From an uncultured Planctomycetales bacterium (GTDB taxonomy: Bacteria > Planctomycetota > Phycisphaerae > UBA1845 > Fen-1342), in contig CAZJYX010000001.1 of NCBI GenBank assembly GCA_964550375.1, positions 2,049 through 66,048 of the forward strand: DNA of 64,000 bases, in the 5' to 3' direction. This document shows, one piece after another, positions 1 to 64,000 of this stretch. Both the position numbers and the translations under genes were made by a program. The notes below the pieces were generated by a model. That model worked only from the letters and a program-made list of their open reading frames with translations. It made no database searches and was not told where the DNA came from. Every line of letters starts with the position of its first letter. Positions within the stretch are counted from its first letter, which is position 1.

Positions 1-142
1 GCATGGCCCTGTGCAGGGCGGTTTCCCCGTAGCCATCTGTCGAGTCAACGGGCGTACCGCGATCCAGCTCACGTTGCACGCCCGTGACGTCGCCGCTGGC
101 AGCCAGCCTATGCAGTGGGTAGGGATCACACCCCGCACTCAT
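1..142 (-). CDS. ankyrin-repeat protein (N-terminal fragment, runs off left edge)
   Basis: Minus-strand translation from ATG at 142-140 reads MSAGCDPYPLHRLAASGDVTGVQRELDRGTPVDSTDGYGETALHRAM. G-TPLH/GETALH spacing is a typical ANK repeat signature. Open to the window edge. Confidence 0.45.
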   Translation of the reverse strand, partial: MSAGCDPYPLHRLAASGDVTGVQRELDRGTPVDSTDGYGETALHRAM

Positions 143-227
143 GGCGACCAAGGCAACCAACGGAAGCAGTTGCCGCACCCTGCCGGTTAACGGCAGGCCC
201 TGCGCGACCCCGCGGCGCGGCCCTGGT

Positions 228-668
228 CTACGGGCGGGCATCATCACCCTCCACCTCGCAAGGGCACCCGCGAACGTGCCTATCGACGTAGCCGTCCCCG
301 GTCGAGCGGCCTGCGATGATCGCGTTTCGCATTGCGACCACTTGGGCGAGTTCGGCCTCGATTCGAGCGGTTCGCTTGCTCGCATCGATGGAATCCAGCT
401 CAATCTGCGGCCAGTTATCGATCTTAGCCGCCGACATGATGATAGGCTCTATGAGTTCCCAGGGCTCGATCAGTCCAACGCCGACAAGATCTTCAAGTGA
501 AGCCGGTGATTCGCCACAGCACACCTCATACTTGATCCCGGCCAAGCCCAGGCTCCTGATCTCCGAAGCGATAAAGACATCCCACCACCCGCGCTCCAGG
601 AACCTCGCGTAGAACACTGCTCCTGTGGCCGCAGCTATGACCGCGACAGCGAGCCCGGCGATGGTCAT
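228..668 (-). CDS. hypothetical membrane-anchored protein
   Basis: ORF 228..779; likely start MTIAGLAVAVIAAATGAVFYARF (one predicted TM helix). Lower-GC stretch; no recognisable domain. Confidence 0.3.
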   Translation of the reverse strand: MTIAGLAVAVIAAATGAVFYARFLERGWWDVFIASEIRSLGLAGIKYEVCCGESPASLEDLVGVGLIEPWELIEPIIMSAAKIDNWPQIELDSIDASKRTARIEAELAQVVAMRNAIIAGRSTGDGYVDRHVRGCPCEVEGDDARP

Positions 669-1196
669 GGTCCGGCGGGATGGACGCAAATTGCAGCCCC
701 GATCTTCAACAGGCAATTGGCCGAGCGCCAACCTCAATGCAACCCGGCCAACTGTGACACTTGCCGTGAAGCGGTACACCCCTGCGGATGATCACCGCTT
801 GCTTCTCCAAACTCGGACAACCAGGAACGCTGGCACCGCCCAGCAACATCGCGCCAACCAGAAGAAGCCCTGGCGGCACGGACCACTCCATGCATGTCCC
901 GTCAGCGAACGACTCCGCCACGGTTCCGCCAAGGCGCGTTCAACCGCGCGTTCATCCCACCCACGGCCCGCCACCACCTCCTGCAACGTGCCGCAGTGGC
1001 GGTGTTACGGGGCCAAAGGACACGAGCCACCCGCCCACACCGACCGTGCAGGCACTAGAAGAGCTTAGCAGGAAAACGAGCGCGGCTCAACAGAAGCCGA
1101 TCACAAGCTTCTGCCGCCGGCCGGGTCGGCGGCGTTGGCATCGAGGGGCGGAGATATCAGAAGCCACATCGTCGCCGCGGGACCGTTGGGCCGGCG

Positions 1197-1664
1197 TCAG
1201 CGGGCGCGGATGGCCATTATGAGGTAGTCGTCGTTGGCGAGTGAGCCGCAGCCGTAGGGGACGAGGGTGCCGGCGCGGTTGGTGACCGTGCACTTGAGTA
1301 CGCTGGTCTGCTTCTGGCCCTCGCGTTTGGTGACTTCGATATCGAGCTTGACCTGCTTGTCGCCGTCCGCGCGGGCCTGGGGGGTGATCTTGACCTCGTA
1401 GCCCTCGATGAGCGTGGTTGTGAAAGGCTTGCCTTGCTCAGCGCGCTGGGAAGTGCGGCGTTCGAGCTTGAAGCCGGTGTACTTGAACTGCTTCTGGAGC
1501 GACTTGGCCAGCTCGCGCAGCTCGGGGGCGACGTCCTTGTTCTTGGTCGTCGCGCGCACGGCCCAGACCTCGACCTGGAAGGGCTGTCTGTCTTGAGCCT
1601 GGGACGCCAGGGGTACCAGCAGCCCGGACACGATCAGCAAGAGCGCGGCGTGGAGATTCGGCAT
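1197..1664 (-). CDS. hypothetical secreted protein
   Basis: 155 aa with N-terminal signal peptide MPNLHAALLLIVSGLLVPLASQAQ; K/E-rich mature part. Confidence 0.55.
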   Translation of the reverse strand: MPNLHAALLLIVSGLLVPLASQAQDRQPFQVEVWAVRATTKNKDVAPELRELAKSLQKQFKYTGFKLERRTSQRAEQGKPFTTTLIEGYEVKITPQARADGDKQVKLDIEVTKREGQKQTSVLKCTVTNRAGTLVPYGCGSLANDDYLIMAIRAR

Positions 1665-1910
1665 GGTCCTACTCCCAGTACGGCGGCAACCAAGGCCTTC
1701 CAGGGCGCATTGTGGGCCCGGCGGCAGTGGGACGCCAGTGGAGTCGGCGGCCCGCCGGCGCGGGCGCCTACCGTTCGGACGGCCCGGCCGGGGGCCGTAT
1801 TCAGATGGAACCGGTGGTGGGCATACTCAACCGGGCCGGTCCGGAGGTGGACATTCAACCTGGTCGGCGGGGTTATGCGACAGTGCCGGTCTGAGAAGCG
1901 GGCAATGTTG

Positions 1911-2837
1911 TCAGGCCGGGTTGCCCTCGTCCTTGCCAGCCGGGAAGGCCTTCTCCATGCCTTCAAGGAAGGCCCACTGGGCGCGGATCTCGGCGCGGAT
2001 TTCGTCGCGATCGATCGTTTTGGAATGGTAGCGGCGCTGACCGTCTAGGTACTCCGCCAGCGGCGTACCGTCCGGGCGTATGTTGATGCGGTAGCGGACG
2101 CCGTCGAAGACCTCGTAGATGGGGAAGAGGCCGCAGCCGACGGCGGCGCGGATCAGGTCGACGCTCTCGGTCGGTTCGGATTTCCAGCCGGTCGGGCAGG
2201 GCGAGAGCAGCAGCAGGAAGCGGAAGCCGCGGGTGCGGCGGGCGGTGCGGATCTTGCGGAGGAAGTCGTCGCGGTGGGCGACGGAGAGAGTGGCGGCATA
2301 AGGCACGCGGTGGGCCGCCATGATGCCCATGATGTCCTTCTTGCGTTCGGTCTTGCCGGCCGCGGTGGTCGTGGTGCGGACGCCCAGCGGGGTGGCGCTG
2401 CTACGCTGGCCGCCGGTGTTGCCGTAGATTTCGTTGTCGTAGCAGACGTAGATGATGTCTTCGTTGCGTTCGGCGGCGGCGGAGAGGGTAGCCATGCCGA
2501 TGTCGTAGGTGCCGCCGTCGCCGGTCCAGCAGACGGTGGGGTTGGGTTCCTGATTGAGGCGGCGGACGACGCTGACGCCGGTGGCGACGGCGGGCGAGCT
2601 GGCGAAGGTTGTGGCGACGGTGGGTACGCCGTAGGCGCTGGTCGGGAACTGGCCGGCGGTGACGATGCCGCAGCAAGCGGGGATGCAGAGGGTGGGTTTT
2701 TCGCCGTCGAGGCCCTGTTCGAGGAATTGGAGGCCGAGGGACATGCCGCAGCCGGCGCAGTTGGTGTTGCCGGGGCGCAGGATGCCGTCGCAGCGGACGA
2801 AGGTGTTCGTGGGGGTATCGCTGGTTGCCGTGCTCAT
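1911..2837 (-). CDS. porB: pyruvate/2-oxoacid:ferredoxin oxidoreductase beta subunit (TPP-binding)
   Basis: TPP motif GDGG...YDNEIYGNTGGQ. Overlaps the upstream alpha gene by 4 nt (ATGA coupling). Confidence 0.9.
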   Translation of the reverse strand: MSTATSDTPTNTFVRCDGILRPGNTNCAGCGMSLGLQFLEQGLDGEKPTLCIPACCGIVTAGQFPTSAYGVPTVATTFASSPAVATGVSVVRRLNQEPNPTVCWTGDGGTYDIGMATLSAAAERNEDIIYVCYDNEIYGNTGGQRSSATPLGVRTTTTAAGKTERKKDIMGIMAAHRVPYAATLSVAHRDDFLRKIRTARRTRGFRFLLLLSPCPTGWKSEPTESVDLIRAAVGCGLFPIYEVFDGVRYRINIRPDGTPLAEYLDGQRRYHSKTIDRDEIRAEIRAQWAFLEGMEKAFPAGKDEGNPA

Positions 2838-4006
2838 GCCGCCACCTCTTTCCAGACGGGCTCTTCGGCCTGCTTGCGCTGCTTGAGGTCGTCGAGGATC
2901 TCTTCGATGATCTGGGGCGTGACGTCGCCGCCGCCGAGGCCGACGAGGTAATCCTGCAGCAGGACGTCGGGCCGCTGGCGCAGGGTAGTGGCGATCTCGC
3001 CCCAGAAGATGCCGCCGGAGCCGGGGGAGTGATTTCGATCAAGGACGCCGACGCGTTTGGCCGAGCCGATGGCGTGGATGAAGGCGTCGCGCAGGAAGGG
3101 GCGGAAGAGCTTGACCTTGACCATGCCGACCTTCTCGCCGCGCTCGCGGCGGTCCTTGACGACGCGGCGCAGCGTGCGGGCCATGGTGTTGCAGGCGACG
3201 AGGACGGTTTCGGCGTCTTCGGTGTATTCGGCGGTGAAGGCGCCGTCGGGGCGGCGTCCAAACACGGCCGCGAACTCGTCGAGGGCCTCGTTCAGGACGG
3301 CCGGGACGTTCTCCATGGCGGACTGGATTTCGCGGCGGTGCTTCTCGGTCTCGCGCGGCCAGGTGAGGCCACCGACGGTGGCGGCGTGCTCGAAATCGAG
3401 CTGGTGCGGCAAGTTCAGCTTTGGCAGATATTTCTCGACGAGGTCCTGCGCGGGGATGTCCACGGCCATCTGGGTGTGCGAGAGGATGAACCCGTCTTCG
3501 GCTACGAGGGCGGGCAGCAGTACGCGGTGGTCCTCGGACATGCGAAACGCGACCAGGATGGTGTCAACCAGGTCCTGGTGCGATTCGCAGTAGAACTGGG
3601 TCCAGGCGGCGTCGCGCAGCGACAGGCTGTCGCCCTGATCGACCCAGATGTTCCAGGGCGGGCCGAGGGTGCGGTTGACCGCGATCATGACGATGGGCAA
3701 GCGGTAGTAGCCGGCGGCGAAGACGTTCTCGTTCATGTAGGCCAGGCCGTTAGAAGAGCTGGCCGTGAACGAGCGGGCCCCGGCCAGGGCGGCACCGATG
3801 CAGACGCCCATGGCGCTGTGCTCGGATTCGACCGGGACGATGTGGCCCTTGGTGAAATTGAAGGCGCGGAGGTACTCGATGATCTCGGTTTGCGGCGTGA
3901 TCGGGTACGCCCCGGCGCAGCAGCCGCGGGCGTCGCGATTAGCCTCGCCCGCCAAGGCCAGCGCGGCTCCGGCCGCGTGGTTCCCGGTTACCAGGGTGCG
4001 TGCCAC
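2834..4006 (-). CDS. porA: pyruvate/2-oxoacid:ferredoxin oxidoreductase alpha subunit
   Basis: Strong similarity pattern to PorA/VorA/KorA alpha subunits (TGNHAAGAALALAG... onwards). Likely GTG start at 4006 preceded by GGAGG. Confidence 0.85.
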   Translation of the reverse strand: MARTLVTGNHAAGAALALAGEANRDARGCCAGAYPITPQTEIIEYLRAFNFTKGHIVPVESEHSAMGVCIGAALAGARSFTASSSNGLAYMNENVFAAGYYRLPIVMIAVNRTLGPPWNIWVDQGDSLSLRDAAWTQFYCESHQDLVDTILVAFRMSEDHRVLLPALVAEDGFILSHTQMAVDIPAQDLVEKYLPKLNLPHQLDFEHAATVGGLTWPRETEKHRREIQSAMENVPAVLNEALDEFAAVFGRRPDGAFTAEYTEDAETVLVACNTMARTLRRVVKDRRERGEKVGMVKVKLFRPFLRDAFIHAIGSAKRVGVLDRNHSPGSGGIFWGEIATTLRQRPDVLLQDYLVGLGGGDVTPQIIEEILDDLKQRKQAEEPVWKEVAA

Positions 4007-4019
4007 CTGGGCCTCCTCT

Positions 4020-6242
4020 CTAGAGTTCCTGCATGAAAACCACGCCGCGCGGACACTGCGAGGCACAAATCCCGCAGCCCTTGCAGTAGTCGAAGTTGAA
4101 GCTGTACCGGCAGTCGCCGTCGTGGAGCATGACGCCTTCGGGGCAGTAGGTCAGGCAGCGGTCACACTCGTTGCAGACGCCGCAACTGAAGCAACGCAGG
4201 GCCTCCTCGTAGGCCGCTTCGTGGCCGGGCTCGTCGATCAGGCCCAGTCGCACCTCGGTGAAGCTGCCGCGGCGCACTTCCGCCGGGATGATGGCGGGCT
4301 TCTCGCGTGGCTGGTGGGAGAAGACGTGCATGCGGATGGCTTCCGGGCCGGCGACCGGTGCCGGCGGGGGCGGGAAGAGGTCTTCGTCCGTGAGCGTCTT
4401 GTGGATGTGCAAGGCAGCCCGCCGGCCGCTGCCGATGGCGGCGGTTACGGTGCCGGCGTTGGTGGCGAAGTCGCCGCCGGCGAAGACGGGTGCGGCCGTC
4501 AGACCGAGCAGTTGCTCGCCGTGGCGGACGTCGGAACCTTCGGGCAGGATCGACAGGTCGCCGCTCTGGCCGAGGGCGAGGAGGACCTTGTCACACTCGA
4601 TCTCGAAGATGGCGTCTTCGCTCTCAAGCGGGACGGGGCGGCGCCGGCCGGACTCGTCCGGCTCGCCGAGCTTCATCCGTTGGCAAGTCAGCACCGTGCC
4701 CGTGGCGTTATTGTGCAGCCGCAACGGGGCGACCAGCTCGTCCAACTGGATGCGTTCTTCGAGGGCCTCGTCGATCTCCTCGGCGATGGCGGGCATCTCG
4801 GCGCGGGTGCGGCGATAGACGACGCGCACGTTGCGGGCCCCAACGCGCAGGGCGGTGCGGGCCGCGTCCATGGCCGTGTTGCCGCCGCCCAGAACGACGA
4901 CGCGTTGGCCGGTCAGGTGCACGTGGCCGCGGCGGGCCTGGTCGAGGAAGTCGATGCCCTGCATGACCATGTCGGCCGCGAGGTTGCCCAGGTTCAGTGA
5001 GCGCAGCTCCTGCAGGCCGGTTGCCACGAAGACGGCGGCATACTCGTTAGTGAGCTTCAGTAGCGCGGCCCGGTCGACGTGTTGCCTGGTCTTGGCTTCG
5101 ACGCCGTGCCGCAGGATGAAGCTGATCTCGTGGTCGAGCACGTGGCGCGGCAGGCGGTATGAAGGGATGCCGGTGCGCATCACGCCGCCGATCTCGTCGC
5201 CGGCCTCGAGCAACGTGACGTGGTAACCCAGGCGGGCCAGGTGGTAGGTGGCGCTCAGGCCGGCCGGGCCGGAGCCGACGACCGCGACGCGCTCGTTGCG
5301 CGTGGGGCGGGTGGGCTGCGGCCAGACGGCGTGATCGGAGATGTAGCGCTCAATGTCGCGAACATTGACCGGCTCGTCGTGCGCGCGCCGATTGCAGGCT
5401 TCCATGCAGGGCGCGGGACACACGCGGCCGCAGATGCCGGGGAATGGGGATGTCTTGAGAATAATGGCGAGGGCGGCGTCGTAGTCTTTCCGCTGCGCGA
5501 CGGCCTGGACGAAGCCGCGAACGTCGTTGCCGGCCGGGCAGCCATCGTTACAGGCAGGCATCAACTCGTGTCGGCTTGGTCGCCGCGAGGCCCACGTGCC
5601 AGTGCGAATGACGGGCATGCCGCCGACTTCCTCGTCGAGGATCCCGACCACCGGTCCGTTGGCGGCGCGCTGCTTCGAGGGCTGCGCCTTGCCGGCCAGT
5701 CGCTGGCCGACAACGGCGTCGTAGGCCTCGCGGGCCACCGTGACATTGGCCCCGCCGAATTTCATCTCCGCCAAGGCCGCCTCTACGTCCGCGAACTCGA
5801 GCTCAAGCAGCTTACCGGCGGCCCCCAGCAGGGCGGTGTTCACGATCGGGACGGTCTTGGTTCCCAGGCCGTGGGCCACGGCGATGGCATTGGCGTCAAC
5901 GGTCGCGACGCGGCGGCCGGGCAAAGACTCGGCGAAACTCTCCGGGGCCTCGTGCGTGTTGATGATGATCCAGCCGTCGGGCTTTAGACCAGAAAGGACG
6001 TGCGGGCCGAGCAGGGTCTGCTCGACCACAATCACGTGATCCGGCTCCTGGATCTGGTTGTGATTGGTGATCTCCTCGTCGTCGGCGCGCATGTAGGCCT
6101 GGATTGGGGCGCCGGAGCGCTCCGCGCCGTAGACGCCGAAGGCCTGCACATGTTTGCCGCGCAGGAAGTAGGTTGTGGCGATCAGCTTCGCGAGCGTGAC
6201 GCCACCCCGACCACCGCGTCCGTAGATCGTCAGTTCGATCAT
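4020..6242 (-). CDS. fusion protein: PFOR gamma subunit + GltD/NfnB-like NAD(P)H:FAD/Fe-S oxidoreductase + PFOR delta (2x[4Fe-4S] ferredoxin) domain
   Basis: N-terminus MIELTIYGRGGRGGVTLAKL (PorG). Middle has GRVCPAPCMEAC, VAVVGSGPAGL and VVVLGGGNTAMDAART (GltD/SudA-like). C-terminus CFSCGVCNECDRCLTYCP...CKGCGICASQCP (PorD). Confidence 0.85.
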   Translation of the reverse strand: MIELTIYGRGGRGGVTLAKLIATTYFLRGKHVQAFGVYGAERSGAPIQAYMRADDEEITNHNQIQEPDHVIVVEQTLLGPHVLSGLKPDGWIIINTHEAPESFAESLPGRRVATVDANAIAVAHGLGTKTVPIVNTALLGAAGKLLELEFADVEAALAEMKFGGANVTVAREAYDAVVGQRLAGKAQPSKQRAANGPVVGILDEEVGGMPVIRTGTWASRRPSRHELMPACNDGCPAGNDVRGFVQAVAQRKDYDAALAIILKTSPFPGICGRVCPAPCMEACNRRAHDEPVNVRDIERYISDHAVWPQPTRPTRNERVAVVGSGPAGLSATYHLARLGYHVTLLEAGDEIGGVMRTGIPSYRLPRHVLDHEISFILRHGVEAKTRQHVDRAALLKLTNEYAAVFVATGLQELRSLNLGNLAADMVMQGIDFLDQARRGHVHLTGQRVVVLGGGNTAMDAARTALRVGARNVRVVYRRTRAEMPAIAEEIDEALEERIQLDELVAPLRLHNNATGTVLTCQRMKLGEPDESGRRRPVPLESEDAIFEIECDKVLLALGQSGDLSILPEGSDVRHGEQLLGLTAAPVFAGGDFATNAGTVTAAIGSGRRAALHIHKTLTDEDLFPPPPAPVAGPEAIRMHVFSHQPREKPAIIPAEVRRGSFTEVRLGLIDEPGHEAAYEEALRCFSCGVCNECDRCLTYCPEGVMLHDGDCRYSFNFDYCKGCGICASQCPRGVVFMQEL

Positions 6243-6576
6243 TCCGCACCCACTTCCGGCTCATGCGCGACCCGAGCCAGGATACCGTCCCGGCCGCGCT
6301 GCAGATCAGCCCGGCGACCAGAGTAACGTAGCGGCCGCCCGGGTCGAAGACGGTCGAAGCGCACCTCGGATGACCGCAGGCTGCGGGGCAATCCGCGTTC
6401 CGGCGTTCTTGTTCCTATAATATCGGTATCCATATGACTTAGGCGGCGTTCAGCAGACTGGCAGCAGCCGGGTCGTACGGTTCTGTGGGCTTGCAGGTGG
6501 AGCCCGCTGCGGATTTTTGGCCCCCGGTTGCGCAAACACACGCGCGGGCCGGCGGCGGACCAGGGCACGCGGCGGG

Positions 6577-7650
6577 TCACAACGCCACGCGGATCCGGCC
6601 TTTCTGCCACTCCTTCACCAGCAGGCGGACCTCCTCTACCGTGACCGCGAGACGTTCTACCGTCAGGAGGAGTGCCTCGTAGAGCTTCGGATCGTGTGAC
6701 AGCCGACCCAGCGAGCCCTCGCCCCGTGCGATCCGGCCCAGGGTCTCGTTCAGCAGGCCGAGCCCGTCGCTGGCCTGCTCGAGAACGGTGCGCGCGCTGC
6801 GGGACACGCTCACGACTTCGGCGTCGATGCGCTCGACGGCGGTCTGGGTGGACTCCATCAACTGTCGAGCACTGCTGACAACCTCCTTGGCCTCCTGGAC
6901 GCCGGTTTGCAGATCGGCGGTCATCTGGCGGGCGTCTTCACTGACGGCGTGGAAATTGGCGACCGCCTCCCTGAGGTGGCTCTTAACCTGCGGATCGCCG
7001 AGCACTTCGTTGAAGTGGCCCAGGGCGCTGTCGATGCGTACGGCGGCACTGGCGAGGTTCCCCGGGAGTCCGCCGGGCCGGTCGACCTCGGCAGGGGTAC
7101 GTTTGACCAGGATTTCGTGGAGGTCCTCCAACACCGGCTTGAGGGCGGCGGCGGCCTCGCCGACCTGGGCGGCAGTGCGGTCGAAGGTGAGGCGAATGTC
7201 CTCCGGCACAATGGCGTCTACGGCTCGGCGCATGGTGCCGCGGATCTCCGCATCGGGCGGCAAGTGGCCCAAGCGCGGATCGCCGGGAACGATCTGAACG
7301 GGCGGACGGCCCAGACCCAGGCCGGGCTCGGTCGTCACCGCGGTGCTGCCTTGCGGGATTCTGCCACGGTATTCGTCGCGTATTATCGCGGTGACGCGCA
7401 CGCCCTGGTCAAAGCGTTCGGTGCTGACGAAGCTGATACTGTCGATCCGGCCCACGCGGATTCCGGCCAATGTGACCGGGTTGCCTTCGCGGACTCCGCC
7501 GGCAGTGTCAAACACGATGTGAAGCGGGTAGCCCGCCCCCCCCAGCAGTTCGGTCGGGCCGCGGCCGAACAAAACGACCAGAACGCCAAGCACACCGAGT
7601 CCAACCAGGACAAACAAGCCGACGAGCAGATTCTGGCGCATTTCGTGCAT
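6577..7650 (-). CDS. MCE-family (MlaD-like) protein
   Basis: N-terminal TM helix, then Mce domain (GNPVTLAGIRVGRIDSISF...) and C-terminal helical region. Confidence 0.75.
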   Translation of the reverse strand: MHEMRQNLLVGLFVLVGLGVLGVLVVLFGRGPTELLGGAGYPLHIVFDTAGGVREGNPVTLAGIRVGRIDSISFVSTERFDQGVRVTAIIRDEYRGRIPQGSTAVTTEPGLGLGRPPVQIVPGDPRLGHLPPDAEIRGTMRRAVDAIVPEDIRLTFDRTAAQVGEAAAALKPVLEDLHEILVKRTPAEVDRPGGLPGNLASAAVRIDSALGHFNEVLGDPQVKSHLREAVANFHAVSEDARQMTADLQTGVQEAKEVVSSARQLMESTQTAVERIDAEVVSVSRSARTVLEQASDGLGLLNETLGRIARGEGSLGRLSHDPKLYEALLLTVERLAVTVEEVRLLVKEWQKGRIRVAL

Positions 7651-7792
7651 GTTTTGGCACTCCCGTGGGGCCGGTCGCCCAGGTGCGAGAAAAGCGGCAG
7701 CCGAATGCCGGGCCGGCGGCAGGGGCTCCGTTGCCCGCGCGCCGTGATCATACTACACTATTTACTCGTCTTGCTTAACTTAGGAGGCGGTC

Positions 7793-8179
7793 GTGGCCAA
7801 GAGCCTGGACGGAAAGACAATCCTGATCGTTGATGATGATCCCGACATCGTGGCGCTGATCACGGCCGGGCTGGACGACACGGGGGCCACCGTCGAGTCG
7901 GCATCCGACGGCATCACGGCGGGCAGAATGGTTGAGGAGCGGGATCCCGACCTGGTGATTCTGGACATCATGTTGCCCCAGAAGAGCGGGTTCCTGGTTC
8001 TGGAGAAGCTGCGCAAGGGCCGGCCGCGCGGCAGCCGGCCATACGTGGTCATGATCACCGGCAACGAGGGACGTCGCCACCGGCAGTATGCTGAGGCGCT
8101 GGGGGTCGACGGCTACCTGAACAAGCCGTTCCGCATGGAGCGGTTACTGGAAATCACTGAGAAGCTGCTGAGCGACTGA
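7793..8179 (+). CDS. response regulator receiver domain protein (CheY-like, stand-alone)
   Basis: ILIVDDDPDIV...DLVILDIMLP...YLNKPF receiver motifs including the phospho-acceptor Asp. Confidence 0.85.
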   Translation: MAKSLDGKTILIVDDDPDIVALITAGLDDTGATVESASDGITAGRMVEERDPDLVILDIMLPQKSGFLVLEKLRKGRPRGSRPYVVMITGNEGRRHRQYAEALGVDGYLNKPFRMERLLEITEKLLSD

Positions 8180-8181
8180 GT

Positions 8182-8964
8182 ATGGCTGGAGCGCGCCTGG
8201 CGGCTTGGCTCGACTCGTACCGGGCCGGGTTGCAGGCCACGTTGCGGCTAGCGCGGCGCGACGGATTCCGCGCCGTGAGCGCGAACGCGGCGGGTCCGGA
8301 CTGGGATCCGCGCGGGTTCTCCGGCAGCGCGCGCCGCCACTTGGCGCGCTATCTGCGCGACCTGGGCCTGGTGCTGCGTGAAGTGGTGCTGGCCTGGTCC
8401 GGCTGCGGCCTGGCGGAGGCCGAACATGTGGACGCGCGGCTGGAGCGCTGCACTAGCAGTCTGGAGTTCGCGGCGGATTTAGAGGTGCGCCGCGTCGGGG
8501 TGACACTCGGGGGCTTCGCTGAGGAACGTACGCGGGGTCTGGCGGGCGAGCTTCTGTCCGTAGTGGCGAACCAGGCTGACCGGTTCGGCGCCGAGGTCAC
8601 GATATATGGAGGGGAGGAGCCGATGGCGGCGACGGCGGCGGCGATTCGCGCGCTGGGCTGTCGGGACGTGCGTTTGGGGTTTGACACGCTGCAACTGGTG
8701 GACGGGCCGGCGTCGCTGGAAGCCAGTGCCGACATCGCGGGTGGAGTCGTGTTGCGTGATGCGCGGCGCGTGGGGCAGCAGACCGAGGAAGCGCCGTTCG
8801 GCCGGGGGGAGATCGACTTTCGGCGGTTGCTTGCTGTTCTGGCCGGGCATGAGCATGACCGCACGCTGGCGATCCGTCGGGACAGCGGCCGGCCGGAAGT
8901 TGACGCGATGCGGCAAGGACGCGAGTATATGCAGTTGCTGATGGAGCGCGTTTTGGCGCGTTAG
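8182..8964 (+). CDS. TIM-barrel protein, possibly sugar-phosphate isomerase/epimerase (xylose isomerase-like) family
   Basis: 260 aa. Starts 3 nt after the receiver gene stop, so probably co-transcribed. Family call is by weak pattern only. Confidence 0.4.
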   Translation: MAGARLAAWLDSYRAGLQATLRLARRDGFRAVSANAAGPDWDPRGFSGSARRHLARYLRDLGLVLREVVLAWSGCGLAEAEHVDARLERCTSSLEFAADLEVRRVGVTLGGFAEERTRGLAGELLSVVANQADRFGAEVTIYGGEEPMAATAAAIRALGCRDVRLGFDTLQLVDGPASLEASADIAGGVVLRDARRVGQQTEEAPFGRGEIDFRRLLAVLAGHEHDRTLAIRRDSGRPEVDAMRQGREYMQLLMERVLAR

Positions 8965-9043
8965 TGGATGGCCGCCGGTCAGGTGCGGCCCGCCGGGCGT
9001 ACCGGGGTAACGAGTACTTGTTCAAGCAGGAAAGGTACTGAGC

Positions 9044-9895
9044 ATGATATGGTCGCTATGTTCTCTCGTCTTATTGCTGCAGCCGGCGCCCCATTTGACC
9101 ATGGTGCCGACCGAGGCGCAACAGCCCGCGGAAGACGCGCCCGTATACGATGAAGGGCCGCTGGCAGTGGCCGTCGTGGCGATCTTTGACGCCCGTTACT
9201 GGTTCGAGCACACCCGGACGGGAACGCGTGAATCCGAGATGCGCATGCAGATACGGATATCGGGCGAGGACATCAAGAAGATCGTGCGGGCCGGAGAAGT
9301 GATCTTCACCGAGGTGGTTGACGATACGGGCAAGAGCCTGGTCGACCCGCAGAGTTACACGGAAGAACAGAAGACCCAGACGCGGCCGGTGAACGCCGCG
9401 CCGGAACGTCTCCGCGAGCAGGGCCTGATGACCGGGACGCGGTTCGGCTCACCGGCACGGGGCGCCAAGACGGTCAAGCTGGTCGGCTCCGTGCGTGTCG
9501 TCAAGGCGGCGGACCGCGAGGAGGTCACCATTGATAACCCGCTGCAATACGTCGGCCAGACCATTGAGAACCCGCGGCTGAAAGAGCTTGGCATCGAGGT
9601 CAAGGTCGTGCCGGTCGCCGAGTTGCCGGGCAGCCCGCCGCCCGCGGATCAGATGATTGCGCTGCAGTACCTGCGGGGCGACCAGCAGATCGCCGGCATC
9701 AAGCTGCTCGACGGTTGGATGAAGCCCGTGCGGTACCGCGAGCGGCCGATGAACACGATGAGTGGTGATCCGGTAGCCGCCTACCTGGCCCAGGGCAGCG
9801 CGCTGGACGAGAACACGCAGCTAGTGCTGGAGGTGTTCCCGCATGTCGAGGAAACCGAAGTGAAAATCAATCTCGACGCCGTCCGGCTGCCCTAA
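9044..9895 (+). CDS. hypothetical protein
   Basis: 283-aa ORF with a hydrophobic N-terminus; no recognisable domain. Precedes the flippase gene. Confidence 0.45.
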   Translation: MIWSLCSLVLLLQPAPHLTMVPTEAQQPAEDAPVYDEGPLAVAVVAIFDARYWFEHTRTGTRESEMRMQIRISGEDIKKIVRAGEVIFTEVVDDTGKSLVDPQSYTEEQKTQTRPVNAAPERLREQGLMTGTRFGSPARGAKTVKLVGSVRVVKAADREEVTIDNPLQYVGQTIENPRLKELGIEVKVVPVAELPGSPPPADQMIALQYLRGDQQIAGIKLLDGWMKPVRYRERPMNTMSGDPVAAYLAQGSALDENTQLVLEVFPHVEETEVKINLDAVRLP

Positions 9896-10024
9896 TACGC
9901 TACGGTCCGTGTCGGCCGCCCACCGAGGCGGCGGCGTAAACCCGAGACCTTGCGAGGCGGCGACGTGGCAGGTCGGACTGCCGCGTGGCCGCCTTGTTGC
10001 CTGCGGTCGCCGTTAGGGCCACCC

Positions 10025-11440
10025 GTGACCACTGTTGCACCGCCGAATGGCACTCGTTCGCCCGCGCCGACGTCGCTTGGGGCGCGCTCGCTGCGCAGCA
10101 ACATCTTCTTCGCGGTCAGCGGCATGGGGGTCTTTCACGCGGCCCAGTTCGGCGTCATCGTGCTGCTGGCGAAGTACGCCCCGTCGGATGTGCTTGGCCA
10201 GGTTCGGCTGAGCCTGGCGATTGCCACGCCGATCATCACCTTCTTCTCGCTGGAACTCCGCGGGGCGCTGGTGGCCGACGCCGCCGGCGAATTCACCTTC
10301 GGCACTTACCGCAAGCTACGCTCGTTCTCGATGCTGGTGGCGGGCGTGCTGCTGGCGGCGGTGGCGTTGTGGCAGGCGGTCGCGGAGCGCAATCTCGCCT
10401 ACACCCTAATCCTGGCGGGGATGTGCGCCAGCCGCGTCGTGCTGTCGCTGGCCGAAATCGGGTGGGGGTTGTTTCAGAAGCGCGAGCGCTTGGACTGGAT
10501 GGCCACCTCGGTGACGCTGCGGGGCATCGCCATGATCGCGGCCTTCGGCCTGTGCGTGCCGCTGTATGCCTACATGAGCGCGCGGGGCCTGATTCCGCCG
10601 CAGCGCATCGCCGACGGCGCGGCCATGGCAATCAGCGCGTACGTGGTTGCCTCGGTGGCGGTCCTTCTGCTGCTCGACCACAGGCTGGTGGCGGCCGGCA
10701 AGGACCTTGACCCGACGTGGACATGGTCGGCAGTCCGCCGCCTGGCCCGGCAGACCTTCCCGCTGGGGATCGTCCTGCTGGTGGTGCACTTGTGCAACAG
10801 CATCCCCGAACTGGTTCTCGGACAGCAGGCTAATGGCAAGGCGGCCCTGGGATACTTCGGTGCCCTGGCCACGCTCACGCTGGTGGGCAACCTGCTCGTG
10901 CTGCAGGCCGCCACCGCCGCCGCCAACCGGCTGGCCTGCTCCTACCAAGTCGACTTGCGCGCCTTTCTCCTACTAGGGGCGAAGCTGTTTGGCTTGGCGC
11001 TGCTGGTGGGCGCCGCTACGCTCGCGGTCGCGGCGGGTTGGGGCCGGTGGTTGCTGGAACTCCTGTATCGGGCTGACTACGCCCAGTTCGACCACGAATT
11101 CACACTTATTGCCGTGGCAGCGGCGCTGTCACAGGTGACGAGCATCTTTGGTGTACTCGTCACCCAGATGCGTCTGTTCTGGCTCCAGGTACCCGCACAG
11201 GTGCTGGTGCTGATTTGCACGACTGCGGCGGCTTTTGTGCTAATTCCAGGCGCTGAGAATCTGGTAAGCGGCGGGGCGTGGACGATGCTGGTCCGATCGG
11301 TCACGCATTTGTCGCTCTACACTGTCTGCGTCCTGATCGGACTACTGTTCCGGCGGCGAGTGCTGGCCAGCCGGGTGTCGCTTGCGCAGGAGCCGGCCCG
11401 TCGCCGAACGACGGCCGGCGGCGTGCCGCAGGACTGGTAG
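10025..11440 (+). CDS. polysaccharide/oligosaccharide flippase (MOP superfamily, Wzx-like)
   Basis: About 12 predicted TM helices. N-terminal SLRSNIFFAVSG motif typical of Wzx/MOP exporters. Start set at in-frame GTG 10025. Confidence 0.65.
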   Translation: MTTVAPPNGTRSPAPTSLGARSLRSNIFFAVSGMGVFHAAQFGVIVLLAKYAPSDVLGQVRLSLAIATPIITFFSLELRGALVADAAGEFTFGTYRKLRSFSMLVAGVLLAAVALWQAVAERNLAYTLILAGMCASRVVLSLAEIGWGLFQKRERLDWMATSVTLRGIAMIAAFGLCVPLYAYMSARGLIPPQRIADGAAMAISAYVVASVAVLLLLDHRLVAAGKDLDPTWTWSAVRRLARQTFPLGIVLLVVHLCNSIPELVLGQQANGKAALGYFGALATLTLVGNLLVLQAATAAANRLACSYQVDLRAFLLLGAKLFGLALLVGAATLAVAAGWGRWLLELLYRADYAQFDHEFTLIAVAAALSQVTSIFGVLVTQMRLFWLQVPAQVLVLICTTAAAFVLIPGAENLVSGGAWTMLVRSVTHLSLYTVCVLIGLLFRRRVLASRVSLAQEPARRRTTAGGVPQDW

Positions 11441-11522
11441 GCCGGGCCCGGACAAGGCGGATGCGGTATTCGCGCAGCCGCAGTAGCGGCCATCCGAGGT
11501 GGGGATCATCGATTGGGGTAAG

Positions 11523-11564
11523 CGAGGCCGACGGGACTCGAACCCGCAACCTCCGGCGTGACAG
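11523..11564. repeat. attL: 42-bp direct repeat, duplicate of tRNA-Asp positions 32-73 (anticodon loop to discriminator)
   Basis: cgaggccgacgggactcgaacccgcaacctccggcgtgacag is identical at 11523-11564 and 20152-20193. Flanks diverge immediately outside. Confidence 0.85.
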
Positions 11565-11678
11565 CGGCTCCAAGCCTACAGCCAAAAGCCCGGGAAACTC
11601 TTGACTACCGGTAGTTTACATCATTTACGCAAGCATTGCAAGTCTTATCAGATACCCGCATTTTTAGGCAAATACACG

Positions 11679-11770
11679 CGGTAGGCGGAGCGCATCCGGT
11701 AGTAAACGGTAGTCGCACGGTAGTCGAAACGGTAGTCGCGGGTGGCACGGGGTGGCGCGGGGTGGCACGC
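11679..11770. repeat. iteron-like tandem repeats next to attL: (A)CGGTAGTCG about 4-5 copies, then GGGTGGCRCG 3 copies
   Basis: Read directly: cggtagg, ccggtagtaaa, acggtagtcg, cacggtagtcg, aaacggtagtcg, then cgggtggcacgg, ggtggcgcgg, ggtggcacgc. Palindrome ctaccggtag at 11605-11614. Confidence 0.6.
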
Positions 11771-11993
11771 GCCCGCTCGGTTGTGGACTTGGGTACTTGG
11801 GTCCTGCTGACTTGTGGTGAAGGGCGCCAAGGGTCGGGCCCGCGCACAGAAGCCCGCCAGACCGCGAGAATCGGCCGCTGCTGAGCGCGCCGGGTTGGGG
11901 TGGTACTCTGGCACCCGGAAAAGCGCCAGGGCGAAAAGCGGCCCGCCAGCGTGTAGGCACCGACGGGCCATGTGGAGGGCAACGACAACGGAC

Positions 11994-13472
11994 CTAATTC
12001 GCGAACCTCGCGGTTCGGTCTTGATGGTCAATCGCGAGCTCGACAGCGGAAAGCCCGTTTTTGGTGACCTGATGCAGACGGGTGATTTCGCTGATTTCCT
12101 TCTCGGCCAGGGCAACCATCCGGCCAGTGTTGCGAGCCGTTTGGTCTTCGGCAGGTCGGGGGGTCGCCGCGCTGGCTGCAATCCGGTTGAACGCGCCCGC
12201 GATGGTTTCGAAGGCTTGAACGCGGACTTGAACCGGGGCCACCGTCAACGCGGATTCAAGCGCGGCCTTCGCTTGCTCGCCCGCACGGGCGAAAGTCTCG
12301 GGGTCGATCAAGTCGCGCGACAGAAGGTCGCTCAGTTCCGCGAGGGTGTCGCGGAAAACCTCAGCGGGCGTCCGCACGGCTTGGGCAATCGACGCGGCCC
12401 GCCGCTGCGCGCTGGCGAGTTCGTTCATCGTGTCAAGCTCTTCGGACAAGGCTTCGGCAAGCTCAAGGGTCGCGTCGCTCGCATCGTGTTGCAGCAGCGT
12501 CCACGCCGCGAGTTGCCCAGTAGACATGCCGAAGGTCTCGACTTGCTCGCGTAGGCTGTTGATAACCGAGTCGATGCTTTGTTGCCACTGATCTTCAGCC
12601 TGCGCGGCCTTCTCCGTCGCTTCGGTTTCGTCGTGGATTGCCGTGATAGCCTGATGAATTGCCAACGCGCGGGCAATGTCGGCTTCGGTCGCGCCTTGGG
12701 CCGCAAGCGCGCGATGGATGATCGCCTGTTCATTCAGCGTCAGCGCCTCAAGCTCGCGCTCCAGGCCCGCAATGAAGTCTTCAATTGGTCGCCGCCGCGC
12801 TTCTTCGGCCACAAGCTCGGCCGCCGCAAGCTTCGCGTCCCGCAAGCCGCGCGCGTAGCGTTCGGTCGCTTCGGCGGTTGCCCGCGCCGCGCGCGCGCGT
12901 TCGTGGAGCGGCCCTTGGGCTTCCATCTGCAACTTCGCAATTTCGACCAAACGGGCTTGGTATTCCGTTTCCGCCTCAAGCTTCGCGCGCTCAAGGTCGT
13001 TCGCCGCGCTGACAAGCTTCAACTGCTGCCCCAGCCCGCGAAGTAACTTGCCCTGCGCTTCAACCTGTTTGTTTAAGTTCGCGGGCAAAGGGTCGAAGAT
13101 TCGGTAGATCGCTTCAACCGCGCGATACCAGTCTCGGACGATGGGTATGATCTTCAGAATCTCGCCGGCCAGGTCCTCAGCCGCGAGCTCGCCAGCGCGC
13201 AACTTGGCGGCCAATTCGCCGGCCTGCGTAGCCATATCGCCCAGCAGCCGCCCCGCCATCGACAAGCCGGCCAGCGCGCCGCCGGCCATGCCGATTTGAA
13301 CAAACTTGCCGAACGCGGAGTCGCTGCCAAGCTGCTTGTTCATGCTGTTGACGCTGGTAGCCACGCCGCGCATGGCATCGCGGACACGCCGCGAAGTCTG
13401 TTCAACGCCCTTCATGCGGCGTTCGAAGTCATCTGTTCGCGCGATGATATCGAGAATCGCTTGTGCAGACAT
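11994..13472 (-). CDS. coiled-coil protein of integrative element (tape-measure-like or scaffold-like)
   Basis: 492 aa, A/E/L/R/Q-rich, largely helical/coiled-coil. Immediately preceded by a 152-aa gene (16-nt gap). Confidence 0.55.
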   Translation of the reverse strand: MSAQAILDIIARTDDFERRMKGVEQTSRRVRDAMRGVATSVNSMNKQLGSDSAFGKFVQIGMAGGALAGLSMAGRLLGDMATQAGELAAKLRAGELAAEDLAGEILKIIPIVRDWYRAVEAIYRIFDPLPANLNKQVEAQGKLLRGLGQQLKLVSAANDLERAKLEAETEYQARLVEIAKLQMEAQGPLHERARAARATAEATERYARGLRDAKLAAAELVAEEARRRPIEDFIAGLERELEALTLNEQAIIHRALAAQGATEADIARALAIHQAITAIHDETEATEKAAQAEDQWQQSIDSVINSLREQVETFGMSTGQLAAWTLLQHDASDATLELAEALSEELDTMNELASAQRRAASIAQAVRTPAEVFRDTLAELSDLLSRDLIDPETFARAGEQAKAALESALTVAPVQVRVQAFETIAGAFNRIAASAATPRPAEDQTARNTGRMVALAEKEISEITRLHQVTKNGLSAVELAIDHQDRTARFAN

Positions 13473-13487
13473 ATAGACTTCCTTCGG

Positions 13488-13946
13488 CTACTTGCCTTTG
13501 GTCGCGGTCATGCTGACAGCCGGCGCCGCCGCCGCGTCCGAAGCCGCATCAGCTGGCCGCAACTCGCCATCCTTCGCCAGAAGGTCGCCGATTTCTTCGG
13601 CCGAGAGTTCCGGCTGCGTCTGTCGCGTGGCCAGCCACAACAGATAGGCCGCGCCCTCAAGCTGTCGCGTCGCCGCCTGAACAACCGGATCGGTCGGGCT
13701 CATCGTCACCGCGCGGGCCAACGTCCTGTCAACGATGCCCTCGATTGCCTTCGCGGGTAGATGCTTCTCCAACTCGCCAAGGTGCTGCCAAACGGCCTTC
13801 GAATAGCGCTCCGCAGCCCAGCGCGCGAAGTCGTGCCAGCCCTCGAAGCTCAGCGGGGCCACGCTGAAAGTCTTGCCCGCGAGCGTAACCACTTGCTCCG
13901 GGGTCGGAAGGTTGCCCGCCGGGGTCGGGGTCGCGTCATTCGCCAT
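13488..13946 (-). CDS. hypothetical phage-related protein (position of a tail-assembly-chaperone-like gene)
   Basis: 152-aa ORF translationally adjacent to the coiled-coil gene; no recognisable domain. Confidence 0.45.
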   Translation of the reverse strand: MANDATPTPAGNLPTPEQVVTLAGKTFSVAPLSFEGWHDFARWAAERYSKAVWQHLGELEKHLPAKAIEGIVDRTLARAVTMSPTDPVVQAATRQLEGAAYLLWLATRQTQPELSAEEIGDLLAKDGELRPADAASDAAAAPAVSMTATKGK

Positions 13947-14145
13947 CGTGTTGCTCCTGTCTGCGGTTCCACAAACCGCTGTCCGTTCTCACAAGTCGTT
14001 GTCACGTCCACACTTACAAGCAGCACCGGGCCCGGCTGGTGCCAGGGCTGGTGCGAAACGTCAAAAGCCCGCCGACGGGGCGCTACGCGCGCGCCCGCCG
14101 ACGAACCGTCCCAAAGGGAGCCCCAATCACGTCCGTCACCTTCGG

Positions 14146-14850
14146 TCACTTCTGCCCAGCCTGCCGCACCATGATCGCCGCCGCCTCATCGCGAACACGC
14201 TGGCGTTCAACGATTCCGTCCCGAATCCCCGCGTGAAGCTCGCGGTCTTCTCGCCGGAGCCGGGATTCCTCAGCGTCGTACTCTTCGTCGCGCTCAAGGT
14301 CCGCGACCAGTCGCGCCGGGTCCTGCCCGACCGGAGCCACTGCGATGCCAACGTAGCCGTCCACAAGCGGAATCGGGTTGCCCATGTAGCCCGGCGATTC
14401 GATGTCGGTCAGCGGGTGTTCGGGGAAGGCCACGCGCATCGCCTCGACAAGCTCGCCATCGTCGGCGCACCGCAACAAAGCCGGGGTGCCGCGCTCGCGG
14501 GCCCACTCATCGAATGCTGCCAGCAACGCCGAAACGCTCACGGCCAGCCCGTTGTGTTCCGCGAACCGCTCGCGTCCGAAGTCTGCAAGCTTGGCCGCAC
14601 GCTCCGGGGCCGCGTCGGCGCGGCGCTGCTCGCGCTCGCGGTCTTGCTCCGCATCGATACGCCGTGCCTCAGCGTGCGCCGACAGCGCGCGAAGTTCCAA
14701 GCCAAGCCGTGATTTCCGGATCAAGGCAAGCTGTTCCTCAGCCAACTGCAAGCGGCCCTCAAGCGCCGCCAGTCGCGCGGCGTAGGGGTCCGGGTCGGGC
14801 TTGCCGCCCTTGTCGGAAGGGGTCGTTGTTTTTGGGGGTCTGCCTCGCAT
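14146..14850 (-). CDS. hypothetical coiled-coil protein (scaffold-like?)
   Basis: 234 aa; N-terminal charged helical region LAALEGRLQLAEEQLALIRK...; acidic C-terminus. Confidence 0.45.
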   Translation of the reverse strand: MRGRPPKTTTPSDKGGKPDPDPYAARLAALEGRLQLAEEQLALIRKSRLGLELRALSAHAEARRIDAEQDREREQRRADAAPERAAKLADFGRERFAEHNGLAVSVSALLAAFDEWARERGTPALLRCADDGELVEAMRVAFPEHPLTDIESPGYMGNPIPLVDGYVGIAVAPVGQDPARLVADLERDEEYDAEESRLRREDRELHAGIRDGIVERQRVRDEAAAIMVRQAGQK

Positions 14851-14902
14851 GTTGCGTCCTTTCTGTTCCGTTGCCGTCCGTTGCCTTCGGTGCCGGCGCC
14901 GC

Positions 14903-15520
14903 CTACTTCTGCCCAGCCCGCTGCGCCGCCGCAGCCGCCGCCCACCGCCGCCGGAGCGCGTCCTTCACAATCGCGGTTGTCCGCGCGGCGCGCGACAGCG
15001 AAAGCGGGATGAAGTCGCCCAGACCGGGCACTACCGGATTCGTACACAACGCCACGTGTTCGATGGGCTGCATGTACACGTTGCCCTTGCCGTCCACGAG
15101 CCGGGGCGGACTCTGTAGCGACACGTCCGAGCGGGCCACAGCGTTCACCGCGTCTTCACCGATGATCGTGCACGCCATCCAAAGCGTGTCGCCTTCGATC
15201 CAAAGGCTATCGACCCAGCCCATGTTGCGGGTCGCGCTTCCGTGGTTCGCGTGCTGGTCGGGAATCGGCACGCGGACGCCGTTCGCCTTCATCCGCCCGA
15301 ATTGCGTTATCCAATTGTCCAGGTGCGCCCGCGTGATCTGAAAGTCCTCGCCGGCGCTCATTTTCGCGTAGCGCCCGACGCGCACGACTTCCTTTTTGAA
15401 CCGCCGTTGCGGGATGCTTTGGCCGTTGTCAGCGGGCGCGCTTTCCAGCGGGCCGATGGGGGTTGCCGTCGGGGTTGCCGTCATCATTGCCGGGGCCGTC
15501 ATAGTCGTCACGTTGCACAT
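14903..15520 (-). CDS. Mu gpI-like (prohead protease/scaffold family) N-domain protein
   Basis: Motif run VVRVGRYAKMSAGEDFQITRAHLDNWITQFGRMKANGVRVPIPDQH. It resembles the conserved GxF..IT...L..IV.NF....V.ID.EH block of Mu-like prophage protein I, from memory of family motifs. Confidence 0.4.
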   Translation of the reverse strand: MCNVTTMTAPAMMTATPTATPIGPLESAPADNGQSIPQRRFKKEVVRVGRYAKMSAGEDFQITRAHLDNWITQFGRMKANGVRVPIPDQHANHGSATRNMGWVDSLWIEGDTLWMACTIIGEDAVNAVARSDVSLQSPPRLVDGKGNVYMQPIEHVALCTNPVVPGLGDFIPLSLSRAARTTAIVKDALRRRWAAAAAAQRAGQK

Positions 15521-15804
15521 CCTTTCTTGCGGCCGGCCGCGCTTGCTGCGCGCCGCCGCTGGGGGGTCTTGTCCTCTCGGGCCGCAATCGCCGCCTCGAG
15601 TCTGCCGATGCCCTCGCCGATGCTGGGGAAGCCCTCGAATGCCCGAGCCGCCTCAGCGCTCGACACGTCAAGGCCGACCGTCCGCGCGACCATCAAGCCG
15701 ACCAGCCGCGCCGCATCGCTCCGCACGTCCGCGACGCGCCGCCGCTGTCGCTCCGCCGACCGAAGCCGGCCCTCCAACCGCGCTACCGTCGCCCGCAGGG
15801 TCAT
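15508..15804 (-). CDS. hypothetical protein
   Basis: 98-aa R-rich ORF in operonic position (overlaps both neighbours by a few nt). Confidence 0.3.
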   Translation of the reverse strand: MTLRATVARLEGRLRSAERQRRRVADVRSDAARLVGLMVARTVGLDVSSAEAARAFEGFPSIGEGIGRLEAAIAAREDKTPQRRRAASAAGRKKGCAT

Positions 15805-16193
15805 ATTCCAACCGCTCCGCCAGCCGTGCCGCGCTCCTGCTCCGCAGCCATCGCCGCCTCAACGCTCTCCAAACGCTCAAGCAAATCCGCCGCGATGGGC
15901 TGCCCAATCGCGTAGCTCAACAACAGCTTTGCCGCCTGAGCATCGCCGCTCCGCGCCGCCTTCACGAGCCGCCCGATGATCGACCGTATGTCTTGCTCGC
16001 TGACCGCCGCAATCAGCGCCGACCGAAGCCGGGCCACTTGAGCGCCCAGCGGGTTGCCGGGCCCGCCGCTGTTGCCGCGCGCGAACCGCCCGCGCGAGTC
16101 GCGCCCGGAGCCGCCGTCACTGCCGTTTGGTGACGGCGCTGACGGATGCACCTTCAAGGCTTTCTTGCCCGACTTGTTCTGCTTGCTCGCCAC
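15801..16193 (-). CDS. DUF5681-like protein, possible small terminase (TerS)-like
   Basis: N-terminal GRFARGNSGGPGNP motif (cf. the G(K/R)F.KGQSGNP.GRPKG signature). Helical C-terminus AARSGDAQAAKLLLSYAIG. Confidence 0.45.
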   Translation of the reverse strand: MASKQNKSGKKALKVHPSAPSPNGSDGGSGRDSRGRFARGNSGGPGNPLGAQVARLRSALIAAVSEQDIRSIIGRLVKAARSGDAQAAKLLLSYAIGQPIAADLLERLESVEAAMAAEQERGTAGGAVGI

Positions 16194-16202
16194 GAAACCG
16201 CC

Positions 16203-16463
16203 TCAGCTTCTCACTTCCGCGCCAGCAGCCGCGCCAGCCCGCAGGGGTTGCGGTTGTAACCGCCGCCCAGACCGTGGCTTACGAGCCTCGCCAGCGGTTT
16301 CCATAACCGCTTCGGTAACCGCTTCCACGCTTACGCATCGCAAGCCGAATCTCCGGAGAGCGACCTTCAGCAGCGCCCGGACTCGCATCGCGCCATCCGC
16401 GCCGCCGTAGTCGCGGGCTTGCCCGATCGGTCGGAACGTCAGCTTGTACGCCGTGCTTGCCAA
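16203..16463 (-). CDS. hypothetical protein
   Basis: 86-aa ORF in operon context. Confidence 0.3.
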   Translation of the reverse strand: MASTAYKLTFRPIGQARDYGGADGAMRVRALLKVALRRFGLRCVSVEAVTEAVMETAGEARKPRSGRRLQPQPLRAGAAAGAEVRS

Positions 16464-16496
16464 GACTCTGCCTCAGCCCAGCCCATCAGCCTAGCG

Positions 16497-16889
16497 TCAA
16501 CCCATCGGGTCGATTCGAAGCTCAACAACGCACTGTGCCGGCGTGTAGCCGTCGCACGCCGCCGTGACAACTTCCGAGTACACGCCCGGCTTCAAGCCGC
16601 TGCCGTCCAACTCGATTTCGAACGGGACGCCGTGCTCGCAACTCTCGGGGATCGTCAGCCACTCCGCGCCGCCAAACTTGGAGAGCGCGATCGATTCTTC
16701 GGGGTCGGGGGCGCCGGCCACAACCAAGCTCTTGGTAAGGGCCTGCGGCTGCCCACCGGGCCGGCTACCAAGCACGCCGCGCACGTTCGCGGGCGCGTGC
16801 GGGCCGCACGGCACGCGGACCGTTGTGTCACCTGTCACCGCCACCGGATCGAAACTCAGAGTCGGCATTGGTCCTTCCTTTCTCAGCAT
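16497..16889 (-). CDS. hypothetical protein
   Basis: 130-aa ORF; globular-looking composition with Cys residues. Confidence 0.4.
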   Translation of the reverse strand: MLRKEGPMPTLSFDPVAVTGDTTVRVPCGPHAPANVRGVLGSRPGGQPQALTKSLVVAGAPDPEESIALSKFGGAEWLTIPESCEHGVPFEIELDGSGLKPGVYSEVVTAACDGYTPAQCVVELRIDPMG

Positions 16890-16989
16890 TCAGAGCCGGT
16901 TTTATCGGCCGTACAGGCGGCACCCGGTAGAGTACCGGCCATTCCGTCGGCCTCGCCGTGGGCCGCTTCTCGTAAGTACCGCCACCTGC

Positions 16990-18159
16990 TCACGTTACGC
17001 ACTCCATCGCACCCGCAACCTCCGGCGTCGCGGGCTCCCGCTCTTGGCTCTTGGGTCGATGGATTCGCTGGTCGGGCTCGGGTTCCAGGGGCAAGGGCTC
17101 CGGCTCGCCGAATTGCAGGCCGTGCTCCGCCAGCAACGCGACGAACAAGGGCGTTGTTCGGTTGCACCAGCCAACATGGCCTTTTCGGAGAAGGTGCTGT
17201 TCTTCGGGCCGGAGCCGCTGCTGCCCTTCAACGAGCATCGCAGCCCGGTCGGCTTCTGGGAGCGCATCAAACGTCCGCGCGGCCCAAGCCCGCCTCGAAT
17301 TTCTCCAATCCTCAAGCTCCTGCCGATACTCACGCTCACGAGCCGCCGCCGCTCGCCGCTCGTCGGCAGTCCGCCGTTCGTGCTCCAGGTCCGCGACCTC
17401 TTGCCGATACATTGCGAGCCGTTCCGGGTCCTGAAACTCGCGGGCTACCATGCCCGGACCCCAGCGGGACCGCTCCGCGACGGCCAACACGTGCCGCACC
17501 AGCGCCGAGCCGTGCTGCGAAATCTGCCGGACTGCCGCCGCGCCCAGCCGGTCGTTGCTGGGGAAGGGGTGTTGCTCCAGGAGCCGCCGAGCTTCGGCCA
17601 CGTTGGCTGCCTCGCCGGGCGCCTCGCCGTGGGCCGCTCCCGCTCCGATCTTCTCCGCCTCTCTCAATCCGAAATCTCCCCCCCCACCTTCACCCGGCCG
17701 CGCGCCCGGGGGCTGGGGGGCTGGCGATTGCGTGGGGGGTTTGGGGGGGGAAGTATTCTTCTCTTCTCTTCTCTTCTCTGGTAACGATTTTGTAACGCCG
17801 CCAGCGTTACACCTGCGTTTCCGATGCTTGGCTACCCGGTTAGCCGTAAGTACCCGCTGCTTCGCACCTTGCGACATGTGCCGTTCGAATCGCGGGATGC
17901 TGATAGCGTTACTTGTAACGCGGAGCCAGCCGACCTTCTGAAGGTTTTCTGCGAAGTTTTCGACGCCGGCCAACTCGTCGATGAAGTCGGGCGTCAGGTT
18001 CGGCGCGCGGCCGTCCCGCGAGTGTTTGTCGAACCAAGACCAGACCGCGTGCAAGGAGCCGACGACGTGTTGGCGGGCAATCCCGCAAGCACTGGCGAGG
18101 GTCAGTACTGCGGGATCGTCGGGCAGGTCGTGGCGCATTTTGAGCCAGTCACCAGCCAT
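16990..18159 (-). CDS. replication-associated protein (phage replisome-organiser-like N-domain) with low-complexity linker
   Basis: Start MAGDWLKMRHDLPDDPAVLTLASACGIARQHVVGSLHAVWSWFDKHS resembles phage replisome organiser N-terminal domains. Pro/Gly-rich linker is encoded by homopolymer tracts; R/E-rich C-terminal half. Confidence 0.5.
   Translation of the reverse strand: MAGDWLKMRHDLPDDPAVLTLASACGIARQHVVGSLHAVWSWFDKHSRDGRAPNLTPDFIDELAGVENFAENLQKVGWLRVTSNAISIPRFERHMSQGAKQRVLTANRVAKHRKRRCNAGGVTKSLPEKRREEKNTSPPKPPTQSPAPQPPGARPGEGGGGDFGLREAEKIGAGAAHGEAPGEAANVAEARRLLEQHPFPSNDRLGAAAVRQISQHGSALVRHVLAVAERSRWGPGMVAREFQDPERLAMYRQEVADLEHERRTADERRAAAAREREYRQELEDWRNSRRAWAARTFDALPEADRAAMLVEGQQRLRPEEQHLLRKGHVGWCNRTTPLFVALLAEHGLQFGEPEPLPLEPEPDQRIHRPKSQEREPATPEVAGAMECVT
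17678..17779. repeat. simple-sequence region: C8 (17678-17685), G-runs incl. G8 (17743-17750), (TCTTC)x4.6 (17757-17779) inside the Rep-like gene
   Basis: Read directly from sequence; encodes ...EKRREEKNTSPPKPP...GGGGD... on the minus strand. Confidence 0.8.
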
Positions 18160-18172
18160 CGTGGGAATCCCT

Positions 18173-18439
18173 TCAGCACCCCGCAGCCTGCAAAGCCTTC
18201 CCCGCCTTCTCGGCCTTGTGGTCGCGCGTCTCCGGCAGGGCACCGGGCGCGTTCAAGGCCGCGATGAAGCGGTTTACGGCCTGCTCGGTCGTGAACCGCT
18301 GACCGCCGACCATGATGCTTTCCAGCCGCACGCCGCGCACGCCAACCGCCGTCCAGCGCCAGCGCGTGGCGAGACTCGGGCGTCCGGGAACCCGGACTTT
18401 GTTCAACGGGACCAAAACTTCACTCGAAAGGTCGATCAT
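18173..18439 (-). CDS. AlpA/excisionase-like HTH DNA-binding protein
   Basis: 88 aa. PSLATRWRW...GVRLESIMVGGQRFTTEQAVNRFIA resembles the AlpA/Xis pattern (STIYRWIK...G.FP.P.KIGGRS.RW.E.E...W). Sits between int and rep. Confidence 0.4.
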   Translation of the reverse strand: MIDLSSEVLVPLNKVRVPGRPSLATRWRWTAVGVRGVRLESIMVGGQRFTTEQAVNRFIAALNAPGALPETRDHKAEKAGKALQAAGC

Positions 18440-18773
18440 GGCGCAGGCTCCTAAAAACTACCCGGTTGCCGAATCCACCTTAGACCTGCTTACCAAATTC
18501 AACCACTCGAATTTCTTGCCCCGCCAGGATTCCTAGTGGTACACGGGTGGTATACTACGGATATGGGTATATCGAGGGTCCCGGTAAGTCGTTATCCAGT
18601 CGGGCCTTGGGCGCGGCGCCGGGCGCGGGCCGTGTCGGCCGACGGGCTGAAGATTTTTTTGGCGAACCCCGGATTTCCCCCGAAAAACCCTGCGCGGCGC
18701 GCCAGGTTTCGCAGACGCGCCGCACGGGGCCAAGCCGGCCAGGAGCTACCCGGCCAGCCTGCGGGGCCCTACG

Positions 18774-20036
18774 TCAACCGATCTTCCCCGCCGCGTCGCG
18801 GGCGCGGGTCGCGTCCATCTCGGCGTAGACCTGCGTAACGGCTAGGCTCCGGTGGCCGAGCACGGCCTTGGCGACTTCCAGGCCGTATTCCTTCCGCATC
18901 GCCGTTGCGGCTGAGTGCCTCAGCTGGTGGGGGTGCCAGTCCGGAATCTCATCTTCCCCGCGCTCGCGCCGGAGCCGGTTCGCCGTGGCGATGCCGCGCT
19001 GGACGGCCGCGTAGTAGGAGTTCGTCGTCCACCGCTCCCCGGGGAGCTTCCGGGGCCGGGCCTTACGCCGGTTGCGCTGGGACGGCTGGACACGTGTCTT
19101 CCGCCGGCTGCGTAGCTCAACGAAGCGCCGCTCGCGGGCGCGGGCTGGCGAAAACAGGTATTCGGTCAGGTCCATCCGCAGCCAGGGCCGCAAGACCTCT
19201 TGGGCTTTCGGGCCAAGCCGAATCTGACGCTCGTGGCCATGATGCTCGGTTTTGTGAACGCTCGGGGTGTAGCACCAAACCTTCCCGGTCGCGTCGATGT
19301 CGCCGGTCCGCATGATGGTCACTTCGCCGGAGCGCATGCCGGTCAGCCGCTGAAGCTCAACCATCGCAGCCACTTCCGGCGCGACGTGCGGTAGCGTCGC
19401 GTCCACAAAGTGATCCGGCACGGGCCGCACTGGCTCGCCTTCGCGGGCGTCAGACCGGCCGCGCTCCAGGTGCTTCACGGCCTGCAGCGCGTGGCACACA
19501 CTGGCCGGGCATAGCTCGTTTTCGACGGCCCAGGCGAACACCCGGCGGATACGTTGGACGGTCTTGTTGACGTGCGTGCGGGTGCGCCCGGCCGCTACGA
19601 ACCGCTCCCGGACGGTCTTGAGCTTCAGGGGTCCGAAGTCGGCCGCCGGCGTGAGCCCGTACAACTCCCGCAGCGGTCGCAGCGCGGCCCGCAGGTGGCC
19701 AAGCTCTTTTTCGCTCGGCTGCCCGTCCCGGTCGCGGTAGTAGCTCTCCGCGAATCGCAGATAGGCCAGTAGCAGTTCGTTCACGGATATGCTCGGCTGG
19801 TCCTCCCCCGGGCTCGGCAGCGTGCGGCCGTGGGCTACCCACTCGGCAATGAGCCGGCTGTACTTCTCCCGGCTCTCCGGGCTGCCGTGGCGTCCTAGGT
19901 AGTGGTCCCGGCCGTCCAGCGTTGTGACGGCCTGCCCGCTGGCTTTGTGGAGCCGGTAGGCGGGGACACGGCCTGCGGCTGCTGCGGGCTTGCGAGGGGC
20001 GTTTCTTGAGCTTCTGCGGGGCGTAGTGCGGGGCAT
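18774..20036 (-). CDS. int: tyrosine-type site-specific integrase
   Basis: C-terminal catalytic domain with HQLRHSAAT...LGHRSLAVTQVYAE (R-H-R-Y signature). Lies adjacent to the tRNA/attR. Confidence 0.9.
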   Translation of the reverse strand: MPRTTPRRSSRNAPRKPAAAAGRVPAYRLHKASGQAVTTLDGRDHYLGRHGSPESREKYSRLIAEWVAHGRTLPSPGEDQPSISVNELLLAYLRFAESYYRDRDGQPSEKELGHLRAALRPLRELYGLTPAADFGPLKLKTVRERFVAAGRTRTHVNKTVQRIRRVFAWAVENELCPASVCHALQAVKHLERGRSDAREGEPVRPVPDHFVDATLPHVAPEVAAMVELQRLTGMRSGEVTIMRTGDIDATGKVWCYTPSVHKTEHHGHERQIRLGPKAQEVLRPWLRMDLTEYLFSPARARERRFVELRSRRKTRVQPSQRNRRKARPRKLPGERWTTNSYYAAVQRGIATANRLRRERGEDEIPDWHPHQLRHSAATAMRKEYGLEVAKAVLGHRSLAVTQVYAEMDATRARDAAGKIG

Positions 20037-20151
20037 GGGCGACCTCCGGATGGGCTACCCGGTAGTACTACCGGGTTTTCCAGCTTCCCGGGCCGCACTG
20101 CCCTACTCAGGCAGGTACGCTAAACCCTGCGTTCGGCACGACTTGGGGCAA

Positions 20152-20226
20152 CGAGGCCGACGGGACTCGAACCCGCAACCTCCGGCGTGACAGGCCGGCG
20201 CTCTAGACCAATTGAGCTACGGCCCC
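20152..20226 (-). tRNA. tRNA-Asp (anticodon GTC)
   Basis: Manually folded 75-nt cloverleaf: acceptor GGGGCCG/CGGCCTC, D arm GCTC-GAGC, anticodon stem CCGGC/GCCGG, loop CTGTCAC, T arm GCGGG-TTCGAGT-CCCGT, discriminator G. CCA is not encoded. Confidence 0.85.
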
Positions 20227-20527
20227 AATCGTTCGCTCACGCTGGTCAGCGTGAGTCCTGAGTCTGGGTATTTTACAGGTCCCGCAGGTTATGTCAAACG
20301 CCGCTATTTCGAGCTGCAAGCGGACGGTGGCGGCCGAACGTGGGCCCGGTTCATTATCTGTCACTGGGTTGCGCCCCGCCCTCGGCTTGCCCGGCCCGAA
20401 AGCGGGTCGGCCGCAGCGCCGATACAACAGATAACGTTGGCTGGCGGGCCGGTGCAGGCTAACGTTGCGCCCCGGCTCTGGAACGCCGGGGCACCGGCGA
20501 CAAGGGGCGAAAGGAGTCCGGAACGTC

Positions 20528-21619
20528 ATGTTAGGCAGGTCAGGCACCGGGCAAGCACGAAAGGTTCGGGTCCTCATCGTTGATGACAGCGCGATGGTGC
20601 GCGCGATTCTGCGCAGCGCGCTCTCACAGCATCCGGGGATCGAGGTCGTGGGACTGGCGACGGACGGCCTGGACGCTCTGGCCAAGATCGCCAGTCTCCG
20701 TCCGGATGTCGTCACGCTGGACGTCGAGATGCCGCGCCTCAACGGCCTGGGTGTGCTGCAGCGCGTCAGCGGGAAGGTACCCGTCAGTTTCGTCATGATC
20801 TCCACGCTGACGCAGGCCGGCGCTCGGGTCACGTTCGATGCTCTGCGCCTGGGGGCTTTTGACTACGTGCCGAAGCCGGAACGTTCCGGCATTGCCGGGC
20901 TGCCGGACTTCCGTCAGGCCGTCCAGGAGAAGGTGCTGGCGGCGGCGGCGGCCAAGGGTCGCAGCAGGCCGGTCGTGAGCGGACGGACGCGCACCGCGGC
21001 GCCCACGCTGCCGCCGAACTGCGCCCGGGGCTGGATTGTAGCGATCGGGATCAGTTGCGGCGGTCCGCAGACGCTGATGGAGATGCTGCCGGCCTTCCCG
21101 AGCGACTTCGTGCCGATTGTCGTGACCCAGCATATGCCGGCGCAGTTCACGGCCACGTTTGCCAGTCGCCTTGACAAGGAATGCGCCATGCGTGTCAAGG
21201 AGGCAGCCGATGGTGATGTGGCGGAACCGGGGCTCATCCTGGTCGCGCCGGGCGATCGCCACTTGGGGCTGCGGCGTACCGGCCTGAACTGGCGGGTGGC
21301 GCTCGATAGCGGACCGCTGGTCTCCGGGCATCGGCCGTCGGCGGACTTCATGTTCTCCTCGGCGGCGCGGGCGTGCGCGCCGCGCTGCGTGGGTGTGATC
21401 ATGACCGGCATGGGACACGACGGGGCCGACGGCATCGTGCGGCTCAAGACGGCCGGCTGCCCTACGATCGCGCAGGACGAAGATACCTCGCTGGTCTACG
21501 GCATGCCGAAGGCCGCGGTGCAGACCGGGCACGTGGACCACGTGGTGCCGCTGGCGCGGATACCACATGCCATAGCGCGGGTGATCGGCAAGGGGGCCTG
21601 TGCCGAGGCGAGAACGTGA
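20528..21619 (+). CDS. cheB: chemotaxis response regulator protein-glutamate methylesterase
   Basis: N-terminal receiver (VLIVDDSAMVR) plus C-terminal CheB methylesterase domain (GISCGGPQTL, MTGMGHDGADG). Confidence 0.9.
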   Translation: MLGRSGTGQARKVRVLIVDDSAMVRAILRSALSQHPGIEVVGLATDGLDALAKIASLRPDVVTLDVEMPRLNGLGVLQRVSGKVPVSFVMISTLTQAGARVTFDALRLGAFDYVPKPERSGIAGLPDFRQAVQEKVLAAAAAKGRSRPVVSGRTRTAAPTLPPNCARGWIVAIGISCGGPQTLMEMLPAFPSDFVPIVVTQHMPAQFTATFASRLDKECAMRVKEAADGDVAEPGLILVAPGDRHLGLRRTGLNWRVALDSGPLVSGHRPSADFMFSSAARACAPRCVGVIMTGMGHDGADGIVRLKTAGCPTIAQDEDTSLVYGMPKAAVQTGHVDHVVPLARIPHAIARVIGKGACAEART

Positions 21620-21914
21620 TTGTGCGTGGTGTCGGTAGGTTGTGTTATGGGACCGGCGATCCGGAGCCCCGAAAGGCGTGCGGCCCAGCGGGCGGGAAAA
21701 ACGCCGCTGGCATGGGATGTGGTGTACCGGGCAGCCGTTAAACGACCTGGCAGTCGCGCTAGTCAACGCGGCCGGAGGTCCGGTCGATGAAGAGGCCGGA
21801 TTGCATTCCGTGGCGGCCAAGCGTGCGTGTCAGCGGATTGCATGGTAGTCGGCGCGGGTCTGCGCATGAGTGATCTTGGCGACCTGAGAGGGGCAGGGTC
21901 GCGGAGGCTGAACC

Positions 21915-22376
21915 GTGGATGTTTCCTACGTGAACCCCTTTGTCGAAGCGGTTGATGCCGTCTTCCAAACCATGCTTGACGTGCACCCCAAGCGGAACGC
22001 GGTGAAGATCAACAGTCAGGAGAAGCGCGGCGAGCGTCTGACGTCGCTGATTGGCATCAGCGGCCGGATGAGCGGCTGCGTGGCGCTCTGCTTCCCGCCC
22101 GAGACGGCCTTGCGGTTGTCGGGTCGGATGCTGGGCAGCGAGATCACGCAGGTCAACGACGAGGTCATCGACGCCATCTCGGAACTCGTCAACATGGTAG
22201 CCGGATCGGCCAAGGCCAAGTTCAACGCCGACCCGCCGTTGGAGCTCGGTTTGCCCACTGTCGTGGAGGGTTCGGGCTATCGCGTGAAATACCCGAGCAA
22301 GTCCGTCTGGCTGGAAGTACCCTTCAGCTCGGACGCCGGGGATTTCAGCATGGAAGTCACCTACTGCCCGAATTGA
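21915..22376 (+). CDS. cheX: CheX/CheC-like chemotaxis phosphatase
   Basis: MDVSYVNPFVEAVDAVFQTM N-terminus and ELVNMVAG motif typical of CheX. Confidence 0.7.
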   Translation: MDVSYVNPFVEAVDAVFQTMLDVHPKRNAVKINSQEKRGERLTSLIGISGRMSGCVALCFPPETALRLSGRMLGSEITQVNDEVIDAISELVNMVAGSAKAKFNADPPLELGLPTVVEGSGYRVKYPSKSVWLEVPFSSDAGDFSMEVTYCPN

Positions 22377-22385
22377 CGCATTGAG

Positions 22386-22769
22386 GTGCAGCTAATGAAA
22401 GCACTGGTGGTCGACGACTCGATGACTATTCGGCGAATCGTCATCAAAGCGCTCGGAATGGTGGGTATCAACGAGACGACCGAGGCCGGGGACGGTGTCG
22501 AGGCCCTGGAAGCGGTTAACCGCGGCGGAGATTTCGGGCTGATCCTGCTGGACTGGAACATGCCCAAAATGAGCGGCATCGACACGCTGCGTGCGCTGCG
22601 CCAGGCCGGCAACACGACCCCCGTCATCATGGTCACCACCGAGGCGGAAAAATCCCGCGTGATCGAGGCCATTAAGACCGGCGCCAACGATTACCTCATC
22701 AAGCCCTTCTCGCCGGACCAGTTGGCGGCCAAGGTCAAGAACGCGATCGGGGCCGGAGCCCCCGGCTAG
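22386..22769 (+). CDS. cheY: CheY-like single-domain response regulator
   Basis: ALVVDDSMTIRR...ILLDWNMPKMSG...DYLIKPF. Confidence 0.85.
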   Translation: MQLMKALVVDDSMTIRRIVIKALGMVGINETTEAGDGVEALEAVNRGGDFGLILLDWNMPKMSGIDTLRALRQAGNTTPVIMVTTEAEKSRVIEAIKTGANDYLIKPFSPDQLAAKVKNAIGAGAPG

Positions 22770-22992
22770 CGCGATTCACCCGGCATCCGGCCGGTCTGGC
22801 CGGCGAACGACCGGCCGCCGCGTCAACCGCCCGCTTACTGGTCGGCCTGGACTTTGGCGTATAGGATGCCGCCCGGTTGCGGACTGGTCCGTTGACGGTC
22901 CTCGATGTTATGGCGCCCGCCGCGGTCCGAGCGGCTTCGCACACCCGCGCTGCGCCGGCCGCCCCGGGAGCCGGCCTCGTCCGGTAACAAGC

Positions 22993-24603
22993 ATGCGCCT
23001 GGTCGTTCTGCAGCACGAAGCCAAGGTCGCGGACTTCGTCTTTGGTACGGAGGCCGTCTACGTCGGCACGCACGCCGACAACCGCGTGCAGTTGGCGGAT
23101 CCGCGCATCGCGGAGCGGCAGCTCGTGCTGTATCCCGAGCGCGACGGCTGGGCAATTGAGCAGTTGGCCGCCCAGTGCGAAGTCCACATCAACACGGCCA
23201 CGTTGCGCGACAAGGCCAGGCTCTCGACGGGGGACGAGATACGCCTGTGCGACTACACGATCCGAGTCTATCCCGAGCAAGTCGAGCAAGTGGCCGCACA
23301 GGCCGGCCTGGGCACCTCCAAGGCGCAGCTCGAGCGCTTCGCCGCCTCGCGTCTGCCAACCGGTACGATCATCAAGAAGATCAACGAGCCGCTCACGGTG
23401 CAGCCCGACCAGGTCATGCGTCTGGGCGAACTCAACGTTCTGCTCGGGCAATGCACGCTCATCCCGGAACTGATGGATGTAGCCCTCCAGGCGCTGCTCC
23501 AGACGTTTGCCGCCCCGCGTGCCTGGATTGGTGTGCGGCGCTATACGTACGGGCCGCTGGACTACGTCGAGGGCCGCCTGCTGTCGGGGCAGACCACGGA
23601 TTTGCCCGACTTTGCGCAGGTGCTAAAGCCGCGGGTGCTGGATCGGATCCAGTATCTGCTGGTGCCGGTCTTCAGCCGTACGGAGCGCGTCTCCGCCCTG
23701 GCCGGTCCGCTGCGGTCGGCGGATAGCGCAATCGGCATGGTGTATATCGACACGGGCGAGACGGGTCGGCGGTTCAACGCTGAGGACATGGATTTCTTCA
23801 TCCTCTTCTCGAACGTCGTTGCGGCCCAACTGGCGGCGATTCTCAAGCATTCGGCGGCCGGCCGTGTGGCCCTTGTGGAGGGGCAGGTGGCCGTCTCGCA
23901 CGAGATCCAGGCCCGGGTCACGCCGCGCAAGCTGCCCCAGTGGCCGGAACTGCAGTTTGGTGCGTTCCGGGAGACGGGGCTTGAGAAGACGGGGGACGTC
24001 TATGACGTCGTGAAGCTCCGGAATGGGATCGCGGCATTCATGGTCGCGCATACGACGGCGACCGGCGCGATGCCGAGCATGCTGATGGCCCAGGCGCAGG
24101 CCGCGTTTCGCGTCGCCGGCATGCACCAACACGGGCCCAACGTGTTCCTGCGCTCGCTGAATTGGCTGCTGTACGACGGCGAGAAGGACCATCCGCTCGA
24201 TTGCTTCGTGGCACAGATAGACCCCGGGAGCGGCCAGATGCAGTACTGCCTGGCCGGCCAGACCGGTGCCTTCATCATCAATAACCGTGGGGAAGCCCGC
24301 CGACTCGGTCCGGACGAGCCGGCGCCGCAGCTCGGGCTGTCGCAGTCGTCGGTCTATGCGGTGTTGCCGGAACAACTTGAGCCGGGCGAAACGGTGGCCG
24401 TGTACACGCCGGGCGTCGTAACGGCGCGGAACCGTTCTGGCGACAGTTTCGGAGAAGAGCGGTTCGTGGAGATTCTTTGCGACGGCTTCGGCCAATTGGC
24501 GAGCACGATGCTGAAGGAGATGTTATCGGACCTCAAAGCCTTCACTGAAGGGGGAGTTCAACCCGAGGACATCACCGTTCTCCTCGCGCATTACGCCGGC
24601 TAA
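22993..24603 (+). CDS. FHA-GAF-PP2C (SpoIIE/RsbU-like) serine/threonine phosphatase
   Basis: N-terminal FHA (VYVGTHADNRVQLADPRIAERQLVLY...GDEIRLCDYTIRV), central GAF-like region, C-terminal PPM/SpoIIE phosphatase (GDVYDVVKL...AFMVAHTTATG). Confidence 0.75.
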   Translation: MRLVVLQHEAKVADFVFGTEAVYVGTHADNRVQLADPRIAERQLVLYPERDGWAIEQLAAQCEVHINTATLRDKARLSTGDEIRLCDYTIRVYPEQVEQVAAQAGLGTSKAQLERFAASRLPTGTIIKKINEPLTVQPDQVMRLGELNVLLGQCTLIPELMDVALQALLQTFAAPRAWIGVRRYTYGPLDYVEGRLLSGQTTDLPDFAQVLKPRVLDRIQYLLVPVFSRTERVSALAGPLRSADSAIGMVYIDTGETGRRFNAEDMDFFILFSNVVAAQLAAILKHSAAGRVALVEGQVAVSHEIQARVTPRKLPQWPELQFGAFRETGLEKTGDVYDVVKLRNGIAAFMVAHTTATGAMPSMLMAQAQAAFRVAGMHQHGPNVFLRSLNWLLYDGEKDHPLDCFVAQIDPGSGQMQYCLAGQTGAFIINNRGEARRLGPDEPAPQLGLSQSSVYAVLPEQLEPGETVAVYTPGVVTARNRSGDSFGEERFVEILCDGFGQLASTMLKEMLSDLKAFTEGGVQPEDITVLLAHYAG

Positions 24604-24793
24604 GCAACCGCCGATTCCCGTGGCGTTCGCCAGGGTGGTGGCGGGCCTGACGGGACCAGTGGTTCGCGCTCGTCCTAGGGGCGTGGGGGCGGCCGACTAA
24701 GGTCCCACAGCACCAGCATCCGATGGGGAGCATGTCGGGTCTGCCCGACGGGTGGTTACACGTGTGTACCAGCTTCATTCTGAGGAGATAGCA

Positions 24794-25654
24794 ATGGCGC
24801 TTCGACAAGTGCTGGCGGGCCTGGCCGTAACGTGTGTTGCCGTCTGTTCTGCGACAGCCGGGACCGCATCAAGAGTAGATCCGGCCGTGCTTTATGCGCG
24901 CGGCTGCGAGTTGCTCCGTACTGGCGATATTGACGGTGCCTACGACACCCTCTACACGGCGGTGCGTTTCGATCCCGACAATGTGCAGTACCGGGAGCAG
25001 TCCAGCCACGCCCGGCAGATGGTGTACTTGCGCAAGCAGCTCAAGACAGCACAGTCGTCAGCCCAGTGGCTGAATTACGCCAACGAGCTGCACGAGTACT
25101 ACTGCCGGCACTGTCCGCAGGATCCCCGCATGCAGGCGCTGACGCTGGCGCTTGAGATTCACAGCCGCGAGGGTTCGGCGGAGTCAGCGGCCCTGTTGGC
25201 GCGCACGCGGCTGCAATTCGGGTTGAATTCCGACGCCGCCGAAGGACTGCGCACGGTTACCCAGCAGAAGGTCGATACGCAGCTGCGGTTGCTGATGGGC
25301 ATCGCCTTGGCGCGTGAAGGCCACACCGCTCAGGCGGAAGCGCTGTTGAAGAACCTCAAGGTGTCGTCGCAGGGTGGGTTCCAGTTCTACTACGATCTGG
25401 CGCGGCTTCAGGCCGGCGTGGGCCAGAATCAGGCGGCGCTGAAGTCCCTGACAAGGTCCTTTGAACAGACCCCACCCAGTCGACTGGAATATGCCCGGCA
25501 GGCCGCCCTGGAATGCGCCGATTTTGCGCGGCTCAAAGAGCACTCCAACTTCGCCAACGTCTTGGCGACGGAGTCGAAGCGCTCTGAGACTGTGTCGAAG
25601 GAACCGGCCAAGCAGCAACGCGTGCGGCGACCGGGACCCGCCTTCCGACCCTGA
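24794..25654 (+). CDS. secreted TPR-like repeat protein
   Basis: Signal peptide MALRQVLAGLAVTCVAVCSATAG; helical repeat composition. GAGGAGA RBS before ATG 24794. Confidence 0.5.
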   Translation: MALRQVLAGLAVTCVAVCSATAGTASRVDPAVLYARGCELLRTGDIDGAYDTLYTAVRFDPDNVQYREQSSHARQMVYLRKQLKTAQSSAQWLNYANELHEYYCRHCPQDPRMQALTLALEIHSREGSAESAALLARTRLQFGLNSDAAEGLRTVTQQKVDTQLRLLMGIALAREGHTAQAEALLKNLKVSSQGGFQFYYDLARLQAGVGQNQAALKSLTRSFEQTPPSRLEYARQAALECADFARLKEHSNFANVLATESKRSETVSKEPAKQQRVRRPGPAFRP

Positions 25655-26695
25655 GCGGGCGGGGTTGACTCGTCCGGGCCGGGTGGCCTTCGTGGCCGCC
25701 GACCGGGTTTGAGACGGTGACGGAAAATCCGGGCATCTCGTCGCGAAGGGCGTGGCGGCGGGGTGCCCAAATCTTTGTCGTCTGGCCGAAATGGACGCAT
25801 TTGGGGGCGCAGAAAAGAAGCCGGTGGAGGGCCATGTCCGCGGACACCGGCCCAGCCACCGGCCGAATAAGGTGCATCACTCATCGTTCGAAGGGGAGCC
25901 TAGCGATGCACACTGCAAAAAGGACGGAAGGACCGCCGATCGGCCGATCCTGCCTCCTGAGCGTTCCCAACTCTGTCGGCGGTGCTCGCGTAGGCGAGGG
26001 CTGGTAGCGAACTCTCCGGCGATTCGGCTCCCGTGAATGACCGGACGCTTACCTTGTGCTCAGTGCCTCGGCTCCCGGCTCCCTTTTGGGAGAAAAGGCG
26101 TCAACCGCTGACTACCTTCCCGACAGGCTCCCATGCTTTTGGGAAGGTGTGCTTCGTCATCCCTCGCGAGACCAGGACAGAGCGTCTCGAGAACACCAAA
26201 TGCTAGGCCGGCTTCCGGCGGGATTTCCACTGTCAGGTCTAAGAACTGCCTGATTTTATAAGTCCTGTTGCGGCATGGTCTTAAGGTGGTGAATGGGCGA
26301 ATTGGCGGCCCTGGGGCAGAATTGGTGGCAGTTACCGGACGCTCGGTGACGCCGTCGCGACGCAATTGCGGTCGGCTTGCCGTACCGGTGGGCAAGTGCC
26401 CTGATTCCGGCGCCCGGTCGGGATGACCTATTAGCCATCGGCGGACAACCCCGCTATATTGCACGGTTTGTAAAGGGGTTAGCCGCCCGTCCCCGGACGC
26501 CCGCGTCGGTTCTGCGGAGCCGGCGTCGCAACCTGTCGGGGGCCGGTGCCGAGCCGACCGGCTCGGCGCCCGGGCTGGCGGCGCAGTCCCTGTTTCCAAG
26601 GGTTCGCAGGTTGCAGCCACCAGGTTCCGCGGCCGATCGATAGCCAACGGCAGGATCGGCGGCGCGGGCAACGCAGCGCACAGGAGTCGGCGTCG

Positions 26696-27259
26696 ATGAT
26701 CAAAGCCAACGATCTTCGCAAAGGGAAGCTCATTTCCCACAACGGTGAACTCTGGACCGTACACACCGCCCAGCACGTCGCCAAAGGCAACAAGCGCAGC
26801 TACATCCAGACGAAGCTCAAGTCGGTGAAGTCCGGCGCGCTCATTGACGTGCGCTTCTCGGTTGATGACCGGATCGAGACGCCCTTCCTGGATACGAAGC
26901 CGTTCGAGTATCTCTATCGGGATGGTGACGATTTCGTGCTCATGGACCAGGCCACGTACGACCAGATCCACGTTTCCGCGGATGTGATGGGCGATGCCGA
27001 CCGGTACCTGAAGGGCAATGAGGTTGTGCTGTGCGGCCTGGTGGACGGGCACGTCGTGACGGCCGAACTGCCCAACACGGTCGAGCTGAAGGTCATTGAC
27101 ACGCCGCCGATGGTGAAGGGCGCCACGGCCACCAACCAGAGCAAGGAAGCCACGCTGGAGACCGGGCTGCGCATCAGGGTGCCGCCGTTCATTGAGACCG
27201 GCGAGCTCCTGCGCGTGGACACTCGCACGGGCGAGTATCTCGAGCGGGCCAAAGGGTAA
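26696..27259 (+). CDS. efp: elongation factor P
   Basis: [22 protein letters not shown]...[13 protein letters not shown]... canonical EF-P. AGGAG 9 nt upstream. Confidence 0.9.
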
Positions 27260-27303
27260 GCCACACCCCCGGCGCGCGGGGCGCGCCAGGAGCACGAGCG
27301 CCG

Positions 27304-30300
27304 ATGAACTGGCTTCTGAACATTGGCGATACGGATATTCTGCGCGACGCCGTTAACCCGATGGCGGTTTTCTGGCATCGCTTGCGCGGCGGGCGCTGGC
27401 GGGTACTGGGAGCCGCCGGGCTCACCCTGCTGTTGCTGTTGTCGATTGTGCTGCTGGTGCTGGGGCCCGCGGGGACCGGCCTGGCATTCCTGCGGCGGGA
27501 ATGGGTGGCGCTCGTTGTTTCGCTGGTAGTCGTGGTCTGGCTGGCGTACGTCACTTGGATCCTGCTCAAGTTCATGCCCTCGCGCAACGACCGCATCATC
27601 ATTGCGCTGCGGCAATGGGTGCGCAACGCGGTCGATCCGCACGAGGAGCAGGTGCGGCACCTGAGTGATGACGAGTTGCGCGGCCGGACGGCGGACCTGC
27701 GCGCGCGGCTGGCGGCCGGGACGCCGCTGGAGGCCGTGCGTGCGGAAGCCTACGCCTGCGTGCGCGAGGCTTCGCGCCGGGCGCGGGCCCATCGCCAGTT
27801 CGAATGTCAGCTCATCGGCGGCAAGGTGCTCGAGGACTGCAACGTTGCCGAGATGCGCACCGGCGAGGGCAAGACGATCGTCTGCTACATGGCGAACTAC
27901 ATGAAGGTGCTCCAGGGCCTGAAGGTCCACATGGTCACCGTCAACGACTACCTCGTGAAGCGCGACGCGGAGTTCTGCCGGCCGATCTTCGAGCTGCTGG
28001 GGGTGAGCGTGGGCTACATCACCTCGGAAATGGAGACCTACGGGCCGGGTGCTGAGGAGCGCCGCCTGGCCTACGGCTGCGATATCACCTACGGGACCAA
28101 CAGCGAGTTCGGCTTCGACTATCTCCGCGACAACATGAAGCACCGCGCCAGCGACCAGGTCCAGGGGCCGCAGGACTACGTCGTGGTGGACGAGGTGGAC
28201 TCGATTCTGATAGACGAAGCCCGCACCCCGCTGATCATCTCCGGTCCGGCCCACGACGATGTCAACAACTATCGCGTGGCCGACAACGTCGCCCGCATGC
28301 TCATCGCCAAGCAGCAGCAGGCCAACCGCGCCACGGCCGCCCACATCGACGAGGTGGAGCAGAACCCACCTCCGGAGATCAGCGGCGACCCGAAGCGCAA
28401 GGCGTATTTCTACGACGGCATCAAGAAATTTCGACAGGATCCGTTTTGGCTGAACTCGGACGAGGCCGAGGCGATCAGACACGTGCAGTACTTCGTGGTC
28501 GAGCTCGACCACAAGTCGGCCCATATGACCGAGCACGGCGCCAAGGCCGCCCAGGCCGAACTGGGCATCGGCACCTTCTACGACAGCCAAAACATGAACT
28601 GGCCGCACTACATCGACAACGCCCTCAAGGCGCACCAGTGCTACCAGAAGGACAAGGAATACGTCGTTCAGGACGGCCAGATCATCATCGTGGACGAGTT
28701 CACCGGCCGCATGATGCACGGCCGGCAGTGGTCCGACGGCCTGCACCAGGCGGTCGAGGCCAAGGAACGCGTCACGATCAAGCAGGAATCTCAGACGCTG
28801 GCGACCATCACGCTGCAGAACCTGTTCAAGATGTACCGCCAGCTCGCCGGCATGACCGGCACCGCGATGACCGAAGCCGAAGAGTTCATGAAGATCTACC
28901 GGCTTGAAGTCATCGCCATCCCCACCAACCAACCCATCCGCCGCCTGGACGGCAACGACAAGATCTACAAGACCCGCGTGAGCAAGCGCGACGCGCTGGT
29001 CGAGGAGATTCGCAGTTGCAGCCAGAAAGGCTACCCGGCGGACCCCTGGTCACTGCTGGACACGCTGAAGCTGGCCCGGCAAACGATCCTGGCCACCAGT
29101 GGACCGGACCGGGGCAACTCGCTGGGCGAACAGATCCGCACCATCGACCAGGCCATCGCCGCGTTCGACAACGGCGACGGTAACGAGACGGCCCTGGAGC
29201 GCGGCTACCTGGATCTCATGGGCGTGAACGTTTCGGGCCGGCCCGTGCTGGTGGGCACGACCAGCGTCGAGGCGTCGGAGGAGCTGAGCACGCTGCTGAC
29301 GCGCCGCTACGGCATCGAACATGAGGTGCTCAACGCCCGGCAGCACGCCCGCGAGGCGGAGATCGTCGCCAAAGCCGGCTTCCAGCACGAGAGCGCACGC
29401 GGCAAGCAGAAGCAGATGGTCGGTAACGTCACCATCGCCACGAACATGGCGGGGCGCGGCACGGACATCGTGCTCGGGCCGGGCGTCGCGGCGATCGGCG
29501 GTCTGCACGTGGTGGGCACGGAGCGGCACGAGGCGCGCCGGATTGACAACCAGTTGCGCGGTCGTTGCGGTCGCCAGGGCGACCCGGGCAGCTCACGGTT
29601 CTTCCTGTCGCTGGAAGACGACCTGCTCAAGCTCTTCATGGGCGATTGGATGCTGAAGATGCTGAACATGCTCGGCTTTGAGGAGGGCATGGCGATCGAG
29701 GATCGCCGGATCTCCAAAGGCATCGAGCGCGCCCAGAAGAAGGTCGAGGAGCGGAACTTCGGCATCCGCAAGAACCTGCTCGAGTACGACGAGGTCATGG
29801 ATCACCAGCGCAAGACCTTCTATGCCCTGCGTCAGCAGGTGCTGGAGGGGCGCGGGCTCAGCGAGCTGATCTGGGAGATGATCGACGAGACGGTGCGGGA
29901 CGCCGTCGAGCGCTACTACGACCCGAAGTACCCGGCCCAGTGCGCGGCCGAATGGGTCGCCCAGCAGTTGGGCGCCCCGATCGAGCCGAACAAGCTGGAC
30001 ACGTCGGACCTCGAGACGCTCACCGGGCAGGTCCGCGACCTGGCGTCCTACGAGGTGCGCGGCACGATCCAGAGGACTTTTGGTGAATACGATGTCTCCG
30101 ACGACGTGCCGTCGGACGAGTGGGACGCGCGCGGGCTGGCCAGTTGGGCGGCTCAGTACGGCCTGAACCTGACGCAGAACCAGATACGCCGCAGCAATCC
30201 GGCCGAGCTGCTCGAACAGCTCAGCGATGCCGCGCAGCGGCGGATCGAGGAGGCCGATCTCGAAGCGCTGGCGCAGTATGTTGATCCGCGGTACGCGAAG

Positions 30301-31257
30301 GGGCGGCTGGTGCGCTGGGCCCGGGACAAGTTCGGGCTGGAAGTGCCGCTCGAGGACATCGTGACGGCCAACCGCGAGGACGCCATCGCGCTGTTCGGCG
30401 AGAAGATGCGCGCCGCGTATCGCGAGCGTGAGATCGAGTTCCCGGTCAGCGCGGCAGTTGACTATTCCTTGCGGGCCGCCGGCACGAACGTCAACGAGTT
30501 CTACGCCCGGCTGGCGGCGTGGAGCAATCGCAAGTATGGCTTGAACTGGACGTACGAACATTTCGCCGGCAAGAATCCCGCGGAGACCTTCAAGGAGCTG
30601 CGCGCCCTCAACGAGGATTACCTGACCAACGGGCGGCTGGACGGAGAGATTGACGCGGCCGTTGCCCAGCATCAGGGCGAGGCGCTGGCGGTGTGGGCGC
30701 GCGAGCGTTTCGGGGCGGTGATGGACGGCCATCCGCTGGACTTGGCGGGCGACGTGCGGGCACAGCTCCAAACCTGTGCCTACCAGATGCTGCGGTACGA
30801 GCTGACGCAACTGGAGCGGCACGTGCTGCTCAGCACGCTGGACGCGGCCTGGAAAGACCACATGTACGCCATGGACCTGCTGCGGTCCGGCATCGGGCTG
30901 CGCGGGTACGCCGAGCGTGATCCGAAGATCGAGTACAAGCGCGAAGGCACGCGGATGTTTAACGAGATGCTCGCCAACATGCGCGAACGCGTGACCGACG
31001 TGATTTTCAAGGTCCAGGTGGCGATCGAGCCGGAGTTGGTCGGCCGAGGCATGGCGTACTCGAACGTTCAGACCCAGCACGCCGACGCGACCGGGGCGGG
31101 CTTCTCGGCGGAGGACCAGGAGGCGGCCATGCGCAAGCAGGGCGAGGCCGGTCAGCCGCAGACGATTCGCCGGGAAACGCCCAAGGTCGGCCGCAACGAC
31201 CCGTGCCCGTGCGGCTCGGGCAAGAAGTACAAGCAGTGCTGCGGCAAGCGGCACTGA
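27304..31257 (+). CDS. secA: preprotein translocase ATPase SecA (elongated, 1317 aa; canonical start would be 27574)
   Basis: Walker [13 protein letters not shown]-like motor, PPXD, C-terminal zinc finger [17 protein letters not shown]. Extra 90-aa N-terminal region with two hydrophobic helices and several internal insertions. Confidence 0.9.
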
Positions 31258-31339
31258 TGCGTCCGGCGGCCCCTGTGCGCGCCCGCATTCCGGCGGCACC
31301 GCGGACCGTAATCCAGGCAGCCTGAACCTGGCGCGGCGC

Positions 31340-32662
31340 TTACTTCGGCGGGTTGTCCGGTCCGCGGCCGGCCATGTTTCGCGCGATGCTCTGCGAGACC
31401 TGTCGCAGATCCACGCCCAACACCGACTCCAGCGTCGCGAGTGATTCGGACAGTATCCTGGCCCGGCCCAGAGCGGCGCCGGCCATGGCCTGCCCGTTGC
31501 CGCCGTCGATAACCGTAACGCTGCCGAGATCGACGTTCTGCACCGTCGCCGCCAGCTCCTGCACGATGGTCGGCATCATCTCGACCAGCATGACCTGGAG
31601 CGCCTCGGGATGGCGCTGAATCGCCTGGCCGATCTGCTCGATCGCGGTCGCCCGGGCCTTGCCCTCTTCGAGCGTCCGGGCCGCGTCGCCCTCCGCCTTG
31701 GCCTTGGCGACGTCGCGGTCCGCGGCGGCCTTGGCGACTTCCGTGGCGGCCAGGCGGGCCTGCTCGGCCTTGGCCTCGGCTTCCTGCTGCTGGGCTTCGA
31801 TCAGGGCGGCCTCCCGGGCCAGCTCTGCCTTGCGAATGCGCAGCTCGTTCTCCGCCTCGGCAATGGCCTTCTCGGCCGCCAGCCGGGCCTGTTCGGCACG
31901 CTGATTGGCGGTGGCCTCCGTCAGCTTGGCTTCCGAATCCCGGTCGGCCTTGGCCTTGCGGGCGTCGGCGTTGGCTTCGGCCTCCTTGATGAGCGCTTCG
32001 GCGGCCCGCTCGGCCTCGGCCTTCCGCGCGGCGGAGAGCACTTCCGCGCGCGCCTTGCGGGCGATGGATACCAGGTACTCCTCGTTGTCGTGCACGTTCT
32101 GAATATTGACGCTGTCGATCAGCAGCCCGAGCTTGCGGAAATCGTCCGAGACCTCCTTCATCACCGTGGCGACGAATTTGTCGCGGTCTTCGACGATCTC
32201 CTCCGGCGTCATCTTGCCGATCACGGCGCGCAAGCCGCCTTCGAGCGTTTCACGCGCCACGCGCTGCAGCTCCTGCATGGGCTGCGAAAGAAAACGCTCG
32301 ATGGCGTTGGCCCGCTCGCTGGGGTCCGACGAGACCTTGACGTTGGCGACGCCGTTGACGACCACCGGCATCATGGTCCCGCCGCCGGACTGGGCCGTCA
32401 CCTCGAGGGCCACCTGCATGTTGCGCAGGCTGAGCCGCGCGACCTTCTCGATCACGGGTATGACCAGCGTGCGCCCGCCGATGAGCGTGCGGTAGCCGAG
32501 TCCGTCGCGCTGGCGGCGCCCGCTGATGATCAGCATCTCGCTGGGGTTCCCGACGACGACGAGCTTGGCGATTATTGCCACAATCACCAGGATCAGCACG
32601 AGGCCGCCCAGACCCAGCACGATGCCGGCCTCGACCGTAGAGGCAATCAACAAGCAGTTCAT
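31340..32662 (-). CDS. flotillin-like SPFH/band-7 protein (YqiK/FloA family)
   Basis: N-terminal TM helix, SPFH domain, long Ala/Glu-rich coiled coil (AEAKAEQARLAA...). Confidence 0.85.
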   Translation of the reverse strand: MNCLLIASTVEAGIVLGLGGLVLILVIVAIIAKLVVVGNPSEMLIISGRRQRDGLGYRTLIGGRTLVIPVIEKVARLSLRNMQVALEVTAQSGGGTMMPVVVNGVANVKVSSDPSERANAIERFLSQPMQELQRVARETLEGGLRAVIGKMTPEEIVEDRDKFVATVMKEVSDDFRKLGLLIDSVNIQNVHDNEEYLVSIARKARAEVLSAARKAEAERAAEALIKEAEANADARKAKADRDSEAKLTEATANQRAEQARLAAEKAIAEAENELRIRKAELAREAALIEAQQQEAEAKAEQARLAATEVAKAAADRDVAKAKAEGDAARTLEEGKARATAIEQIGQAIQRHPEALQVMLVEMMPTIVQELAATVQNVDLGSVTVIDGGNGQAMAGAALGRARILSESLATLESVLGVDLRQVSQSIARNMAGRGPDNPPK

Positions 32663-33366
32663 GACAGCACTCCTCCCTCAGAGCCGGATTGGCTCTCGAA
32701 TTCCGCCCGGGCCACGACGTGGGCCACGCCGGCGCGGTAGCCGACGATAACGACCTCATCCCCAACCGCAAAGTCCCTGGTCTGGCCGCTGGCGACGGCC
32801 GGCAGGCAACGCCGCGCCGTACGCACGGTGGCGGCCACCTCGCCCTTGTCCGGGTGCCTGATGGGGACGGTCACCCGGGCCAGCCGGTTGACGTAGTCCG
32901 CCGGACGCGGGGCACTGTTGGCCGACGTCCGCCGCAGCAGCCGGAACAACTGGTGAACGCCCTGGCCGGCCACCAGCCCGCCGACCGCCGCGACGGCCAG
33001 CGTCGTGCCGGGGCCCGCCTCGGTGAGGTGCGTGAGCACCACGCCCAGCGCGCCGAACACCGCCAGTGTCGAAACTACGAAGCGCACCGAGAACCAGCTT
33101 GAGAGCCCCAACGCGCCGGCGTGCGCGGCATCCGCGGCGTGAAAGTCGGCCTCAACGTTCGTACCCCCGTGCACGTCGAAGTCGCCGCCGGCATCCATGT
33201 CGAGGTCGCCGTCGACAGCGGTGTCGAAATCAACCTCGGCATCCTCGGCCCCGCCGCCCAAGGCCGAAACGAGCAGCAATCCGCCGCCGACGATGAGGCC
33301 GATCCAGTACGCGGCGACCAGCGCGTCGAAGAATGGCACTGCGCCGAGCAACTCGATTCCGCACAT
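32659..33366 (-). CDS. NfeD-like (YqiJ-type) membrane protein, flotillin partner
   Basis: Membrane helices plus C-terminal OB-like region; overlaps the flotillin gene start by 4 nt (classic nfeD-flotillin operon). Confidence 0.65.
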   Translation of the reverse strand: MCGIELLGAVPFFDALVAAYWIGLIVGGGLLLVSALGGGAEDAEVDFDTAVDGDLDMDAGGDFDVHGGTNVEADFHAADAAHAGALGLSSWFSVRFVVSTLAVFGALGVVLTHLTEAGPGTTLAVAAVGGLVAGQGVHQLFRLLRRTSANSAPRPADYVNRLARVTVPIRHPDKGEVAATVRTARRCLPAVASGQTRDFAVGDEVVIVGYRAGVAHVVARAEFESQSGSEGGVLS

Positions 33367-33609
33367 GACATACCTCCTGGACTGACGGGGTGTCGGCGCC
33401 GCACGGGGCCCCCGGCGGCACGTTCATCCATGCAGAAGAATACAGCGCCTGCCGCAGGCCGCCTATTTGAATATGGGGCGATTCTCATAACGGCCCCTGT
33501 CACCCGGTCCGGCATCGCGACTGCCGCGCGGTTCGCCGGCCCGGCGGTTCCGGTACAATCCGGGCCGTTTGACAACGGCGGTTTTCAGGCCGTCGGCGGA
33601 GGTGCGGGC

Positions 33610-34809
33610 GTGCAGCGTTTCGGACGGACGGTCATCCTGGTGCTATTGGCTCTCGCGCTGGGCATTGGCGTGTGGCCGCGCCTGTGGGCCGCGCCCGGGG
33701 TTCACAAGCACTACCTCCACCAGGCCCAAGCCTTCCTACAGGGGCGGCTCGATATTGATGAATCCTTTGGCGACGTCGCCACGTTCCAGAGCAAGCACTA
33801 CGTCGTCTTCCCACCCCTGCCGGCCGTCCTGATAACCCCGCTCGTGGCCGTGTTCGGCATGCAGACGCGCACCACCGTGGTCTGCCTGGTGCTGACCGCC
33901 CTGAGCTTCTGCGTGTTGCGCAGTACGCTACGCCGGCTGGAAGTAGAACGCAGCGCGGAACGCTGGCTGCTGGCCGCGTTCTTCCTGGGAACCGCGTACA
34001 CTACGTCGCTATTCCAGACCTATGAGACTTGGCATTTCGCGCACGTTGTCGCGGTCGCGTGCCTGCTGCTGGCGGTACGCGAGGCGCTCGGCGCCCGCCG
34101 CGGCCTGCTCGTGGGCCTGTTCTGCGGGCTGGCGTTCCTGTCGCGCCACCTGTGCCTCTACTCGGCTGTGTTCCTGGCGGCGGCGCTGTGGCAACATGGG
34201 CCGCAAGACCGGCCGGGCCGGCGTGCTCTGCGGCTCGCCGCGTTCGGTCTGCCGCTGGCCGCCTGCGTGGGGGTATACCTGTGGCTGAATGCGGTGCGGT
34301 TCGGCTCCCCATTCGACACGGGCTACGCACACATCCCGCTGGAGGGCTTCCTCGCGGCCCGCGTCGAGAAGTACGGGCTATTTCACCCGGCCTACGTACC
34401 GGCGAATCTCGTTTACATGTTCCTGCAGGGCTTTCACATCCAGTTTACGGGGCCGGCGCAACTGGTCGTTGCGGGCGTTGATCTGCTAGGAACTTCGGTT
34501 ACGTTCGCCAGCCCGTTCCTGCTCTTTGCCGTGCTGGCCCGGTGGGGGCGGCCGATGCTGTGGTCGGGCTGGCTGGCAATCCTGCTGCCGACCGTGCACA
34601 TGCTGTTCTACTACAACAACGGCTTTGCCCAGACCAACGCCCAGCGCTTCACCCTGGACTTCCTGCCCGTGCTGATCGTCCTGGTTGCCTTGGGCATGCG
34701 CCGGGTGCCGGCGGCCTGGTGGCGGGCGGCGATCGCCTACTCAATCGCCCTGAACGTCGTCGCGCTGTTCGTGGTGGACTGGTTGCGCCGGCTGACGGCA
34801 TCCCTTTGA
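33610..34809 (+). CDS. polytopic membrane protein, probable glycosyltransferase (GT39/GT83/GT87-like)
   Basis: About 10-12 TM helices, conserved-looking loops; GTG start inferred at 33610. Family assignment tentative. Confidence 0.45.
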   Translation: MQRFGRTVILVLLALALGIGVWPRLWAAPGVHKHYLHQAQAFLQGRLDIDESFGDVATFQSKHYVVFPPLPAVLITPLVAVFGMQTRTTVVCLVLTALSFCVLRSTLRRLEVERSAERWLLAAFFLGTAYTTSLFQTYETWHFAHVVAVACLLLAVREALGARRGLLVGLFCGLAFLSRHLCLYSAVFLAAALWQHGPQDRPGRRALRLAAFGLPLAACVGVYLWLNAVRFGSPFDTGYAHIPLEGFLAARVEKYGLFHPAYVPANLVYMFLQGFHIQFTGPAQLVVAGVDLLGTSVTFASPFLLFAVLARWGRPMLWSGWLAILLPTVHMLFYYNNGFAQTNAQRFTLDFLPVLIVLVALGMRRVPAAWWRAAIAYSIALNVVALFVVDWLRRLTASL

Positions 34810-34849
34810 CATTTTGGACAAGCCGCGACCCGCACGCCCGACGCAACAA

Positions 34850-35692
34850 TCAGCCGCCGAGCGCCTGGCTGCGCAGGGCGGCAATGCGTTTCTCCGTCGG
34901 CGGGTGCGTGCTGAACAGGCCGGCCAGCCCGCCGCCGGACAGCGGCTCCATGATGTACATGTTGTGGAAGGCCGGGTTCGTATCGGTACGTATGCGCTGG
35001 TTGCCGACGTGCAGGCGCTCCAGCGCCGCCGCCAGCTTGCGCGGGTCGCCGCACAGCTCCCCGCCGTACGAGTCGGCCGCGAACTCGCGCTGCCGCGAGA
35101 TCGCCGCCTGGATGAGCATGGCGGCCAGAGGCGCCAGAATGACCATGGCGAGCGCCCCGATCGCGCCGAGTGGATTGTCCCGGCCGCGCCCGCCGAACCA
35201 CATCATCATCCAGGCTGCGTAGCTGATGATGCCGGCCAGCGTGGCGGCAACGGTGCTGATCAGGACATCGCGATGCTTGATGTGCGCCAGTTCATGCGCG
35301 AGGACGCCCTCGATCTCGTGAGCGGGGAAATTCTGCAGCATGCCTTGCGTGACGGCGACGGCGGAGTGCTGCGGGTTGCGGCCGGTGGCGAAGGCGTTCG
35401 GCGCGGGTTGCGGACAAACATAGACACGCGGCTTGGGCAGGCCCGCCCGGGCGGCCAGGCGCTCGACCATGTCGTGCAGCCAGGGCAAGTCGTCCCGCTG
35501 CACTTCCCGGGCACCCATCGCGGTCAGGGCCAGCTTGTCCGAGTAGAAGAACGCCAGAATGTTGCTCAGCCCGCCAAACAGGAAGCCGAACATCACGCCG
35601 CGCGGCCCGAGGATGAAGTACCCGATCGCCATGAAGAGGGCCATCATGAAGCTCAGCAGCATGGCGGTCTTGAAGTTGTTCAGTGCACGCAT
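34850..35692 (-). CDS. htpX: zinc metalloprotease HtpX (M48)
   Basis: HELAHIKHRD zinc-binding motif, N-terminal TM helices; start MRALNNFKTAML. Confidence 0.85.
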   Translation of the reverse strand: MRALNNFKTAMLLSFMMALFMAIGYFILGPRGVMFGFLFGGLSNILAFFYSDKLALTAMGAREVQRDDLPWLHDMVERLAARAGLPKPRVYVCPQPAPNAFATGRNPQHSAVAVTQGMLQNFPAHEIEGVLAHELAHIKHRDVLISTVAATLAGIISYAAWMMMWFGGRGRDNPLGAIGALAMVILAPLAAMLIQAAISRQREFAADSYGGELCGDPRKLAAALERLHVGNQRIRTDTNPAFHNMYIMEPLSGGGLAGLFSTHPPTEKRIAALRSQALGG

Positions 35693-36108
35693 CGTACGCA
35701 CCTCCCTGTCCAGTTCTCCAGGCACACCCCGGCAGATTAGCCGGGGAGCGCACTTCCTGCCAAGGCAAACCGTGCGCCGGAGGCGTCGCGCCGGCCGGCA
35801 CGCCGCCGTAAGGGCCTTATCCACAAGATATTATTCGCAGAATGCCGGGCCGTGTCGCGATGCCAGGTCGGCCAATCCGATTCAGCCGGCTGCCATTTTG
35901 GCGGCCGCAACCGCGCACTGCGCGTGGTTCGGTCGGCGACGGACCTCGTCGGCCGCCCTGACGGGGGTGCGTTTGGCCCGCGCGGCCGGGTCGGCCGCCA
36001 GGGTTTCTTATCGGCCGCGGCGCTTCGCCGCCCGGCTCCAGACGTTACAATCCGCGCGCGTGATTAGCGGATAGGGCGACGGCCCGGCCCGGAGATGGGG
36101 CGTACGAC

Positions 36109-36528
36109 GTGCGAGCAGTCTGGTCGGCGTCAATCAGGATCCTAGCGGCGGCCATATTCCTGGCTCCACTGGTCGGGTGCGAGGGGCCCGACGAGCAGCG
36201 GCCGTACCAAGTGTTCAATGGGGTCGTCAAGGCCCTCGACGTTGAGACGGGCGAGCTGTTCGTGCGGCCGCAGTTTGATCCGCCGCCGCCCTGGCGCGCC
36301 GGCCGCAACGTCCCGTGCGTGACCACCAAGGAATCGGAAATCTACATCAACGACCGCTTCAGCGGTCTCGAAGGGATCCACGTCGGCGATGTGATCGAGC
36401 TCGTCGGATACCGCGGTCGGGATGACCGCTTCGTCGTCAGCATGGTCAACATCATGCGCAGCCAGCCCGATCCGGTCGAGCCGGCGCTCACGCCGCCCAC
36501 CACGCGACCAGTGTCTGCTAATCCATAA
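36109..36528 (+). CDS. lipoprotein, hypothetical
   Basis: Signal peptide with lipobox LAPLVGC. Confidence 0.5.
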   Translation: MRAVWSASIRILAAAIFLAPLVGCEGPDEQRPYQVFNGVVKALDVETGELFVRPQFDPPPPWRAGRNVPCVTTKESEIYINDRFSGLEGIHVGDVIELVGYRGRDDRFVVSMVNIMRSQPDPVEPALTPPTTRPVSANP

Positions 36529-37836
<1,308 letters not shown>

Positions 37837-37846
37837 GCAAGGTTTC

Positions 37847-38386
37847 ATGGGCACAGTCAGCCGGCTGGGCGACATACTGTTCTGGTTAATGGTGCTGGCC
37901 GGGGGAGCCCTGCTGGTGCCATGCCTGGTGCTGCCGGCCTGGCTCGAATACCGGGCCTCGCTGCAATTGCGCGCGCTGCATGAGCAACGCGTCCTGAGGC
38001 TGGAAGCCGAACTCATCAAGCTGCGCAAGCAGCGCGAGCATCTGGGCATTGACGATGCCTACGTGTTGCGGCTGGCGCATGAGCAGCTCAACATCGAGAC
38101 GCCGGGCATTGTGCGGATTCCCCTGGAGACCGGCGAGCTGGCCGAGAGCGAACTCGCGGCCGCGGCGCTCCCGCCGGTCTGGCCGCCGGAGGACGAACTG
38201 GTCCCGCAGTTGTCCGCAGTCGTGGGCGAACTGCTCGGCGGCTACCCGCTGACCGGCATGTTCGTGTGGCCGGAAACGCGCCCCGTGCTGATGTTACTGG
38301 GTGGCGGCCTGATTCTGGCCGCCGTTGTGCTCATCGGGGCGCCGGCTAGCGCGCGGCCGATGCGCCGCGCGGCGGAGCGCTGTTGA
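37847..38386 (+). CDS. FtsB/DivIC-like septum formation initiator family protein
   Basis: Single N-terminal TM helix followed by coiled coil (LQLRALHEQRVLRLEAELIKLRKQREHL). Conserved eno-ftsB synteny. Confidence 0.55.
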   Translation: MGTVSRLGDILFWLMVLAGGALLVPCLVLPAWLEYRASLQLRALHEQRVLRLEAELIKLRKQREHLGIDDAYVLRLAHEQLNIETPGIVRIPLETGELAESELAAAALPPVWPPEDELVPQLSAVVGELLGGYPLTGMFVWPETRPVLMLLGGGLILAAVVLIGAPASARPMRRAAERC

Positions 38387-38422
38387 GGTCCACCTACGTA
38401 ACCGCTTCGGCTAATGCGGCGA

Positions 38423-39430
38423 TCAGCGAGGCACGGCAGCCAACAATTCGGCTACCTGGGCCGGCCTGATGCCCCAGTCGCTCGGACAGCGCTCCGGGTT
38501 GCCCTGGACGACCTGACCGCCCGGCCCGAGCGGCCGCCAGACATTTGGCGACGTCGGGCCGAAGATCGTCACTGTGCGCGTACCCAGCAGCGCCGCCAGG
38601 TGCGCCGGTCCCGAGTCATTCGCCACGACCGCATGCGCGGCCGCCAGCGCGGCGGCAAGCTCATCCGGCGACGGGAGCCGCAGCACCGGGTAGCCGCGCG
38701 TAAGCTCGGCCAAGGCGTCATCGGGCCACCATTCCAACTCCACGGGGCCGATCAGGAAGCACACGCCCTGCCCGTGCCGGGCCAGCAGCTCGGCCACTGC
38801 GCGGAAGTTCTTAAACGGCCAGCACTTATCGCGCCCACCGCTGCCGGGATGTATGAGTACCGTATCCGGCGCGGCCCCGGCGCGCCGCAGCACCGCGCCG
38901 CCATTCTCGCGCAATTCGGCAGCGACGCCCAGACTGCGGTGCTGCGGGTGCTGGTGTGTACACTTCGGCACCAGCAACCCCTGAGATTCCAGGTCCAACA
39001 GCCATTGGGCCGTGATGTGCCGGCGCAGCCCCGGGCGCGGCCGCGGGTCGAAGCTCACGAGCAGACCCGGCCGCAATTGCTCCAGCCGCTGATGCACGGC
39101 CGAATCGGCGCCGGCCAGCGCGTTCAGCACGCGCGCGCCCCGAATTATGCCGGCGACGTCATCAGGCGCTGGTCCGGCCTCTTGTCCATGCAGCCAATGC
39201 AGCCCCAGCGCATCCGCGGATTGACGCGTGATGCCGGGGCGGCAGGCGGACAGATTGCCGGGGTTGCTGCGCGAGATGACGTGCAAGCGCCTGCGGCCGT
39301 CCGCCGGCGGCAGGCGCAGCGCGAGTTGAACCGTCAGGGCCAAGTCGCCCAGGGCGCCGCCATGCAGAATCAGCCAGTCAGGACGCATACCAGGCACTCG
39401 CCAAGGCCGGACAACAACGGCTTCAGGCAC
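38423..39430 (-). CDS. glycosyltransferase family 9 (LPS heptosyltransferase-like)
   Basis: RILVIRLSALGDL-like N-terminus (LILHGGALGDLALTV) and GNDSGPAHLAAALG motif. Confidence 0.8.
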   Translation of the reverse strand: MPEAVVVRPWRVPGMRPDWLILHGGALGDLALTVQLALRLPPADGRRRLHVISRSNPGNLSACRPGITRQSADALGLHWLHGQEAGPAPDDVAGIIRGARVLNALAGADSAVHQRLEQLRPGLLVSFDPRPRPGLRRHITAQWLLDLESQGLLVPKCTHQHPQHRSLGVAAELRENGGAVLRRAGAAPDTVLIHPGSGGRDKCWPFKNFRAVAELLARHGQGVCFLIGPVELEWWPDDALAELTRGYPVLRLPSPDELAAALAAAHAVVANDSGPAHLAALLGTRTVTIFGPTSPNVWRPLGPGGQVVQGNPERCPSDWGIRPAQVAELLAAVPR

Positions 39431-39474
39431 AGCATGAACCGCCGTCCCTGGGTAAGCGCTTACTCGCGGCAGGG

Positions 39475-39834
39475 CTACGTCGCGCCGGCCGCCGGGGTTG
39501 CACCGGTCGCCTGGCGCTGTCGCCGCTGTCGCTCAGCCTCAGTGGCGGCGGCAGGCGATGAAACAGCGTCGGCGCCGGCCATCGCCATCAGCACGGTGTA
39601 GTAGCCCATGCGCGGCAGCCCGTTCTCCCACACCAAGTCGCCCGTGCGCGCATCGAGGCAGTACACGTGTCCGTAACAACCGGCGAAGACGTACGGCTCC
39701 TTGACCAGCAGGGTTACGGGCGCGCCGGTGCCGCGCGGCAGCTTGGTGCGCCACAGTTCCTCGCCGTTGCGTGGGTTGACCGCGGCCACCCAGCGGTTCG
39801 TGCCAATGAACAGTGGTTGCATTCCCCGTCGCAT
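39475..39834 (-). CDS. PQQ-like beta-propeller repeat fragment (possible gene remnant)
   Basis: 119 aa containing one to two PQQ/BamB-type repeats (VYCLDARTGDLVWE). Too short for a propeller. Confidence 0.3.
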   Translation of the reverse strand: MRRGMQPLFIGTNRWVAAVNPRNGEELWRTKLPRGTGAPVTLLVKEPYVFAGCYGHVYCLDARTGDLVWENGLPRMGYYTVLMAMAGADAVSSPAAATEAERQRRQRQATGATPAAGAT

Positions 39835-39882
39835 GTTGTTCCTCCGCGTTCGGCCGGCGGTTGCGGAGACGGCCGGCCGGCC

Positions 39883-41019
39883 TCAGCCTGTCTCTGGAAT
39901 CTCCGGATCGCCGGCCGCGCTGATCCAGCCGCCGGCCAGCACAATGTCATCATCATAGAAGACGGCCGCCTGGCCCGGCGTCACGGCGAGTTGCGGCGCA
40001 GCGAAGCGGGCGGCAACACTGCCGTCGGGCCGCAGCCAAATCCGCCCGGCCGCTGGCGTGTGTTGATAGCGAATCTTGATTGCAGCCGGCCGCGCCTGAT
40101 CGGACGGCGGCGGGTCAACGAGCCAGTTGACCCCGTTCGCCAGCAGGCCTGGACTGAACAGCTCCTCGCGCGGCCCGAGCGTGACGGTGTTGGCCACCGC
40201 GTCCAGCCCGGTCACGTACATTGGGATTCCGGCAGCAATGCCGAGGCCGCGTCGTTGGCCAATCGTGTAACCGGCAATGCCCTCGTGCGTTCCGATAACC
40301 TCTCCAGCGCGGTTGTGGACCTCGCCAGGCCGCAGCGTGTCGGGTCGGCGGTGGCGCACTAGCGTCCGGTAGTCGTTATTCGGGACGAAGCAGATCTCCT
40401 GGCTGTCGGGCTTGTCGCGGACGTGCAGCCGGAGGTCAGCCGCGATTTGCCGAACCTGGGCCTTGTCCGCCATCTCACCCAGCGGAAAGCGGCAGCGTGG
40501 CAGGTCGTGGCGCTGGATCCCAAAAAGCACGTAAGATTGGTCTTTCTCATGGTTTAGGGCGCGTGCCAGGCATGCATGCCCGGTGTCGGTCAGCACGCGG
40601 GCATAGTGGCCCGTAGCCACGAACTCAGCGTCCAGCATGTCGGCGTAGCGCAGCAGCTTGCCGAACTTCAGGCGGATATTGCACACCACGCAGGGATTCG
40701 GGGTCCGGCCGGCGGCGTACTCGTCCACGAACTCCGCGATGATGCTCTCGAAATCCCGTTCGAAGTCCAGAGCGTAGAAGGGGATGCCCAGATGACCGGC
40801 CATGGCGCGCGCATCGGCCGCGTCGGCAGCCGAACAGCAGCCGTGCCGGAGGCGCCGCCCCGGCGTCGCCGCGTCCTCCACCGCCGCAGCCCCGCCGGCC
40901 GTCCCAACGCGCATGAACACGCCGACGCATTCGTAGCCGGCCTGCTTGAGCAGGGCCGCCGCGACGGAGGAATCCACGCCGCCCGACATGGCGACGATTA
41001 CTCTGCCGTGCCGTGACAT
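39883..41019 (-). CDS. mnmA: tRNA-specific 2-thiouridylase
   Basis: VIVAMSGGVDSSVAA PP-loop; conserved MnmA core through the C-terminus. Confidence 0.9.
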   Translation of the reverse strand: MSRHGRVIVAMSGGVDSSVAAALLKQAGYECVGVFMRVGTAGGAAAVEDAATPGRRLRHGCCSAADAADARAMAGHLGIPFYALDFERDFESIIAEFVDEYAAGRTPNPCVVCNIRLKFGKLLRYADMLDAEFVATGHYARVLTDTGHACLARALNHEKDQSYVLFGIQRHDLPRCRFPLGEMADKAQVRQIAADLRLHVRDKPDSQEICFVPNNDYRTLVRHRRPDTLRPGEVHNRAGEVIGTHEGIAGYTIGQRRGLGIAAGIPMYVTGLDAVANTVTLGPREELFSPGLLANGVNWLVDPPPSDQARPAAIKIRYQHTPAAGRIWLRPDGSVAARFAAPQLAVTPGQAAVFYDDDIVLAGGWISAAGDPEIPETG

Positions 41020-41151
41020 GACGCTGATTAGCATTGGGCGAAGCCGGGAAGTCAACCGCGTTCCCCCCGGCCGGCCGATCTGAACGGCAGTTGACCGCCT
41101 CCGCGGCCATCGGTAGGCTACGACCCGGCTGATGAACCGGCGTCGGCGCCG

Positions 41152-42897
41152 GTGGGCCGAGCGCCGCGCTCCCCGAACGTGCGAGATACCAAAGCCCCGA
41201 TGGTCCGCAAGCAACCCTTCTACGCATCCGGCCTGCTGAGCACTTCGAAGCCCGAGCAGAAGGAAGTGGAACACCGGGAAACGGCGATCGAGCAGATTTC
41301 GTCGTTTGTGGCCTTCTTCATCTACTTGCTCGTGCTCAAGAGCTACTTGCTGCCGCTGTTCATCATTCCCACCGGCTCGATGGCGGAGACGCTCTACGGC
41401 GCCCACGCCAAGCACGTGTGCCCGAACTGTGGCGTCGAGTACCCCGTCGGGATGCCCCTCGCCTCGGTTCCGGTGATCCAATGTCCCAACTGCCGCTGGC
41501 GCGAGTTCTGCGAGTCAGCCGCCGTGCCGCGCTCCTGGCTACCACGCCTGCAAGAGCTCGGGGCCCGGGTGGACGGCATTACCGGGCCGCTGCACGAGCG
41601 GGCCGGCGACCGCATCATGGTGCATGGCTGGACTTACGAGTGGGGTGGCCGGCTTGAGCCGCAGCGTTGGGACGTAGCCGTGTTCAAGGTGCCCAGCGAC
41701 GGCCACACCAACTACATAAAGCGGCTGATCGGCAAGCCGGGCGAGACGATCGAGATCATCGACGGCGACATCTTCTTCACCGATCCGGAGACGGGGGAGA
41801 CCGCCATTGCGCGCAAGCCGCGCCACGTGCAGGAAACTTTGTGGTTTCGGTATTACGATCATGATTACTTGCCGCGCCGGCCGGCGCCGAGTGCCGCTTA
41901 TCACCCGCGCTGGGTGCCGCGGCCGAACGACGTGGGGTGGAGCGCGCTGGACGCGCGCCGGCCGGTCTTCGACGGGCTCGGCGGGCAGCGCGGCGAGATT
42001 CAGTTCGTCACGAGTCTGGGCGCGGCCAGGCAGCCCGGCGAGATTGCGGACATCTACGGCTACGACCGCGTGTACGCTGAGCAGTACCTGGGTCAGAAGG
42101 TAGACAGGGTCGTGCCGGTACAGCACGCGACGGTAACCGACGTGCGGCTCAGCACGGTGGTGACGTTCCAGGAGGTCGGCGAGGACGGCTACGTCGAACT
42201 CGCGGCCAGCAAGTACGGCAGCGAGTTCTACGCGCGGCTGTACGGGGACGGCCGCCTGACGCTGGAACGGGCACCATGGAGCGGCGGGGCCCGAGAGCTA
42301 TGGGGCAGCGTCGCGCTTCCGTCGCTCGCCGAGCCCGTACGGCTCGCGCTTAGCAACGTGGACTACGTTGTCAGCATCGAAGTTGACGGGGAGCCGGTGT
42401 TGGCGAGCACGAGCGAACAGTACGGGATCACGGCCGCCCAGGCGCGCGAGCGGCTGAGCCGCAAAGTCGCGCCGCGGTTGCGCGTGGCAGCCGAGAACGT
42501 GAAGGCCACCTTTGCCCATCTGCTGATCGAGCGGGACGTCCATTACCTTGACCCGGGCCACCGGCGCGGCGGCGCGGTCGGCTACGGGGGTATGGGCAAC
42601 CCGATTACGCTGGGACCCGACGAGTACTACGTGCTGGGCGACAACAGTCCGTCTAGCCTGGATTCCCGCTTCTCGTTTGCCAACCGCGAAGACGAGGCGG
42701 TCGGCGCCCATCTGCGGCCGGCCTTCCGGCGGGGCGAGTACCGCCTGGGCACGGTTCCTGCGGATCAACTCATCGGACCGGCTTTCCTGGTTTACTGGCC
42801 CGGTACCGCCGAACTGGTGCCGGATCACATGTTGCCGCGCCCTTTGCGGTTGCTGAACCAATTGCCCACGCCGGGCGGGATCCGCTGGATCCATTAG
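41152..42897 (+). CDS. lepB: signal peptidase I (S26), giant form with Cys4 zinc-ribbon insertion
   Basis: Catalytic IPTGSMAETL; box E GDNSPSSLDSRF. CPNCGVEYP...CPNCRW located 20 aa after the catalytic Ser. 581 aa. Confidence 0.8.
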   Translation: MGRAPRSPNVRDTKAPMVRKQPFYASGLLSTSKPEQKEVEHRETAIEQISSFVAFFIYLLVLKSYLLPLFIIPTGSMAETLYGAHAKHVCPNCGVEYPVGMPLASVPVIQCPNCRWREFCESAAVPRSWLPRLQELGARVDGITGPLHERAGDRIMVHGWTYEWGGRLEPQRWDVAVFKVPSDGHTNYIKRLIGKPGETIEIIDGDIFFTDPETGETAIARKPRHVQETLWFRYYDHDYLPRRPAPSAAYHPRWVPRPNDVGWSALDARRPVFDGLGGQRGEIQFVTSLGAARQPGEIADIYGYDRVYAEQYLGQKVDRVVPVQHATVTDVRLSTVVTFQEVGEDGYVELAASKYGSEFYARLYGDGRLTLERAPWSGGARELWGSVALPSLAEPVRLALSNVDYVVSIEVDGEPVLASTSEQYGITAAQARERLSRKVAPRLRVAAENVKATFAHLLIERDVHYLDPGHRRGGAVGYGGMGNPITLGPDEYYVLGDNSPSSLDSRFSFANREDEAVGAHLRPAFRRGEYRLGTVPADQLIGPAFLVYWPGTAELVPDHMLPRPLRLLNQLPTPGGIRWIH

Positions 42898-42954
42898 CGG
42901 CCAGGTGCGGGCCCGACCCGGCCGGCGGGCGGCCTGCACGCGGAATCACGAGCG

Positions 42955-44448
42955 GTGAACGACTGCCAGTCGCCATTGTCACCTGTGCCCGACACCGCCA
43001 CGGAGCTGCCGGTCCGCGCCGGTGGCCGGGCTTTGCACGCGCTGGAAACGATCCAGACCGTCCTGACGGCGCTCATGCTGGCTTTCGTGTTTCGGGCGTA
43101 CCTGGTGGAGGCCTTCATCATCCCGACCGGCTCGATGGCCGAGTCTCTGCTGGGGGCCCACGCCACCATGATCTGTCCGGCGTGTGGCTGGGAGTACGAT
43201 TTCGCCCCCACGCACGACTGCTTCTGCCCGAACTGCCACCTGCGTTTGCCGCTGGCGGCCGAGAACGTACCATTGAAGGACGGCGATCGCATTCTCGTTC
43301 ACAAGTGGCCGTACGTGCTGGGCGGCCCATTTGGCCCGCAGCGCTGGGACGTCATCGTTTTCCGCAACCCATCCGATCCCCGCGAGAACTACGTCAAGCG
43401 CGCCGTCGGCCTACCGGGAGAGTCGGTCCAGATTCTCGACGGCGATGTGTACATCAACGGCCGCATCGCCCGCAAGACGCCGGCGGCGCAGCGCGCCCTG
43501 TGGTTTGTCGTGTATGACCAGGCGCACATCCCCGTGCCAACCGCGGCGACTGCCGGGTGGCCACGCTGGATAGTGGAGCCGACGCCGAATTCGGAGGCAT
43601 CCGGCTGGGAGGGACTGAGCGCGCGTGTGCTGCGTTTCAATGCCCCGGACGACCGTGAACGCGCAATGCGCTTCGAACCCGACGACGACCGGTATTTCCA
43701 GGACGTTTGCGGCTACAACCGCGGGCCGTCGCCCTGGCCGGCTCCCCGCGTGGGCGATATGCGTCTGCTGGCGGAGGTGGCATTCCAGGACGGCGAAGGG
43801 ACTTGCCGGTGGGAATTGACGCGCGATGATCAGCGCTTCATGCTGACACTCTGCCGGGACGGCACGCTGACGCTGGACATGGCACCGGCGGACGGCGCGC
43901 AGGCAGCGACCCGCATCGGCCAAGCCCGGCACGAGCGGTTCCGAGCGGGGCGTCCTTACGCGGTCGAGTTCGCCCACGTTGATTACCGCGTATACGTTAA
44001 GCTCAACGGCCAGACCGTTCTGGCAACCAGCGATGAGCAGTACAACCCAGACGTCGCGGCACTGCGGGCCTTCGAGCGGCGCACTCCGGTCGGGCTGCGG
44101 CTTGCGGCCCATTCAGTGGATCTGGAACTGCGTCGGCTGCGCATCGATCGGGACGTGCACTACACCTATCGACCAGGCCGCACCGTGCGGGCGGATGCGT
44201 CGGGCCCGTTCGTGCTCGGCCACGACGAGTACTTCGTGCTGGGCGATAACAGCCCGGACAGCCACGACAGCCGGGAGTGGCAGCAGCAGGCCTACCACCT
44301 GCCGGCCGGCCATTGGCAGGCCGGGACGGTTCCGGCAAGCCAGATTGTCGGACGGGTGGCGTTCGTGTATCTTCCCGGCTTGCAGCCGCTGGACGCGGCG
44401 GGCAATTGGAGGTTACCGGACCTTGGCCGCGTGCGTTTCGTGCGCTGA
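42955..44448 (+). CDS. lepB: signal peptidase I (S26), second tandem paralog with Cys4 zinc-ribbon insertion
   Basis: IPTGSMAESL; GDNSPDSHDSREW; CPACGWEYD...CPNC. 497 aa. Confidence 0.8.
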   Translation: MNDCQSPLSPVPDTATELPVRAGGRALHALETIQTVLTALMLAFVFRAYLVEAFIIPTGSMAESLLGAHATMICPACGWEYDFAPTHDCFCPNCHLRLPLAAENVPLKDGDRILVHKWPYVLGGPFGPQRWDVIVFRNPSDPRENYVKRAVGLPGESVQILDGDVYINGRIARKTPAAQRALWFVVYDQAHIPVPTAATAGWPRWIVEPTPNSEASGWEGLSARVLRFNAPDDRERAMRFEPDDDRYFQDVCGYNRGPSPWPAPRVGDMRLLAEVAFQDGEGTCRWELTRDDQRFMLTLCRDGTLTLDMAPADGAQAATRIGQARHERFRAGRPYAVEFAHVDYRVYVKLNGQTVLATSDEQYNPDVAALRAFERRTPVGLRLAAHSVDLELRRLRIDRDVHYTYRPGRTVRADASGPFVLGHDEYFVLGDNSPDSHDSREWQQQAYHLPAGHWQAGTVPASQIVGRVAFVYLPGLQPLDAAGNWRLPDLGRVRFVR

Positions 44449-44562
44449 AATGGTCGCCACGTGCAAACCGGACAGACTTGTGCAGAAACTGGGTTTTCAA
44501 CACTTGGGCGGGCGAAGCAGATTTCTGGAGTAGCTTGGTCGGACTCGGTCGGCGGGCGTTCC

Positions 44563-44574
44563 GAAACCGGTTTC
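44563..44574. promoter_or_regulatory. perfect 12-bp palindrome GAAACCGGTTTC in intergenic region upstream of lptB
   Basis: Read directly; lies in a 330-bp non-coding stretch of below-average GC. Confidence 0.3.
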
Positions 44575-44778
44575 AGCGGCCGATACTGGCTGGAGGGTGT
44601 CGCACGTAAGCCTATGCGTACCAAGAATGTGCGTGATTCTGAGCACCCGGTTGAGACGACCATCAGGGCGGCCTGCGGGCCAGCGCCGATAACTGTCTAC
44701 ATCCCACGACTGCGGCCGAACTTGCGCCACTCTCAACACGTTATCCACAATCCCATCCGACCCCTTTTGGGGAGCTGA

Positions 44779-45525
44779 TTGATGCTTCTGCAGGCCCATG
44801 ACCTGGTCAAGACTTATGGCGGTCGCACCGTCGTCGACCACGTCAGCTACCAGGTGGATGAACGGGAAATAGTGGGCCTCCTGGGGGCCAACGGCGCGGG
44901 AAAGACGACCAGTTTCCGTATGACGGTGGGCATGATTGCCCCGAACAGCGGGCGCGTGATCTTCGACTCCGTGGACGTGACCGGCCTGCCGATGTACAAG
45001 CGCGCCCGCCGAGGGATCGGCTACCTGTCGCAGGAGCCGAGCGTCTTTCAGCGCCTGACCGTCGAGCAGAACCTGATGGCGATTTGCGAGACGATGCGGT
45101 TCACGCGTGCCGCGCGTCATAAGAAGGTAAACGAGCTATTGGGGCAGTTCGGGCTGGCGGTGGTCCGCAAGAACTACGCCAAGAACATCTCCGGCGGCGA
45201 GCGGCGCAAGCTTGAGATCGCGCGGGCGCTGATAACCGAGCCGCGCCTTATCCTGCTGGATGAACCATTCAGCGGGGTTGATCCCAAGGCCGTCGAGGAG
45301 CTCCGTCGTGAGATTCTCAAGTTGCGGGAGCGTGGCATTGCGATTCTGTTGACGGATCACAACGTCCACGAGACGCTCAAAGTCACCGATCGCAGCTATG
45401 TCATACACGAGGGCAAGGTCATCAGCGCCGGGTCGCCCAAGAAGCTCATCAACGACCCGATGGTGCGCGAGACCTACCTCGGCAATACCTTCCGCGGAGA
45501 CGAATTCGGCACGGGCGATGGCTGA
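44779..45525 (+). CDS. lptB: LPS export ABC transporter ATP-binding protein
   Basis: Walker A GANGAGKTT, signature ISGGERRKLEIARAL, LptB-type C-terminus ...VRETYLG. Confidence 0.85.
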   Translation: MMLLQAHDLVKTYGGRTVVDHVSYQVDEREIVGLLGANGAGKTTSFRMTVGMIAPNSGRVIFDSVDVTGLPMYKRARRGIGYLSQEPSVFQRLTVEQNLMAICETMRFTRAARHKKVNELLGQFGLAVVRKNYAKNISGGERRKLEIARALITEPRLILLDEPFSGVDPKAVEELRREILKLRERGIAILLTDHNVHETLKVTDRSYVIHEGKVISAGSPKKLINDPMVRETYLGNTFRGDEFGTGDG

Positions 45526-45874
45526 TGAAGCGGACCAGATCGAACTGACGGCGGCGGCACACGGGGTGGAATTCAGCCTCAAGGTGGTGCCGGGTGCATC
45601 CCGTACCGCCGTTGTGGGCGTCTGGGGGCAGGCGCTCAAGGTGGCGGTGGCGGCTCCGCCCGAGGGCGGCAAAGCCAACGGCGCGGTAGTGGAGCTCCTG
45701 GCGCATATACTTGGTGTGAGGCGGGCGGACGTCGCGGTGGTGAGCGGACACAGCCGGCCGGTGAAACGCGTGGCCGTGCGGGGCATGAGCGCTGCGGCGG
45801 TAGCCGAGAAGTTGGCTCAGATCATCGGCACGCGGCGGCCGGCGGCACCGCGACCACGCCGCACGGAGCAGTAG
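45518..45874 (+). CDS. DUF167 (YggU-like) protein
   Basis: ...LKVVPGASRTAVVG...ALKVAVAAPPEGGKANGAVVELLA...; overlaps lptB stop by 8 nt. Confidence 0.6.
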   Translation: MADEADQIELTAAAHGVEFSLKVVPGASRTAVVGVWGQALKVAVAAPPEGGKANGAVVELLAHILGVRRADVAVVSGHSRPVKRVAVRGMSAAAVAEKLAQIIGTRRPAAPRPRRTEQ

Positions 45875-45876
45875 CG

Positions 45877-46164
45877 GTGACAGAACGGCAATTCGAGATG
45901 AAGGTGTTGTGCGGGGTTCCGAACGTGGGGCCGGCAATTGCGCAGGACCTCCTGCGCCTGGGCATCAGGCGTGTAGAGGACCTGGCGGGCGCTAATCCCG
46001 ACGAGCTGTACCAGGAGCTGTGTCGCCTTGAGGGTCGGCACGTGGACATGTGCGTTCGGGACGTTTTCGCGGCGGCTGTGGACTATGCGGACGGCAAACC
46101 TAGCAAGCCGTGGTGGGAGTACTCGCGCGCCCGCAAGGCGCGGGCACAGGTCCGGCCGGGGTGA
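45877..46164 (+). CDS. helix-hairpin-helix DNA-binding domain protein (TfoX C-terminal-like)
   Basis: GVPNVGPAIAQDLLRLGIRRVEDLAGANPDELY HhH motif. GTG start directly after the previous stop. Confidence 0.5.
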   Translation: MTERQFEMKVLCGVPNVGPAIAQDLLRLGIRRVEDLAGANPDELYQELCRLEGRHVDMCVRDVFAAAVDYADGKPSKPWWEYSRARKARAQVRPG

Positions 46165-46306
46165 CCCAGGCTTGGTCCTATAACCGGGCTGCGCGGTGTT
46201 GTCCGCGATTGGCCGGGTCGGCGCGTGCCGGCGGAGCGTCGGAGCGGGAGGCGCACTTGAAATCGCACCTCACGAATGCTATATTACCGATGGAGTAACT
46301 GAGATA

Positions 46307-46774
46307 ATGCTCTCGTTGACGAAGAAATGTGAGTACGCCCTGGTGGCCATTTGTCACCTGGCGCGCGTCGAGCAGCGGGTGGTCAGCGCGCGTGAGATCG
46401 CGGAACTGCACGAGGTGCCGCTGCCGCTGCTCATGAATGTGCTCAAGCAGCTTAACCAGGCCGGTCAGGTGCGGTCGGTACGCGGCGCGCGGGGTGGGTA
46501 CGCGTTGGCGGTGGCGCCGAATGAGTTGACGCTCGCACAGGTGATACATGCGGTGGAGGGGCCGGTGCGGCTCGTTAATTGCGCCCCCGGGGCGGGTGGT
46601 CGCCAGCGCGGCTGTGAACGCCTGGCATTCTGCTCGATCCGGCATCCGATTCACAAGGTCCATCACGAGCTGCTGAAGTTCCTGGGTTCGGTGACGGTGG
46701 CGGACATCGCTTTCGACGATGAGTACCGCGAGGCGAGCGGTGCGCCCAAGCAGGGAAGGGTAGCCGTGCCATGA
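46307..46774 (+). CDS. iscR: Rrf2-family transcriptional regulator IscR
   Basis: [22 protein letters not shown]; three Cys ([18 protein letters not shown]) for Fe-S ligation. Heads the isc operon. Confidence 0.8.
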
Positions 46775-47982
46775 GCCGTGTCTATCTGGACAACAACGCG
46801 ACCACGCCGGTTGATCCACGCGTGCTGGAGGCGATGCTGCCGTACTTCTGCGAGAAGTTCGGCAACGCGGCGTCGCGCAGTCACGCCTACGGCTGGGAGG
46901 CGGAGGAGGCGGTTGACACCGCCCGGCGGCAGGTGGCGGAGGTGATCGGCGCCGACCCGCGCGAGATCATCTTCACGAGCGGGGCGACCGAGGGCAACAA
47001 CATAGCCATCAAGGGTGTGGCAACGCTGTACGCTGAACGCGGCCGCCACATCATCACGCAGGTTACGGAGCACAAGGCCGTCATTGATCCGTGCCAGTGG
47101 CTGGAACAGCAGGGCTATCGGGTCACGTTTCTGCCGGTCGATCGCGACGGTCTGGTCGATCTTGACCAGTTGCGCGCCGCGCTGGCGGACGATACGATTC
47201 TCGTGTCGATCATGCACGGCAACAACGAGATCGGGACTTTGCAGCCGATCGGCGAAATCGGGCGCATGTGCAAAGAGCGCGGCGTGCTCTTCCACACGGA
47301 CTGCTGCCAGACGTACGGCAAGGTGCCGATCGACGTTGAGCAGATGGGTATCGACCTGCTGACGTGCAGCGCGCACAAGATCTACGGGCCCAAGGGCGTG
47401 GGGGCGTTGTACGTGCGGCGCAAGGGGCCGCGCGTGCGGTGCGCCCCGGTTATCCACGGCGGCGGGCACGAGCGCGGCATGCGCAGCGGCACGCTCAACG
47501 TCCCGGCGATTGTCGGGCTGGGCCGGGCGGCCGAGATCTGCCAGTCCGAGCTTGGCCGCGAGCCGGCCCGCGTGGCCGCGCTGCGCGACCGGCTGCAGCA
47601 CGGCATTACCTCCCAGCTTGACGAGGTGCACCTGAACGGGCACCCGTCGTTGCGTACGCCGACCAATCTGAACCTGTCGTTCGCCTACGTCGAGGGCGAG
47701 AGCATGATGATGGGTATGAACGACGTGGCGGTATCGAGTGGCTCGGCTTGCACCAGCGCGTCGCTGGAGCCCAGCTACGTGTTGAAGGCCCTGGGCGTCG
47801 GCGATGAGCTGGCCCACAGCAGCATCCGCTTCTCAGTGGGGCGCTTCAACACGATCGCGGAGATCGACCTGGTGGTCGAGAAGGTGGTCAGCACGGTTCG
47901 CAAGCTGCGGGAGATGAGCCCGTTGTACGAAATGGCGCAGGAAGGCATTGACCTGCGCACGGTGGAATGGGGCGGGCATTGA
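46771..47982 (+). CDS. iscS: cysteine desulfurase
   Basis: [15 protein letters not shown]..., PLP lysine region [15 protein letters not shown], active-site SSGSACTS. Confidence 0.95.
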
Positions 47983-48019
47983 CGCGTTCATCCGACCGGA
48001 CGCGGCCAGGAGTATGCAG

Positions 48020-48436
48020 ATGGCATATGGTGGCAAGATAATCGATCACTTCGAGCACCCGCGCAACGTCGGGTCGCTCGATCGCCAGGCCGAGAACGTC
48101 GGCACCGGCATCGTCGGCGCACCGGAGTGCGGCGACGTCATGAAGCTGCAGATCCAGGTCGACGACGACGACAACATCGTCGACGCCAGGTTCAAGACGT
48201 TCGGGTGCGGTTCGGCGATTGCGTCGAGTTCGCTGGCGACCGAGTGGCTCAAGGGCCGCAAGCTCGCTGACGCGCTGGAAATCAAGAACACGGACATTGT
48301 CAAGGAATTGGCCCTGCCGCCGGTTAAGATACATTGCAGCGTATTGGCCGAAGATGCGATTCGCGCCGCGGTTGACGACCTGCGGAAGAAGCGGGCCGGC
48401 CATCAGGCGCGGACCGAGACGGTCGAATCGAAATGA
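48020..48436 (+). CDS. iscU: Fe-S cluster assembly scaffold
   Basis: HFEHPRNVG...GAPECGDVMKLQI...FKTFGCGSAIASSS. Confidence 0.9.
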   Translation: MAYGGKIIDHFEHPRNVGSLDRQAENVGTGIVGAPECGDVMKLQIQVDDDDNIVDARFKTFGCGSAIASSSLATEWLKGRKLADALEIKNTDIVKELALPPVKIHCSVLAEDAIRAAVDDLRKKRAGHQARTETVESK

Positions 48437-48461
48437 AGCCCCGGACACGCGGAGCCATTCA

Positions 48462-48932
48462 ATGACGAGCGCAGCAGGCATGAATGACAAATCGGCAGTC
48501 AATCAGCAGCAAGCCACGGACAGCCCGGCCCCCGCGGGCGCCGGCCTGAGCGCGCGGCGGCGCGCCGCGACGCCCAGCGAGGGTGAGGGCGTGCGGTTGA
48601 GCGACAAGGCCGCCGCGCAGCTCAGCGGTATCATCGCGAAGGAGCAATACCCGGACAGCATGTACCTGTACGTGGGCGTCAAGGGCGGCGGCTGCAGCGG
48701 GCTGCAATACGTGCTGGATCTGCGGGACGAGAGCCACGCCCCGATCAACGACACCGACGAGGTGTTCGAATCGCACGGCTTCCTGATCGTGTGCGACCTG
48801 AAAAGCTACATCGTCGGCAATCTCACCGGCACGCTGATCGACTACCAGGACGGCCTCATGGGGGCCGGTTTCACGTTCAACAACCCCAACGCGAAGCACA
48901 AGTGCGGTTGCGGATCCAGCTACACGGCCTGA
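48462..48932 (+). CDS. iscA: A-type Fe-S carrier (HesB/IscA family) with N-terminal extension
   Basis: C-terminal GGGCSG...CGCGSSY motif; about 35-aa low-complexity N-terminal extension. Confidence 0.8.
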   Translation: MTSAAGMNDKSAVNQQQATDSPAPAGAGLSARRRAATPSEGEGVRLSDKAAAQLSGIIAKEQYPDSMYLYVGVKGGGCSGLQYVLDLRDESHAPINDTDEVFESHGFLIVCDLKSYIVGNLTGTLIDYQDGLMGAGFTFNNPNAKHKCGCGSSYTA

Positions 48933-48986
48933 TACTCGCCCTCGGCCGGCCGCCGGATCGTCCCGGGCCGGCCCACTCCGGACATA

Positions 48987-49610
48987 ATGGTGCCAATATT
49001 GACATCGGCTTTCGACCAAACCGCCGTACTGCCTGCCAAGTGCCGCTCGTGTAACCGGCCCCTGGATAGTCCGCTCTTTTGCGGCAACTGCCATACGCTG
49101 CATCCTGCTGCGGGACTTACGCACTTCGCCATCCTGGGGTTGACACCGTCCTTCGACATCGACCTGGACGAGTTGCGGCGCAAGTACCTGTACTGCTCGC
49201 GCTGCATCCACCCGGACCATCACAGCGCCGGCGGGGCGGACGCCAACCTGAGCCTGCACACTGCGGCGCAGCTCAACGAGTCCTACCGCGTCCTGCGGGA
49301 TCCCGTGCTGAGGGCGGAGCACCTGCTCGCGCTGGCCGGCGGCCGCTCGTCGGCCGAGGACAAGAGCGCCCCGCCGGACGTGCTCGCACAGACCATGCTG
49401 TTAAGAGAGGAGACAGAAGAAGCCCGCGCGGCGGACGACAGTGCCGGCCTGGCCGCCCTGCGGAAGCAGGTGCAGACCCTGTGCGAACAGGCCTTGCAGG
49501 TCGTTGCCGGACTGGCGCGCGAGCTGCCCGGCAACGACGACACCCGGCAGCGGCTGCGCGAGCAGCTCAACGCCGTGAAGTACTACCGCAAGCTGCTCGA
49601 ACAGCTCTAG
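48987..49610 (+). CDS. hscB: Fe-S co-chaperone HscB with N-terminal tetracysteine motif
   Basis: J-domain ([22 protein letters not shown]...HPD) preceded by CRSC...CGNC. Confidence 0.8.
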
Positions 49611-49620
49611 ACTGCGCGCC

Positions 49621-51582
49621 ATGGACCAGCAAGAGATCATCATCGGCATCGACCTCGGCACGACCTTCTCCCTGGTCGCCTACGCCGACGAGCGCGGGGC
49701 ACACATCATCCGTGATGAACAGGGCGACGGCCGCGTGCCCTCGGTGATCGGCGTCACGCCGGAGGCCCCCGGCCGACCGCCACGCGTCACACTGGGGTGG
49801 GAGGCGCGCAACCACGCGGTGGAGAACCCGCGCACGACGGTGTACTCGGTTAAACGTCTGATCGGGCGCGGTCCGGAGGATATTCGCAAGGACTTGCCGT
49901 TCCTGGCTTACGCCGTTGTCCCGGGGCCGCGTGACACCGTGCAGGTGGAGATTGCCGGGCGCCACTACTCGCCGGAAGAGATCTCCTCGGTGATCCTGCG
50001 CGGGCTGCGCGAGCGAGCGGAGCGCCATCTCGGCCGGCCGGTGCACAAGGCGGTTATCACCGTACCGGCGTATTTCGATGACGCCCAGCGGCAGGCCACC
50101 CGCGACGCCGGGGCCGCCGCCGGCCTGGAAGTCCTGCGGATTGTGAACGAGCCGACCGCCGCCGCGCTCGCTTACGGCCTGGGCGTGCGCGAGCAGATCA
50201 GCCTCGGGTCGCCGGACCGGCCGACAGCGCTGCCGCAGGTCACGCCGGGCCATTTCGCGCTGCCGATGCAGCAGTGCCCCGCAAACGTCAGTATCGAGGC
50301 CGATGCGACCAGTGCCGGGCACACCGTGGCGGTCTTTGACCTGGGCGGCGGCACGTTCGATGTCTCCGTGCTGCGTATCGAGCACGGCGTGTTTCAGGTG
50401 CTCAGCACGGCCGGCGATACGCATCTCGGCGGCGACGACTTCGACCGCACGATCATCACCCTCGTACAGCGCGAGGTGCACGAGCAGTTCGGGCTGTCCA
50501 TCGATTCACCGACCACGCGTCAGGCGCTGCGCTCGCTGGCCGAGTCGATCAAGACGCGTCTGAGCGCCGCGCGCGAGGCCCAGCTAGAGCTTGACCTGGG
50601 CCACGGCCGGACCTACCGCCGCACGATCACGCGGGACGAATTCGAAGAGCTCTCCGCCAACCTGGTTGACCGCACGTTGACCTTGTGCGACCAGGCGCTG
50701 CGCGATGCCGGCCTGGCGCCCGACCAGCTCGAACGCATGATCCTCGTGGGGGGCTCGACGCGGATGCCGTGCGTGCGGCGGCGCGTCGGGGAGCATTTCG
50801 GGATCGAGCCGTACACGGCGATCAACCCGGACGAGGTCGTCGCGCTGGGTGCCGCCATTCAGGCGGCCATTCTCGGCGGGGCCCACCCGGACATGCTGCT
50901 GCTGGACGTGACGCCGCTCTCGCTGGGCATCGAGACGATGGGCGGCGCCATGGGCAAGCTCATCATGCGCAACACGACGATCCCGTGTCGTGAGACGGAG
51001 ATGTTCACGACCTTCATGGACGGGCAGACGGCCATCAAGCTCAACGTGCTGCAGGGTGAGCGCGAATTGGCGGCGGACTGCCGCAGCCTGGGCGAGTTCT
51101 ACTTGCGTGACATCCCGCCCATGCCGGCGGGCATACCGAAGATCGAGGTCGAGTTCCTCATAGACGCGAACGGCATTCTGAACGTTTCGGCCCGCGAGCA
51201 ACGCAGCGGCCGGCAAGCCAGCATCCAGATCGTGCCCAACCACGGACTTACGCGGGCCGAAGTCGAACGCATGGCCAAGGAGAGCATTCAGTTCGCCCGG
51301 TCCGATATCGACGCCCATCGCCGCATCGACCTGCTCAACCAGGTCGAGTTTGACCTGAACAAGACCAGGCAGATGCTGGAGCGCTTCGGGGCCCAGCTCG
51401 AACCAACGGAACGCGCCCGAATTGAGCAGGAGATGACCGCGCTGTACGCGCTGGCCGGTCGAACCGAGGACCTCGACGAACTGTACCAGGCCCTGACCGC
51501 CTTCGGGCACAGCACGCTCCGGCTGGCGGAACTCGGCATTCGCGCCGCATTGGTTCAGGGTGCGAAAGAACAGCCGGAGTGA
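49621..51582 (+). CDS. hscA: Fe-S assembly Hsp70 chaperone
   Basis: [13 protein letters not shown]..., [12 protein letters not shown], Hsp70 signature blocks. Confidence 0.9.
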
Positions 51583-52010
51583 GGAGTACAGCTTTGGGCG
51601 GCCAGAATCCGTACATCAGAGAGCAGCCGGTCCAGCGGCCGACGCGCCCGTTCAAGATCACGTACATCGACGGGCAGGGCCGCGAGCAGGTCGTCGAGGT
51701 GGACCCGCAGCGGATTCCCTATGATGAGCACGGGCTGCCGGGGAGCCTGCTCGAAATCGCGCTTGGCCACGGCGTCCCGATCGACCACGCCTGCGGCGGC
51801 GTGTGCGCGTGCAGCACCTGTCACGTTATCGTGCGCTCCGGCTACGACGCGTGCAGCGAGCCGACGGATGAGGAAGAGGACCAGCTTGACGAGGCCTACG
51901 GGCTAACGGCCAACTCCCGTCTGGCCTGCCAGTGCATCCCGAACGGACGGGAGGACCTGGTGGTGGAGGTACCGTCCTGGAATCGCAATCTGGCCCGCGA
52001 GGGGCAGTAA
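51579..52010 (+). CDS. fdx: [2Fe-2S] ferredoxin (ISC-type)
   Basis: [13 protein letters not shown]...LACQC cysteine pattern; overlaps hscA stop by 4 nt. Confidence 0.85.
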
Positions 52011-52113
52011 CTGGCAGTGCCACCCGGCGCTCGATCGGCGTACGCCCTCGGGCCGGACATCCCCGCAAGTCCCTCCCTTTTCTGAACCCCACGGCCCATT
52101 AGCGCATTAAAGA

Positions 52114-52144
52114 GCCCGCCGCGATCAAAGGCGCCGCGGCGGGC
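52114..52144. terminator. GC-rich hairpin (10-bp stem GCCCGCCGCG/CGCGGCGGGC, 11-nt loop) between convergent fdx and POT transporter
   Basis: Read directly; no U-tract, so only terminator-like. Confidence 0.3.
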
Positions 52145-52518
52145 ACAATCTGTTGGCAGCCGCATTCTGGCAGCCACGTTCGCTGCGTTAATGCAGCCAC
52201 CTTCGTTTATCACTTGGCAAGGATCACCTCCTTTCAAAAGGGCGCCGCCCCGGCTGTCCTCAGACGCCGGACTAAGCCCTCCCGCCGGCCGTCGCCGACG
52301 GGCACATCGCGCGACGCGGTGAGCATCGCTCGGCCGGGTGTGCTTCGACTTGCGGCCCTCGCCCATTTTTTTGAGGGCCGTCGAGCGCCGACCCCACCCG
52401 ACACCATCATTTTAGCCTACCCTGGGCGTCCAGGCAAAGGAATTCTGAAGCAATCCGGTCGTCAAACCGGCACAGCGCAAAACCTGCGCTGCCGGCCCGT
52501 GCGGCGGAGCCGTCCCGA

Positions 52519-54453
52519 TCAGTGGATTCCGTGCAGCATGGGGCGCAGCACGCGCAGCAGCAGCAGCATGATGACGGTGGCCACTACTCCGATAACACCG
52601 AAGATCATGAAGTAGTCGGCGGGCGTCATGGTGCCCCAGTAGCCGCCGATCGTATGGGCGGCGAAGTTCGCGATGAAACCGGTTGTGAAGAACCACAGTC
52701 CCATGAACAGGCCGACATACCTGGCCGGGGCCGCCTTGGTCACCAGCGACAGGCCAACGGGGGAGAGGCACAGCTCGCCAATGGTGATGACCAGGTAAAA
52801 CGCCAGCAGCCATACGATCGACACCTTCAAGACGGAGGACTCGACGTAGATCGAGGTGAGCGCGGCGCGGAATTCCGGACCCGCCCCCGCGGCCAGTACC
52901 TGGGCCCGGTCTCTGTCAGACAGCGTGCCGGAGGCGCAGAGTGTGCGTTCCTCCGGCAGCCAGCGCACCTTGGGCTGCTCGCCCTCCAGCGGCCAGTCTG
53001 CCACCGGCACAAGCTCGCCCACCTCCGACGGCACCGGCACCTGCACTTCCCAGGTGGCGTCCCGCGCCAGCAGCCCGGCGGACTTGGCTCGCCGAACTTC
53101 CTCGTGGCGTTCCGCAGCCGCCTTCTGAAGCGCTGTGACGGCCTGCTGATACTCCGGGGAGCTTGAAGCCCCCAGAGCCCGCATCCAGTCGTTGTCCGTC
53201 AAGACGCCGCGCATGTGGAGCGTGCCTTCATCCCAGTGCAGCCGCGTAGCCCCGTACTCCTGCAGGTTCACGCCGGCGGGCACCTGCGTCAGCGCCGCCG
53301 AAGTGGGGCGGCTCTCCGCCTGAGCGGCTAGAAGCATGATGCCGTAGGCCAGGGACAGGAAGAACACGCCGAACGCCATCTTCAGCGGCGTTGACGGCTG
53401 GCGTTGGCGGCGCTCGAGGAACTGCCACAGCCAGGCGAAGACCACCGCCAGCGTCACGATGAAGAACGGGTTGATCGACTGGGTCATCTCCGCACTGATC
53501 CGCCAATCGCGGATTCCGCCGCGCGCGTCCGCCGCAACGGCGTCGGTAAACTCCGGCAAGTTGACTGCTGCCGGGGGCGCTGCTGCCCTGAAGATGTGCA
53601 TGTTCGTGTGTTGATCGGCCCAGAGGTTCATCACGTTGGCCGCCTGCTCGAATCCGACCCAGAAGAGGATCGCGAATACGCAGATCACGATCAGGACAAT
53701 GCACCGGTCGCGATAGACATGCTTGGCCGGCGTGCTGCCGGTCGGGCCGGGGTTGGCGGGCGAAACGGCGGCGGCCGCGGCATCCGGACCGGCCGGCGTT
53801 GCCCCGGCCTCCTCGGCCGCGATGAGCCGCTCGCGGGCCACAACACGTTTCATGCCAATTATGTAGAGGATAAGTCCGATCACCATGCCGACGCCCGCGG
53901 CGGCGAAGCCGTAGTGATAGCCCTTGTTGATTCGCAACCAGCCACAAACCAATGGGCCGAAGAAAGCGCCAAGGTTGATGCCCATGTAGAAGATCGTGAA
54001 AGCACTGTCGCGCCGCCCGTCACCGGAGCGGTACAGCGCACCCACCTGCGTCGAGATGTTTGGCTTCAGGAAGCCCGTGCCGACAATGAGGCAGCCCAGA
54101 CCGGAGTAGAAGAACGGCATCGGCTCGAAGGCCAGCAGGAAGTGGCCGATCGCTATGATCACGCCCCCCACAACCACTGACCAGCGTGCCCCCAGCCAGC
54201 GGTCGGCGATGATTCCGCCCAGAATGGGGGTGGCATAGACCAGGCCGGCATACCAGGCGAATACATACGAGGCGTCGGCCTGGCGCCAGAACAGGTAGTT
54301 GACCAGGTAGAGGATCAGCAGCGCCTTCATGCCGTAGAAGCTGAAGCGCTCCCAGAACTCGGTGAAGAAGAGCGTGAACAGACAGGTCGGGTGGCCGAAG
54401 AGCTCGCCCGGGCGCCGGCCCGGCAACTCAAGCGTGGCGGATTGGCTGGACAC
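52519..54453 (-). CDS. POT/PTR2-family peptide:proton symporter with large inserted hydrophilic domain
   Basis: GELFGHPTCLFTLFFTEFWERFSFYGMKALLILYL signature N-terminus. About 260-aa soluble insertion between TM bundles. GTG start inferred at 54453. Confidence 0.75.
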   Translation of the reverse strand: MSSQSATLELPGRRPGELFGHPTCLFTLFFTEFWERFSFYGMKALLILYLVNYLFWRQADASYVFAWYAGLVYATPILGGIIADRWLGARWSVVVGGVIIAIGHFLLAFEPMPFFYSGLGCLIVGTGFLKPNISTQVGALYRSGDGRRDSAFTIFYMGINLGAFFGPLVCGWLRINKGYHYGFAAAGVGMVIGLILYIIGMKRVVARERLIAAEEAGATPAGPDAAAAAVSPANPGPTGSTPAKHVYRDRCIVLIVICVFAILFWVGFEQAANVMNLWADQHTNMHIFRAAAPPAAVNLPEFTDAVAADARGGIRDWRISAEMTQSINPFFIVTLAVVFAWLWQFLERRQRQPSTPLKMAFGVFFLSLAYGIMLLAAQAESRPTSAALTQVPAGVNLQEYGATRLHWDEGTLHMRGVLTDNDWMRALGASSSPEYQQAVTALQKAAAERHEEVRRAKSAGLLARDATWEVQVPVPSEVGELVPVADWPLEGEQPKVRWLPEERTLCASGTLSDRDRAQVLAAGAGPEFRAALTSIYVESSVLKVSIVWLLAFYLVITIGELCLSPVGLSLVTKAAPARYVGLFMGLWFFTTGFIANFAAHTIGGYWGTMTPADYFMIFGVIGVVATVIMLLLLRVLRPMLHGIH

Positions 54454-54710
54454 GACGATCTCCCGGGCTGAAGCGCACGGGTCGTCGGGTCCACGAAGAC
54501 CGCGCTCCAGCCGCTCAGACAAACACGCGCGCAACCTACGGTCGCGGCGCCAGATACCGCGGCAGGATACGGCAAACCTCTCCTGGCAACCAGCGGGTGC
54601 GGAAGGGCCGCCGCTGGTCCGCCCGGCGCGGACCACGTGAAGCATCCGCCCATCCCGGTTATAAGTGCTGCCACGTCATCCGGAACGTACCACTGCAACA
54701 GGAGCGTGGC

Positions 54711-57479
54711 ATGGATCAGCCAGCGAAGAAGACCTCCACCCTCGCGCTAGTTCTCAGCTTCCCCGCCAATTTCTGGTACGCCAACCTGATGGAAATCCTG
54801 GAGCGCCTGGCTTTCTTCGGCGTGCGCGCCATCGCCCCACTCTATCTCGTGGCCAGCGCCGGTGACAACGGCCTGGGCCTGACCTACACCCAGAAGGGCT
54901 GGATCTACTCCATTTGGGCGCTTATTCAGTGCCTCGTGCCAATGGTCTCCGGTGGCTACACCGAGCGCTACGGTTACCGCAAGAGCCTCGCCGTTGCCTT
55001 CCTCGTGAACATCGTCGGCTACCTGTGCATGGCGAACTCGCTACCAGTGACCAATTTCCTCGGCGCGCACGGCTACACCGGCTCCGGCTTCTGGGTCTTT
55101 CTGTTCTCCGCCTGCTGCGTCGCGTTCGGCACCGCCGTCTTCAAGCCACCCTGTCACGGCACGATCGCCAAGACCACCGACGAGAAAACGTCCTCGATGG
55201 GCTGGGGCGTGTTCTACTGGGTCGTGAACATCGGCGGCGCGCTGGCCCCCATGGCCGCGGCCCAGTTGCGCGGTGAGATCGACTGGCACTACGTCTTCTA
55301 CGCGGCCGCCATCGTCACCGCGCTCAATTTCCTGCCGCTGTTCATCCTCTACCGCGAGCCCGCAAAGGACGGGCAGAAAGCCGAAGACGAGCAGCGCGGT
55401 CCGGTCGGGGTGTTTCTCCACTCCATCATGACAATCTTCAAAGACCCTCGGCTGGTGGTCTTCCTGCTCATCTTCTCGTGCTTCTGGCTCATGTTCATGC
55501 AGCTCTGGGACCTGCTGCCCAACTTCATCGACGAGTGGGTGGACACCTCCGACGTGGCCCCGTTCTTCGGTTGGTTTTCCGAAGGCTGGGTGCAGGCGAA
55601 TGGCCAGGTCAAGCCCGAGATGCTGATCAACATCGATTCCATCGCCATCATCGCCCTTGTATTGGTCGTCTCCTGGCTGATCCGCAAGATGAACAAGGTC
55701 GTCGCCATGATCGTCGGCATGCTCATCTCGCTGGTGGGCTTCGTCGGCGCCGGCTACACGATGCTGGGCTGGCTCTGCTGCCTGGCCATCTTCATCTTCG
55801 CGATCGGCGAAATGATGTGCAGCCCGACGTTCAGCGCCTACATCGGCCTGATCGCCCCCAAGGACAAGAAAGCCCTCTACATGGGCTACTCGAACATACC
55901 CTTCGCCATCGGCTGGGCACTCGGAAACCTGGTCGGCGGGTACTTCTATGAACACCGCGGCGCCCGCGCCGAACTGGCCATGAAACACCTGGCCTCCGAC
56001 ACCCAGCTCGTCGCCCAGGCCGCCCGCGCCGTCGATTGGAGCGACTCTCTGGAGCGGCTGCCCGGCCTGCTGGACATCAGCCGCGGCGCTGCCTTCGCCC
56101 TGGCGCAGCAGGAGCTGCGACTGGACGCCGCCGCGACGGCCGAGCGGCTGCGCGAAACCTTCCGCTACGATCGCGGGCAGGTGGAGAACCTGGCCCTGCT
56201 GCACCTGGCGCTTCAGCCGGACATGCGCGACAAGGTGATTGCAGGATACGCGGGCGTCGTGCGGAAGCTGGCCGAACGCCTTCAGGATGATTCGAAGCGG
56301 TTCGTGGGTGAGGTGAAGGAAGCGGTGGGCGCCGAGGGCAAGACCGCAAACCAGGCCGACGCGCCGGTCGAGTCCGTGGCGGCGGAGCCGGCTACCGAGC
56401 CCGGCGCTGTCACCCAAGTCGCCGCCGAGCTTCCCGCAGCCGGCGACCTCATCGAGGACGTGGACGAGATCAAGAGGCATACGCTAGCTGTACAGCAACT
56501 CGCGCGCGGCGAAATCACGATCGCGCAGGCCGGGCTGGCGAGCATCGTGCATCACCTCCCGACCATCGTCGGCAAACAGCGCGACGAAGCGCTCGGCGCC
56601 GTGCGCGATATCGAGAACCAGGACCGCGAACCGGCCGACCGCGCCGACGACCAGGAGGTCATTGCGCTGCTTTGGGACCGACACGGCGGCGACCCGGATG
56701 TTCTGAACAACCTAGCCCTCGAATACTGTGCCCAGGCAACCGAGCGCGTCAGCGCGGCACTGCGTGGCCGGGAGTTCAAGTACCCCGCGAACAAGATCAA
56801 GGAGCGCATGCAGGAGATCGAACGCTGGATCGGCGTTAACAAGTCCAAGGCGTTTGACGCGCTCAGCGTAGCTCTCGGCCACGACGCAACTGCGGTGGAC
56901 GCCGCCCTGGCCCGGCTGGATGTACCCGAGGCCAGCGACGAGGAGCGCGTCCTTGTACATCTCGCCATGCAGGGAACACACCGCTACAAAGCCGTCCGTG
57001 ATATGGATTGGCGGCACAACAAGGAACTCCTGCGGACGCTCATCCGCGACGACGAGCAGGCCCGCGAGATCGTGCTCGCGAGCATCGACAGGATCGGTTT
57101 GCTGGAACGCGCGGTCACGGCGATTCGCGCGCTGGTCGGCGATAGGGACGAGGTCGGCGTTGTCACCGACGAAGGCATCGACTACTCCCGACTCGCCACG
57201 AAACAGGACCTCATCCAGAAGGCGCTGAGCGCCAAGGACTGGACCAGGTCGCCTCAGCAGGCGGCCCAGCTCATGGCCATGAACGCGCATGCGGCCCGCG
57301 CCCTGGCTGCCAGCGACGATAAGGCGGCCCGTAACGTGCTCTGGGACTCCTACCGCCCCTATATGGTCTGGGTCTACCTGGGCGTTTTCGGGCTGGGCGG
57401 CACGCTCGGCATGATCATCTTCTACTTCGCCACGCGCAGGAAGTTTGCCGCCAGTACGCCCAATGGCGCGGCGGCCTGA
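54711..57479 (+). CDS. POT/MFS-type transporter fused to about 480-aa C-terminal hydrophilic domain plus terminal TM helix
   Basis: N-terminal 12-TM MFS/POT core (ERLAFFGVRAIAPLYL). Long helical C-terminal region ending in a hydrophobic helix. AGGAGCG RBS before ATG 54711. Confidence 0.7.
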   Translation: MDQPAKKTSTLALVLSFPANFWYANLMEILERLAFFGVRAIAPLYLVASAGDNGLGLTYTQKGWIYSIWALIQCLVPMVSGGYTERYGYRKSLAVAFLVNIVGYLCMANSLPVTNFLGAHGYTGSGFWVFLFSACCVAFGTAVFKPPCHGTIAKTTDEKTSSMGWGVFYWVVNIGGALAPMAAAQLRGEIDWHYVFYAAAIVTALNFLPLFILYREPAKDGQKAEDEQRGPVGVFLHSIMTIFKDPRLVVFLLIFSCFWLMFMQLWDLLPNFIDEWVDTSDVAPFFGWFSEGWVQANGQVKPEMLINIDSIAIIALVLVVSWLIRKMNKVVAMIVGMLISLVGFVGAGYTMLGWLCCLAIFIFAIGEMMCSPTFSAYIGLIAPKDKKALYMGYSNIPFAIGWALGNLVGGYFYEHRGARAELAMKHLASDTQLVAQAARAVDWSDSLERLPGLLDISRGAAFALAQQELRLDAAATAERLRETFRYDRGQVENLALLHLALQPDMRDKVIAGYAGVVRKLAERLQDDSKRFVGEVKEAVGAEGKTANQADAPVESVAAEPATEPGAVTQVAAELPAAGDLIEDVDEIKRHTLAVQQLARGEITIAQAGLASIVHHLPTIVGKQRDEALGAVRDIENQDREPADRADDQEVIALLWDRHGGDPDVLNNLALEYCAQATERVSAALRGREFKYPANKIKERMQEIERWIGVNKSKAFDALSVALGHDATAVDAALARLDVPEASDEERVLVHLAMQGTHRYKAVRDMDWRHNKELLRTLIRDDEQAREIVLASIDRIGLLERAVTAIRALVGDRDEVGVVTDEGIDYSRLATKQDLIQKALSAKDWTRSPQQAAQLMAMNAHAARALAASDDKAARNVLWDSYRPYMVWVYLGVFGLGGTLGMIIFYFATRRKFAASTPNGAAA

Positions 57480-57613
57480 GCGCTCTGATGATGAAATGAC
57501 ACGGCCGGCCGATCGCGCCCGATCGGCCGGCCGGTTGTATGCTCACCTCGGCCATTCCGCCGGCGGCTCCTTGCCGTCGGCGATGCCCCACCTTAAGCCC
57601 GCGGCACCGCGCG

Positions 57614-59353
57614 CTAGCGCCCGACGATATCCAGCAACTCGACCTCGAAGATCAACGGCGCCTTCGGCGGGATTGTCGGCGGGCGGCCGCGCTCGCCATA
57701 AGCCAGCTCGTACGGGATCAGGAACTTGGCCTTGCCGCCGACCTTCATCAGGCCCACGCCCTCGGTCCAGCCTCTAATGACTTGGTTCAGCGGGAAATCG
57801 ATCGGCGCGCCGCGGTCCACCGAGCTGTCGAACTTCGTGCCGTCCAACAGCCAACCCGTGTAGTGTACCTTCACCTTATCAGTGGGCGCGGGGGAAGGGC
57901 CGGTTCCCTCAGTCAGCATCACGTACATCAGGCCCGACGAGGTGATCTGCATGGGCTTGCCGGTCTCTTCCTTGATCCTCTTCAAAGCCGCCGCGAGCGC
58001 CGGGTCGGGCTCGGCCGTGGCCGGGCGCGCCGGTGTGTCGCCCACGATCTCCAGCAACTCGATCTCGAAGATCAGCGGCGACTTGGGTGGGATGCGCGGC
58101 GGCATGCCGCGCTCACCATAGGCCAGTTCGTACGGGATCAGGAACTTGGCCTTGCCACCAACCTTCATCAGGCCAACCCCTTCCGTCCAGCCGCGGATAA
58201 CCTTGTCCAACGCGAAGTCGACCGGCGCGCCGCGGCTCACCGAGCTGTCGAACACGGTGCTGTCCAGCAGCCAGCCGACGTAGTGCACCTTCACCCTGTC
58301 GGTGGGCTTGGGCGACGGGCCGTCACCCGCGGCCAGCATCACGTACATCAGACCGGAGGGAGTCTTCTCCATCTTCTGCCCGGTTCCCTCCTCGATCTTG
58401 CTGATCGCTTCCTCGACGGCCTTCTGCCGCTCGATGTCGGCGAGCCTCTCCTCCTCAGCGGCGCGTTGCTTCTCTTCGACCGCCGCCCGTTGAGCCGCGG
58501 CCACGGCCGCCGCCAGCTTCGCCGAATCATATTCCCCAGCAACCGCAGCCTTGTTGATTACGACCGGCTCCTTTGGCACCACGGCCGTGGCGGACACGTA
58601 GCGCGGATGCGAGTGGACTTCGACGTTGCGGATCTTGTCGACTACGTCCATGCCCTCGACGACCTTGCCGAACACGGCGTAGCCGGCTCCGTCGCGCGGC
58701 TGATCCAGATTCCTGTTGTTCACGACATTGATGAAGAACTGGGCGGTAGCCGAGTCGGCCTGCCCACCGCGGCGGGCCATCGCGATCGTGCCGCGCTCAT
58801 TCGTGAGTCCGTTCTTCCACTCGTTCAGGATGGGCGGATGCAGGCCCTCCTTCTTCTGGCTCATGTCGGGCAGGTGCTGACCGCCCTGGATCATGAAGTC
58901 CTTGACGACGCGGTGGAAGACCGTCCCGGTGTAGAAGCCCTCCTCGGTGTAGCGCACGAAGTTGTGCGTCGTGACGGGCGCCTTCTGGCCGTCCAGCTCA
59001 AGAACGATGTCTCCCAGTGTCGTTTCGAGCTTCACCCGCACCATCAGTCCCGCCGGATCGGTCAGGTCGACCGACCGCTCCTTGGGCTGGTCCGCCGGGG
59101 CGGACTCGGTCGGGGTGGCCTGCGCAGCCGGCTCGGCTGGTGTGGCTGGTTCCGCCGGTTTGGCCGGCCGGTCCGTCCCGGCCAGGCTGGTCGGCGCCGG
59201 CTGCGCTGCCGGTGCCTGCGCATTGGGCACGTTCTGAGTCGGGCGTGCTTCCGGATCACCCGTTGCGGCGGGGGGCTGCGACCCCGGCGCGTTCTGGGCC
59301 GCGAGCACAGGAACAACAGTCAGCACAAGCAGTAATGAGAGCAGACGCTTCAT
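57614..59353 (-). CDS. secreted tri-domain peptidyl-prolyl isomerase: cyclophilin + two FKBP domains
   Basis: Signal peptide MKRLLSLLLVLTVVPVLAA. Cyclophilin block (HRVVKDFMIQGG...FFIN) then two near-identical FKBP blocks (VHYVGWLLD...VIRGWTEG...FEIELL). Confidence 0.85.
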   Translation of the reverse strand: MKRLLSLLLVLTVVPVLAAQNAPGSQPPAATGDPEARPTQNVPNAQAPAAQPAPTSLAGTDRPAKPAEPATPAEPAAQATPTESAPADQPKERSVDLTDPAGLMVRVKLETTLGDIVLELDGQKAPVTTHNFVRYTEEGFYTGTVFHRVVKDFMIQGGQHLPDMSQKKEGLHPPILNEWKNGLTNERGTIAMARRGGQADSATAQFFINVVNNRNLDQPRDGAGYAVFGKVVEGMDVVDKIRNVEVHSHPRYVSATAVVPKEPVVINKAAVAGEYDSAKLAAAVAAAQRAAVEEKQRAAEEERLADIERQKAVEEAISKIEEGTGQKMEKTPSGLMYVMLAAGDGPSPKPTDRVKVHYVGWLLDSTVFDSSVSRGAPVDFALDKVIRGWTEGVGLMKVGGKAKFLIPYELAYGERGMPPRIPPKSPLIFEIELLEIVGDTPARPATAEPDPALAAALKRIKEETGKPMQITSSGLMYVMLTEGTGPSPAPTDKVKVHYTGWLLDGTKFDSSVDRGAPIDFPLNQVIRGWTEGVGLMKVGGKAKFLIPYELAYGERGRPPTIPPKAPLIFEVELLDIVGR

Positions 59354-59677
59354 GGGCGTTCCCCTTATCTCCAAAAAGGAGCCCGACGCCGACGTGCCCA
59401 TTACTCGAACACCGGCTGTCACGGGCGAAACCGAAGAAGTACAGCATAACAAGCAGCCGCCGGATGTGAAACCGCCGCCGGGCGCCGAGCGGCACACTTA
59501 TGTTCTGGCCATTGCGATGCGACCGCGCCGGACGGCAGCATTCACGCCAACAGAGCCGCAGGGAACAGTGCCCAACCAAGCACGCCGCCGGTGGCGATGG
59601 CACATATAAAGCATGTCACGACAATATCTTATGATGCCTCGGCGCCACCCGCCAAACACCGTGCCCACGCCCGCCCG

Positions 59678-60484
59678 CTACGCCAGGAGCGCCAGCAAGG
59701 CAGCCACGCGCCCTTCATCAACCGGATTCGTCACCACGCCGTCGCGCTTCAGACCCGTGCCCACGATGAAACCGTCGGCGTCTGCGGCGTAGGCTGCCGC
59801 CGACTCAGGGTCAAGGCCGCTGCCCACCACAACCGGCGTAGCGCCGCCGGCCTGCTTGACCCGGCGCAGCTCCGCGACATCGGCCGGCCGGCCTGTCCCG
59901 ACGCCGGAGACGATCAGGCCGTCAGCGCCGCCGCGCTGGACGGTCTCAGCGGCCTCCTCCTCGATCGGCCGCTCGACGCCCAGTGCGACTGAGTGTTTGA
60001 CATTCACGTCGGCGAAGATCCGAATTCGGTCGGCCCGCAGCCGGGAGCGCTCCCGCAAGAGAGTGTGCGCGTTGCCCTGGATGATGCCCTGGTCGGTCAG
60101 CCGGGCCCCCGTCAGAACATTGACGCGAATGAAGGCGGCGTCCACCGCCACGGCAATCGCCAACGCGCTGAGCGCGTCGTTGCGCAGCACGTTGATTCCG
60201 AAGGGCACGTCGAAGCGGCTGCGGACGGCCGTCGCGAGCGTGGTCAGGGCGGCCACCGTGCCAGCCGACACGCGGCGCCGCGCAAATGGGGCGTCGCCGA
60301 AGTTCTCCAGCAGCAGCCCGTTCACGCCGCCACGAATCAGCGTTTCGGCGTCGCGGAGCACGAACTGCGTGATTCCTCGCATCTCGCTTGAGCAGCGCGG
60401 TGCACCCGGCAGCGGGGGCGCATGGAGCATGCCGATGACCGGTCGCCGAATGTGTGCCCACTCTGGAATCAAGTCGCTGAGCAT
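59678..60484 (-). CDS. btpA: BtpA/SgcQ-family TIM-barrel protein
   Basis: VIGMLHAPPLPGAP... N-terminal signature of the BtpA family. Confidence 0.7.
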   Translation of the reverse strand: MLSDLIPEWAHIRRPVIGMLHAPPLPGAPRCSSEMRGITQFVLRDAETLIRGGVNGLLLENFGDAPFARRRVSAGTVAALTTLATAVRSRFDVPFGINVLRNDALSALAIAVAVDAAFIRVNVLTGARLTDQGIIQGNAHTLLRERSRLRADRIRIFADVNVKHSVALGVERPIEEEAAETVQRGGADGLIVSGVGTGRPADVAELRRVKQAGGATPVVVGSGLDPESAAAYAADADGFIVGTGLKRDGVVTNPVDEGRVAALLALLA

Positions 60485-60620
60485 GTCGCGCAGCCTACCG
60501 GCGGAGGTAGTGGGCGTGAAGGCATCACCGGCCGGCGGGAAGTCCCTTTGGGTGCGGGCGGGCAAAGCGGCGGTATTGGAAGCGCCTAGGCCGAAAGCGG
60601 ACCAGCAACCACGACGGGCG

Positions 60621-61565
60621 TCACATCTGCTTCTCGTAGTTTTCCAGAATGCGCTGCAGCTCGGCCTTGATGGCGTCATTGGGGGCGCGCGCAACCGCCT
60701 TCTTCTGCAGCTCAATGGCCTCGGCCTTCTGGCCGTTGTCCCACAAGGCGCGGGCGTAAGTGTCGAGGATGCTGAAGTCTTCGCCGCCGGTGGCTTCGTT
60801 GGCGCTGCGGGCGGCCCGCAGGGCGAGCTGCAGGTCGCGCGTCTTGACGCCCTCGGCCGTGAGAATGGTCCAGGAGAGCATATTGAGCAGGTTGGCCTCG
60901 CCGTCCAGCTCCTTGAGGACCTTCTCGCCGAGCTCAGCGGCGCGCCGGGCGTCGTCTGATACCGATACGAGCATCAAGTACTCACCCAACAGCGCCTCCT
61001 GCCGAGCCATGCGCTCCATTATCCGCGAGGTGACGGCTTGCAGCGACTTAACGTCGTACTGGCCGGAGACGACCTGCTCCACGACCTCGTCGAGCCCCAG
61101 CATCGGGTGGCCTTCCCAAACGATGCGGCCTTTCTTGTCGACCACGAAGATCTGCGGAATGCCCTGGCGGCCGAAGGCGGTCATGTAGGCGGCGTGCGTA
61201 GCCTTGCCGTCGTCGAAGGCGACCGTGTACTCCATGCTGTTGCCGCGTTCCTTCATGAACTTCTGAACGGCCTCCGGCTCCTCCCCGCTCGTCACGGCAA
61301 TCACGACGACGCCGCGGTCCGCATACTTCTTCTGGATGGCGCTCAAGTGCGGAATGCTCTGCCGGCACGGCCCGCACCACGTGGCCCAGAACTTCACGAC
61401 GTATACGTGCTTGTCCAGCCCGTCACGCACGTTGACCGGCTGGCCCTTCAGCCACTCCTTGATCTGGAGCGGCGGGGCGGGGCTACCCAGCTCCAGGGCC
61501 ACCGCGGCGGCACCGGTCAGAGTCAGCACAACCAGCGTTACCACGGCGTGTCGTAACTTGTACAT
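60621..61565 (-). CDS. secreted TlpA-like thiol:disulfide oxidoreductase (redoxin) with C-terminal TPR-like extension
   Basis: Signal/TM N-terminus; WATWCGPC active site; helical C-terminal half. Confidence 0.75.
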   Translation of the reverse strand: MYKLRHAVVTLVVLTLTGAAAVALELGSPAPPLQIKEWLKGQPVNVRDGLDKHVYVVKFWATWCGPCRQSIPHLSAIQKKYADRGVVVIAVTSGEEPEAVQKFMKERGNSMEYTVAFDDGKATHAAYMTAFGRQGIPQIFVVDKKGRIVWEGHPMLGLDEVVEQVVSGQYDVKSLQAVTSRIMERMARQEALLGEYLMLVSVSDDARRAAELGEKVLKELDGEANLLNMLSWTILTAEGVKTRDLQLALRAARSANEATGGEDFSILDTYARALWDNGQKAEAIELQKKAVARAPNDAIKAELQRILENYEKQM

Positions 61566-61813
61566 GAACGCTCCTAGGTTCTGGGACTACCGGGGCACTG
61601 CGCACCCTGTGGGGCCGCGTCCTACTTCTCCAAACCTACACCGCCGCGGCGGTATTCCGCAAGCCTCGGCCCACGGCCGGCTTCCGGCCCCCTTGACTGC
61701 CGTGGTAGAGTCTTGGGTTCTGGATCATGCGGATCCGCTCTCGCCCCTGACGGGCTCGCCGTGTCGATCCGCCGGGAGCGGATTAGCGACCTTCTACTAC
61801 GGAGGCCACTATC

Positions 61814-62998
61814 GTGCCCAAGCGAACGATCGTCAGTCTGCCGGGCGATGGCATCGGCAAAGTTGTGCTGCCCGAGGCAATCCGCGTCCTCGAAGCAGCG
61901 GGATTCCAGGCCGATTACGTGCACGCCGACATCGGCTGGGAGTTCTGGATCAAAGAGGGCAATGCCCTGCCCGAGCGGACCATCAAGGCGCTCGAACAGC
62001 ACAAGATCGGCCTGTTTGGGGCCATTACTTCCAAGCCCAAGGACAAGGCCGCCGCCGAGTTGGCACCTGAGCTGCGCGACAAGGGCTACGTCTACTACAG
62101 CCCGATCGTCGGCCTGCGTCAGCATTTCAACCTGGACGTTTGCATCCGGCCGTGTCGTTCTTTTCCCGGCAACCCGCTCAACTTCGTGCGGCGCGGCCCG
62201 GGGGACACCATTGAGGAGCCGCCGGTCAACGCCGTCATCTTCCGGCAGAACACCGAGGGTCTCTACGGCGGTGTCGAATGGACCAACCCGCCCGACCAGG
62301 TCTACGCGGCCCTGGCCACGCACCCCAAGTTCGCCGCCTTCAAGGATTGCCCGCGCGCGGACCTGGCCGTCTCGACCCGCATTTTCACTCGCAACGCCTG
62401 CCGCCGCATCGCCCGCGCGGCCTTCGAGTACGCCAAGAAGTTTGGCTATAAGTCGGTCACCATCTGCGAGAAGCCCAACGTCATTCGCGAAACCTCCGGC
62501 ATGCTGACCTTCGAGACTCGCGCCGTGGGCCGCGACTACCCCGGCATCGAGGTCTGGGAGACCAACATCGACGCCCAGATGATGTGGCTGACCAAGAACC
62601 CCGAGGACTATGGTGTCATCGTGGCCGGCAACATGTTCGGCGATATCGTGTCAGACGGTTTCGCCGGCCTGGTGGGCGGCTTGGGCTTCGCCTGCAGCGC
62701 CAACATCGGCGACGAGATCGCCGTCTTCGAGCCAACACACGGCTCCGCCCCCAAGTACGAGCGGCTGGATCCGCCGATTGTCAACCCGATCGCGATGGTA
62801 TTGAGCGCCTGCATGATGCTCGACCACATCGGCGAGGCGGACAAGGCCACGCGGATTCGAAGCGCCATCGCCGCCGTCATCGCCGAAGGCCGCGTGCGCG
62901 TGTACGACATGCTCAAGCTCAAGGGCGGCCCGGACGTGATCAAGCAGGGCGCCGCCACGACTACGCAGATGACCGACGCCATCATAGCCAAGCTGTAG
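61814..62998 (+). CDS. isocitrate/isopropylmalate dehydrogenase family enzyme
   Basis: SLPGDGIGKVV N-terminus; NMFGDIVSDGFAGLVGGLG...PTHGSAPKY; MVLSACMML. Subfamily not resolvable by eye. Confidence 0.8.
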   Translation: MPKRTIVSLPGDGIGKVVLPEAIRVLEAAGFQADYVHADIGWEFWIKEGNALPERTIKALEQHKIGLFGAITSKPKDKAAAELAPELRDKGYVYYSPIVGLRQHFNLDVCIRPCRSFPGNPLNFVRRGPGDTIEEPPVNAVIFRQNTEGLYGGVEWTNPPDQVYAALATHPKFAAFKDCPRADLAVSTRIFTRNACRRIARAAFEYAKKFGYKSVTICEKPNVIRETSGMLTFETRAVGRDYPGIEVWETNIDAQMMWLTKNPEDYGVIVAGNMFGDIVSDGFAGLVGGLGFACSANIGDEIAVFEPTHGSAPKYERLDPPIVNPIAMVLSACMMLDHIGEADKATRIRSAIAAVIAEGRVRVYDMLKLKGGPDVIKQGAATTTQMTDAIIAKL

Positions 62999-63064
62999 CG
63001 TCGCCCGGGCATCATGCGGCCCTGGCCCGCGGGCGGCCGGCGGTCAGATTCGGAGACTTATTAC

Positions 63065-64000
63065 ATGGCTCAAACGCTGATTGAGAAGATCGCTCAGAAA
63101 TACGCCGTCGGTCTGCCCGCCGGCCACGAGGTGCATGCCGGGGACTTTCTATCCATTCAGCCGGCCCACGTCATGACGCATGACAACACGTCGGCCGTCA
63201 TTCCGAAGTTCGCATCCATCGGGGCGAAGAAGGTCCGCGACCCACGCCAACCCGTCTTCGCCCTCGACCACGACATCCAGAACCAGGCCGACGACAACCT
63301 CGCCAAGTACGCCAAGATCGAGCAGTTCGCACGCGACCACGGCATCGCCTTCCATCCGGCCGGCCGCGGAATCGGCCACCAGATCATGATCGAGGAAGGC
63401 TTCGTCCTGCCCGGCTCCTTCGTGGTCGCCTCCGATTCACACTCGAACATCTACGGTGGCCTGGCCGCGCTGGGCACCCCCGTCGTTCGCACCGACGCGG
63501 CCGCTATCTGGGCCACCGGCCGCACCTGGTGGCAGGTGCCCGATATCGTCAAGGTCAATTTCACCGGTCGGCTCAGCCCCGGCGCCACCGGCAAGGATGT
63601 CATCATCGTCCTGTGCGGCCTCTTCAACAGCGACGAAGTGCTCAACTGCTGCATCGAATTCACCGGGCCCGGCGTGGCCACCCTCAGCATCGAAGAACGC
63701 CTGGCAATCGCCAACATGACCACCGAGTGGGGCGCGCTGGCGGGCGTGTTCCCCTACGACCAGGCCACGCGCGATTACCTCCTGGCGCGGGCCGAGGTCG
63801 TCAAGCAGCGCGGCGACCAGGCGCCCCGCCTGACCGCCGGGCTGGTCGCGAAGATCGAGCAAGATGCCCCGCGCGCCGACGCGGACGCCTACTACGCCAA
63901 GACAATCGAGCTGGATCTGGCCGGCGTCACGCCGCACGTTTCCGGGCCGGACACAGTCAAGCTCATGGCCGCACTGCCGGAGATCGAGGCGCGGCACGTC
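63065..64000 (+). CDS. aconitase-family large subunit (3-isopropylmalate dehydratase/homoaconitase LeuC/HacA-like), partial at right edge
   Basis: MAQTLIEKIAQKY...HVMTHDNT...ASDSHSNIYGGLAALGTPV motifs; open to the window end. Confidence 0.8.
   Translation, partial: MAQTLIEKIAQKYAVGLPAGHEVHAGDFLSIQPAHVMTHDNTSAVIPKFASIGAKKVRDPRQPVFALDHDIQNQADDNLAKYAKIEQFARDHGIAFHPAGRGIGHQIMIEEGFVLPGSFVVASDSHSNIYGGLAALGTPVVRTDAAAIWATGRTWWQVPDIVKVNFTGRLSPGATGKDVIIVLCGLFNSDEVLNCCIEFTGPGVATLSIEERLAIANMTTEWGALAGVFPYDQATRDYLLARAEVVKQRGDQAPRLTAGLVAKIEQDAPRADADAYYAKTIELDLAGVTPHVSGPDTVKLMAALPEIEARHV

What the first reader, a model, noticed from the sequence alone, without database searches (positions are those of the whole stretch)
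4020..6242. Single 740-aa polypeptide fusing PFOR gamma, a GltD/NfnB-like NAD(P)H-flavin-FeS reductase and PFOR delta, upstream of porA-porB
Canonical PFOR/VOR/KOR operons encode gamma and delta as small separate proteins and hand electrons to free ferredoxin. Here a full glutamate-synthase-small-subunit-like module (two Fe-S cysteine clusters, FAD and NAD(P)H Rossmann motifs) is inserted in frame between gamma and delta. That should let the complex pass electrons directly to or from NAD(P)(H), as in the functionally analogous pyruvate:NADP+ oxidoreductase of Euglena. It could also run in reverse as an NAD(P)H-driven 2-oxoacid synthase.
Basis: partly seen in the sequence, partly recalled or inferred. 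Interest (0 to 1): 0.6.

Follow-up and report, generated by a model that had tools for sequence, protein, structure and literature searches.

The report
NADP-linked 2-oxoacid oxidoreductase, fused electron subunit
A real, conserved 740-residue protein joins the gamma and delta subunits of a pyruvate:ferredoxin-type oxidoreductase, and a glutamate-synthase-like NADPH flavoprotein module is spliced into delta, so the enzyme most likely passes electrons from a 2-oxoacid directly to NADP+; enzymes of this kind are known, but this layout has not been studied.

Summary
ORF 6242..4020 (minus strand) is an uninterrupted 740-aa protein with a PFOR gamma domain, a GltD/NfnB-like Fe-S flavoprotein module and a C-terminal 2x[4Fe-4S] domain. 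porA and porB follow it, and there is no separate porD.

It is not an artefact. More than 120 protein clusters of 737-745 aa from independent Phycisphaerae assemblies share the layout, as do about 20 more distant clusters, one of them from Candidatus Hydrothermae.

One refinement. The flavoprotein module is not between gamma and delta; it interrupts delta. The PorD 'TGxWRxxRP' arm lies at residues 213-222 and the PorD dicluster core at 689-740. Removing residues 230-688 in silico gives a sequence that passes the curated PorD cut-off.

The unfused form (porC | delta::GltD | porA | porB) is much commoner, so the gamma fusion is a late, simple merger of adjacent genes.

Cluster ligands, FAD and NADPH motifs and the NADP-specific YRR motif are invariant. 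The likely function is 2-oxoacid (probably pyruvate) + CoA + NADP+ -> acyl-CoA + CO2 + NADPH, through a five-cluster wire. Known precedents are Azoarcus 2-oxoglutarate:NADP+ oxidoreductase and, by analogy only, Euglena PNO. NADPH-driven reversal is thermodynamically unlikely.

Verdict: new variant of a known kind, moderate interest.

The parts
5712..6242 (-). Residues 1-177: OFOR gamma subunit (domain III, PorC)
   Evidence: Pfam POR 10-175, E 1.3e-31. TIGR02175 PorC_KorC 140.8 bits, above cut-off 81.1. PDB 9bt4_E PFOR gamma 2-180, E 1.3e-30. AF2 pLDDT mostly 80-95.
5607..5711 (-). Residues 178-212: variable linker at the gamma/delta gene-fusion junction
   Evidence: Poorly conserved and of variable length among 15 diverse fusions. 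pLDDT below 50 from residue 197. In unfused operons the porC stop and the start of the next gene fall here.
5553..5606 (-). Residues 213-230: N-terminal arm of delta (PorD), motif TGxW(R)xxRP
   Evidence: T214, G215, W217 and P222 are invariant or nearly so. The arm adds about 18 bits and 15 profile positions to the PorD match once the insert is removed. It aligns to solved PorD 9bt4_G residues 11-32 and to OOR delta 5c4i_B from 244. It scores z = 2.6-13.4 above shuffles in 13 of 14 fusions.
5328..5552 (-). Residues 231-305: Fe-S part of the GltD/NfnB-like module (Fer4_20) with ligands C231, C235, C275, C279, C283, E298
   Evidence: Pfam Fer4_20, E 2e-18. Residue-by-residue alignment to T. maritima NfnB, read against the NfnB ligand list in PMC7596348. 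All six residues are invariant in 15 diverse fusions.
4383..5309 (-). Residues 312-620: FAD and NADP(H) Rossmann domains; GSGPAG 323-328, GGGNTA 452-457, YRR 476-478
   Evidence: Pfam Pyr_redox_2, E 1.8e-31. PDB matches NfnA(Bfu) 9bov_A, StnC 8oh5_C and NfnB 4ylf_B, E 1e-74 to 1e-89. Foldseek gives the same top hits. YRR is invariant and is the published NADP(H) determinant.
4284..4382 (-). Residues 621-653: linker
   Evidence: Low conservation; pLDDT dips to 60-80.
4179..4283 (-). Residues 654-688: relocated 'RxxFxEV...EAxRC684xxC687' segment, equivalent to the N-terminus of NfnB/GltD; it supplies the two missing ligands of the distal flavoprotein cluster
   Evidence: Aligns to NfnB residues 13-43 and to the same post-flavin position in StnC and NfnA(Bfu). 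R657, E663, E680, R683, C684 and C687 are invariant. pLDDT 81-93, so it packs on the flavoprotein body, unlike the following ferredoxin domain. That C684 and C687 ligate the distal cluster is inferred by homology.
4023..4178 (-). Residues 689-740: delta (PorD) 2x[4Fe-4S] core, C690/C693/C696/C700 and C720/C723/C726/C730
   Evidence: Pfam Fer4 and Fer4_9. PorD_Arch and TIGR02179 hits. 9bt4_G PorD. All eight Cys are invariant. These are the only two CxxCxxCxxxCP motifs in the window.
2834..4006 (-). porA: OFOR alpha subunit (domains I and II)
   Evidence: Pfam POR_N, E 5e-57, and PFOR_II, E 1e-21. Best solved relative is M. acetivorans PFOR alpha 9bt4_B, E 4e-69, with the YPITP motif present. 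GTG start with a GAGGAGG ribosome-binding site 14 nt after the fusion's stop.
1911..2837 (-). porB: OFOR beta subunit (TPP binding, proximal [4Fe-4S])
   Evidence: Pfam TPP_enzyme_C, E 4e-22. NCBIfam VorB-type PRK11864 297.7 bits and PorB 255.3 bits, both below cut-off. The GDG...N TPP motif and Cys at 26, 29, 54/55 and 214 are read from the translation. Overlaps porA by 4 nt.

Best explanation
The three genes encode a 2-oxoacid oxidoreductase of the PorABCD type. Its gamma and delta subunits are one polypeptide, and delta carries an inserted NfnB/GltD-like Fe-S flavoprotein cassette.

Proposed mechanism, with shown and inferred steps marked:
- The 2-oxoacid, most likely pyruvate, is decarboxylated on TPP at the PorA/PorB active site and acyl-CoA is formed (inferred from family membership).
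- The two electrons leave one at a time through the PorB [4Fe-4S] cluster.
- They pass the two clusters of the delta core (C700/C720/C723/C726, then C690/C693/C696/C730).
- They reach the distal flavoprotein cluster (C231, C283, C684, C687). C687 and C690 are only three residues apart, so these two clusters must be close (inference from sequence).
- They pass the proximal cluster (C235, C275, C279, E298) and reduce FAD.
- FAD reduces NADP+ by hydride transfer. The invariant YRR motif predicts NADP(H).

Net reaction: 2-oxoacid + CoA + NADP+ -> acyl-CoA + CO2 + NADPH, with no free ferredoxin.

Evolution: the cassette was inserted into porD. This form is widespread as porC | delta::GltD | porA | porB. 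In Phycisphaerae and a few other lineages the stop between porC and that gene was later lost.
For: - Domain content and order.
- No separate porD or ferredoxin gene in the window.
- The fusion-porA-porB triad is kept while flanking genes differ: Phycisphaerales L001 and Hydrothermae L005.
- Five of five sampled unfused relatives lie in porC | GltD-Fd | porA | porB. Other arrangements also link the flavoprotein to OFOR genes.
- Excising residues 230-688 in silico gives a PorD match of 66.9 bits (cut-off 60.05) over profile positions 11-74. The C-terminus alone gives 49.0 bits over positions 26-74. The arm aligns to solved PorD and is significant against shuffles.
- All NfnB-equivalent cluster ligands, the FAD and NADPH motifs and YRR are invariant over sequences down to 32% identity.
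- The closest solved structures are NfnA(Bfu) and StnC. There the same cassette is inserted in a larger Fe-S protein and works as a plain, non-bifurcating NADPH site.
- A biochemically characterised 2-oxoglutarate:NADP+ oxidoreductase has a subunit of this flavoprotein family.
- The DsrL survey noted DsrL-like genes directly linked to pyruvate/ketoisovalerate oxidoreductase genes.
Against: - No activity data exist for any member of the fused or unfused porC | delta::GltD | porA | porB family, as far as the held literature shows.
- The substrate is unresolved. PorA scores best with archaeal PorA and PorB with a VorB-type model, and all scores are below the equivalog cut-offs.
- AF2 gives no confident placement of the arm or the delta core (pLDDT below 50), so cluster-to-cluster distances are not modelled.
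- That C684 and C687 are cluster ligands rests on homology only.
- The Glu ligand of the proximal cluster is associated with a very low potential in bifurcating Nfn. This could argue for more complex redox behaviour.
- The assignment of medial and distal clusters in delta is from memory of the D. africanus PFOR structure.
Confidence: 0.65

Rival explanations
1. Same enzyme architecture, but the physiological substrate is not pyruvate. It could be 2-oxoisovalerate or another branched-chain or aromatic 2-oxoacid, or 2-oxoglutarate.
For: The PorB-like subunit scores higher with the 3-methyl-2-oxobutanoate (VorB-type) model PRK11864 (297.7 bits) than with PorB (255.3 bits). All alpha and beta scores are below the equivalog cut-offs. 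The characterised NAD(P)-linked relative acts on 2-oxoglutarate.
Against: The alpha subunit is closest to archaeal PorA (350.8 bits against 298.4 for VorA) and to the solved M. acetivorans PFOR alpha. The gamma-alpha fused Kor-type layout of the 2-oxoglutarate enzymes (L033) is different. The wide, single-copy-like conservation across Phycisphaerae suits a central reaction such as pyruvate oxidation.
Confidence: 0.25
2. The flavin is a bifurcating or confurcating site, as in NfnAB. The complex would couple 2-oxoacid oxidation or synthesis to two acceptors or donors (NADP(H) plus ferredoxin or another partner), or free ferredoxin remains the main acceptor and the module is an attached Fd:NADP+ reductase.
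For: The module is NfnB-like, with the Glu-ligated proximal cluster (E298 = NfnB E117) and the conserved Arg (R363 = StnC R239 / NfnL R201).
Against: No gene for an NfnA/NfnS-like or HydBC-like partner lies next to the conserved three-gene unit, and the flanks differ between genomes. The Glu and Arg also occur in non-bifurcating relatives such as DsrL (Glu) and StnC (Arg). The closest solved homologues use this cassette as a simple NADPH site. With one electron wire ending at FAD there is no second branch.
Confidence: 0.08
3. The enzyme works mainly in reverse, as an NADPH-driven 2-oxoacid (pyruvate) synthase for CO2 fixation.
For: No tool result supports it specifically.
Against: Established potentials (about -500 mV for acetyl-CoA+CO2/pyruvate, -320 mV for NADP+/NADPH) make the reaction endergonic by roughly 35 kJ/mol without bifurcation. 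No coupling partner is encoded in the unit. The window shows ordinary heterotroph housekeeping genes.
Confidence: 0.03
4. The long ORF is an artefact (frameshift or misassembly joining porC, a GltD-like gene and porD).
For: None found.
Against: The ORF is uninterrupted with uniform codon bias. More than 120 independent clusters have the same length. Distant fusions exist in other lineages.
Confidence: 0.01

Closest known systems
Azoarcus evansii 2-oxoglutarate:NADP+ oxidoreductase (KGOR; Ebenau-Jehle, Boll & Fuchs 2003, PMID 14526024)
   Same: A TPP/Fe-S 2-oxoacid oxidoreductase that reduces NADP+ directly, thanks to an extra subunit of the GltD/NfnB/DsrL flavoprotein family. Operons with this look were found here in Bradyrhizobium and other Proteobacteria: a 599-aa GltD-Fd protein, a 643-aa gamma-alpha fusion and a 351-aa beta subunit.
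   Different: In those operons gamma is fused to alpha (Kor type), not to the flavoprotein. The Bradyrhizobium flavoprotein lacks the PorD arm and has VRS instead of YRR. The substrate is 2-oxoglutarate. The Azoarcus sequences themselves were not available to me. Subunit sizes of 63, 62 and 37 kDa are from memory.
Unfused porC | delta::GltD (NCBIfam PRK12771-like, about 550-600 aa) | porA | porB operons
   Same: Same gene order, same PorD arm, same cassette, same C-terminal dicluster core, 40-47% identity. The fusion differs only by the missing stop between porC and the next gene.
   Different: Gamma is a separate protein of about 180 aa. This family is annotated only generically ('NAD(P)-binding protein', 'FAD-dependent oxidoreductase'), and I found no biochemical study of it.
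StnC / NfnA of the Bfu-type NfnABC transhydrogenases (PDB 8oh5, 9bov, 9n5u)
   Same: Best sequence and fold matches to residues 223-699. The same NfnB-like cassette, including the relocated RCxxC segment, sits as a middle domain inside a larger Fe-S protein and serves as a non-bifurcating NADPH site.
   Different: The host protein is NuoG/Fdh-like, not PorD. The complex is a transhydrogenase and has no TPP enzyme.
Moorella thermoacetica oxalate oxidoreductase 'delta' subunit (PDB 5c4i_B, 315 aa)
   Same: A natural gamma-delta (domain III + V) fusion in an OFOR. Both its gamma part (39-146) and its arm-plus-dicluster part (244-305) align to this protein.
   Different: It has no flavoprotein insert, is ferredoxin-dependent and acts on oxalate.
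DsrL (NAD(P)H:acceptor oxidoreductase of dissimilatory sulfur metabolism)
   Same: Same overall plan: an Fe-S part, FAD/NAD(P) domains, a linker and a C-terminal 2x[4Fe-4S] ferredoxin domain. The YRR rule for NADP(H) comes from this work.
   Different: DsrL partners with DsrAB and has a complete N-terminal ferredoxin domain. The authors explicitly excluded look-alikes linked to pyruvate/ketoisovalerate oxidoreductase genes.
Euglena / Cryptosporidium pyruvate:NADP+ oxidoreductase (PNO)
   Same: Same proposed net reaction; a PFOR covalently joined to an NADPH-reducing flavoprotein (from established knowledge).
   Different: PNO uses a cytochrome-P450-reductase-like FMN/FAD module fused to the C-terminus of a single-chain PFOR. 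No such Pfam domains occur here. The resemblance is analogy, not homology.
Azoarcus/Aromatoleum phenylglyoxylate:NAD+ oxidoreductase PadEFGHI
   Same: An OFOR that reduces NAD+ through an additional FAD subunit (from memory). The Pad gamma, delta, alpha and beta NCBIfam models hit the corresponding parts here.
   Different: All scores are far below the Pad cut-offs. Delta and epsilon are separate proteins. No PadH model appeared among the best 25 matches to the flavoprotein module, so homology of the flavoprotein parts is not shown.

Membership tests
2-oxoacid:acceptor oxidoreductase, PorABCD (pyruvate/2-ketoisovalerate) type | Alpha subunit with POR_N and PFOR_II domains and the YPITP substrate motif | tested here: met
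   Pfam E 5e-57 and 1e-21. YPITPQT is present and aligns with solved PFOR alpha 9bt4_B.
2-oxoacid:acceptor oxidoreductase, PorABCD (pyruvate/2-ketoisovalerate) type | Beta subunit with a TPP-binding domain and four Cys for the proximal [4Fe-4S] | tested here: met
   TPP_enzyme_C E 4e-22. The GDG...N motif and Cys 26, 29, 54/55 and 214 are read from the translation. NCBIfam equivalog cut-offs are not reached, so the substrate class is open.
2-oxoacid:acceptor oxidoreductase, PorABCD (pyruvate/2-ketoisovalerate) type | Gamma subunit (PF01558 / TIGR02175) | tested here: met
   TIGR02175 140.8 bits against cut-off 81.1, covering residues 1-177.
2-oxoacid:acceptor oxidoreductase, PorABCD (pyruvate/2-ketoisovalerate) type | Delta subunit (TIGR02179): N-terminal arm plus 2x[4Fe-4S] core | tested here: met
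   Met only in split form. The C-terminus alone gives 49.0 bits, below 60.05. Arm plus core after in-silico removal of residues 230-688 gives 66.9 bits, above 60.05, over profile positions 11-74 of 78.
2-oxoacid:acceptor oxidoreductase, PorABCD (pyruvate/2-ketoisovalerate) type | CoA-dependent oxidative decarboxylation of a 2-oxoacid | not testable with these tools
   Needs an enzyme assay.
GltD/NfnB-like Fe-S flavoprotein (NADPH-dependent, two [4Fe-4S]) | Fer4_20 domain with ligands equivalent to NfnB C47, C51, C90, C96, C100 and E117 | tested here: met
   C231, C235, C275, C279, C283 and E298 align accordingly (with the ligand list) and are invariant.
GltD/NfnB-like Fe-S flavoprotein (NADPH-dependent, two [4Fe-4S]) | N-terminal RCxxC pair (NfnB C39/C42) preceding the CxxxCP motif | tested here: not met
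   There is no Cys before C231. The equivalent segment, EALRC684FSC687, lies after the flavin domains, as in StnC and NfnA(Bfu). This is a permuted or inserted-cassette variant.
GltD/NfnB-like Fe-S flavoprotein (NADPH-dependent, two [4Fe-4S]) | FAD and NAD(P)H Rossmann motifs, and the YRR motif for the 2'-phosphate | tested here: met
   Pyr_redox_2 E 1.8e-31. G323/G325/G328, G452-G454 and Y476-R477-R478 are invariant.
NCBIfam NF009410 (PRK12771, 'NAD(P)-binding protein') | Whole-protein score at or above the curated cut-off of 516 bits | tested here: inconclusive
   503.7 bits, just below the cut-off, but the alignment covers profile positions 31-563 of 566 (residues 212-738).
DsrL | Occurs with dsrAB and is not immediately linked to pyruvate/ketoisovalerate oxidoreductase genes (criteria of PMC7596348) | tested here: not met
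   The gene is fused to porC and followed by porA and porB. No dsr genes were seen among the window ORFs scanned.
NfnAB (NfnSL) bifurcating transhydrogenase | Partner NfnA/NfnS subunit ([2Fe-2S] + FAD) encoded alongside | tested here: not met
   The conserved unit is fusion-porA-porB only, with different flanking genes in three genomes. The rest of each genome was not searched.
Eukaryote-type pyruvate:NADP+ oxidoreductase (PNO) | Single-chain PFOR fused to a cytochrome-P450-reductase-like FMN/FAD/NADPH module | tested here: not met
   No flavodoxin, FAD_binding_1 or NAD_binding_1 domains. The enzyme is multi-subunit.
NAD(P)+-dependent OFOR with a GltD-family subunit (Azoarcus KGOR type) | GltD/NfnB/DsrL-family flavoprotein physically associated with OFOR catalytic subunits | tested here: met
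   Association is covalent with gamma and delta and syntenic with alpha and beta.
NAD(P)+-dependent OFOR with a GltD-family subunit (Azoarcus KGOR type) | 2-oxoacid-dependent reduction of NADP+ without ferredoxin | not testable with these tools
   Needs purified enzyme.

The most novel reading that the evidence does not exclude
Phycisphaerae, and the many bacteria with the unfused porC | delta::GltD | porA | porB operon, oxidise pyruvate with a self-contained pyruvate:NADP+ oxidoreductase. It would have arisen independently of the Euglena enzyme, by insertion of a mobile NfnB-like cassette into PorD. If so, 'porABCD' calls in metagenome-based metabolic models wrongly assign reduced ferredoxin, and hence H2 or Rnf coupling, to a large set of organisms. 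A bolder variant is that the Glu-ligated low-potential clusters let the enzyme run reversibly or bifurcate with a partner that has not yet been seen.
Probability: 0.45. Interest if true: 0.55.

Novelty: new variant of a known kind. Interest (0 to 1): 0.42.

Why it matters
If the inference is right, this enzyme yields NADPH, not reduced ferredoxin, from pyruvate or another 2-oxoacid. That changes the predicted redox balance, fermentation products and hydrogen metabolism of Phycisphaerae and of the many lineages with the unfused operon, which are now annotated as ordinary ferredoxin oxidoreductases.

The split-delta architecture also shows how an NADPH-flavin cassette can be spliced exactly at the exit of an Fe-S wire. 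The same trick occurs in StnC and NfnA(Bfu). This is useful for understanding modular evolution of redox enzymes and for engineering NADP-linked 2-oxoacid oxidoreductases.

It does not overturn anything. NAD(P)-linked members of this superfamily have been known since about 1998-2003.

Tried and rejected
It gave no taxonomic survey of the fusion, though it did yield other OFOR-linked arrangements.
- A profile search of the 5.8-billion-protein set was again dominated by Phycisphaerae and added little.
- Ten literature searches found no paper on the fused or unfused family. The key Azoarcus paper (PMC225024) and Pereira et al. 2011 are not held.
- The promoter and terminator scan was uninformative.
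- Homology of the flavoprotein to PadH was considered but is not supported by NCBIfam hits.
- Frameshift artefact: rejected.
- DsrL membership: rejected.
- Homology to PNO: rejected.
Full report

Yes. The minus-strand ORF 6242..4020 has an ATG start and 740 sense codons with no internal stop. Its third-position GC is 0.87, the same as its neighbours.

Pfam places four domains:
- POR (gamma) at residues 10-175
- Fer4_20 at 229-305
- Pyr_redox_2 at 318-606
- a dicluster ferredoxin at 690-734

NCBIfam agrees. PorC_KorC covers 1-177 at 140.8 bits (cut-off 81.1). GltD-family models cover about 229-620. PorD_Arch covers 688-737. Model PRK12771 ('NAD(P)-binding protein') covers 212-738 in one stretch at 503.7 bits (cut-off 516).

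Immediately downstream on the same strand lie two more genes:
- porA, with a likely GTG start at 4006, 14 nt after the stop and behind a GAGGAGG ribosome-binding site. It ends at 2834.
- porB, 2837..1911, which overlaps porA by 4 nt.

The upstream gene encodes an MlaD-domain protein and is separated by 334 nt. The only two CxxCxxCxxxCP motifs in all six frames of the 64-kb window are the two in this protein. There is therefore no separate porD or ferredoxin gene.

**2. Is it an artefact?**

No. A search of 5.8 billion proteins returned at least 120 clusters at 64-96% identity. Nearly all are 737-745 aa with the same Pfam content, from many independent assemblies. Where a source names them, they are Phycisphaerae, Phycisphaerales or Planctomycetota MAGs.

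Among the 150 best representatives of a library clustered at 50% identity:
- 22 carry gamma + flavoprotein + C-terminal domain, down to about 33% identity
- 106 carry flavoprotein + C-terminal domain without gamma (median 579 aa)

One distant fused cluster is from Candidatus Hydrothermae. The fusion-porA-porB triad is kept in a Phycisphaerales 4.2-Mb contig and in the Hydrothermae contig, although the flanking genes differ.

**3. What the architecture really is**

(a) *A relocated cysteine pair.* The flavoprotein module starts at C231xxxC235P and lacks the N-terminal RCxxC pair of NfnB/GltD. That segment (RxxFxEV...EALRC684FSC687) follows the flavin domains instead. HMMER aligns residues 654-688 to NfnB residues 13-43. 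It aligns the whole of 223-699 colinearly with StnC (8oh5_C) and with the NfnA subunit of Bfu-type NfnABC (9bov_A). AF2 models 650-688 with pLDDT 81-93, packed on the flavoprotein body.

(b) *A PorD arm before the module.* Residues 213-222, 'RTGTWASRRP', carry the motif TGxW(R)xxRP. It is invariant or nearly so in 15 fusions spanning 32-67% identity. This is the N-terminal arm of PorD. When residues 230-688 are removed in silico, the remaining 86 residues hit TIGR02179 (PorD_KorD) at 66.9 bits over profile positions 11-74 of 78, above the curated cut-off of 60.05. The native C-terminal 100 residues give only 49.0 bits over positions 26-74. The spliced sequence aligns to the solved M. acetivorans PorD (9bt4_G, residues 11-79) and to the arm-plus-core part of oxalate oxidoreductase 'delta' (5c4i_B, 244-305), which is itself a natural gamma-delta fusion. 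The arms of 13 of 14 fusions score z = 2.6-13.4 above shuffles against the PorD arm.

(c) *Unfused relatives have the same gene order.* In five of five sampled unfused representatives the gene order is porC (about 180 aa) | flavoprotein-ferredoxin (554-566 aa) | porA | porB, with no porD. These proteins begin with the same KTGSWRxxRP arm.

So the polypeptide reads: gamma - linker - delta arm - [NfnB-like cassette] - delta dicluster core. The older and widespread event is insertion of the cassette into porD. The gamma fusion is a later loss of the stop between two adjacent genes.

The published StnC structure describes the same cassette as a domain insertion that oxidises NADPH without bifurcating. 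NfnA(Bfu) has it as a middle domain. These proteins are also the top Foldseek hits of the AF2 model.

**4. Cofactor sites**

Using the NfnB ligand list in PMC7596348 and the alignment:

| This protein | NfnB equivalent | Role |
|---|---|---|
| C231 | C47 | distal cluster |
| C283 | C100 | distal cluster |
| C235 | C51 | proximal cluster |
| C275 | C90 | proximal cluster |
| C279 | C96 | proximal cluster |
| E298 | E117 | proximal cluster |
| C684, C687 | C39, C42 | distal cluster (inferred) |

All of these are invariant. The eight Cys of the delta core (690, 693, 696, 700, 720, 723, 726, 730) are invariant too.

Y476-R477-R478 corresponds to NfnB Y310-R311-R312. That motif binds the 2'-phosphate and, in DsrL enzymes, separates NADP(H)-specific from NAD(H)-specific forms. 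It is invariant in the fusions and frequent in the unfused family (79 of 106 by a crude pattern).

C687 and C690 are three residues apart. The distal flavoprotein cluster and the first delta cluster must therefore lie within easy tunnelling distance (inference from sequence).

**5. Most likely mechanism (inferred, not measured)**

The 2-oxoacid is decarboxylated on TPP in PorA/PorB. Electrons then pass through the PorB cluster, the two delta clusters and the two flavoprotein clusters to FAD, and from FAD to NADP+. Free ferredoxin is not needed.

The best-supported substrate is pyruvate. PorA is closest to archaeal PorA and to the solved PFOR alpha 9bt4_B. The beta subunit, however, scores slightly better with a VorB-type model, and nothing reaches an equivalog cut-off. 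Other 2-oxoacids therefore remain possible.

Reverse, NADPH-driven synthesis is disfavoured by about 180 mV (textbook potentials). No bifurcation partner is encoded in the conserved unit.

**6. Comparison with what is known**

NAD(P)-linked members of the superfamily exist. The Azoarcus evansii 2-oxoglutarate:NADP+ oxidoreductase has a subunit placed in the GltD/NfnB/DsrL family by a published phylogeny. Operons of matching layout turned up here in Bradyrhizobium and other Proteobacteria: a GltD-Fd protein of 599 aa, a gamma-alpha fusion of 643 aa and a beta subunit of 351 aa. Their flavoprotein has no PorD arm and carries VRS in place of YRR.

[quoted passage not shown] The linkage has therefore been noticed, but not studied.

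Euglena-type PNO performs the same proposed reaction with an unrelated P450-reductase-like module; none of its domains is present. The phenylglyoxylate:NAD+ enzyme (Pad) is a further functional precedent from memory, but homology of its flavoprotein subunit was not supported.

I found no publication on the fused or unfused porC | delta::GltD | porA | porB family in the held library. That library is incomplete, and two relevant papers could not be read.

**7. Verdict**

- It needs four corrections: the insertion point is inside delta; the gamma fusion is secondary; the cofactor is predicted to be NADP; reversal is unlikely.
- This is a new architectural variant of a known kind of enzyme. It is common in Phycisphaerae, generically annotated and biochemically untested.
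- Interest is moderate. Its main consequence is for metabolic inference from genomes and for understanding modular Fe-S/flavin wiring.

Noticed in passing
window 18774-20227 (and 9044-17784): A tyrosine-integrase gene (18774-20036, minus strand) lies directly beside tRNA-Asp (20151-20227, minus strand). The ORFs from about 9.0 to 17.8 kb have no Pfam hits. Together these could be an integrated genomic island bordering the oxidoreductase region.
   Followed up: partly
window 27304-31257 (+): The SecA homologue is 1317 aa, far longer than the usual 900 or so. A large insertion splits the DEAD-like motor domain (profile positions 3-289 are spread over residues 89-528).
   Followed up: no
window 46771-52010 (+): An ISC-type Fe-S cluster assembly gene row: IscS-like aminotransferase, an IscA-type protein with a 120-aa N-terminal extension, HscB, HscA and a further 143-aa ORF. 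It is relevant only in that the oxidoreductase needs about five [4Fe-4S] clusters.
   Followed up: no
window 20465-24603 (+): A chemotaxis-like signalling set: CheB methylesterase, CheX phosphatase, a CheY-like receiver and an FHA-SpoIIE (PP2C) phosphatase. A lone receiver-domain gene also lies at 7793-8179.
   Followed up: no
window 41152-44448 (+): Two tandem signal peptidase I (S26) paralogues of unusual length (581 and 497 aa). In each the catalytic domain is split into two matched stretches.
   Followed up: no
window 1197-1664 (-): A 155-aa ORF just downstream of porB has a signal-peptide-like N-terminus and no Pfam hit. Whether it is co-transcribed with the oxidoreductase genes is unknown. 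It is not conserved next to the triad in L001 or L005.
   Followed up: partly
L089 794-1955: In one unfused relative, two tandem porC (gamma) genes precede the delta::GltD gene.
   Followed up: no
L033 4950-9618 (Bradyrhizobium centrolobii); also L042, L051, L074, L077: Proteobacterial operons encode a 599-aa GltD-ferredoxin protein without the PorD arm and with VRS in place of YRR. It is followed by a gamma-alpha fused Kor-type subunit and a beta subunit. These are probably the Azoarcus KGOR type and represent a second, independent way of joining this flavoprotein to an OFOR.
   Followed up: partly
L010 1981-6620 (Solirubrobacterales MAG): A third gene order, porC - porA - porB - delta::GltD, shows that the flavoprotein-delta gene moves within the operon.
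   Followed up: partly

What the first reader, a model, noticed from the sequence alone, without database searches (positions are those of the whole stretch)
11523..20193. About 8.7-kb integrative element inserted in the anticodon loop / 3' half of tRNA-Asp, bounded by perfect 42-bp direct repeats
The 42-mer cgaggccgacgggactcgaacccgcaacctccggcgtgacag occurs at 11523-11564 and 20152-20193. The second copy is tRNA-Asp positions 32-73 of an intact 75-nt gene. The first copy has no 5' half. The tyrosine integrase gene sits just inside attR. Every gene between the repeats is on the minus strand and none looks like chromosomal housekeeping. This is a classic tRNA-targeting integrase island, probably excisable.
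Basis: seen in the sequence. Interest (0 to 1): 0.75.

Follow-up and report, generated by a model that had tools for sequence, protein, structure and literature searches.

The report
Mobile island inserted in tRNA-Asp
An 8.6-kb mobile element has inserted precisely into the tRNA-Asp gene of an uncultured planctomycete; the insertion itself is textbook, but its cargo (its own replication gene plus a cut-down phage capsid-protease gene) suggests it may be a parasite of a phage rather than a plain island.

Summary
The 42-mer occurs exactly twice (11523-11564 and 20152-20193). The right copy is positions 32-73 of the only tRNA in the window, tRNA-Asp(GTC). The left copy is not a tRNA. A related Planctomycetales MAG (about 91% nucleotide identity) has the Wzx-like gene, an intact tRNA-Asp and the CheB gene adjacent, with one copy of the 42-mer. 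That is a clean empty site, so the insert is 8,629 bp.

The insert carries 10-11 co-oriented genes: an intact tyrosine integrase, a DUF1580 protein, a phage-type replication initiator and seven or eight small genes. CGGTAGT repeats cluster beside both att cores.

One gene (p202) is the protease domain of a phage head protease-scaffold protein, without the scaffold part. Another (p234) has a winged-helix fold like the phage P4 origin-binding domain.

A second, about 9.6-kb element in tRNA-Thr shares these two genes plus a DUF5681-like gene, but has a different integrase and replication module.

Best reading: a site-specific integrative element (near certain), probably a helper-dependent phage satellite (about even odds, unproven). 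No excised or packaged form, helper phage or small terminase was found. It is a new member of a known kind and of moderate interest.

The parts
11523..11564 (.). attL core: the displaced chromosomal 3' part of tRNA-Asp (positions 32-73). It has no 5' half.
   Evidence: Exact 42-mer. No tRNA is called here. The flank gattggggtaag matches the empty-site flank gattggggaaag in L011.
11565..11993 (.). 429-bp non-coding arm of the element next to attL. It contains a palindrome ACTACCGGTAGT (11604-11615), an AT-rich stretch (about 11610-11680), four direct CGGTAGT repeats at 10-12-nt spacing (11697-11736), and three GGGTGGCRCG repeats at 10-nt spacing (11739-11769). Candidate integrase arm-type sites and/or an iteron-type origin.
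   Evidence: CGGTAGT occurs 15 times in the window against 3.2 expected (0 of 100 shuffles reach 15), and 8 of the 15 lie within about 200 nt of the att cores. GGGGTGGCRCG is not enriched window-wide, so only its tandem arrangement is notable. The function is inferred.
11994..13472 (-). p492: orphan 492-aa protein, the last gene of the element. Function unknown.
   Evidence: Only itself in the 5.8-billion-protein search. Only non-significant hits: tape measure phrog_58 at E 0.084 and Hemerythrin at 0.022. No similarity to the phage scaffold domain.
13488..13946 (-). p152: 152-aa protein of unknown function.
   Evidence: No Pfam, PHROG, NCBIfam or PADLOC hit. No similarity to the scaffold domain.
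14146..14850 (-). p234: winged-helix DNA-binding-type domain (residues about 96-171) flanked by long helices. Its fold resembles RFX DNA-binding domains and the origin-binding domain of the phage P4 alpha protein.
14903..15511 (-). p202: capsid-maturation-protease-like domain. It corresponds to the N-terminal about 145 aa of phage head protease-scaffold proteins, plus a short C-terminal tail. The internal scaffold region is absent.
15508..15804 (-). p98: small protein of unknown function. Its start and stop overlap the neighbouring genes by 4 nt.
15801..16193 (-). p130: DUF5681-like protein, below the Pfam threshold. It is shared with the tRNA-Thr element L055 (55% identity).
   Evidence: PF18932 at E 9e-4, 20.2 bits against a cut-off of 27.5. 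phrog_38011 at 1.1e-3. L055 homologue.
16203..16463 (-). p86: possible small gene, called in only one of the assemblies.
16497..16868 (-). p123: small protein of unknown function.
16990..18159 (-). Rep: 389-aa protein whose N-terminal about 140 aa is a phage-type replication-initiation domain. The C-terminal 250 aa have no relatives.
   Evidence: phrog_2509 at E 4.7e-46 and phrog_9474 at 1.6e-27. In 42 viral contigs only residues 1 to about 175 match.
18173..18439 (-). DUF1580 protein (88 aa), in the position where an excisionase or AlpA-type regulator usually sits (inferred).
   Evidence: PF07618 at E 4.1e-14. The role is inferred from size and position only.
18440..18773 (.). 334-bp intergenic region between int and the DUF1580-rep operon. 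Probable promoter/operator region.
   Evidence: Sequence read. Function inferred.
18774..20036 (-). Tyrosine integrase, 420 aa.
   Evidence: PF00589 at E 7.3e-17. Motifs TGMRSGE (R235), HQLRHS (H370, R373), LGHRS (H395), QVYAE (Y404). Relatives at 40% identity in 31-53-kb viral contigs.
20060..20073 (.). Palindrome CGGTAGT/ACTACCG between the int start and attR. It uses the same 7-mer as the left-arm repeats.
20152..20193 (.). attR core: the element-borne copy that now forms positions 32-73 of the functional tRNA-Asp.
20152..20226 (-). Intact tRNA-Asp(GTC), with a near-consensus promoter-like site upstream (TTGACA-16-TAAAAT, 20297-20270).

Best explanation
An 8,629-bp integrative element, carried by an uncultured planctomycete, inserted by tyrosine-integrase recombination between an element-borne attP and the chromosomal tRNA-Asp gene.

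How the insertion works. The attP contains a 42-bp copy of tRNA-Asp positions 32-73. The element replaces the 3' part of the tRNA with its own identical copy, so the tRNA stays intact. The original 3' part is left as a stub at the far end. This much is shown.

Inferred life cycle.
- The integrase, probably with the DUF1580 protein as directionality factor or regulator, excises the element as a circle. The CGGTAGT repeats beside both cores would serve as arm-type sites.
- The circle is replicated by its own phage-type initiator, with an iteron-like array and an AT-rich tract in the 429-bp arm as the likely origin.
- The element most likely depends on a helper tailed phage for transfer, that is, it is a phage satellite.

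Basis for the satellite reading. The element carries no capsid, portal, terminase, tail or lysis genes. It does carry a shortened copy of a phage head protease-scaffold gene: the protease domain is kept, the internal scaffold region is missing, and a tail resembling the phage protein's C-terminal end remains. It also carries a P4-alpha-like winged-helix DNA-binding protein and a DUF5681-like protein. This three-gene set recurs in an unrelated tRNA-Thr element of similar size.

Proposed hijack step (speculative). The mini-protease enters or competes for helper procapsids through the shared C-terminal tail. This would parallel the way SaPI1 CpmB mimics the C-terminus of its helper's scaffold.
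For: Integration
- Exact 42-bp repeats with no chance expectation.
- A single intact tRNA-Asp, and the left copy is not a tRNA.
- A precise empty site in a relative at about 91% identity, and in a more distant one.
- An integrase with the catalytic motifs next to attR.
- The tetranucleotide signature is the most deviant in the window: 0.225 against 0.07-0.13.
- CGGTAGT is enriched and clustered on both sides of the core.

Intact, compact element
- 10-11 co-oriented genes with 4-nt start/stop overlaps.
- Identical copies in 15 contigs from several assemblies.

Own replication
- phrog_2509 at E 4.7e-46.

Link to phage heads
- p202 is 43-59% identical to the N-terminal domain of proteins lying between the portal / minor head genes and the major capsid gene.
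- Fold matches to T4 gp21, assemblins and phage capsid proteases.
- His87 and Ser131 are invariant.

Not a random truncation
- The independent tRNA-Thr element L055 has a protein of the same short form (197 aa, seen in 39 assembly blocks).
- That protein's tail KERAAGTEPAIVRDAKRRA matches the extreme C-terminus of the phage proteins (score 70, 0 of 500 shuffles).
- The window protein's tail matches more weakly (16 of 500 shuffles).

Shared three-gene module with a different integrase and replication module.

p234 fold resembles the P4 alpha origin-binding domain.

No complete virion gene set by Pfam or PHROGs.

Known satellites have the same general make-up and size (PMC10085698; PMC9618062). 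C-terminal scaffold mimicry is an established hijack mechanism (PMC5644958).
Against: - No excised circle, concatemer or packaged form was seen. The 8,647-bp Logan contig is only a k=31 unitig that stops 30 nt into each repeat.
- The element is absent from IMG/VR viral contigs.
- No helper phage was identified, and no related phage head genes occur elsewhere in the window.
- No small terminase, and the DUF5681 match is below threshold.
- No recognisable repressor or AlpA.
- Five or six of the 10-11 proteins have no assignable function, and p492 has no relatives at all.
- The window protein's tail similarity is only weakly significant.
- All 15 observed copies are integrated and identical, so there is no population evidence of mobility.
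Confidence: 0.5

Rival explanations
1. Autonomous integrative island or integrated plasmid that needs no helper phage. It integrates, excises and replicates on its own and spreads by other routes such as vesicles, transformation or conjugative mobilisation. The phage-derived genes would serve another purpose, for example interference with an infecting phage.
For: Integrase, replication initiator and a possible origin are all present. No terminase or packaging signal was identified. A protease that cleaves or poisons a phage's head proteins could act as a defence. Half of the cargo is of unknown function.
Against: No relaxase, oriT-type protein, partition genes or known defence system. The same protease / winged-helix / DUF5681-like trio is conserved in a second small element with otherwise different machinery, which points to a common transfer-related function. 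Retention of the phage protein's C-terminal tail suggests the protein is targeted to capsids.
Confidence: 0.25
2. Remnant of a full-size prophage that lost most of its structural genes by internal deletion but kept both att sites.
For: The closest integrase relatives (40% identity) lie in 31-53-kb viral contigs. The Rep N-terminal domain is common in prophage-like contigs. p202 is shorter than its phage homologues. p492 has a non-significant resemblance to tape-measure proteins (E 0.084).
Against: All genes are intact, tightly packed and co-oriented, with overlapping stops and starts. The repeats are perfect. The short protease form keeps both ends of the phage protein and recurs at the same length in an independent element present in 39 assembly blocks, none on a contig over 10 kb. 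No fragments of capsid, portal, terminase or tail genes remain.
Confidence: 0.15
3. A complete, very small temperate virus whose capsid protein is among the unannotated genes.
For: Five or six proteins have no assignment. The element has its own integrase and replication genes.
Against: An assemblin-fold maturation protease works with HK97-fold capsids. No such capsid protein, portal or terminase is detectable, and none of the unknown proteins resembles one by Pfam or PHROGs. 8.6 kb is far below any known tailed-phage genome (established knowledge).
Confidence: 0.05

Closest known systems
tRNA-targeting tyrosine-integrase genomic islands and prophages (P4-integrase-type insertion into the 3' part of a tRNA gene)
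   Same: A direct repeat equal to the 3' part of the tRNA, starting in the anticodon loop. The element restores the tRNA. The integrase gene lies next to the intact tRNA. There is an empty site in relatives.
   Different: Nothing in the insertion mechanism differs. Only the host (an uncultured planctomycete) and the cargo are new.
PICI / SaPI phage-inducible chromosomal islands (definition in PMC10085698)
   Same: Similar size range and one-directional layout: int, small DNA-binding protein, replication gene, then a phage-interaction module. No virion genes. The mini-protease shares a C-terminal tail with the phage head protein, comparable to SaPI1 CpmB sharing the RIIK motif with the helper's scaffold (PMC5644958).
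   Different: No AlpA/Stl/MerR homologue, no primase-helicase, no small terminase, and no cpm/ppi/rpp homologues detected. The morphogenesis-related gene is a protease domain. Phage induction has not been shown.
Marine virion-encapsidated integrative mobile elements, VEIMEs (PMC9618062)
   Same: Small integrase-bearing elements with their own replication genes, few recognisable phage genes, no major capsid gene and many orphan genes. Some of them encode proteases.
   Different: VEIMEs are defined by having been found as concatemers inside virus particles. That evidence is lacking here. The host phylum and gene families differ.
Satellite phage P4
   Different: No Psu, Delta, Sid or Epsilon, and no primase-helicase. 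The resemblance is of fold only and covers about 76 residues.
Tycheposons of marine cyanobacteria (my own recollection of Hackl et al., Cell 2023; not checked here)
   Same: tRNA-targeting tyrosine-recombinase elements with a replication module and variable cargo. Several elements use the same tRNA hot spot, as seen here at tRNA-Asp in loci L008 and L010.
   Different: Different recombinase and replication families. No comparison was run.

Membership tests
tRNA-targeting tyrosine-integrase integrative element | Insert flanked by direct repeats that duplicate part of a tRNA gene, with one complete tRNA and one partial copy | tested here: met
   Exact 42-bp repeat equal to tRNA-Asp positions 32-73. 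One tRNA only, and the left copy is not a tRNA.
tRNA-targeting tyrosine-integrase integrative element | Tyrosine recombinase with catalytic residues encoded next to an att site | tested here: met
   PF00589 at E 7.3e-17. R235, H370, R373, H395 and Y404 motifs present. The gene starts 115 nt from attR.
tRNA-targeting tyrosine-integrase integrative element | Unoccupied target site in related genomes | tested here: met
   L011 (about 91% identity) and L012 have the Wzx-like gene directly followed by an intact tRNA-Asp with a single core.
tRNA-targeting tyrosine-integrase integrative element | Excision to a circular form with an attP junction | not testable with these tools
Logan contig L004 is a k-mer artefact.
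PICI (five core components, PMC10085698) | Integrase | tested here: met
PICI (five core components, PMC10085698) | Regulation module homologous to alpA, merR or stl | tested here: not met
   Only a DUF1580 protein sits in that position. No AlpA, MerR or Stl match in Pfam, PHROGs or NCBIfam. An analogous role is possible but only inferred.
PICI (five core components, PMC10085698) | Primase-replicase module | tested here: inconclusive
   A replication-initiation protein (phrog_2509, E 4.7e-46) is present, but no primase or helicase domain.
PICI (five core components, PMC10085698) | Capsid morphogenesis gene | tested here: inconclusive
   p202 is related to phage head protease-scaffold proteins, but it is not homologous to known PICI morphogenesis genes and its effect is unknown.
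PICI (five core components, PMC10085698) | Small terminase subunit | tested here: not met
   No terminase hit in Pfam or PHROGs. The DUF5681 match is below threshold and that family has no known function.
PICI (five core components, PMC10085698) | Induction and packaging by a helper phage | not testable with these tools
   Needs experiments or virus-particle sequencing.
cfPICI (capsid-forming PICI) | Own major capsid, portal and head-tail connector genes | tested here: not met
   None detected.
P4-like satellites | Core genes psu, delta, sid, alpA, epsilon and alpha (primase-helicase) | tested here: not met
   No sequence matches. Only a fold resemblance of p234 to the alpha origin-binding domain.
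VEIME (PMC9618062) | Small integrase-bearing element with replication genes and no major capsid gene | tested here: met
VEIME (PMC9618062) | Found as concatemers inside virus particles | not testable with these tools
   No virome long reads available. The element is not in IMG/VR.
Complete tailed prophage | Large terminase, portal, major capsid, tail and lysis genes | tested here: not met
   None found in 8.6 kb.

The most novel reading that the evidence does not exclude
The element and the tRNA-Thr element L055 would represent a previously undescribed family of phage satellites, the first in Planctomycetota. The family would be defined by a portable three-gene hijack module: a scaffold-less capsid-maturation protease that keeps the helper protein's C-terminal capsid-targeting tail, a P4-alpha-like winged-helix DNA-binding protein, and a DUF5681-like protein. 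This module would be combined with interchangeable integrase and replication modules. The mini-protease would compete with the helper's protease-scaffold inside procapsids, to resize or sabotage helper heads. That would be a protease-based variant of the scaffold mimicry known from SaPI1 CpmB.
Probability: 0.4. Interest if true: 0.6.

Novelty: new member of a known kind. Interest (0 to 1): 0.4.

Why it matters
The insertion itself is textbook and mainly confirms that the scan can find real mobile elements.

The added value is in the cargo. Almost nothing is known about the phages and mobile elements of Planctomycetota, and the systematic satellite census cited here does not mention that phylum.

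If the satellite reading holds, this element and its tRNA-Thr cousin would give three things: a defined marker module for finding such elements in environmental genomes, a candidate new way of hijacking capsid assembly (a protease domain carrying the helper's tail), and a handle for identifying the helper phages of an uncultured lineage through the full-length homologues.

Tried and rejected
1. Logan contig L004 (8,647 bp) looked like a circular copy. Its ends lie exactly 30 nt inside each repeat and overlap by 18 nt, as expected for a k=31 unitig broken at a 42-bp repeat. It is not evidence of excision.

2. Tetranucleotide composition does separate the element.

3. I searched metagenome contigs for any junction type with the 42-mer plus its 3' flank. 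Only three contigs were found, none of them an attP or an empty site of this strain.

4. Searches of IMG/VR with p202, p492, p234 and p130 as single proteins found no relatives. tblastn of p130 and p202 against 50,697 GenBank phage records found no match.

5. p234 and p492 have no word-indexed homologues other than themselves.

6. PDB sequence searches with the p202 profile, Rep, p492 and p234 gave nothing meaningful.

7. PADLOC and NCBIfam found no defence system or named family apart from the recombinase.

8. The idea that DUF5681 is a small terminase. In Salmonella phage STGO-35-1 a gene annotated DUF5681 lies two genes upstream of the large terminase. That protein does not match PF18932 in the current Pfam, and the element's own match is below threshold. 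Left as an untested lead.

9. The idea that p492 or p152 supplies the missing scaffold domain. hhalign against a profile of the phage C-terminal domains gave probabilities of 0.04% and 0.13%. Rejected.

10. The GGGGTGGCRCG repeats are not enriched in the window.

11. The other direct and inverted repeats in the element look like chance matches.

Full report
OBSERVATION

There are no additional matches with up to three mismatches and none in 100 shuffles.

ARAGORN finds a single tRNA in the window, tRNA-Asp(GTC) on the minus strand at 20151-20227. Rfam places it at 20152-20226 with 71.1 bits and finds no other RNA family in 9000-23000 at E<=0.1.

I read the gene directly. The repeat runs from the first base of the anticodon loop (standard position 32) to the discriminator base (73). 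The left copy continues into unrelated sequence and is not a tRNA. A near-consensus promoter-like site (TTGACA-16-TAAAAT) lies upstream of the tRNA.

EMPTY SITE

A scan of one genome per species with the Wzx-like flanking protein (window 10025-11440) returned two relatives.

- Contig CAZYGM010000017.1 (uncultured Planctomycetales MAG, L011) aligns with window 1203-11564 at 91.3% identity and with window 20143-30064 at 90.7%. The two alignments overlap in L011 by the repeat itself.
- L011 has one copy of the 42-mer (11498-11539) inside an intact tRNA-Asp directly after the Wzx-like gene.
- The sequence just past the tRNA 3' end in L011 (gattggggaaag) matches the window's left flank (gattggggtaag). 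It does not match the right one (gacttggggcaa). So the left flank is chromosomal and the right one came in with the element.
- A more distant MAG (L012, 59% protein identity) also has the Wzx-like gene next to tRNA-Asp with a single core.

G+C does not differ (0.660 inside, 0.666 and 0.659 outside). The element does have the most deviant tetranucleotide composition in the window: distance 0.225 against 0.07-0.13 for host segments of equal length.

ANATOMY

All genes lie on the minus strand, that is, in the same direction as the tRNA. In order they are:

- the integrase (18774-20036);
- a 334-bp gap;
- a DUF1580 protein (18173-18439; PF07618, E 4e-14);
- Rep (16990-18159);
- p123, p86 and p130;
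- p98, p202 and p234;
- p152 and p492;
- a 429-bp non-coding arm before the left core.

Several genes overlap by 4 nt. The integrase is a PF00589 tyrosine recombinase (E 7e-17) with the R, H-x-x-R, H and Y motifs present. The first 140 residues or so of Rep match phage replication-initiation families (phrog_2509, E 4.7e-46). Homologues in 42 viral contigs cover only that domain.

The 7-mer CGGTAGT occurs 15 times in the window against 3.2 expected. Eight copies lie beside the att cores:

- a palindrome at 20060-20073, between int and the right core;
- a palindrome at 11604-11615;
- four direct copies at 10-12-nt spacing at 11697-11736.

These are followed by three tandem GGGTGGCRCG units and preceded by an AT-rich tract. 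Sites on both sides of the core fit integrase arm-type sites. The tandem array plus the AT-rich tract also fits an iteron-type origin. Which protein binds them is not known.

THE CARGO

Most proteins have no family. Two could be placed.

p202 is a capsid-protease-like domain.
- It has only three other clusters of relatives in 5.8 billion proteins.
- One relative (P0003, 330 aa, 59% identity over residues 33-177) lies just upstream of a major capsid gene (Phage_cap_E, phrog_29; one intervening gene with only a faint head-decoration-protein match) and downstream of a large minor-head/portal-associated protein.
- A profile scan of IMG/VR found six more homologues, all 347-430 aa.
- In L066 the gene order is large terminase, portal, minor head protein, p202 homologue, small protein, major capsid protein. 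That is the position of the head protease/scaffold gene.
- Weak PHROG hits are to head maturation proteases.
- His87, Asp129 and Ser131 are invariant in all seven sequences aligned. They are candidates for the His/Ser catalytic pair of this fold (inference).
- The phage proteins carry a further 150-230 residues that p202 lacks.

p234 is a winged-helix protein.
- It belongs to a family of only 16 clusters among 1.84 billion representatives, all 203-263 aa.
- It modelled with pLDDT 91.9.

A SECOND ELEMENT WITH THE SAME MODULE

The closest short relative of p202 (P0002, 197 aa, 56% identity) is encoded on contigs from 39 assembly blocks, none longer than 10 kb.

The contig ends are the 3' part of a tRNA-Thr(TGT). 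The consistent break points imply an element of about 9.6 kb bounded by a repeat of about 52 nt.

It shares three proteins with the window element:
- the DUF5681-like protein (55% identity);
- the p234-like protein (about 29%);
- the short protease.

Otherwise it has an unrelated 510-aa tyrosine integrase, an AlpA-like protein, a Cro/CI-type HTH protein, an ERCC4 nuclease and a DnaB-type helicase.

The tail of P0002 (KERAAGTEPAIVRDAKRRA) matches the extreme C-terminus of the phage proteins (KGKEAGDEPAVVRDAKRRA; score 70, 0 of 500 shuffles). The tail of the window protein aligns with both, but more weakly (16 of 500 shuffles).

The short form is therefore the protease domain joined to the phage protein's end, with the middle removed. 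It occurs twice, in elements with different backbones. That argues for a selected function and against accidental truncation.

INTERPRETATION

Shown: a precise, integrase-type insertion into tRNA-Asp that restores the tRNA, with an empty site in relatives.

Inferred with good support: the element can replicate on its own, and it carries phage-head-related and DNA-binding genes as a conserved module.

Inferred with about even odds: it is a phage satellite. The make-up fits the general description of satellites:
- an integrase, a small DNA-binding protein and a replication gene;
- a phage-interaction module;
- no capsid, portal, terminase, tail or lysis genes;
- a size of 8.6 kb.

The shared C-terminal tail recalls the way SaPI1 CpmB and the helper's scaffold share the C-terminal motif that binds the capsid protein.

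The element fails the membership tests for PICI (no AlpA/Stl/MerR, no small terminase, no primase), cfPICI and P4-like satellites. Its gene content fits the looser VEIME category, but the defining evidence of encapsidation is missing.

WEAKNESSES

- No excised or packaged form was seen. The 8,647-bp Logan contig is an assembly artefact.
- All 15 copies found are integrated and identical.
- The element is absent from IMG/VR.
- No helper was found. The window holds no other phage head genes related to those contigs. Some of the phage contigs have a similar G+C of 0.62-0.69, which is compatible with such a host but proves nothing.
- No terminase was found, and the DUF5681 assignment is below threshold.
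- Five or six proteins remain unexplained, including the largest, p492, which has no relatives at all and no similarity to the missing scaffold domain.

RIVALS

- An autonomous integrative island whose phage-derived genes serve interference (0.25).
- A deleted prophage remnant (0.15). This is disfavoured by the intact, compact operon and by the recurrent short protease form.
- A complete tiny virus (0.05).

VERDICT

The cargo makes it a moderately interesting candidate for a new satellite lineage in a phylum where none has been described in the literature searched here.

Noticed in passing
L008 (SDBV01075099.1) 681-722 and 3369-3410; L010 (SDBV01205018.1): In a related organism from another metagenome, the same Wzx / tRNA-Asp site holds a different insert of about 2.6 kb. 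It is flanked by the same 42-mer and has four small minus-strand ORFs and no obvious integrase. A variant contig has only about 1 kb there. The roughly 80 nt next to the tRNA are 82% identical to the int-proximal arm of the window element (window 20070-20235). So tRNA-Asp is a recurrent insertion hot spot in this clade, and L008 may be a decayed or integrase-less relative.
   Followed up: partly
L055 (GCA_020049655.1, JAHZTS010014252.1) 1-9626, and Logan contigs L056-L062: A separate element of about 9.6 kb inserted in tRNA-Thr(TGT), with a repeat of about 52 nt. It was seen in 39 assembly blocks. It carries the same DUF5681-like, p234-like and short-protease trio, with a different integrase and a DnaB/ERCC4 replication module.
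   Followed up: partly
window 11697-11769: Four CGGTAGT repeats at about one helical turn spacing are followed directly by three GGGTGGCRCG repeats at 10-nt spacing, next to an AT-rich tract. This could be an origin of replication rather than, or as well as, integrase arm sites.
   Followed up: partly
window 18540-18580: The int / DUF1580 intergenic region contains a short run with repeated GGTATA motifs (gtggtatactacggatatgggtatatcgag), which might be an operator. No divergently transcribed repressor gene is present anywhere in the element.
   Followed up: no
L063 2-4036: In one phage contig the gene upstream of the p202 homologue encodes a product of at least 1,344 aa (it runs off the contig end). 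It combines minor-head / portal-associated domains with ADP-ribosyltransferase-like (Alt/Bxa-type) regions, so it may be a head-packaged effector fusion.
   Followed up: no
window 20270-20297: Near-consensus sigma-70-type promoter-like site (TTGACA, 16 nt, TAAAAT; 11 of 12 matches) upstream of tRNA-Asp. It was the only such match in 8.9 kb.
   Followed up: no

What the first reader, a model, noticed from the sequence alone, without database searches (positions are those of the whole stretch)
11994..13946. 152-aa gene followed by 492-aa Ala/Glu/Leu-rich coiled-coil gene: tape-measure/chaperone-like pair or capsid-size-redirecting scaffold
The gene order and composition (small acidic protein immediately upstream of a long, almost fully helical protein) mimic the tail assembly chaperone plus tape measure pair. 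But no tail tube, sheath or baseplate genes are present. An external/internal scaffold that remodels a helper capsid (Sid/CpmB-like role) is an alternative. Either way its function inside an 8.7-kb element is unexplained.
Basis: inference. Interest (0 to 1): 0.5.

Follow-up and report, generated by a model that had tools for sequence, protein, structure and literature searches.

The report
Phage satellite carrying its own tape measure
An 8.6-kb integrated phage parasite (satellite) in a probable planctomycete genome carries its own tail tape-measure protein and matching chaperone but no other tail genes, probably so that it can build tails from a helper phage's parts around its own core protein, a trick shown so far only in Vibrio cholerae satellites.

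Summary
Both ORFs are real and lie on the minus strand: 152 aa at 13488-13946 and 492 aa at 11994-13472. They are the last two genes of an 8.63-kb element inserted at tRNA-Asp and bounded by a 42-nt exact direct repeat.

The 492-aa protein has no direct family hit. An exhaustive search finds 417 relatives. The larger ones are strong tape measure proteins (TMPs). The closest full-length ones (43-27% identity) sit in the TMP slot of uncultured phage tail modules.

The 152-aa protein belongs to the family encoded immediately upstream of those TMPs. In one phage a paralogue of it carries a canonical -1 frameshift signal (C CCA AAA), the hallmark of gpG/gpGT tail assembly chaperones. The window's copy has no such signal and is a "G-only" form.

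A second, diverged element in a Planctomycetales MAG (10.76 kb, a different direct repeat) ends with the same pair.

The most likely function is chimeric tail assembly, as shown experimentally for Vibrio PLE satellites (Nature 2026). This step is inferred, not shown. I rate the finding a new variant of a recently recognised kind, in a new phylum and an apparently undescribed satellite lineage.

The parts
11510..11564 (.). Distal att repeat: a copy of the 3' part of tRNA-Asp with a 42-nt exact core. It marks the end of the element, about 430 nt after the TMP gene.
   Evidence: Direct repeat D1, spacing 8629 nt. Exact core checked.
11994..13472 (-). 492-aa tape measure protein homologue, the last gene of the element.
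   Evidence: ORF and translation. 417 relatives; P0002 is 43% identical at E 6e-91 over the full length. The relatives are TMPs by PHROG and Pfam. hhalign against TMP-positive proteins gives probability 99.9, E 4e-37. Homologues occupy the TMP slot in phages. The predicted structure is all-helical and extended.
13488..13946 (-). 152-aa tail-assembly-chaperone-like protein, 'G-only' (no frameshift extension), encoded immediately upstream of the TMP gene.
   Evidence: phmmer gives 5.8e-18 to the 131-aa gene upstream of the TMP in phage L010, 3.5e-13 to the L009 satellite homologue and 4.6e-11 to the frameshifting 154-aa paralogue. Family alignment A5. hhalign probability 99.2 to the gene upstream of the TMP in L016. 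No slippery site and no -1 extension.
14146..14850 (-). 234-aa acidic protein of unknown function. It is conserved in the related satellite L009 just upstream of the chaperone gene and is not found in the phages.
   Evidence: 33% identity to L009 8516-9328. phmmer 1e-21 to the L009 homologue and no phage hit. No family hits.
14903..15520 (-). 205-aa protein homologous to the N-terminal part of a phage head protein (probable maturation protease) encoded upstream of the capsid gene. Its C-terminal tail is shared with the 234-aa protein.
   Evidence: Residues 111-176 are 77% identical to the 443-aa protein of L010 (sequence). Weak hit to phrog_976 head maturation protease, E 0.002. Shared 3' DNA repeat D4 and C-termini.
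15508..15804 (-). 98-aa basic protein, function unknown.
   Evidence: ORF. Called as a gene in independent metagenome assemblies. No significant family hit.
15801..16193 (-). 130-aa protein with a weak DUF5681 match. It could be a small-terminase-like packaging protein; that is my speculation, not a test result.
   Evidence: PF18932, E 9e-4, below the gathering cutoff. phrog_38011, E 0.0011.
16497..16889 (-). About 123-130-aa protein of unknown function, conserved in the related satellite.
   Evidence: 44% identity to L009 5551-5904. phmmer 5e-30.
16990..18243 (-). Replication initiation protein. Other assemblies call it as 389 aa starting at 18159.
   Evidence: phrog_2509, E 4.7e-46. Gene calls.
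18173..18439 (-). 88-aa DUF1580 protein. It is paired with the integrase in many related elements.
   Evidence: Precomputed Pfam PF07618 on the gene call. 57% identity to L009. Present next to related integrases in 12 further loci.
18774..20036 (-). Tyrosine integrase.
   Evidence: PF00589, E 7e-17. phrog_1, E 1e-27.
20139..20227 (-). tRNA-Asp(GTC) gene (20151-20227) and the proximal att repeat (20139-20193).
   Evidence: ARAGORN. Direct repeat D1.

Best explanation
The two genes are a cognate tail assembly chaperone (152 aa, gpG-like, without the gpT extension) and tape measure protein (492 aa). They are carried as the terminal module of an 8.63-kb integrative phage satellite in a probable planctomycete host.

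Proposed mechanism, by analogy with Vibrio PLE satellites. When a helper siphovirus of the L010/L011 type (Mu-like head genes) replicates, the satellite expresses its chaperone, which coats and solubilises the satellite's own TMP. Helper-encoded tail-tip proteins, the helper's frameshifted GT chaperone, tube protein and terminator then assemble around this TMP. The result is a chimeric tail that joins capsids holding satellite DNA. At about 0.15 nm per residue (textbook rule) a 492-aa TMP gives a tail of about 74 nm. That is the same as a relative phage's 491-aa TMP, so tail resizing is not the purpose here.

Shown: the gene identities by homology and synteny, the element boundaries, the lack of other structural genes, and conservation of the module in a second diverged satellite.

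Inferred: expression on helper infection, incorporation of the protein into virions, and the benefit to the satellite.
For: (1) The element is a bounded integrative element with an integrase and a replication initiator, and it has no capsid, portal, tube or baseplate homologue.

(2) The 492-aa protein has 417 relatives in an exhaustive search. Of the top 70, 19 match phrog_1293 and many match other 'tail length tape measure' families; 13 match Pfam PhageMin_Tail and 4 match TMP_3. Profile-profile comparison with TMP-positive proteins gives probability 99.9, E 4e-37.

(3) Its close full-length relatives sit in the TMP slot. In L015 the order is TerL, portal, Peptidase_S78, capsid, connectors, Tail_completion_gp17, then three more genes (the last a Phage_TAC_1-like gene), then the homologue, then distal tail genes. 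In L010 and L011 the homologue follows capsid, Mu_Gp36 and tail genes, and is followed by a conserved gene of about 270 aa and larger tail genes.

(4) The 152-aa family is encoded immediately upstream of the TMP in the window, L009, L010, L011, L013 and L016. Its 154-aa paralogue in L010 has the slippery heptamer C CCA AAA where the -1 frame opens into the next ORF. L011 encodes the fused 227-aa form as one ORF. This is the gpG/gpGT signature.

(5) A second satellite, L009, is 10.76 kb with a 44-nt exact direct repeat. Its integrase is 46%, DUF1580 57% and p130a homologue 44% identical to the window's. It ends with the same order of p234 homologue, chaperone and TMP.

(6) Chaperone and TMP change partners together. 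Each satellite's pair is closer to phage L010's pair (32-39% and 41-46%) than to the other satellite's pair (30% and 31%).

(7) Experimental precedent. PLEs encode a TMP and a TAC that are selectively built into PLE virions, and deleting tmp lowers transduction by 96-99.9% (PMC12987554). EPIP satellites of Mycolicibacterium also encode a TMP (PMC12822802).
Against: - There is no direct significant match of the 492-aa protein to any curated TMP family. The best is phrog_58 at E 0.084. The assignment is transitive and positional.
- The 152-aa protein matches no Pfam TAC family and shows no similarity to the Phage_TAC_1-like gene of L015. Its single-sequence structure model is unusable (pLDDT 45).
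- No helper phage is present in the window, and no phage TMP closer than 43% identity was found anywhere.
- No baseplate-hub gene accompanies the pair, unlike in PLE.
- There is no evidence of excision, expression or packaging. The 8647-bp element-only contig merely breaks inside the repeats.
- Twenty-six loci with related integrases, at least 12 of them also carrying DUF1580, have no TMP or chaperone homologue. The module is therefore not a universal feature of this integrase lineage.
Confidence: 0.6

Rival explanations
1. Defective prophage remnant. The element is what is left of an L010-like prophage after deletions removed the genes between the head protease and the chaperone, and the genes after the TMP. 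On this view the TAC-TMP pair is leftover cargo with no current role.
For: The satellite's gene order is protease fragment, chaperone, TMP. That is a collinear subset of the phage order protease, capsid, other head and tail genes, chaperone, TMP. The 205-aa protein looks like a truncated version of the 443-aa phage protein. No mobilisation evidence exists.
Against: Both att repeats are intact and all ORFs are open. The family-conserved residues of the TMP (P110, P369, E371, A397) are retained. A second element, diverged to 30-57% protein identity and bounded by a different direct repeat, keeps the same reduced architecture with the pair as its terminal genes. Random decay would not preserve that. 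Descent from a prophage by deletion is compatible with being a functional satellite today.
Confidence: 0.15
2. Interference weapon. The satellite TMP and/or the G-only chaperone act mainly to sabotage the helper. For example, a decoy TMP could titrate helper tip complexes, or a chaperone could sequester the helper TMP. The aim would be to lower helper yield rather than to build the satellite's own tails. A related possibility is that they let the satellite escape a TMP-targeted inhibitor or exclusion system.
For: In PLE11 the satellite TMP allows escape from the satellite's own anti-TMP protein Rta, which blocks helper tail assembly. The satellite TMPs here are strongly diverged from the nearest phage TMPs (41-46%), as expected if they must differ functionally from the helper's. 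Conserved satellite-specific genes of unknown function lie next to the pair (the 234-aa protein).
Against: No Rta-like or known tail-blocking gene was identified. Full-length conservation of TMP motifs, including both termini, suggests a working TMP and not a decoy. This rival is not exclusive of the main explanation.
Confidence: 0.15
3. Capsid-size-redirecting scaffold. On this view the long helical 492-aa protein forms an internal or external cage, like Sid, CpmB or TcaP, that forces the helper capsid protein into small shells sized for 8.6 kb.
For: The element is far smaller than a phage genome, so some packaging or size adaptation is plausible. The protein is long and about 90% helical.
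Against: The protein is a full-length homologue (residues 4-459) of a 491-aa protein that lies in the tail part of a phage structural cluster, far from the capsid and scaffold genes. It shares a 175-column region with bona fide TMPs. Its upstream partner is of the chaperone family with a gpG/gpGT paralogue. If a size-redirecting factor exists, the 205-aa and 234-aa pair with the shared C-terminal tail are better candidates.
Confidence: 0.04

Closest known systems
PLE (phage-inducible chromosomal island-like element) TMP-TAC-BhuB module of Vibrio cholerae, parasite of phage ICP1 (Mathur, Boyd et al., Nature 2026, PMC12987554)
   Same: Both are small integrative satellites without tube, sheath or fibre genes that carry an adjacent chaperone gene and TMP gene, diverged from the helper-type counterparts. 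The experimentally shown role is selective incorporation of the satellite TMP into chimeric tails, which is needed for efficient transduction.
   Different: The host phylum differs (probable Planctomycetota versus Vibrio). The helper type is probably a siphovirus, not a contractile-tailed phage. No baseplate-hub gene and no Rta-like gene were found. Identity to the nearest phage TMP is 41-46%, against about 20% in PLE. The 492-aa length equals the 491 aa of a relative phage's TMP, so no tail shortening is predicted. Sequence relatedness to PLE proteins was not tested, and nothing here is experimental.
EPIP satellites of Mycolicibacterium aichiense (bioRxiv Dec 2025, PMC12822802) and putative tmp genes in cf-PICIs (Extended Data Fig. 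10 of PMC12987554)
   Same: Satellites that encode a TMP while depending on a helper for the other tail parts.
   Different: EPIPs and cf-PICIs also encode head proteins: scaffold, adaptor, stopper, and a capsid protein in cf-PICIs. The window's element has no capsid, portal or connector homologue. EPIP tails are longer and variable in length. No chaperone is reported in the passages I read.
Lambda-type gpG/gpGT chaperone plus gpH tape measure (conserved -1 frameshift in tail assembly genes; textbook knowledge, Xu et al. 2004)
   Same: The gene order is chaperone then TMP. The chaperone is small and acidic. The TMP is long and helical. A phage paralogue of the 152-aa protein has an X XXY YYZ slippery site feeding a -1 ORF.
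   Different: The window's chaperone has no frameshift site and no T-like extension. It would have to rely on a helper GT form to recruit tube protein. There is no detectable sequence similarity to Pfam TAC families.
P4 Sid, SaPI CpmA/CpmB and PLE TcaP capsid-size scaffolds
   Same: All are satellite-encoded helical proteins that remodel helper assembly.
   Different: Those proteins act on capsids and are not homologous to tail proteins. The 492-aa protein is a TMP homologue.

Membership tests
Tail tape measure protein (TMP) | Direct significant match to a curated TMP family (Pfam PF10145, PF20155, PF09718 or PF06791; PHROG 'tail length tape measure protein') | tested here: not met
   The best hit is phrog_58 at E 0.084. 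No Pfam or NCBIfam TMP hit.
Tail tape measure protein (TMP) | Homology to proteins that are themselves TMPs (transitive or profile level) | tested here: met
   phmmer gives E 1e-11 to 1e-16 against proteins that match TMP PHROGs at 1e-25 to 1e-51. hhalign gives probability 99.9, E 4e-37 over 175 columns. The close relative P0004 hits the TMP family phrog_24 directly at 1.3e-5.
Tail tape measure protein (TMP) | Gene lies between the tail assembly chaperone gene(s) and the distal-tail/tip genes of a tailed phage | tested here: met
   This holds for homologues P0002, P0004, P0006 and P0009 in phage contigs L010, L011, L013 and L015. In the window only the upstream half holds, because the element ends after the gene.
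Tail tape measure protein (TMP) | Long, almost entirely alpha-helical, extended protein without a globular fold | tested here: met
   The AlphaFold2 model has about 90% helix in 15 helices with pTM 0.30. No fold match in the PDB. Heptad periodicity is weak.
Tail tape measure protein (TMP) | Sits in the tail lumen and sets tail length | not testable with these tools
   Needs virion proteomics, TEM or length mutants.
Tail assembly chaperone (gpG/gpGT type) | Small gene immediately upstream of the TMP gene, co-inherited with it | tested here: met
   Seen in six loci: the window, L009, L010, L011, L013 and L016. Identity patterns are congruent with those of the TMP.
Tail assembly chaperone (gpG/gpGT type) | Programmed -1 frameshift (slippery heptamer plus an overlapping -1 ORF) that gives a longer GT product | tested here: not met
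   The 13488-13946 gene has no X XXY YYZ site in its 3' half and no useful -1 ORF. The feature is met in the phage paralogue: the L010 154-aa gene has C CCA AAA at 9185 and the -1 frame is open from 9176 into the 90-aa ORF. L011 has the fused 227-aa form. The window's gene is therefore filed as a G-only paralogue and not as a canonical G/GT gene.
Tail assembly chaperone (gpG/gpGT type) | Match to a Pfam Phage_TAC family or a TAC fold | tested here: inconclusive
   No Pfam TAC hit for any of the 8 family members. No PDB sequence hit. hhalign to the Phage_TAC_1-like gene of L015 is negative. The single-sequence model has pLDDT 45 and is unusable.
PLE-type chimeric-tail module | Satellite encodes an adjacent TAC and TMP while lacking tube, sheath and fibre genes | tested here: met
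   and the evidence above.
PLE-type chimeric-tail module | Satellite-encoded baseplate hub (BhuB) accompanies the TMP and TAC | tested here: not met
   No further element protein has a homologue among the L010 or L011 tail proteins or in PHROGs or Pfam. The element ends about 430 nt after the TMP gene.
PLE-type chimeric-tail module | Sequence homology to PLE TMP/TAC, and selective incorporation into satellite virions | not tested
Incorporation needs experiments.
Phage satellite (general: P4-like, PICI, cf-PICI, PLE classes) | Small integrative element with an integrase, its own replication initiator and att repeats, lacking a full virion gene set but carrying genes that touch helper morphogenesis | tested here: met
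   A second family member, L009, has TerL, RepO-like and DnaC-like genes and also no capsid.
Phage satellite (general: P4-like, PICI, cf-PICI, PLE classes) | Hallmark genes of a named class (P4: Sid/Psu/Delta/primase; cf-PICI: capsid, portal, protease and connectors; PICI: AlpA, Pri-Rep and TerS/Ppi) | tested here: not met
   No such hits in Pfam, PHROGs or NCBIfam. There is only a weak DUF5681 hit and a protease-fragment homologue. I do not file the element under any named class.
Sid/CpmB/TcaP capsid-size scaffolds | Sequence or structural similarity to those proteins, and action on procapsids | not tested
   No reference sequences were compared directly. This reading is disfavoured because the protein is a full-length TMP-slot homologue.

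The most novel reading that the evidence does not exclude
Replacing the tape measure may be a convergent and general satellite strategy. On this reading, this planctomycete lineage shows its minimal form: only a G-type chaperone and a TMP, repeatedly captured from or exchanged with helper phages, since each satellite's pair is closer to a phage's pair than to the other satellite's. The pair would serve as vehicle and weapon. It would give the satellite tails that are immune to a TMP-directed block or exclusion, while competing with the helper's own TMP for tip complexes and tube protein. That would make tail-core substitution, not capsid resizing, the central parasitic act of a new satellite class in a phylum where no satellite has been described to my knowledge.
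Probability: 0.2. Interest if true: 0.75.

Novelty: new variant of a known kind. Interest (0 to 1): 0.55.

Why it matters
Until 2025-2026, satellites were thought to take helper tails unchanged. PLE was then shown to swap in its own tape measure.

An independent satellite lineage in a distant phylum carries only a chaperone and a TMP, and keeps that pair across deep divergence. This suggests tail-core substitution is a recurrent solution and not a Vibrio oddity. It also points to the chaperone plus TMP as the minimal module needed.

The finding gives a handle on planctomycete phages, whose tail proteins are otherwise unrecognisable: none of 10 proteins from the phage L010 structural cluster hit PHROGs at E <= 0.05, apart from one E 0.032 match to a family of unknown function. 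The satellite's 77%-identical protease fragment and its 43%-identical TMP identify the helper phage type.

The G-only chaperone raises a testable question. Can a satellite TMP coated by its own G protein be handed to a helper's GT protein?

Tried and rejected
- Word-indexed homologue searches returned essentially only self-hits for the 492-aa protein, for its family alignment (which added one 54-bit, 2%-coverage match) and for the 152-aa protein. Only the exhaustive search worked.
- Direct Pfam, PHROG and NCBIfam scans of all element proteins gave noise for the two genes (hemerythrin, LarA, RoaM and similar).
- PDB sequence searches gave ribosomal-protein noise.
- A Foldseek search of the 492-aa model against the PDB gave nothing at E <= 1e-3, as expected for an extended helical protein.
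The single-sequence model is too poor to search with.
- The frameshift check on 13488-13946 was negative.
- Locus searches with the TMP alignment failed for lack of conserved stretches, or found nothing in viral and metagenome contigs.
- tblastn against 50,697 GenBank phage records gave no match.
- The promoter and terminator scan was uninformative.
- The 8647-bp element-only contig was considered as evidence of an excised circle. I rejected this because its ends fall inside the repeat, which is an assembly break.
- A weak tblastn similarity of the 130-aa protein (16497-16889) to a phage connector-region protein was not reproduced by phmmer, so I dropped it.
- A search of 26 loci with related integrases for more TAC-TMP satellites found none.
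Full report
**Observation**

Both ORFs exist at the stated coordinates on the minus strand. The 152-aa gene runs 13946->13488 and the 492-aa gene runs 13472->11994. Each has a Shine-Dalgarno-like sequence, and they are 15 nt apart.

The 492-aa protein is 19% Ala, 11% Leu and 10% Glu. AlphaFold2 with a 14-sequence alignment gives about 90% helix in 15 helices and no globular core (pLDDT 67.8, pTM 0.30). A simple Fourier test finds only weak heptad periodicity, so 'coiled coil' is not verified. Residues 52-78 form a Gly/Ala-rich hydrophobic segment.

**The element**

A tRNA-Asp(GTC) gene lies at 20151-20227. Its 3' part is repeated at 11510-11564 (42 nt exact, spacing 8629 nt). All genes between the repeats are on the minus strand:

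- a tyrosine integrase (PF00589, 7e-17)
- an 88-aa DUF1580 protein
- a replication initiator (phrog_2509, 5e-46)
- several small proteins: one with a weak DUF5681 match, a 205-aa protein and a 234-aa protein
- the 152-aa and 492-aa pair, which are the last genes before the distal repeat

Nothing in the element matches a capsid, portal, tube, sheath or baseplate. This holds in the family libraries and against the proteins of two related phages. The identical element occurs in many metagenome assemblies. An 8647-bp contig that holds only the element ends inside the repeats, so it is an assembly break and not proof of a circle.

**What the 492-aa protein is**

Direct family scans give only noise. 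The best is phrog_58, a TMP family, at E 0.084. Word-indexed searches find only the protein itself.

The exhaustive phmmer search of 1.84 billion representatives finds 417 relatives at E <= 1e-3 and 40 at E <= 1e-10. Two groups matter.

- *Full-length relatives of 410-530 aa.* P0002 is 43% identical at 6e-91 and aligns residues 4-459. P0003 to P0010 also belong here. Together with four further, more distant full-length relatives (P0014, P0018, P0020, P0023; alignment A3), they share:
  - an N-terminal motif
  - the Gly/Ala hydrophobic segment
  - an 'SIPI' motif with invariant P110
  - an 'RTPxExY...LxELL..GLID..T..RA' block (P369, E371, A397)
  - a C-terminal 'ARFA' motif
- *Larger proteins of 600-1300 aa that match residues about 230-460.* These are bona fide TMPs. 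Of the top 70 hits, 19 match phrog_1293 and many match other tape-measure PHROGs. Thirteen match Pfam PhageMin_Tail and 4 match TMP_3. Individual proteins score 1e-25 to 1e-51. hhalign of the family against 12 such TMPs gives probability 99.9, E 4e-37 over 175 columns. The 12 were chosen from the hit list, so the independent information is their TMP annotation.

**Genomic context of the relatives**

- P0009 (413 aa) lies in a classical siphovirus cluster. The order is TerL, portal, Peptidase_S78, Phage_capsid, connectors, Tail_completion_gp17, a 341-aa gene, a 148-aa gene, a Phage_TAC_1-like gene, P0009, then six further tail-sized genes.
- P0002 and P0004 lie in phage contigs with a lambda-E-type capsid gene and a Mu gp36-like gene. 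A run of tail genes and two small paralogous genes precede them. A conserved gene of about 270 aa follows, and in L011 so do genes of 564 and 976 aa.
- P0006, P0007 and P0010 show the same local pattern of a small gene, the homologue and a gene of about 280 aa.

The family therefore occupies the tape-measure slot. GenBank phages hold no relative, and none of 10 proteins from the L010 structural cluster (the 622-aa to 190-aa genes) has a meaningful PHROG hit. This is a poorly sampled phage group.

**What the 152-aa protein is**

It has no family hit. It is homologous to the gene immediately upstream of the TMP homologue in L010 (131 aa, phmmer 5.8e-18), L009 (3.5e-13), L011 (119 aa, 2.4e-7), L013 and L016 (hhalign probability 99.2).

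Phage L010 has a second paralogue of 154 aa, 37% identical to its 131-aa gene. That paralogue carries the canonical slippery heptamer C CCA AAA at 9185, exactly where the -1 frame opens (from 9176) into the following 90-aa ORF. Phage L011 encodes the corresponding fusion as a single 227-aa ORF. This is the conserved gpG/gpGT arrangement of tail assembly chaperones.

The window's gene has no slippery site and no -1 extension. I read it as a G-only chaperone paralogue. It shows no similarity to the Phage_TAC_1-like gene of L015. Its single-sequence model is too poor to use. Membership of a curated TAC family is therefore not shown.

**A second satellite**

A Planctomycetales MAG contig (L009) holds a 10.76-kb element bounded by a 44-nt exact repeat. 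Its gene order is integrase (46% identical), DUF1580 (57%), RepO-like and DnaC-like genes, a homologue of the 130-aa protein (44%), a large terminase, a homologue of the 234-aa protein (33%), the chaperone (30%) and the TMP (32%). The TMP is again last before the repeat, and again there is no capsid or tube gene.

The backbone genes are more alike between the two satellites than the pair is. Each satellite's chaperone and TMP are closer to phage L010's (32-39% and 41-46%) than to each other's (30% and 31%). The pair therefore travels as a unit and seems to track phages.

Twenty-six further metagenome loci have related integrases. At least 12 of them also carry DUF1580. None has the pair.

**Mechanism**

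The literature held here supplies the precedent. Vibrio PLE satellites encode a TMP, a TAC and a baseplate hub. The PLE TMP, not the ICP1 TMP, is found in PLE virions. Deleting tmp lowers transduction by 96-99.9%. Putative tmp genes were also noted in PLE-like elements and cf-PICIs (PMC12987554). EPIP satellites of Mycolicibacterium also encode a TMP (PMC12822802).

By analogy, I propose the following. The 152-aa protein chaperones the satellite's own 492-aa TMP. Helper tip, GT chaperone, tube and terminator proteins assemble around it. The resulting chimeric tails serve the satellite's particles. Because 492 aa matches the 491 aa of the nearest phage TMP, tail resizing is unlikely to be the purpose. 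L009's TMP is about 55 aa shorter.

All of this is inference. No helper is in the window, and nothing shows expression, excision or packaging.

**Rivals**

- *Defective prophage remnant.* This fits the collinearity with the phage order and the truncated protease homologue. The conserved reduced architecture in L009 and the intact motifs argue against it.
- *Interference or escape role.* This is compatible with the main model and is suggested by PLE11's Rta logic. No candidate inhibitor was recognised.
- *Sid/CpmB-like capsid scaffold.* This is not supported for these genes. If such a factor exists, the 205-aa protein is one candidate. Its residues 111-176 are 77% identical to a phage head protein, and it lacks that protein's C-terminal half. 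The satellite-specific 234-aa protein is the other. The two share a C-terminal '...QAGQK' tail.

**Verdict**

The chaperone/tape-measure reading is right, with a G-only chaperone and no frameshift. The scaffold reading is not supported. The puzzle of why a satellite carries only these tail genes now has an experimentally grounded analogue.

I rate the finding a new variant of a recently recognised kind: an apparently undescribed satellite lineage in a probable planctomycete host, carrying a minimal chaperone-plus-TMP module. Confidence is about 0.9 in the gene identities. The confidence of 0.6 given for the best explanation refers to the chimeric-tail mechanism.

Noticed in passing
window 14903-15520 (-) and 14146-14850 (-); DNA repeat 14148-14185 / 14905-14942: Residues 111-176 of the 205-aa protein are 77% identical to the N-terminal part of a 443-aa protein encoded just upstream of the capsid gene in phage L010 (probable head protease/scaffold). 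It lacks that protein's C-terminal half of about 215 aa. Instead it ends in '...AAQRAGQK', a tail it shares with the neighbouring satellite-specific 234-aa protein ('...MVRQAGQK'). This may be a capsid-targeting or size-redirection pair.
   Followed up: partly
L010 8772-9529: The phage's 154-aa chaperone gene has a slippery heptamer C CCA AAA at 9185, and the -1 frame is open from 9176 into the next 90-aa ORF (gpG/gpGT-type frameshift). Phage L011 (7678-8361) encodes the fused 227-aa form as one ORF and keeps a separate short paralogue of 119 aa.
   Followed up: yes
window 17007-17044: A third, partial copy (82%) of the att core / tRNA-Asp segment lies inside the element, at the 3' end of the replication gene. 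It could be chance, or a site bound by the integrase or the packaging machinery (family D3).
   Followed up: no
L019-L042 (metagenome loci): The integrase plus DUF1580 pair is a shared front module of many other planctomycete-type integrative elements. Several are contigs of 9-10 kb that start about 230 nt before the integrase gene. They carry other cargo (for example ORFs of 520-600 aa) and no chaperone or TMP homologue.
   Followed up: partly
window 13472-13490; L009 9967-9986; L010 9967-10001: The chaperone and TMP genes are in the same reading frame, separated by one stop codon and a few codons, in the window, L009 and L010. They are not in the same frame in L011 or L013. Three of five is not significant, but stop-codon readthrough to a fusion protein is not excluded (coordinates).
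   Followed up: partly
L009 9485-9574: The 5' end of the L009 chaperone homologue holds four to five tandem 18-nt repeats that encode a (E/K)TND(T/M)T peptide repeat absent from the other family members.
   Followed up: no
L009 880-923 and 11644-11687: The 44-nt exact att repeat looks like the T-arm and acceptor 3' half of a tRNA. Neither ARAGORN nor Rfam finds a tRNA or tmRNA next to it.
   Followed up: partly
L010 13705-14562; L011 17126-17983: Both phage contigs carry a 285-aa sigma-70-family gene directly after the tail genes. The two copies are 28% identical, which suggests a phage-encoded sigma factor in this phage group.
   Followed up: no
window 11565-11993: About 430 nt lie between the TMP stop codon and the distal att repeat with no convincing gene. 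There is one Pro/Arg-rich TTG ORF, and one assembly calls a 107-aa gene there. This could be the integrase arm-site region.
   Followed up: no
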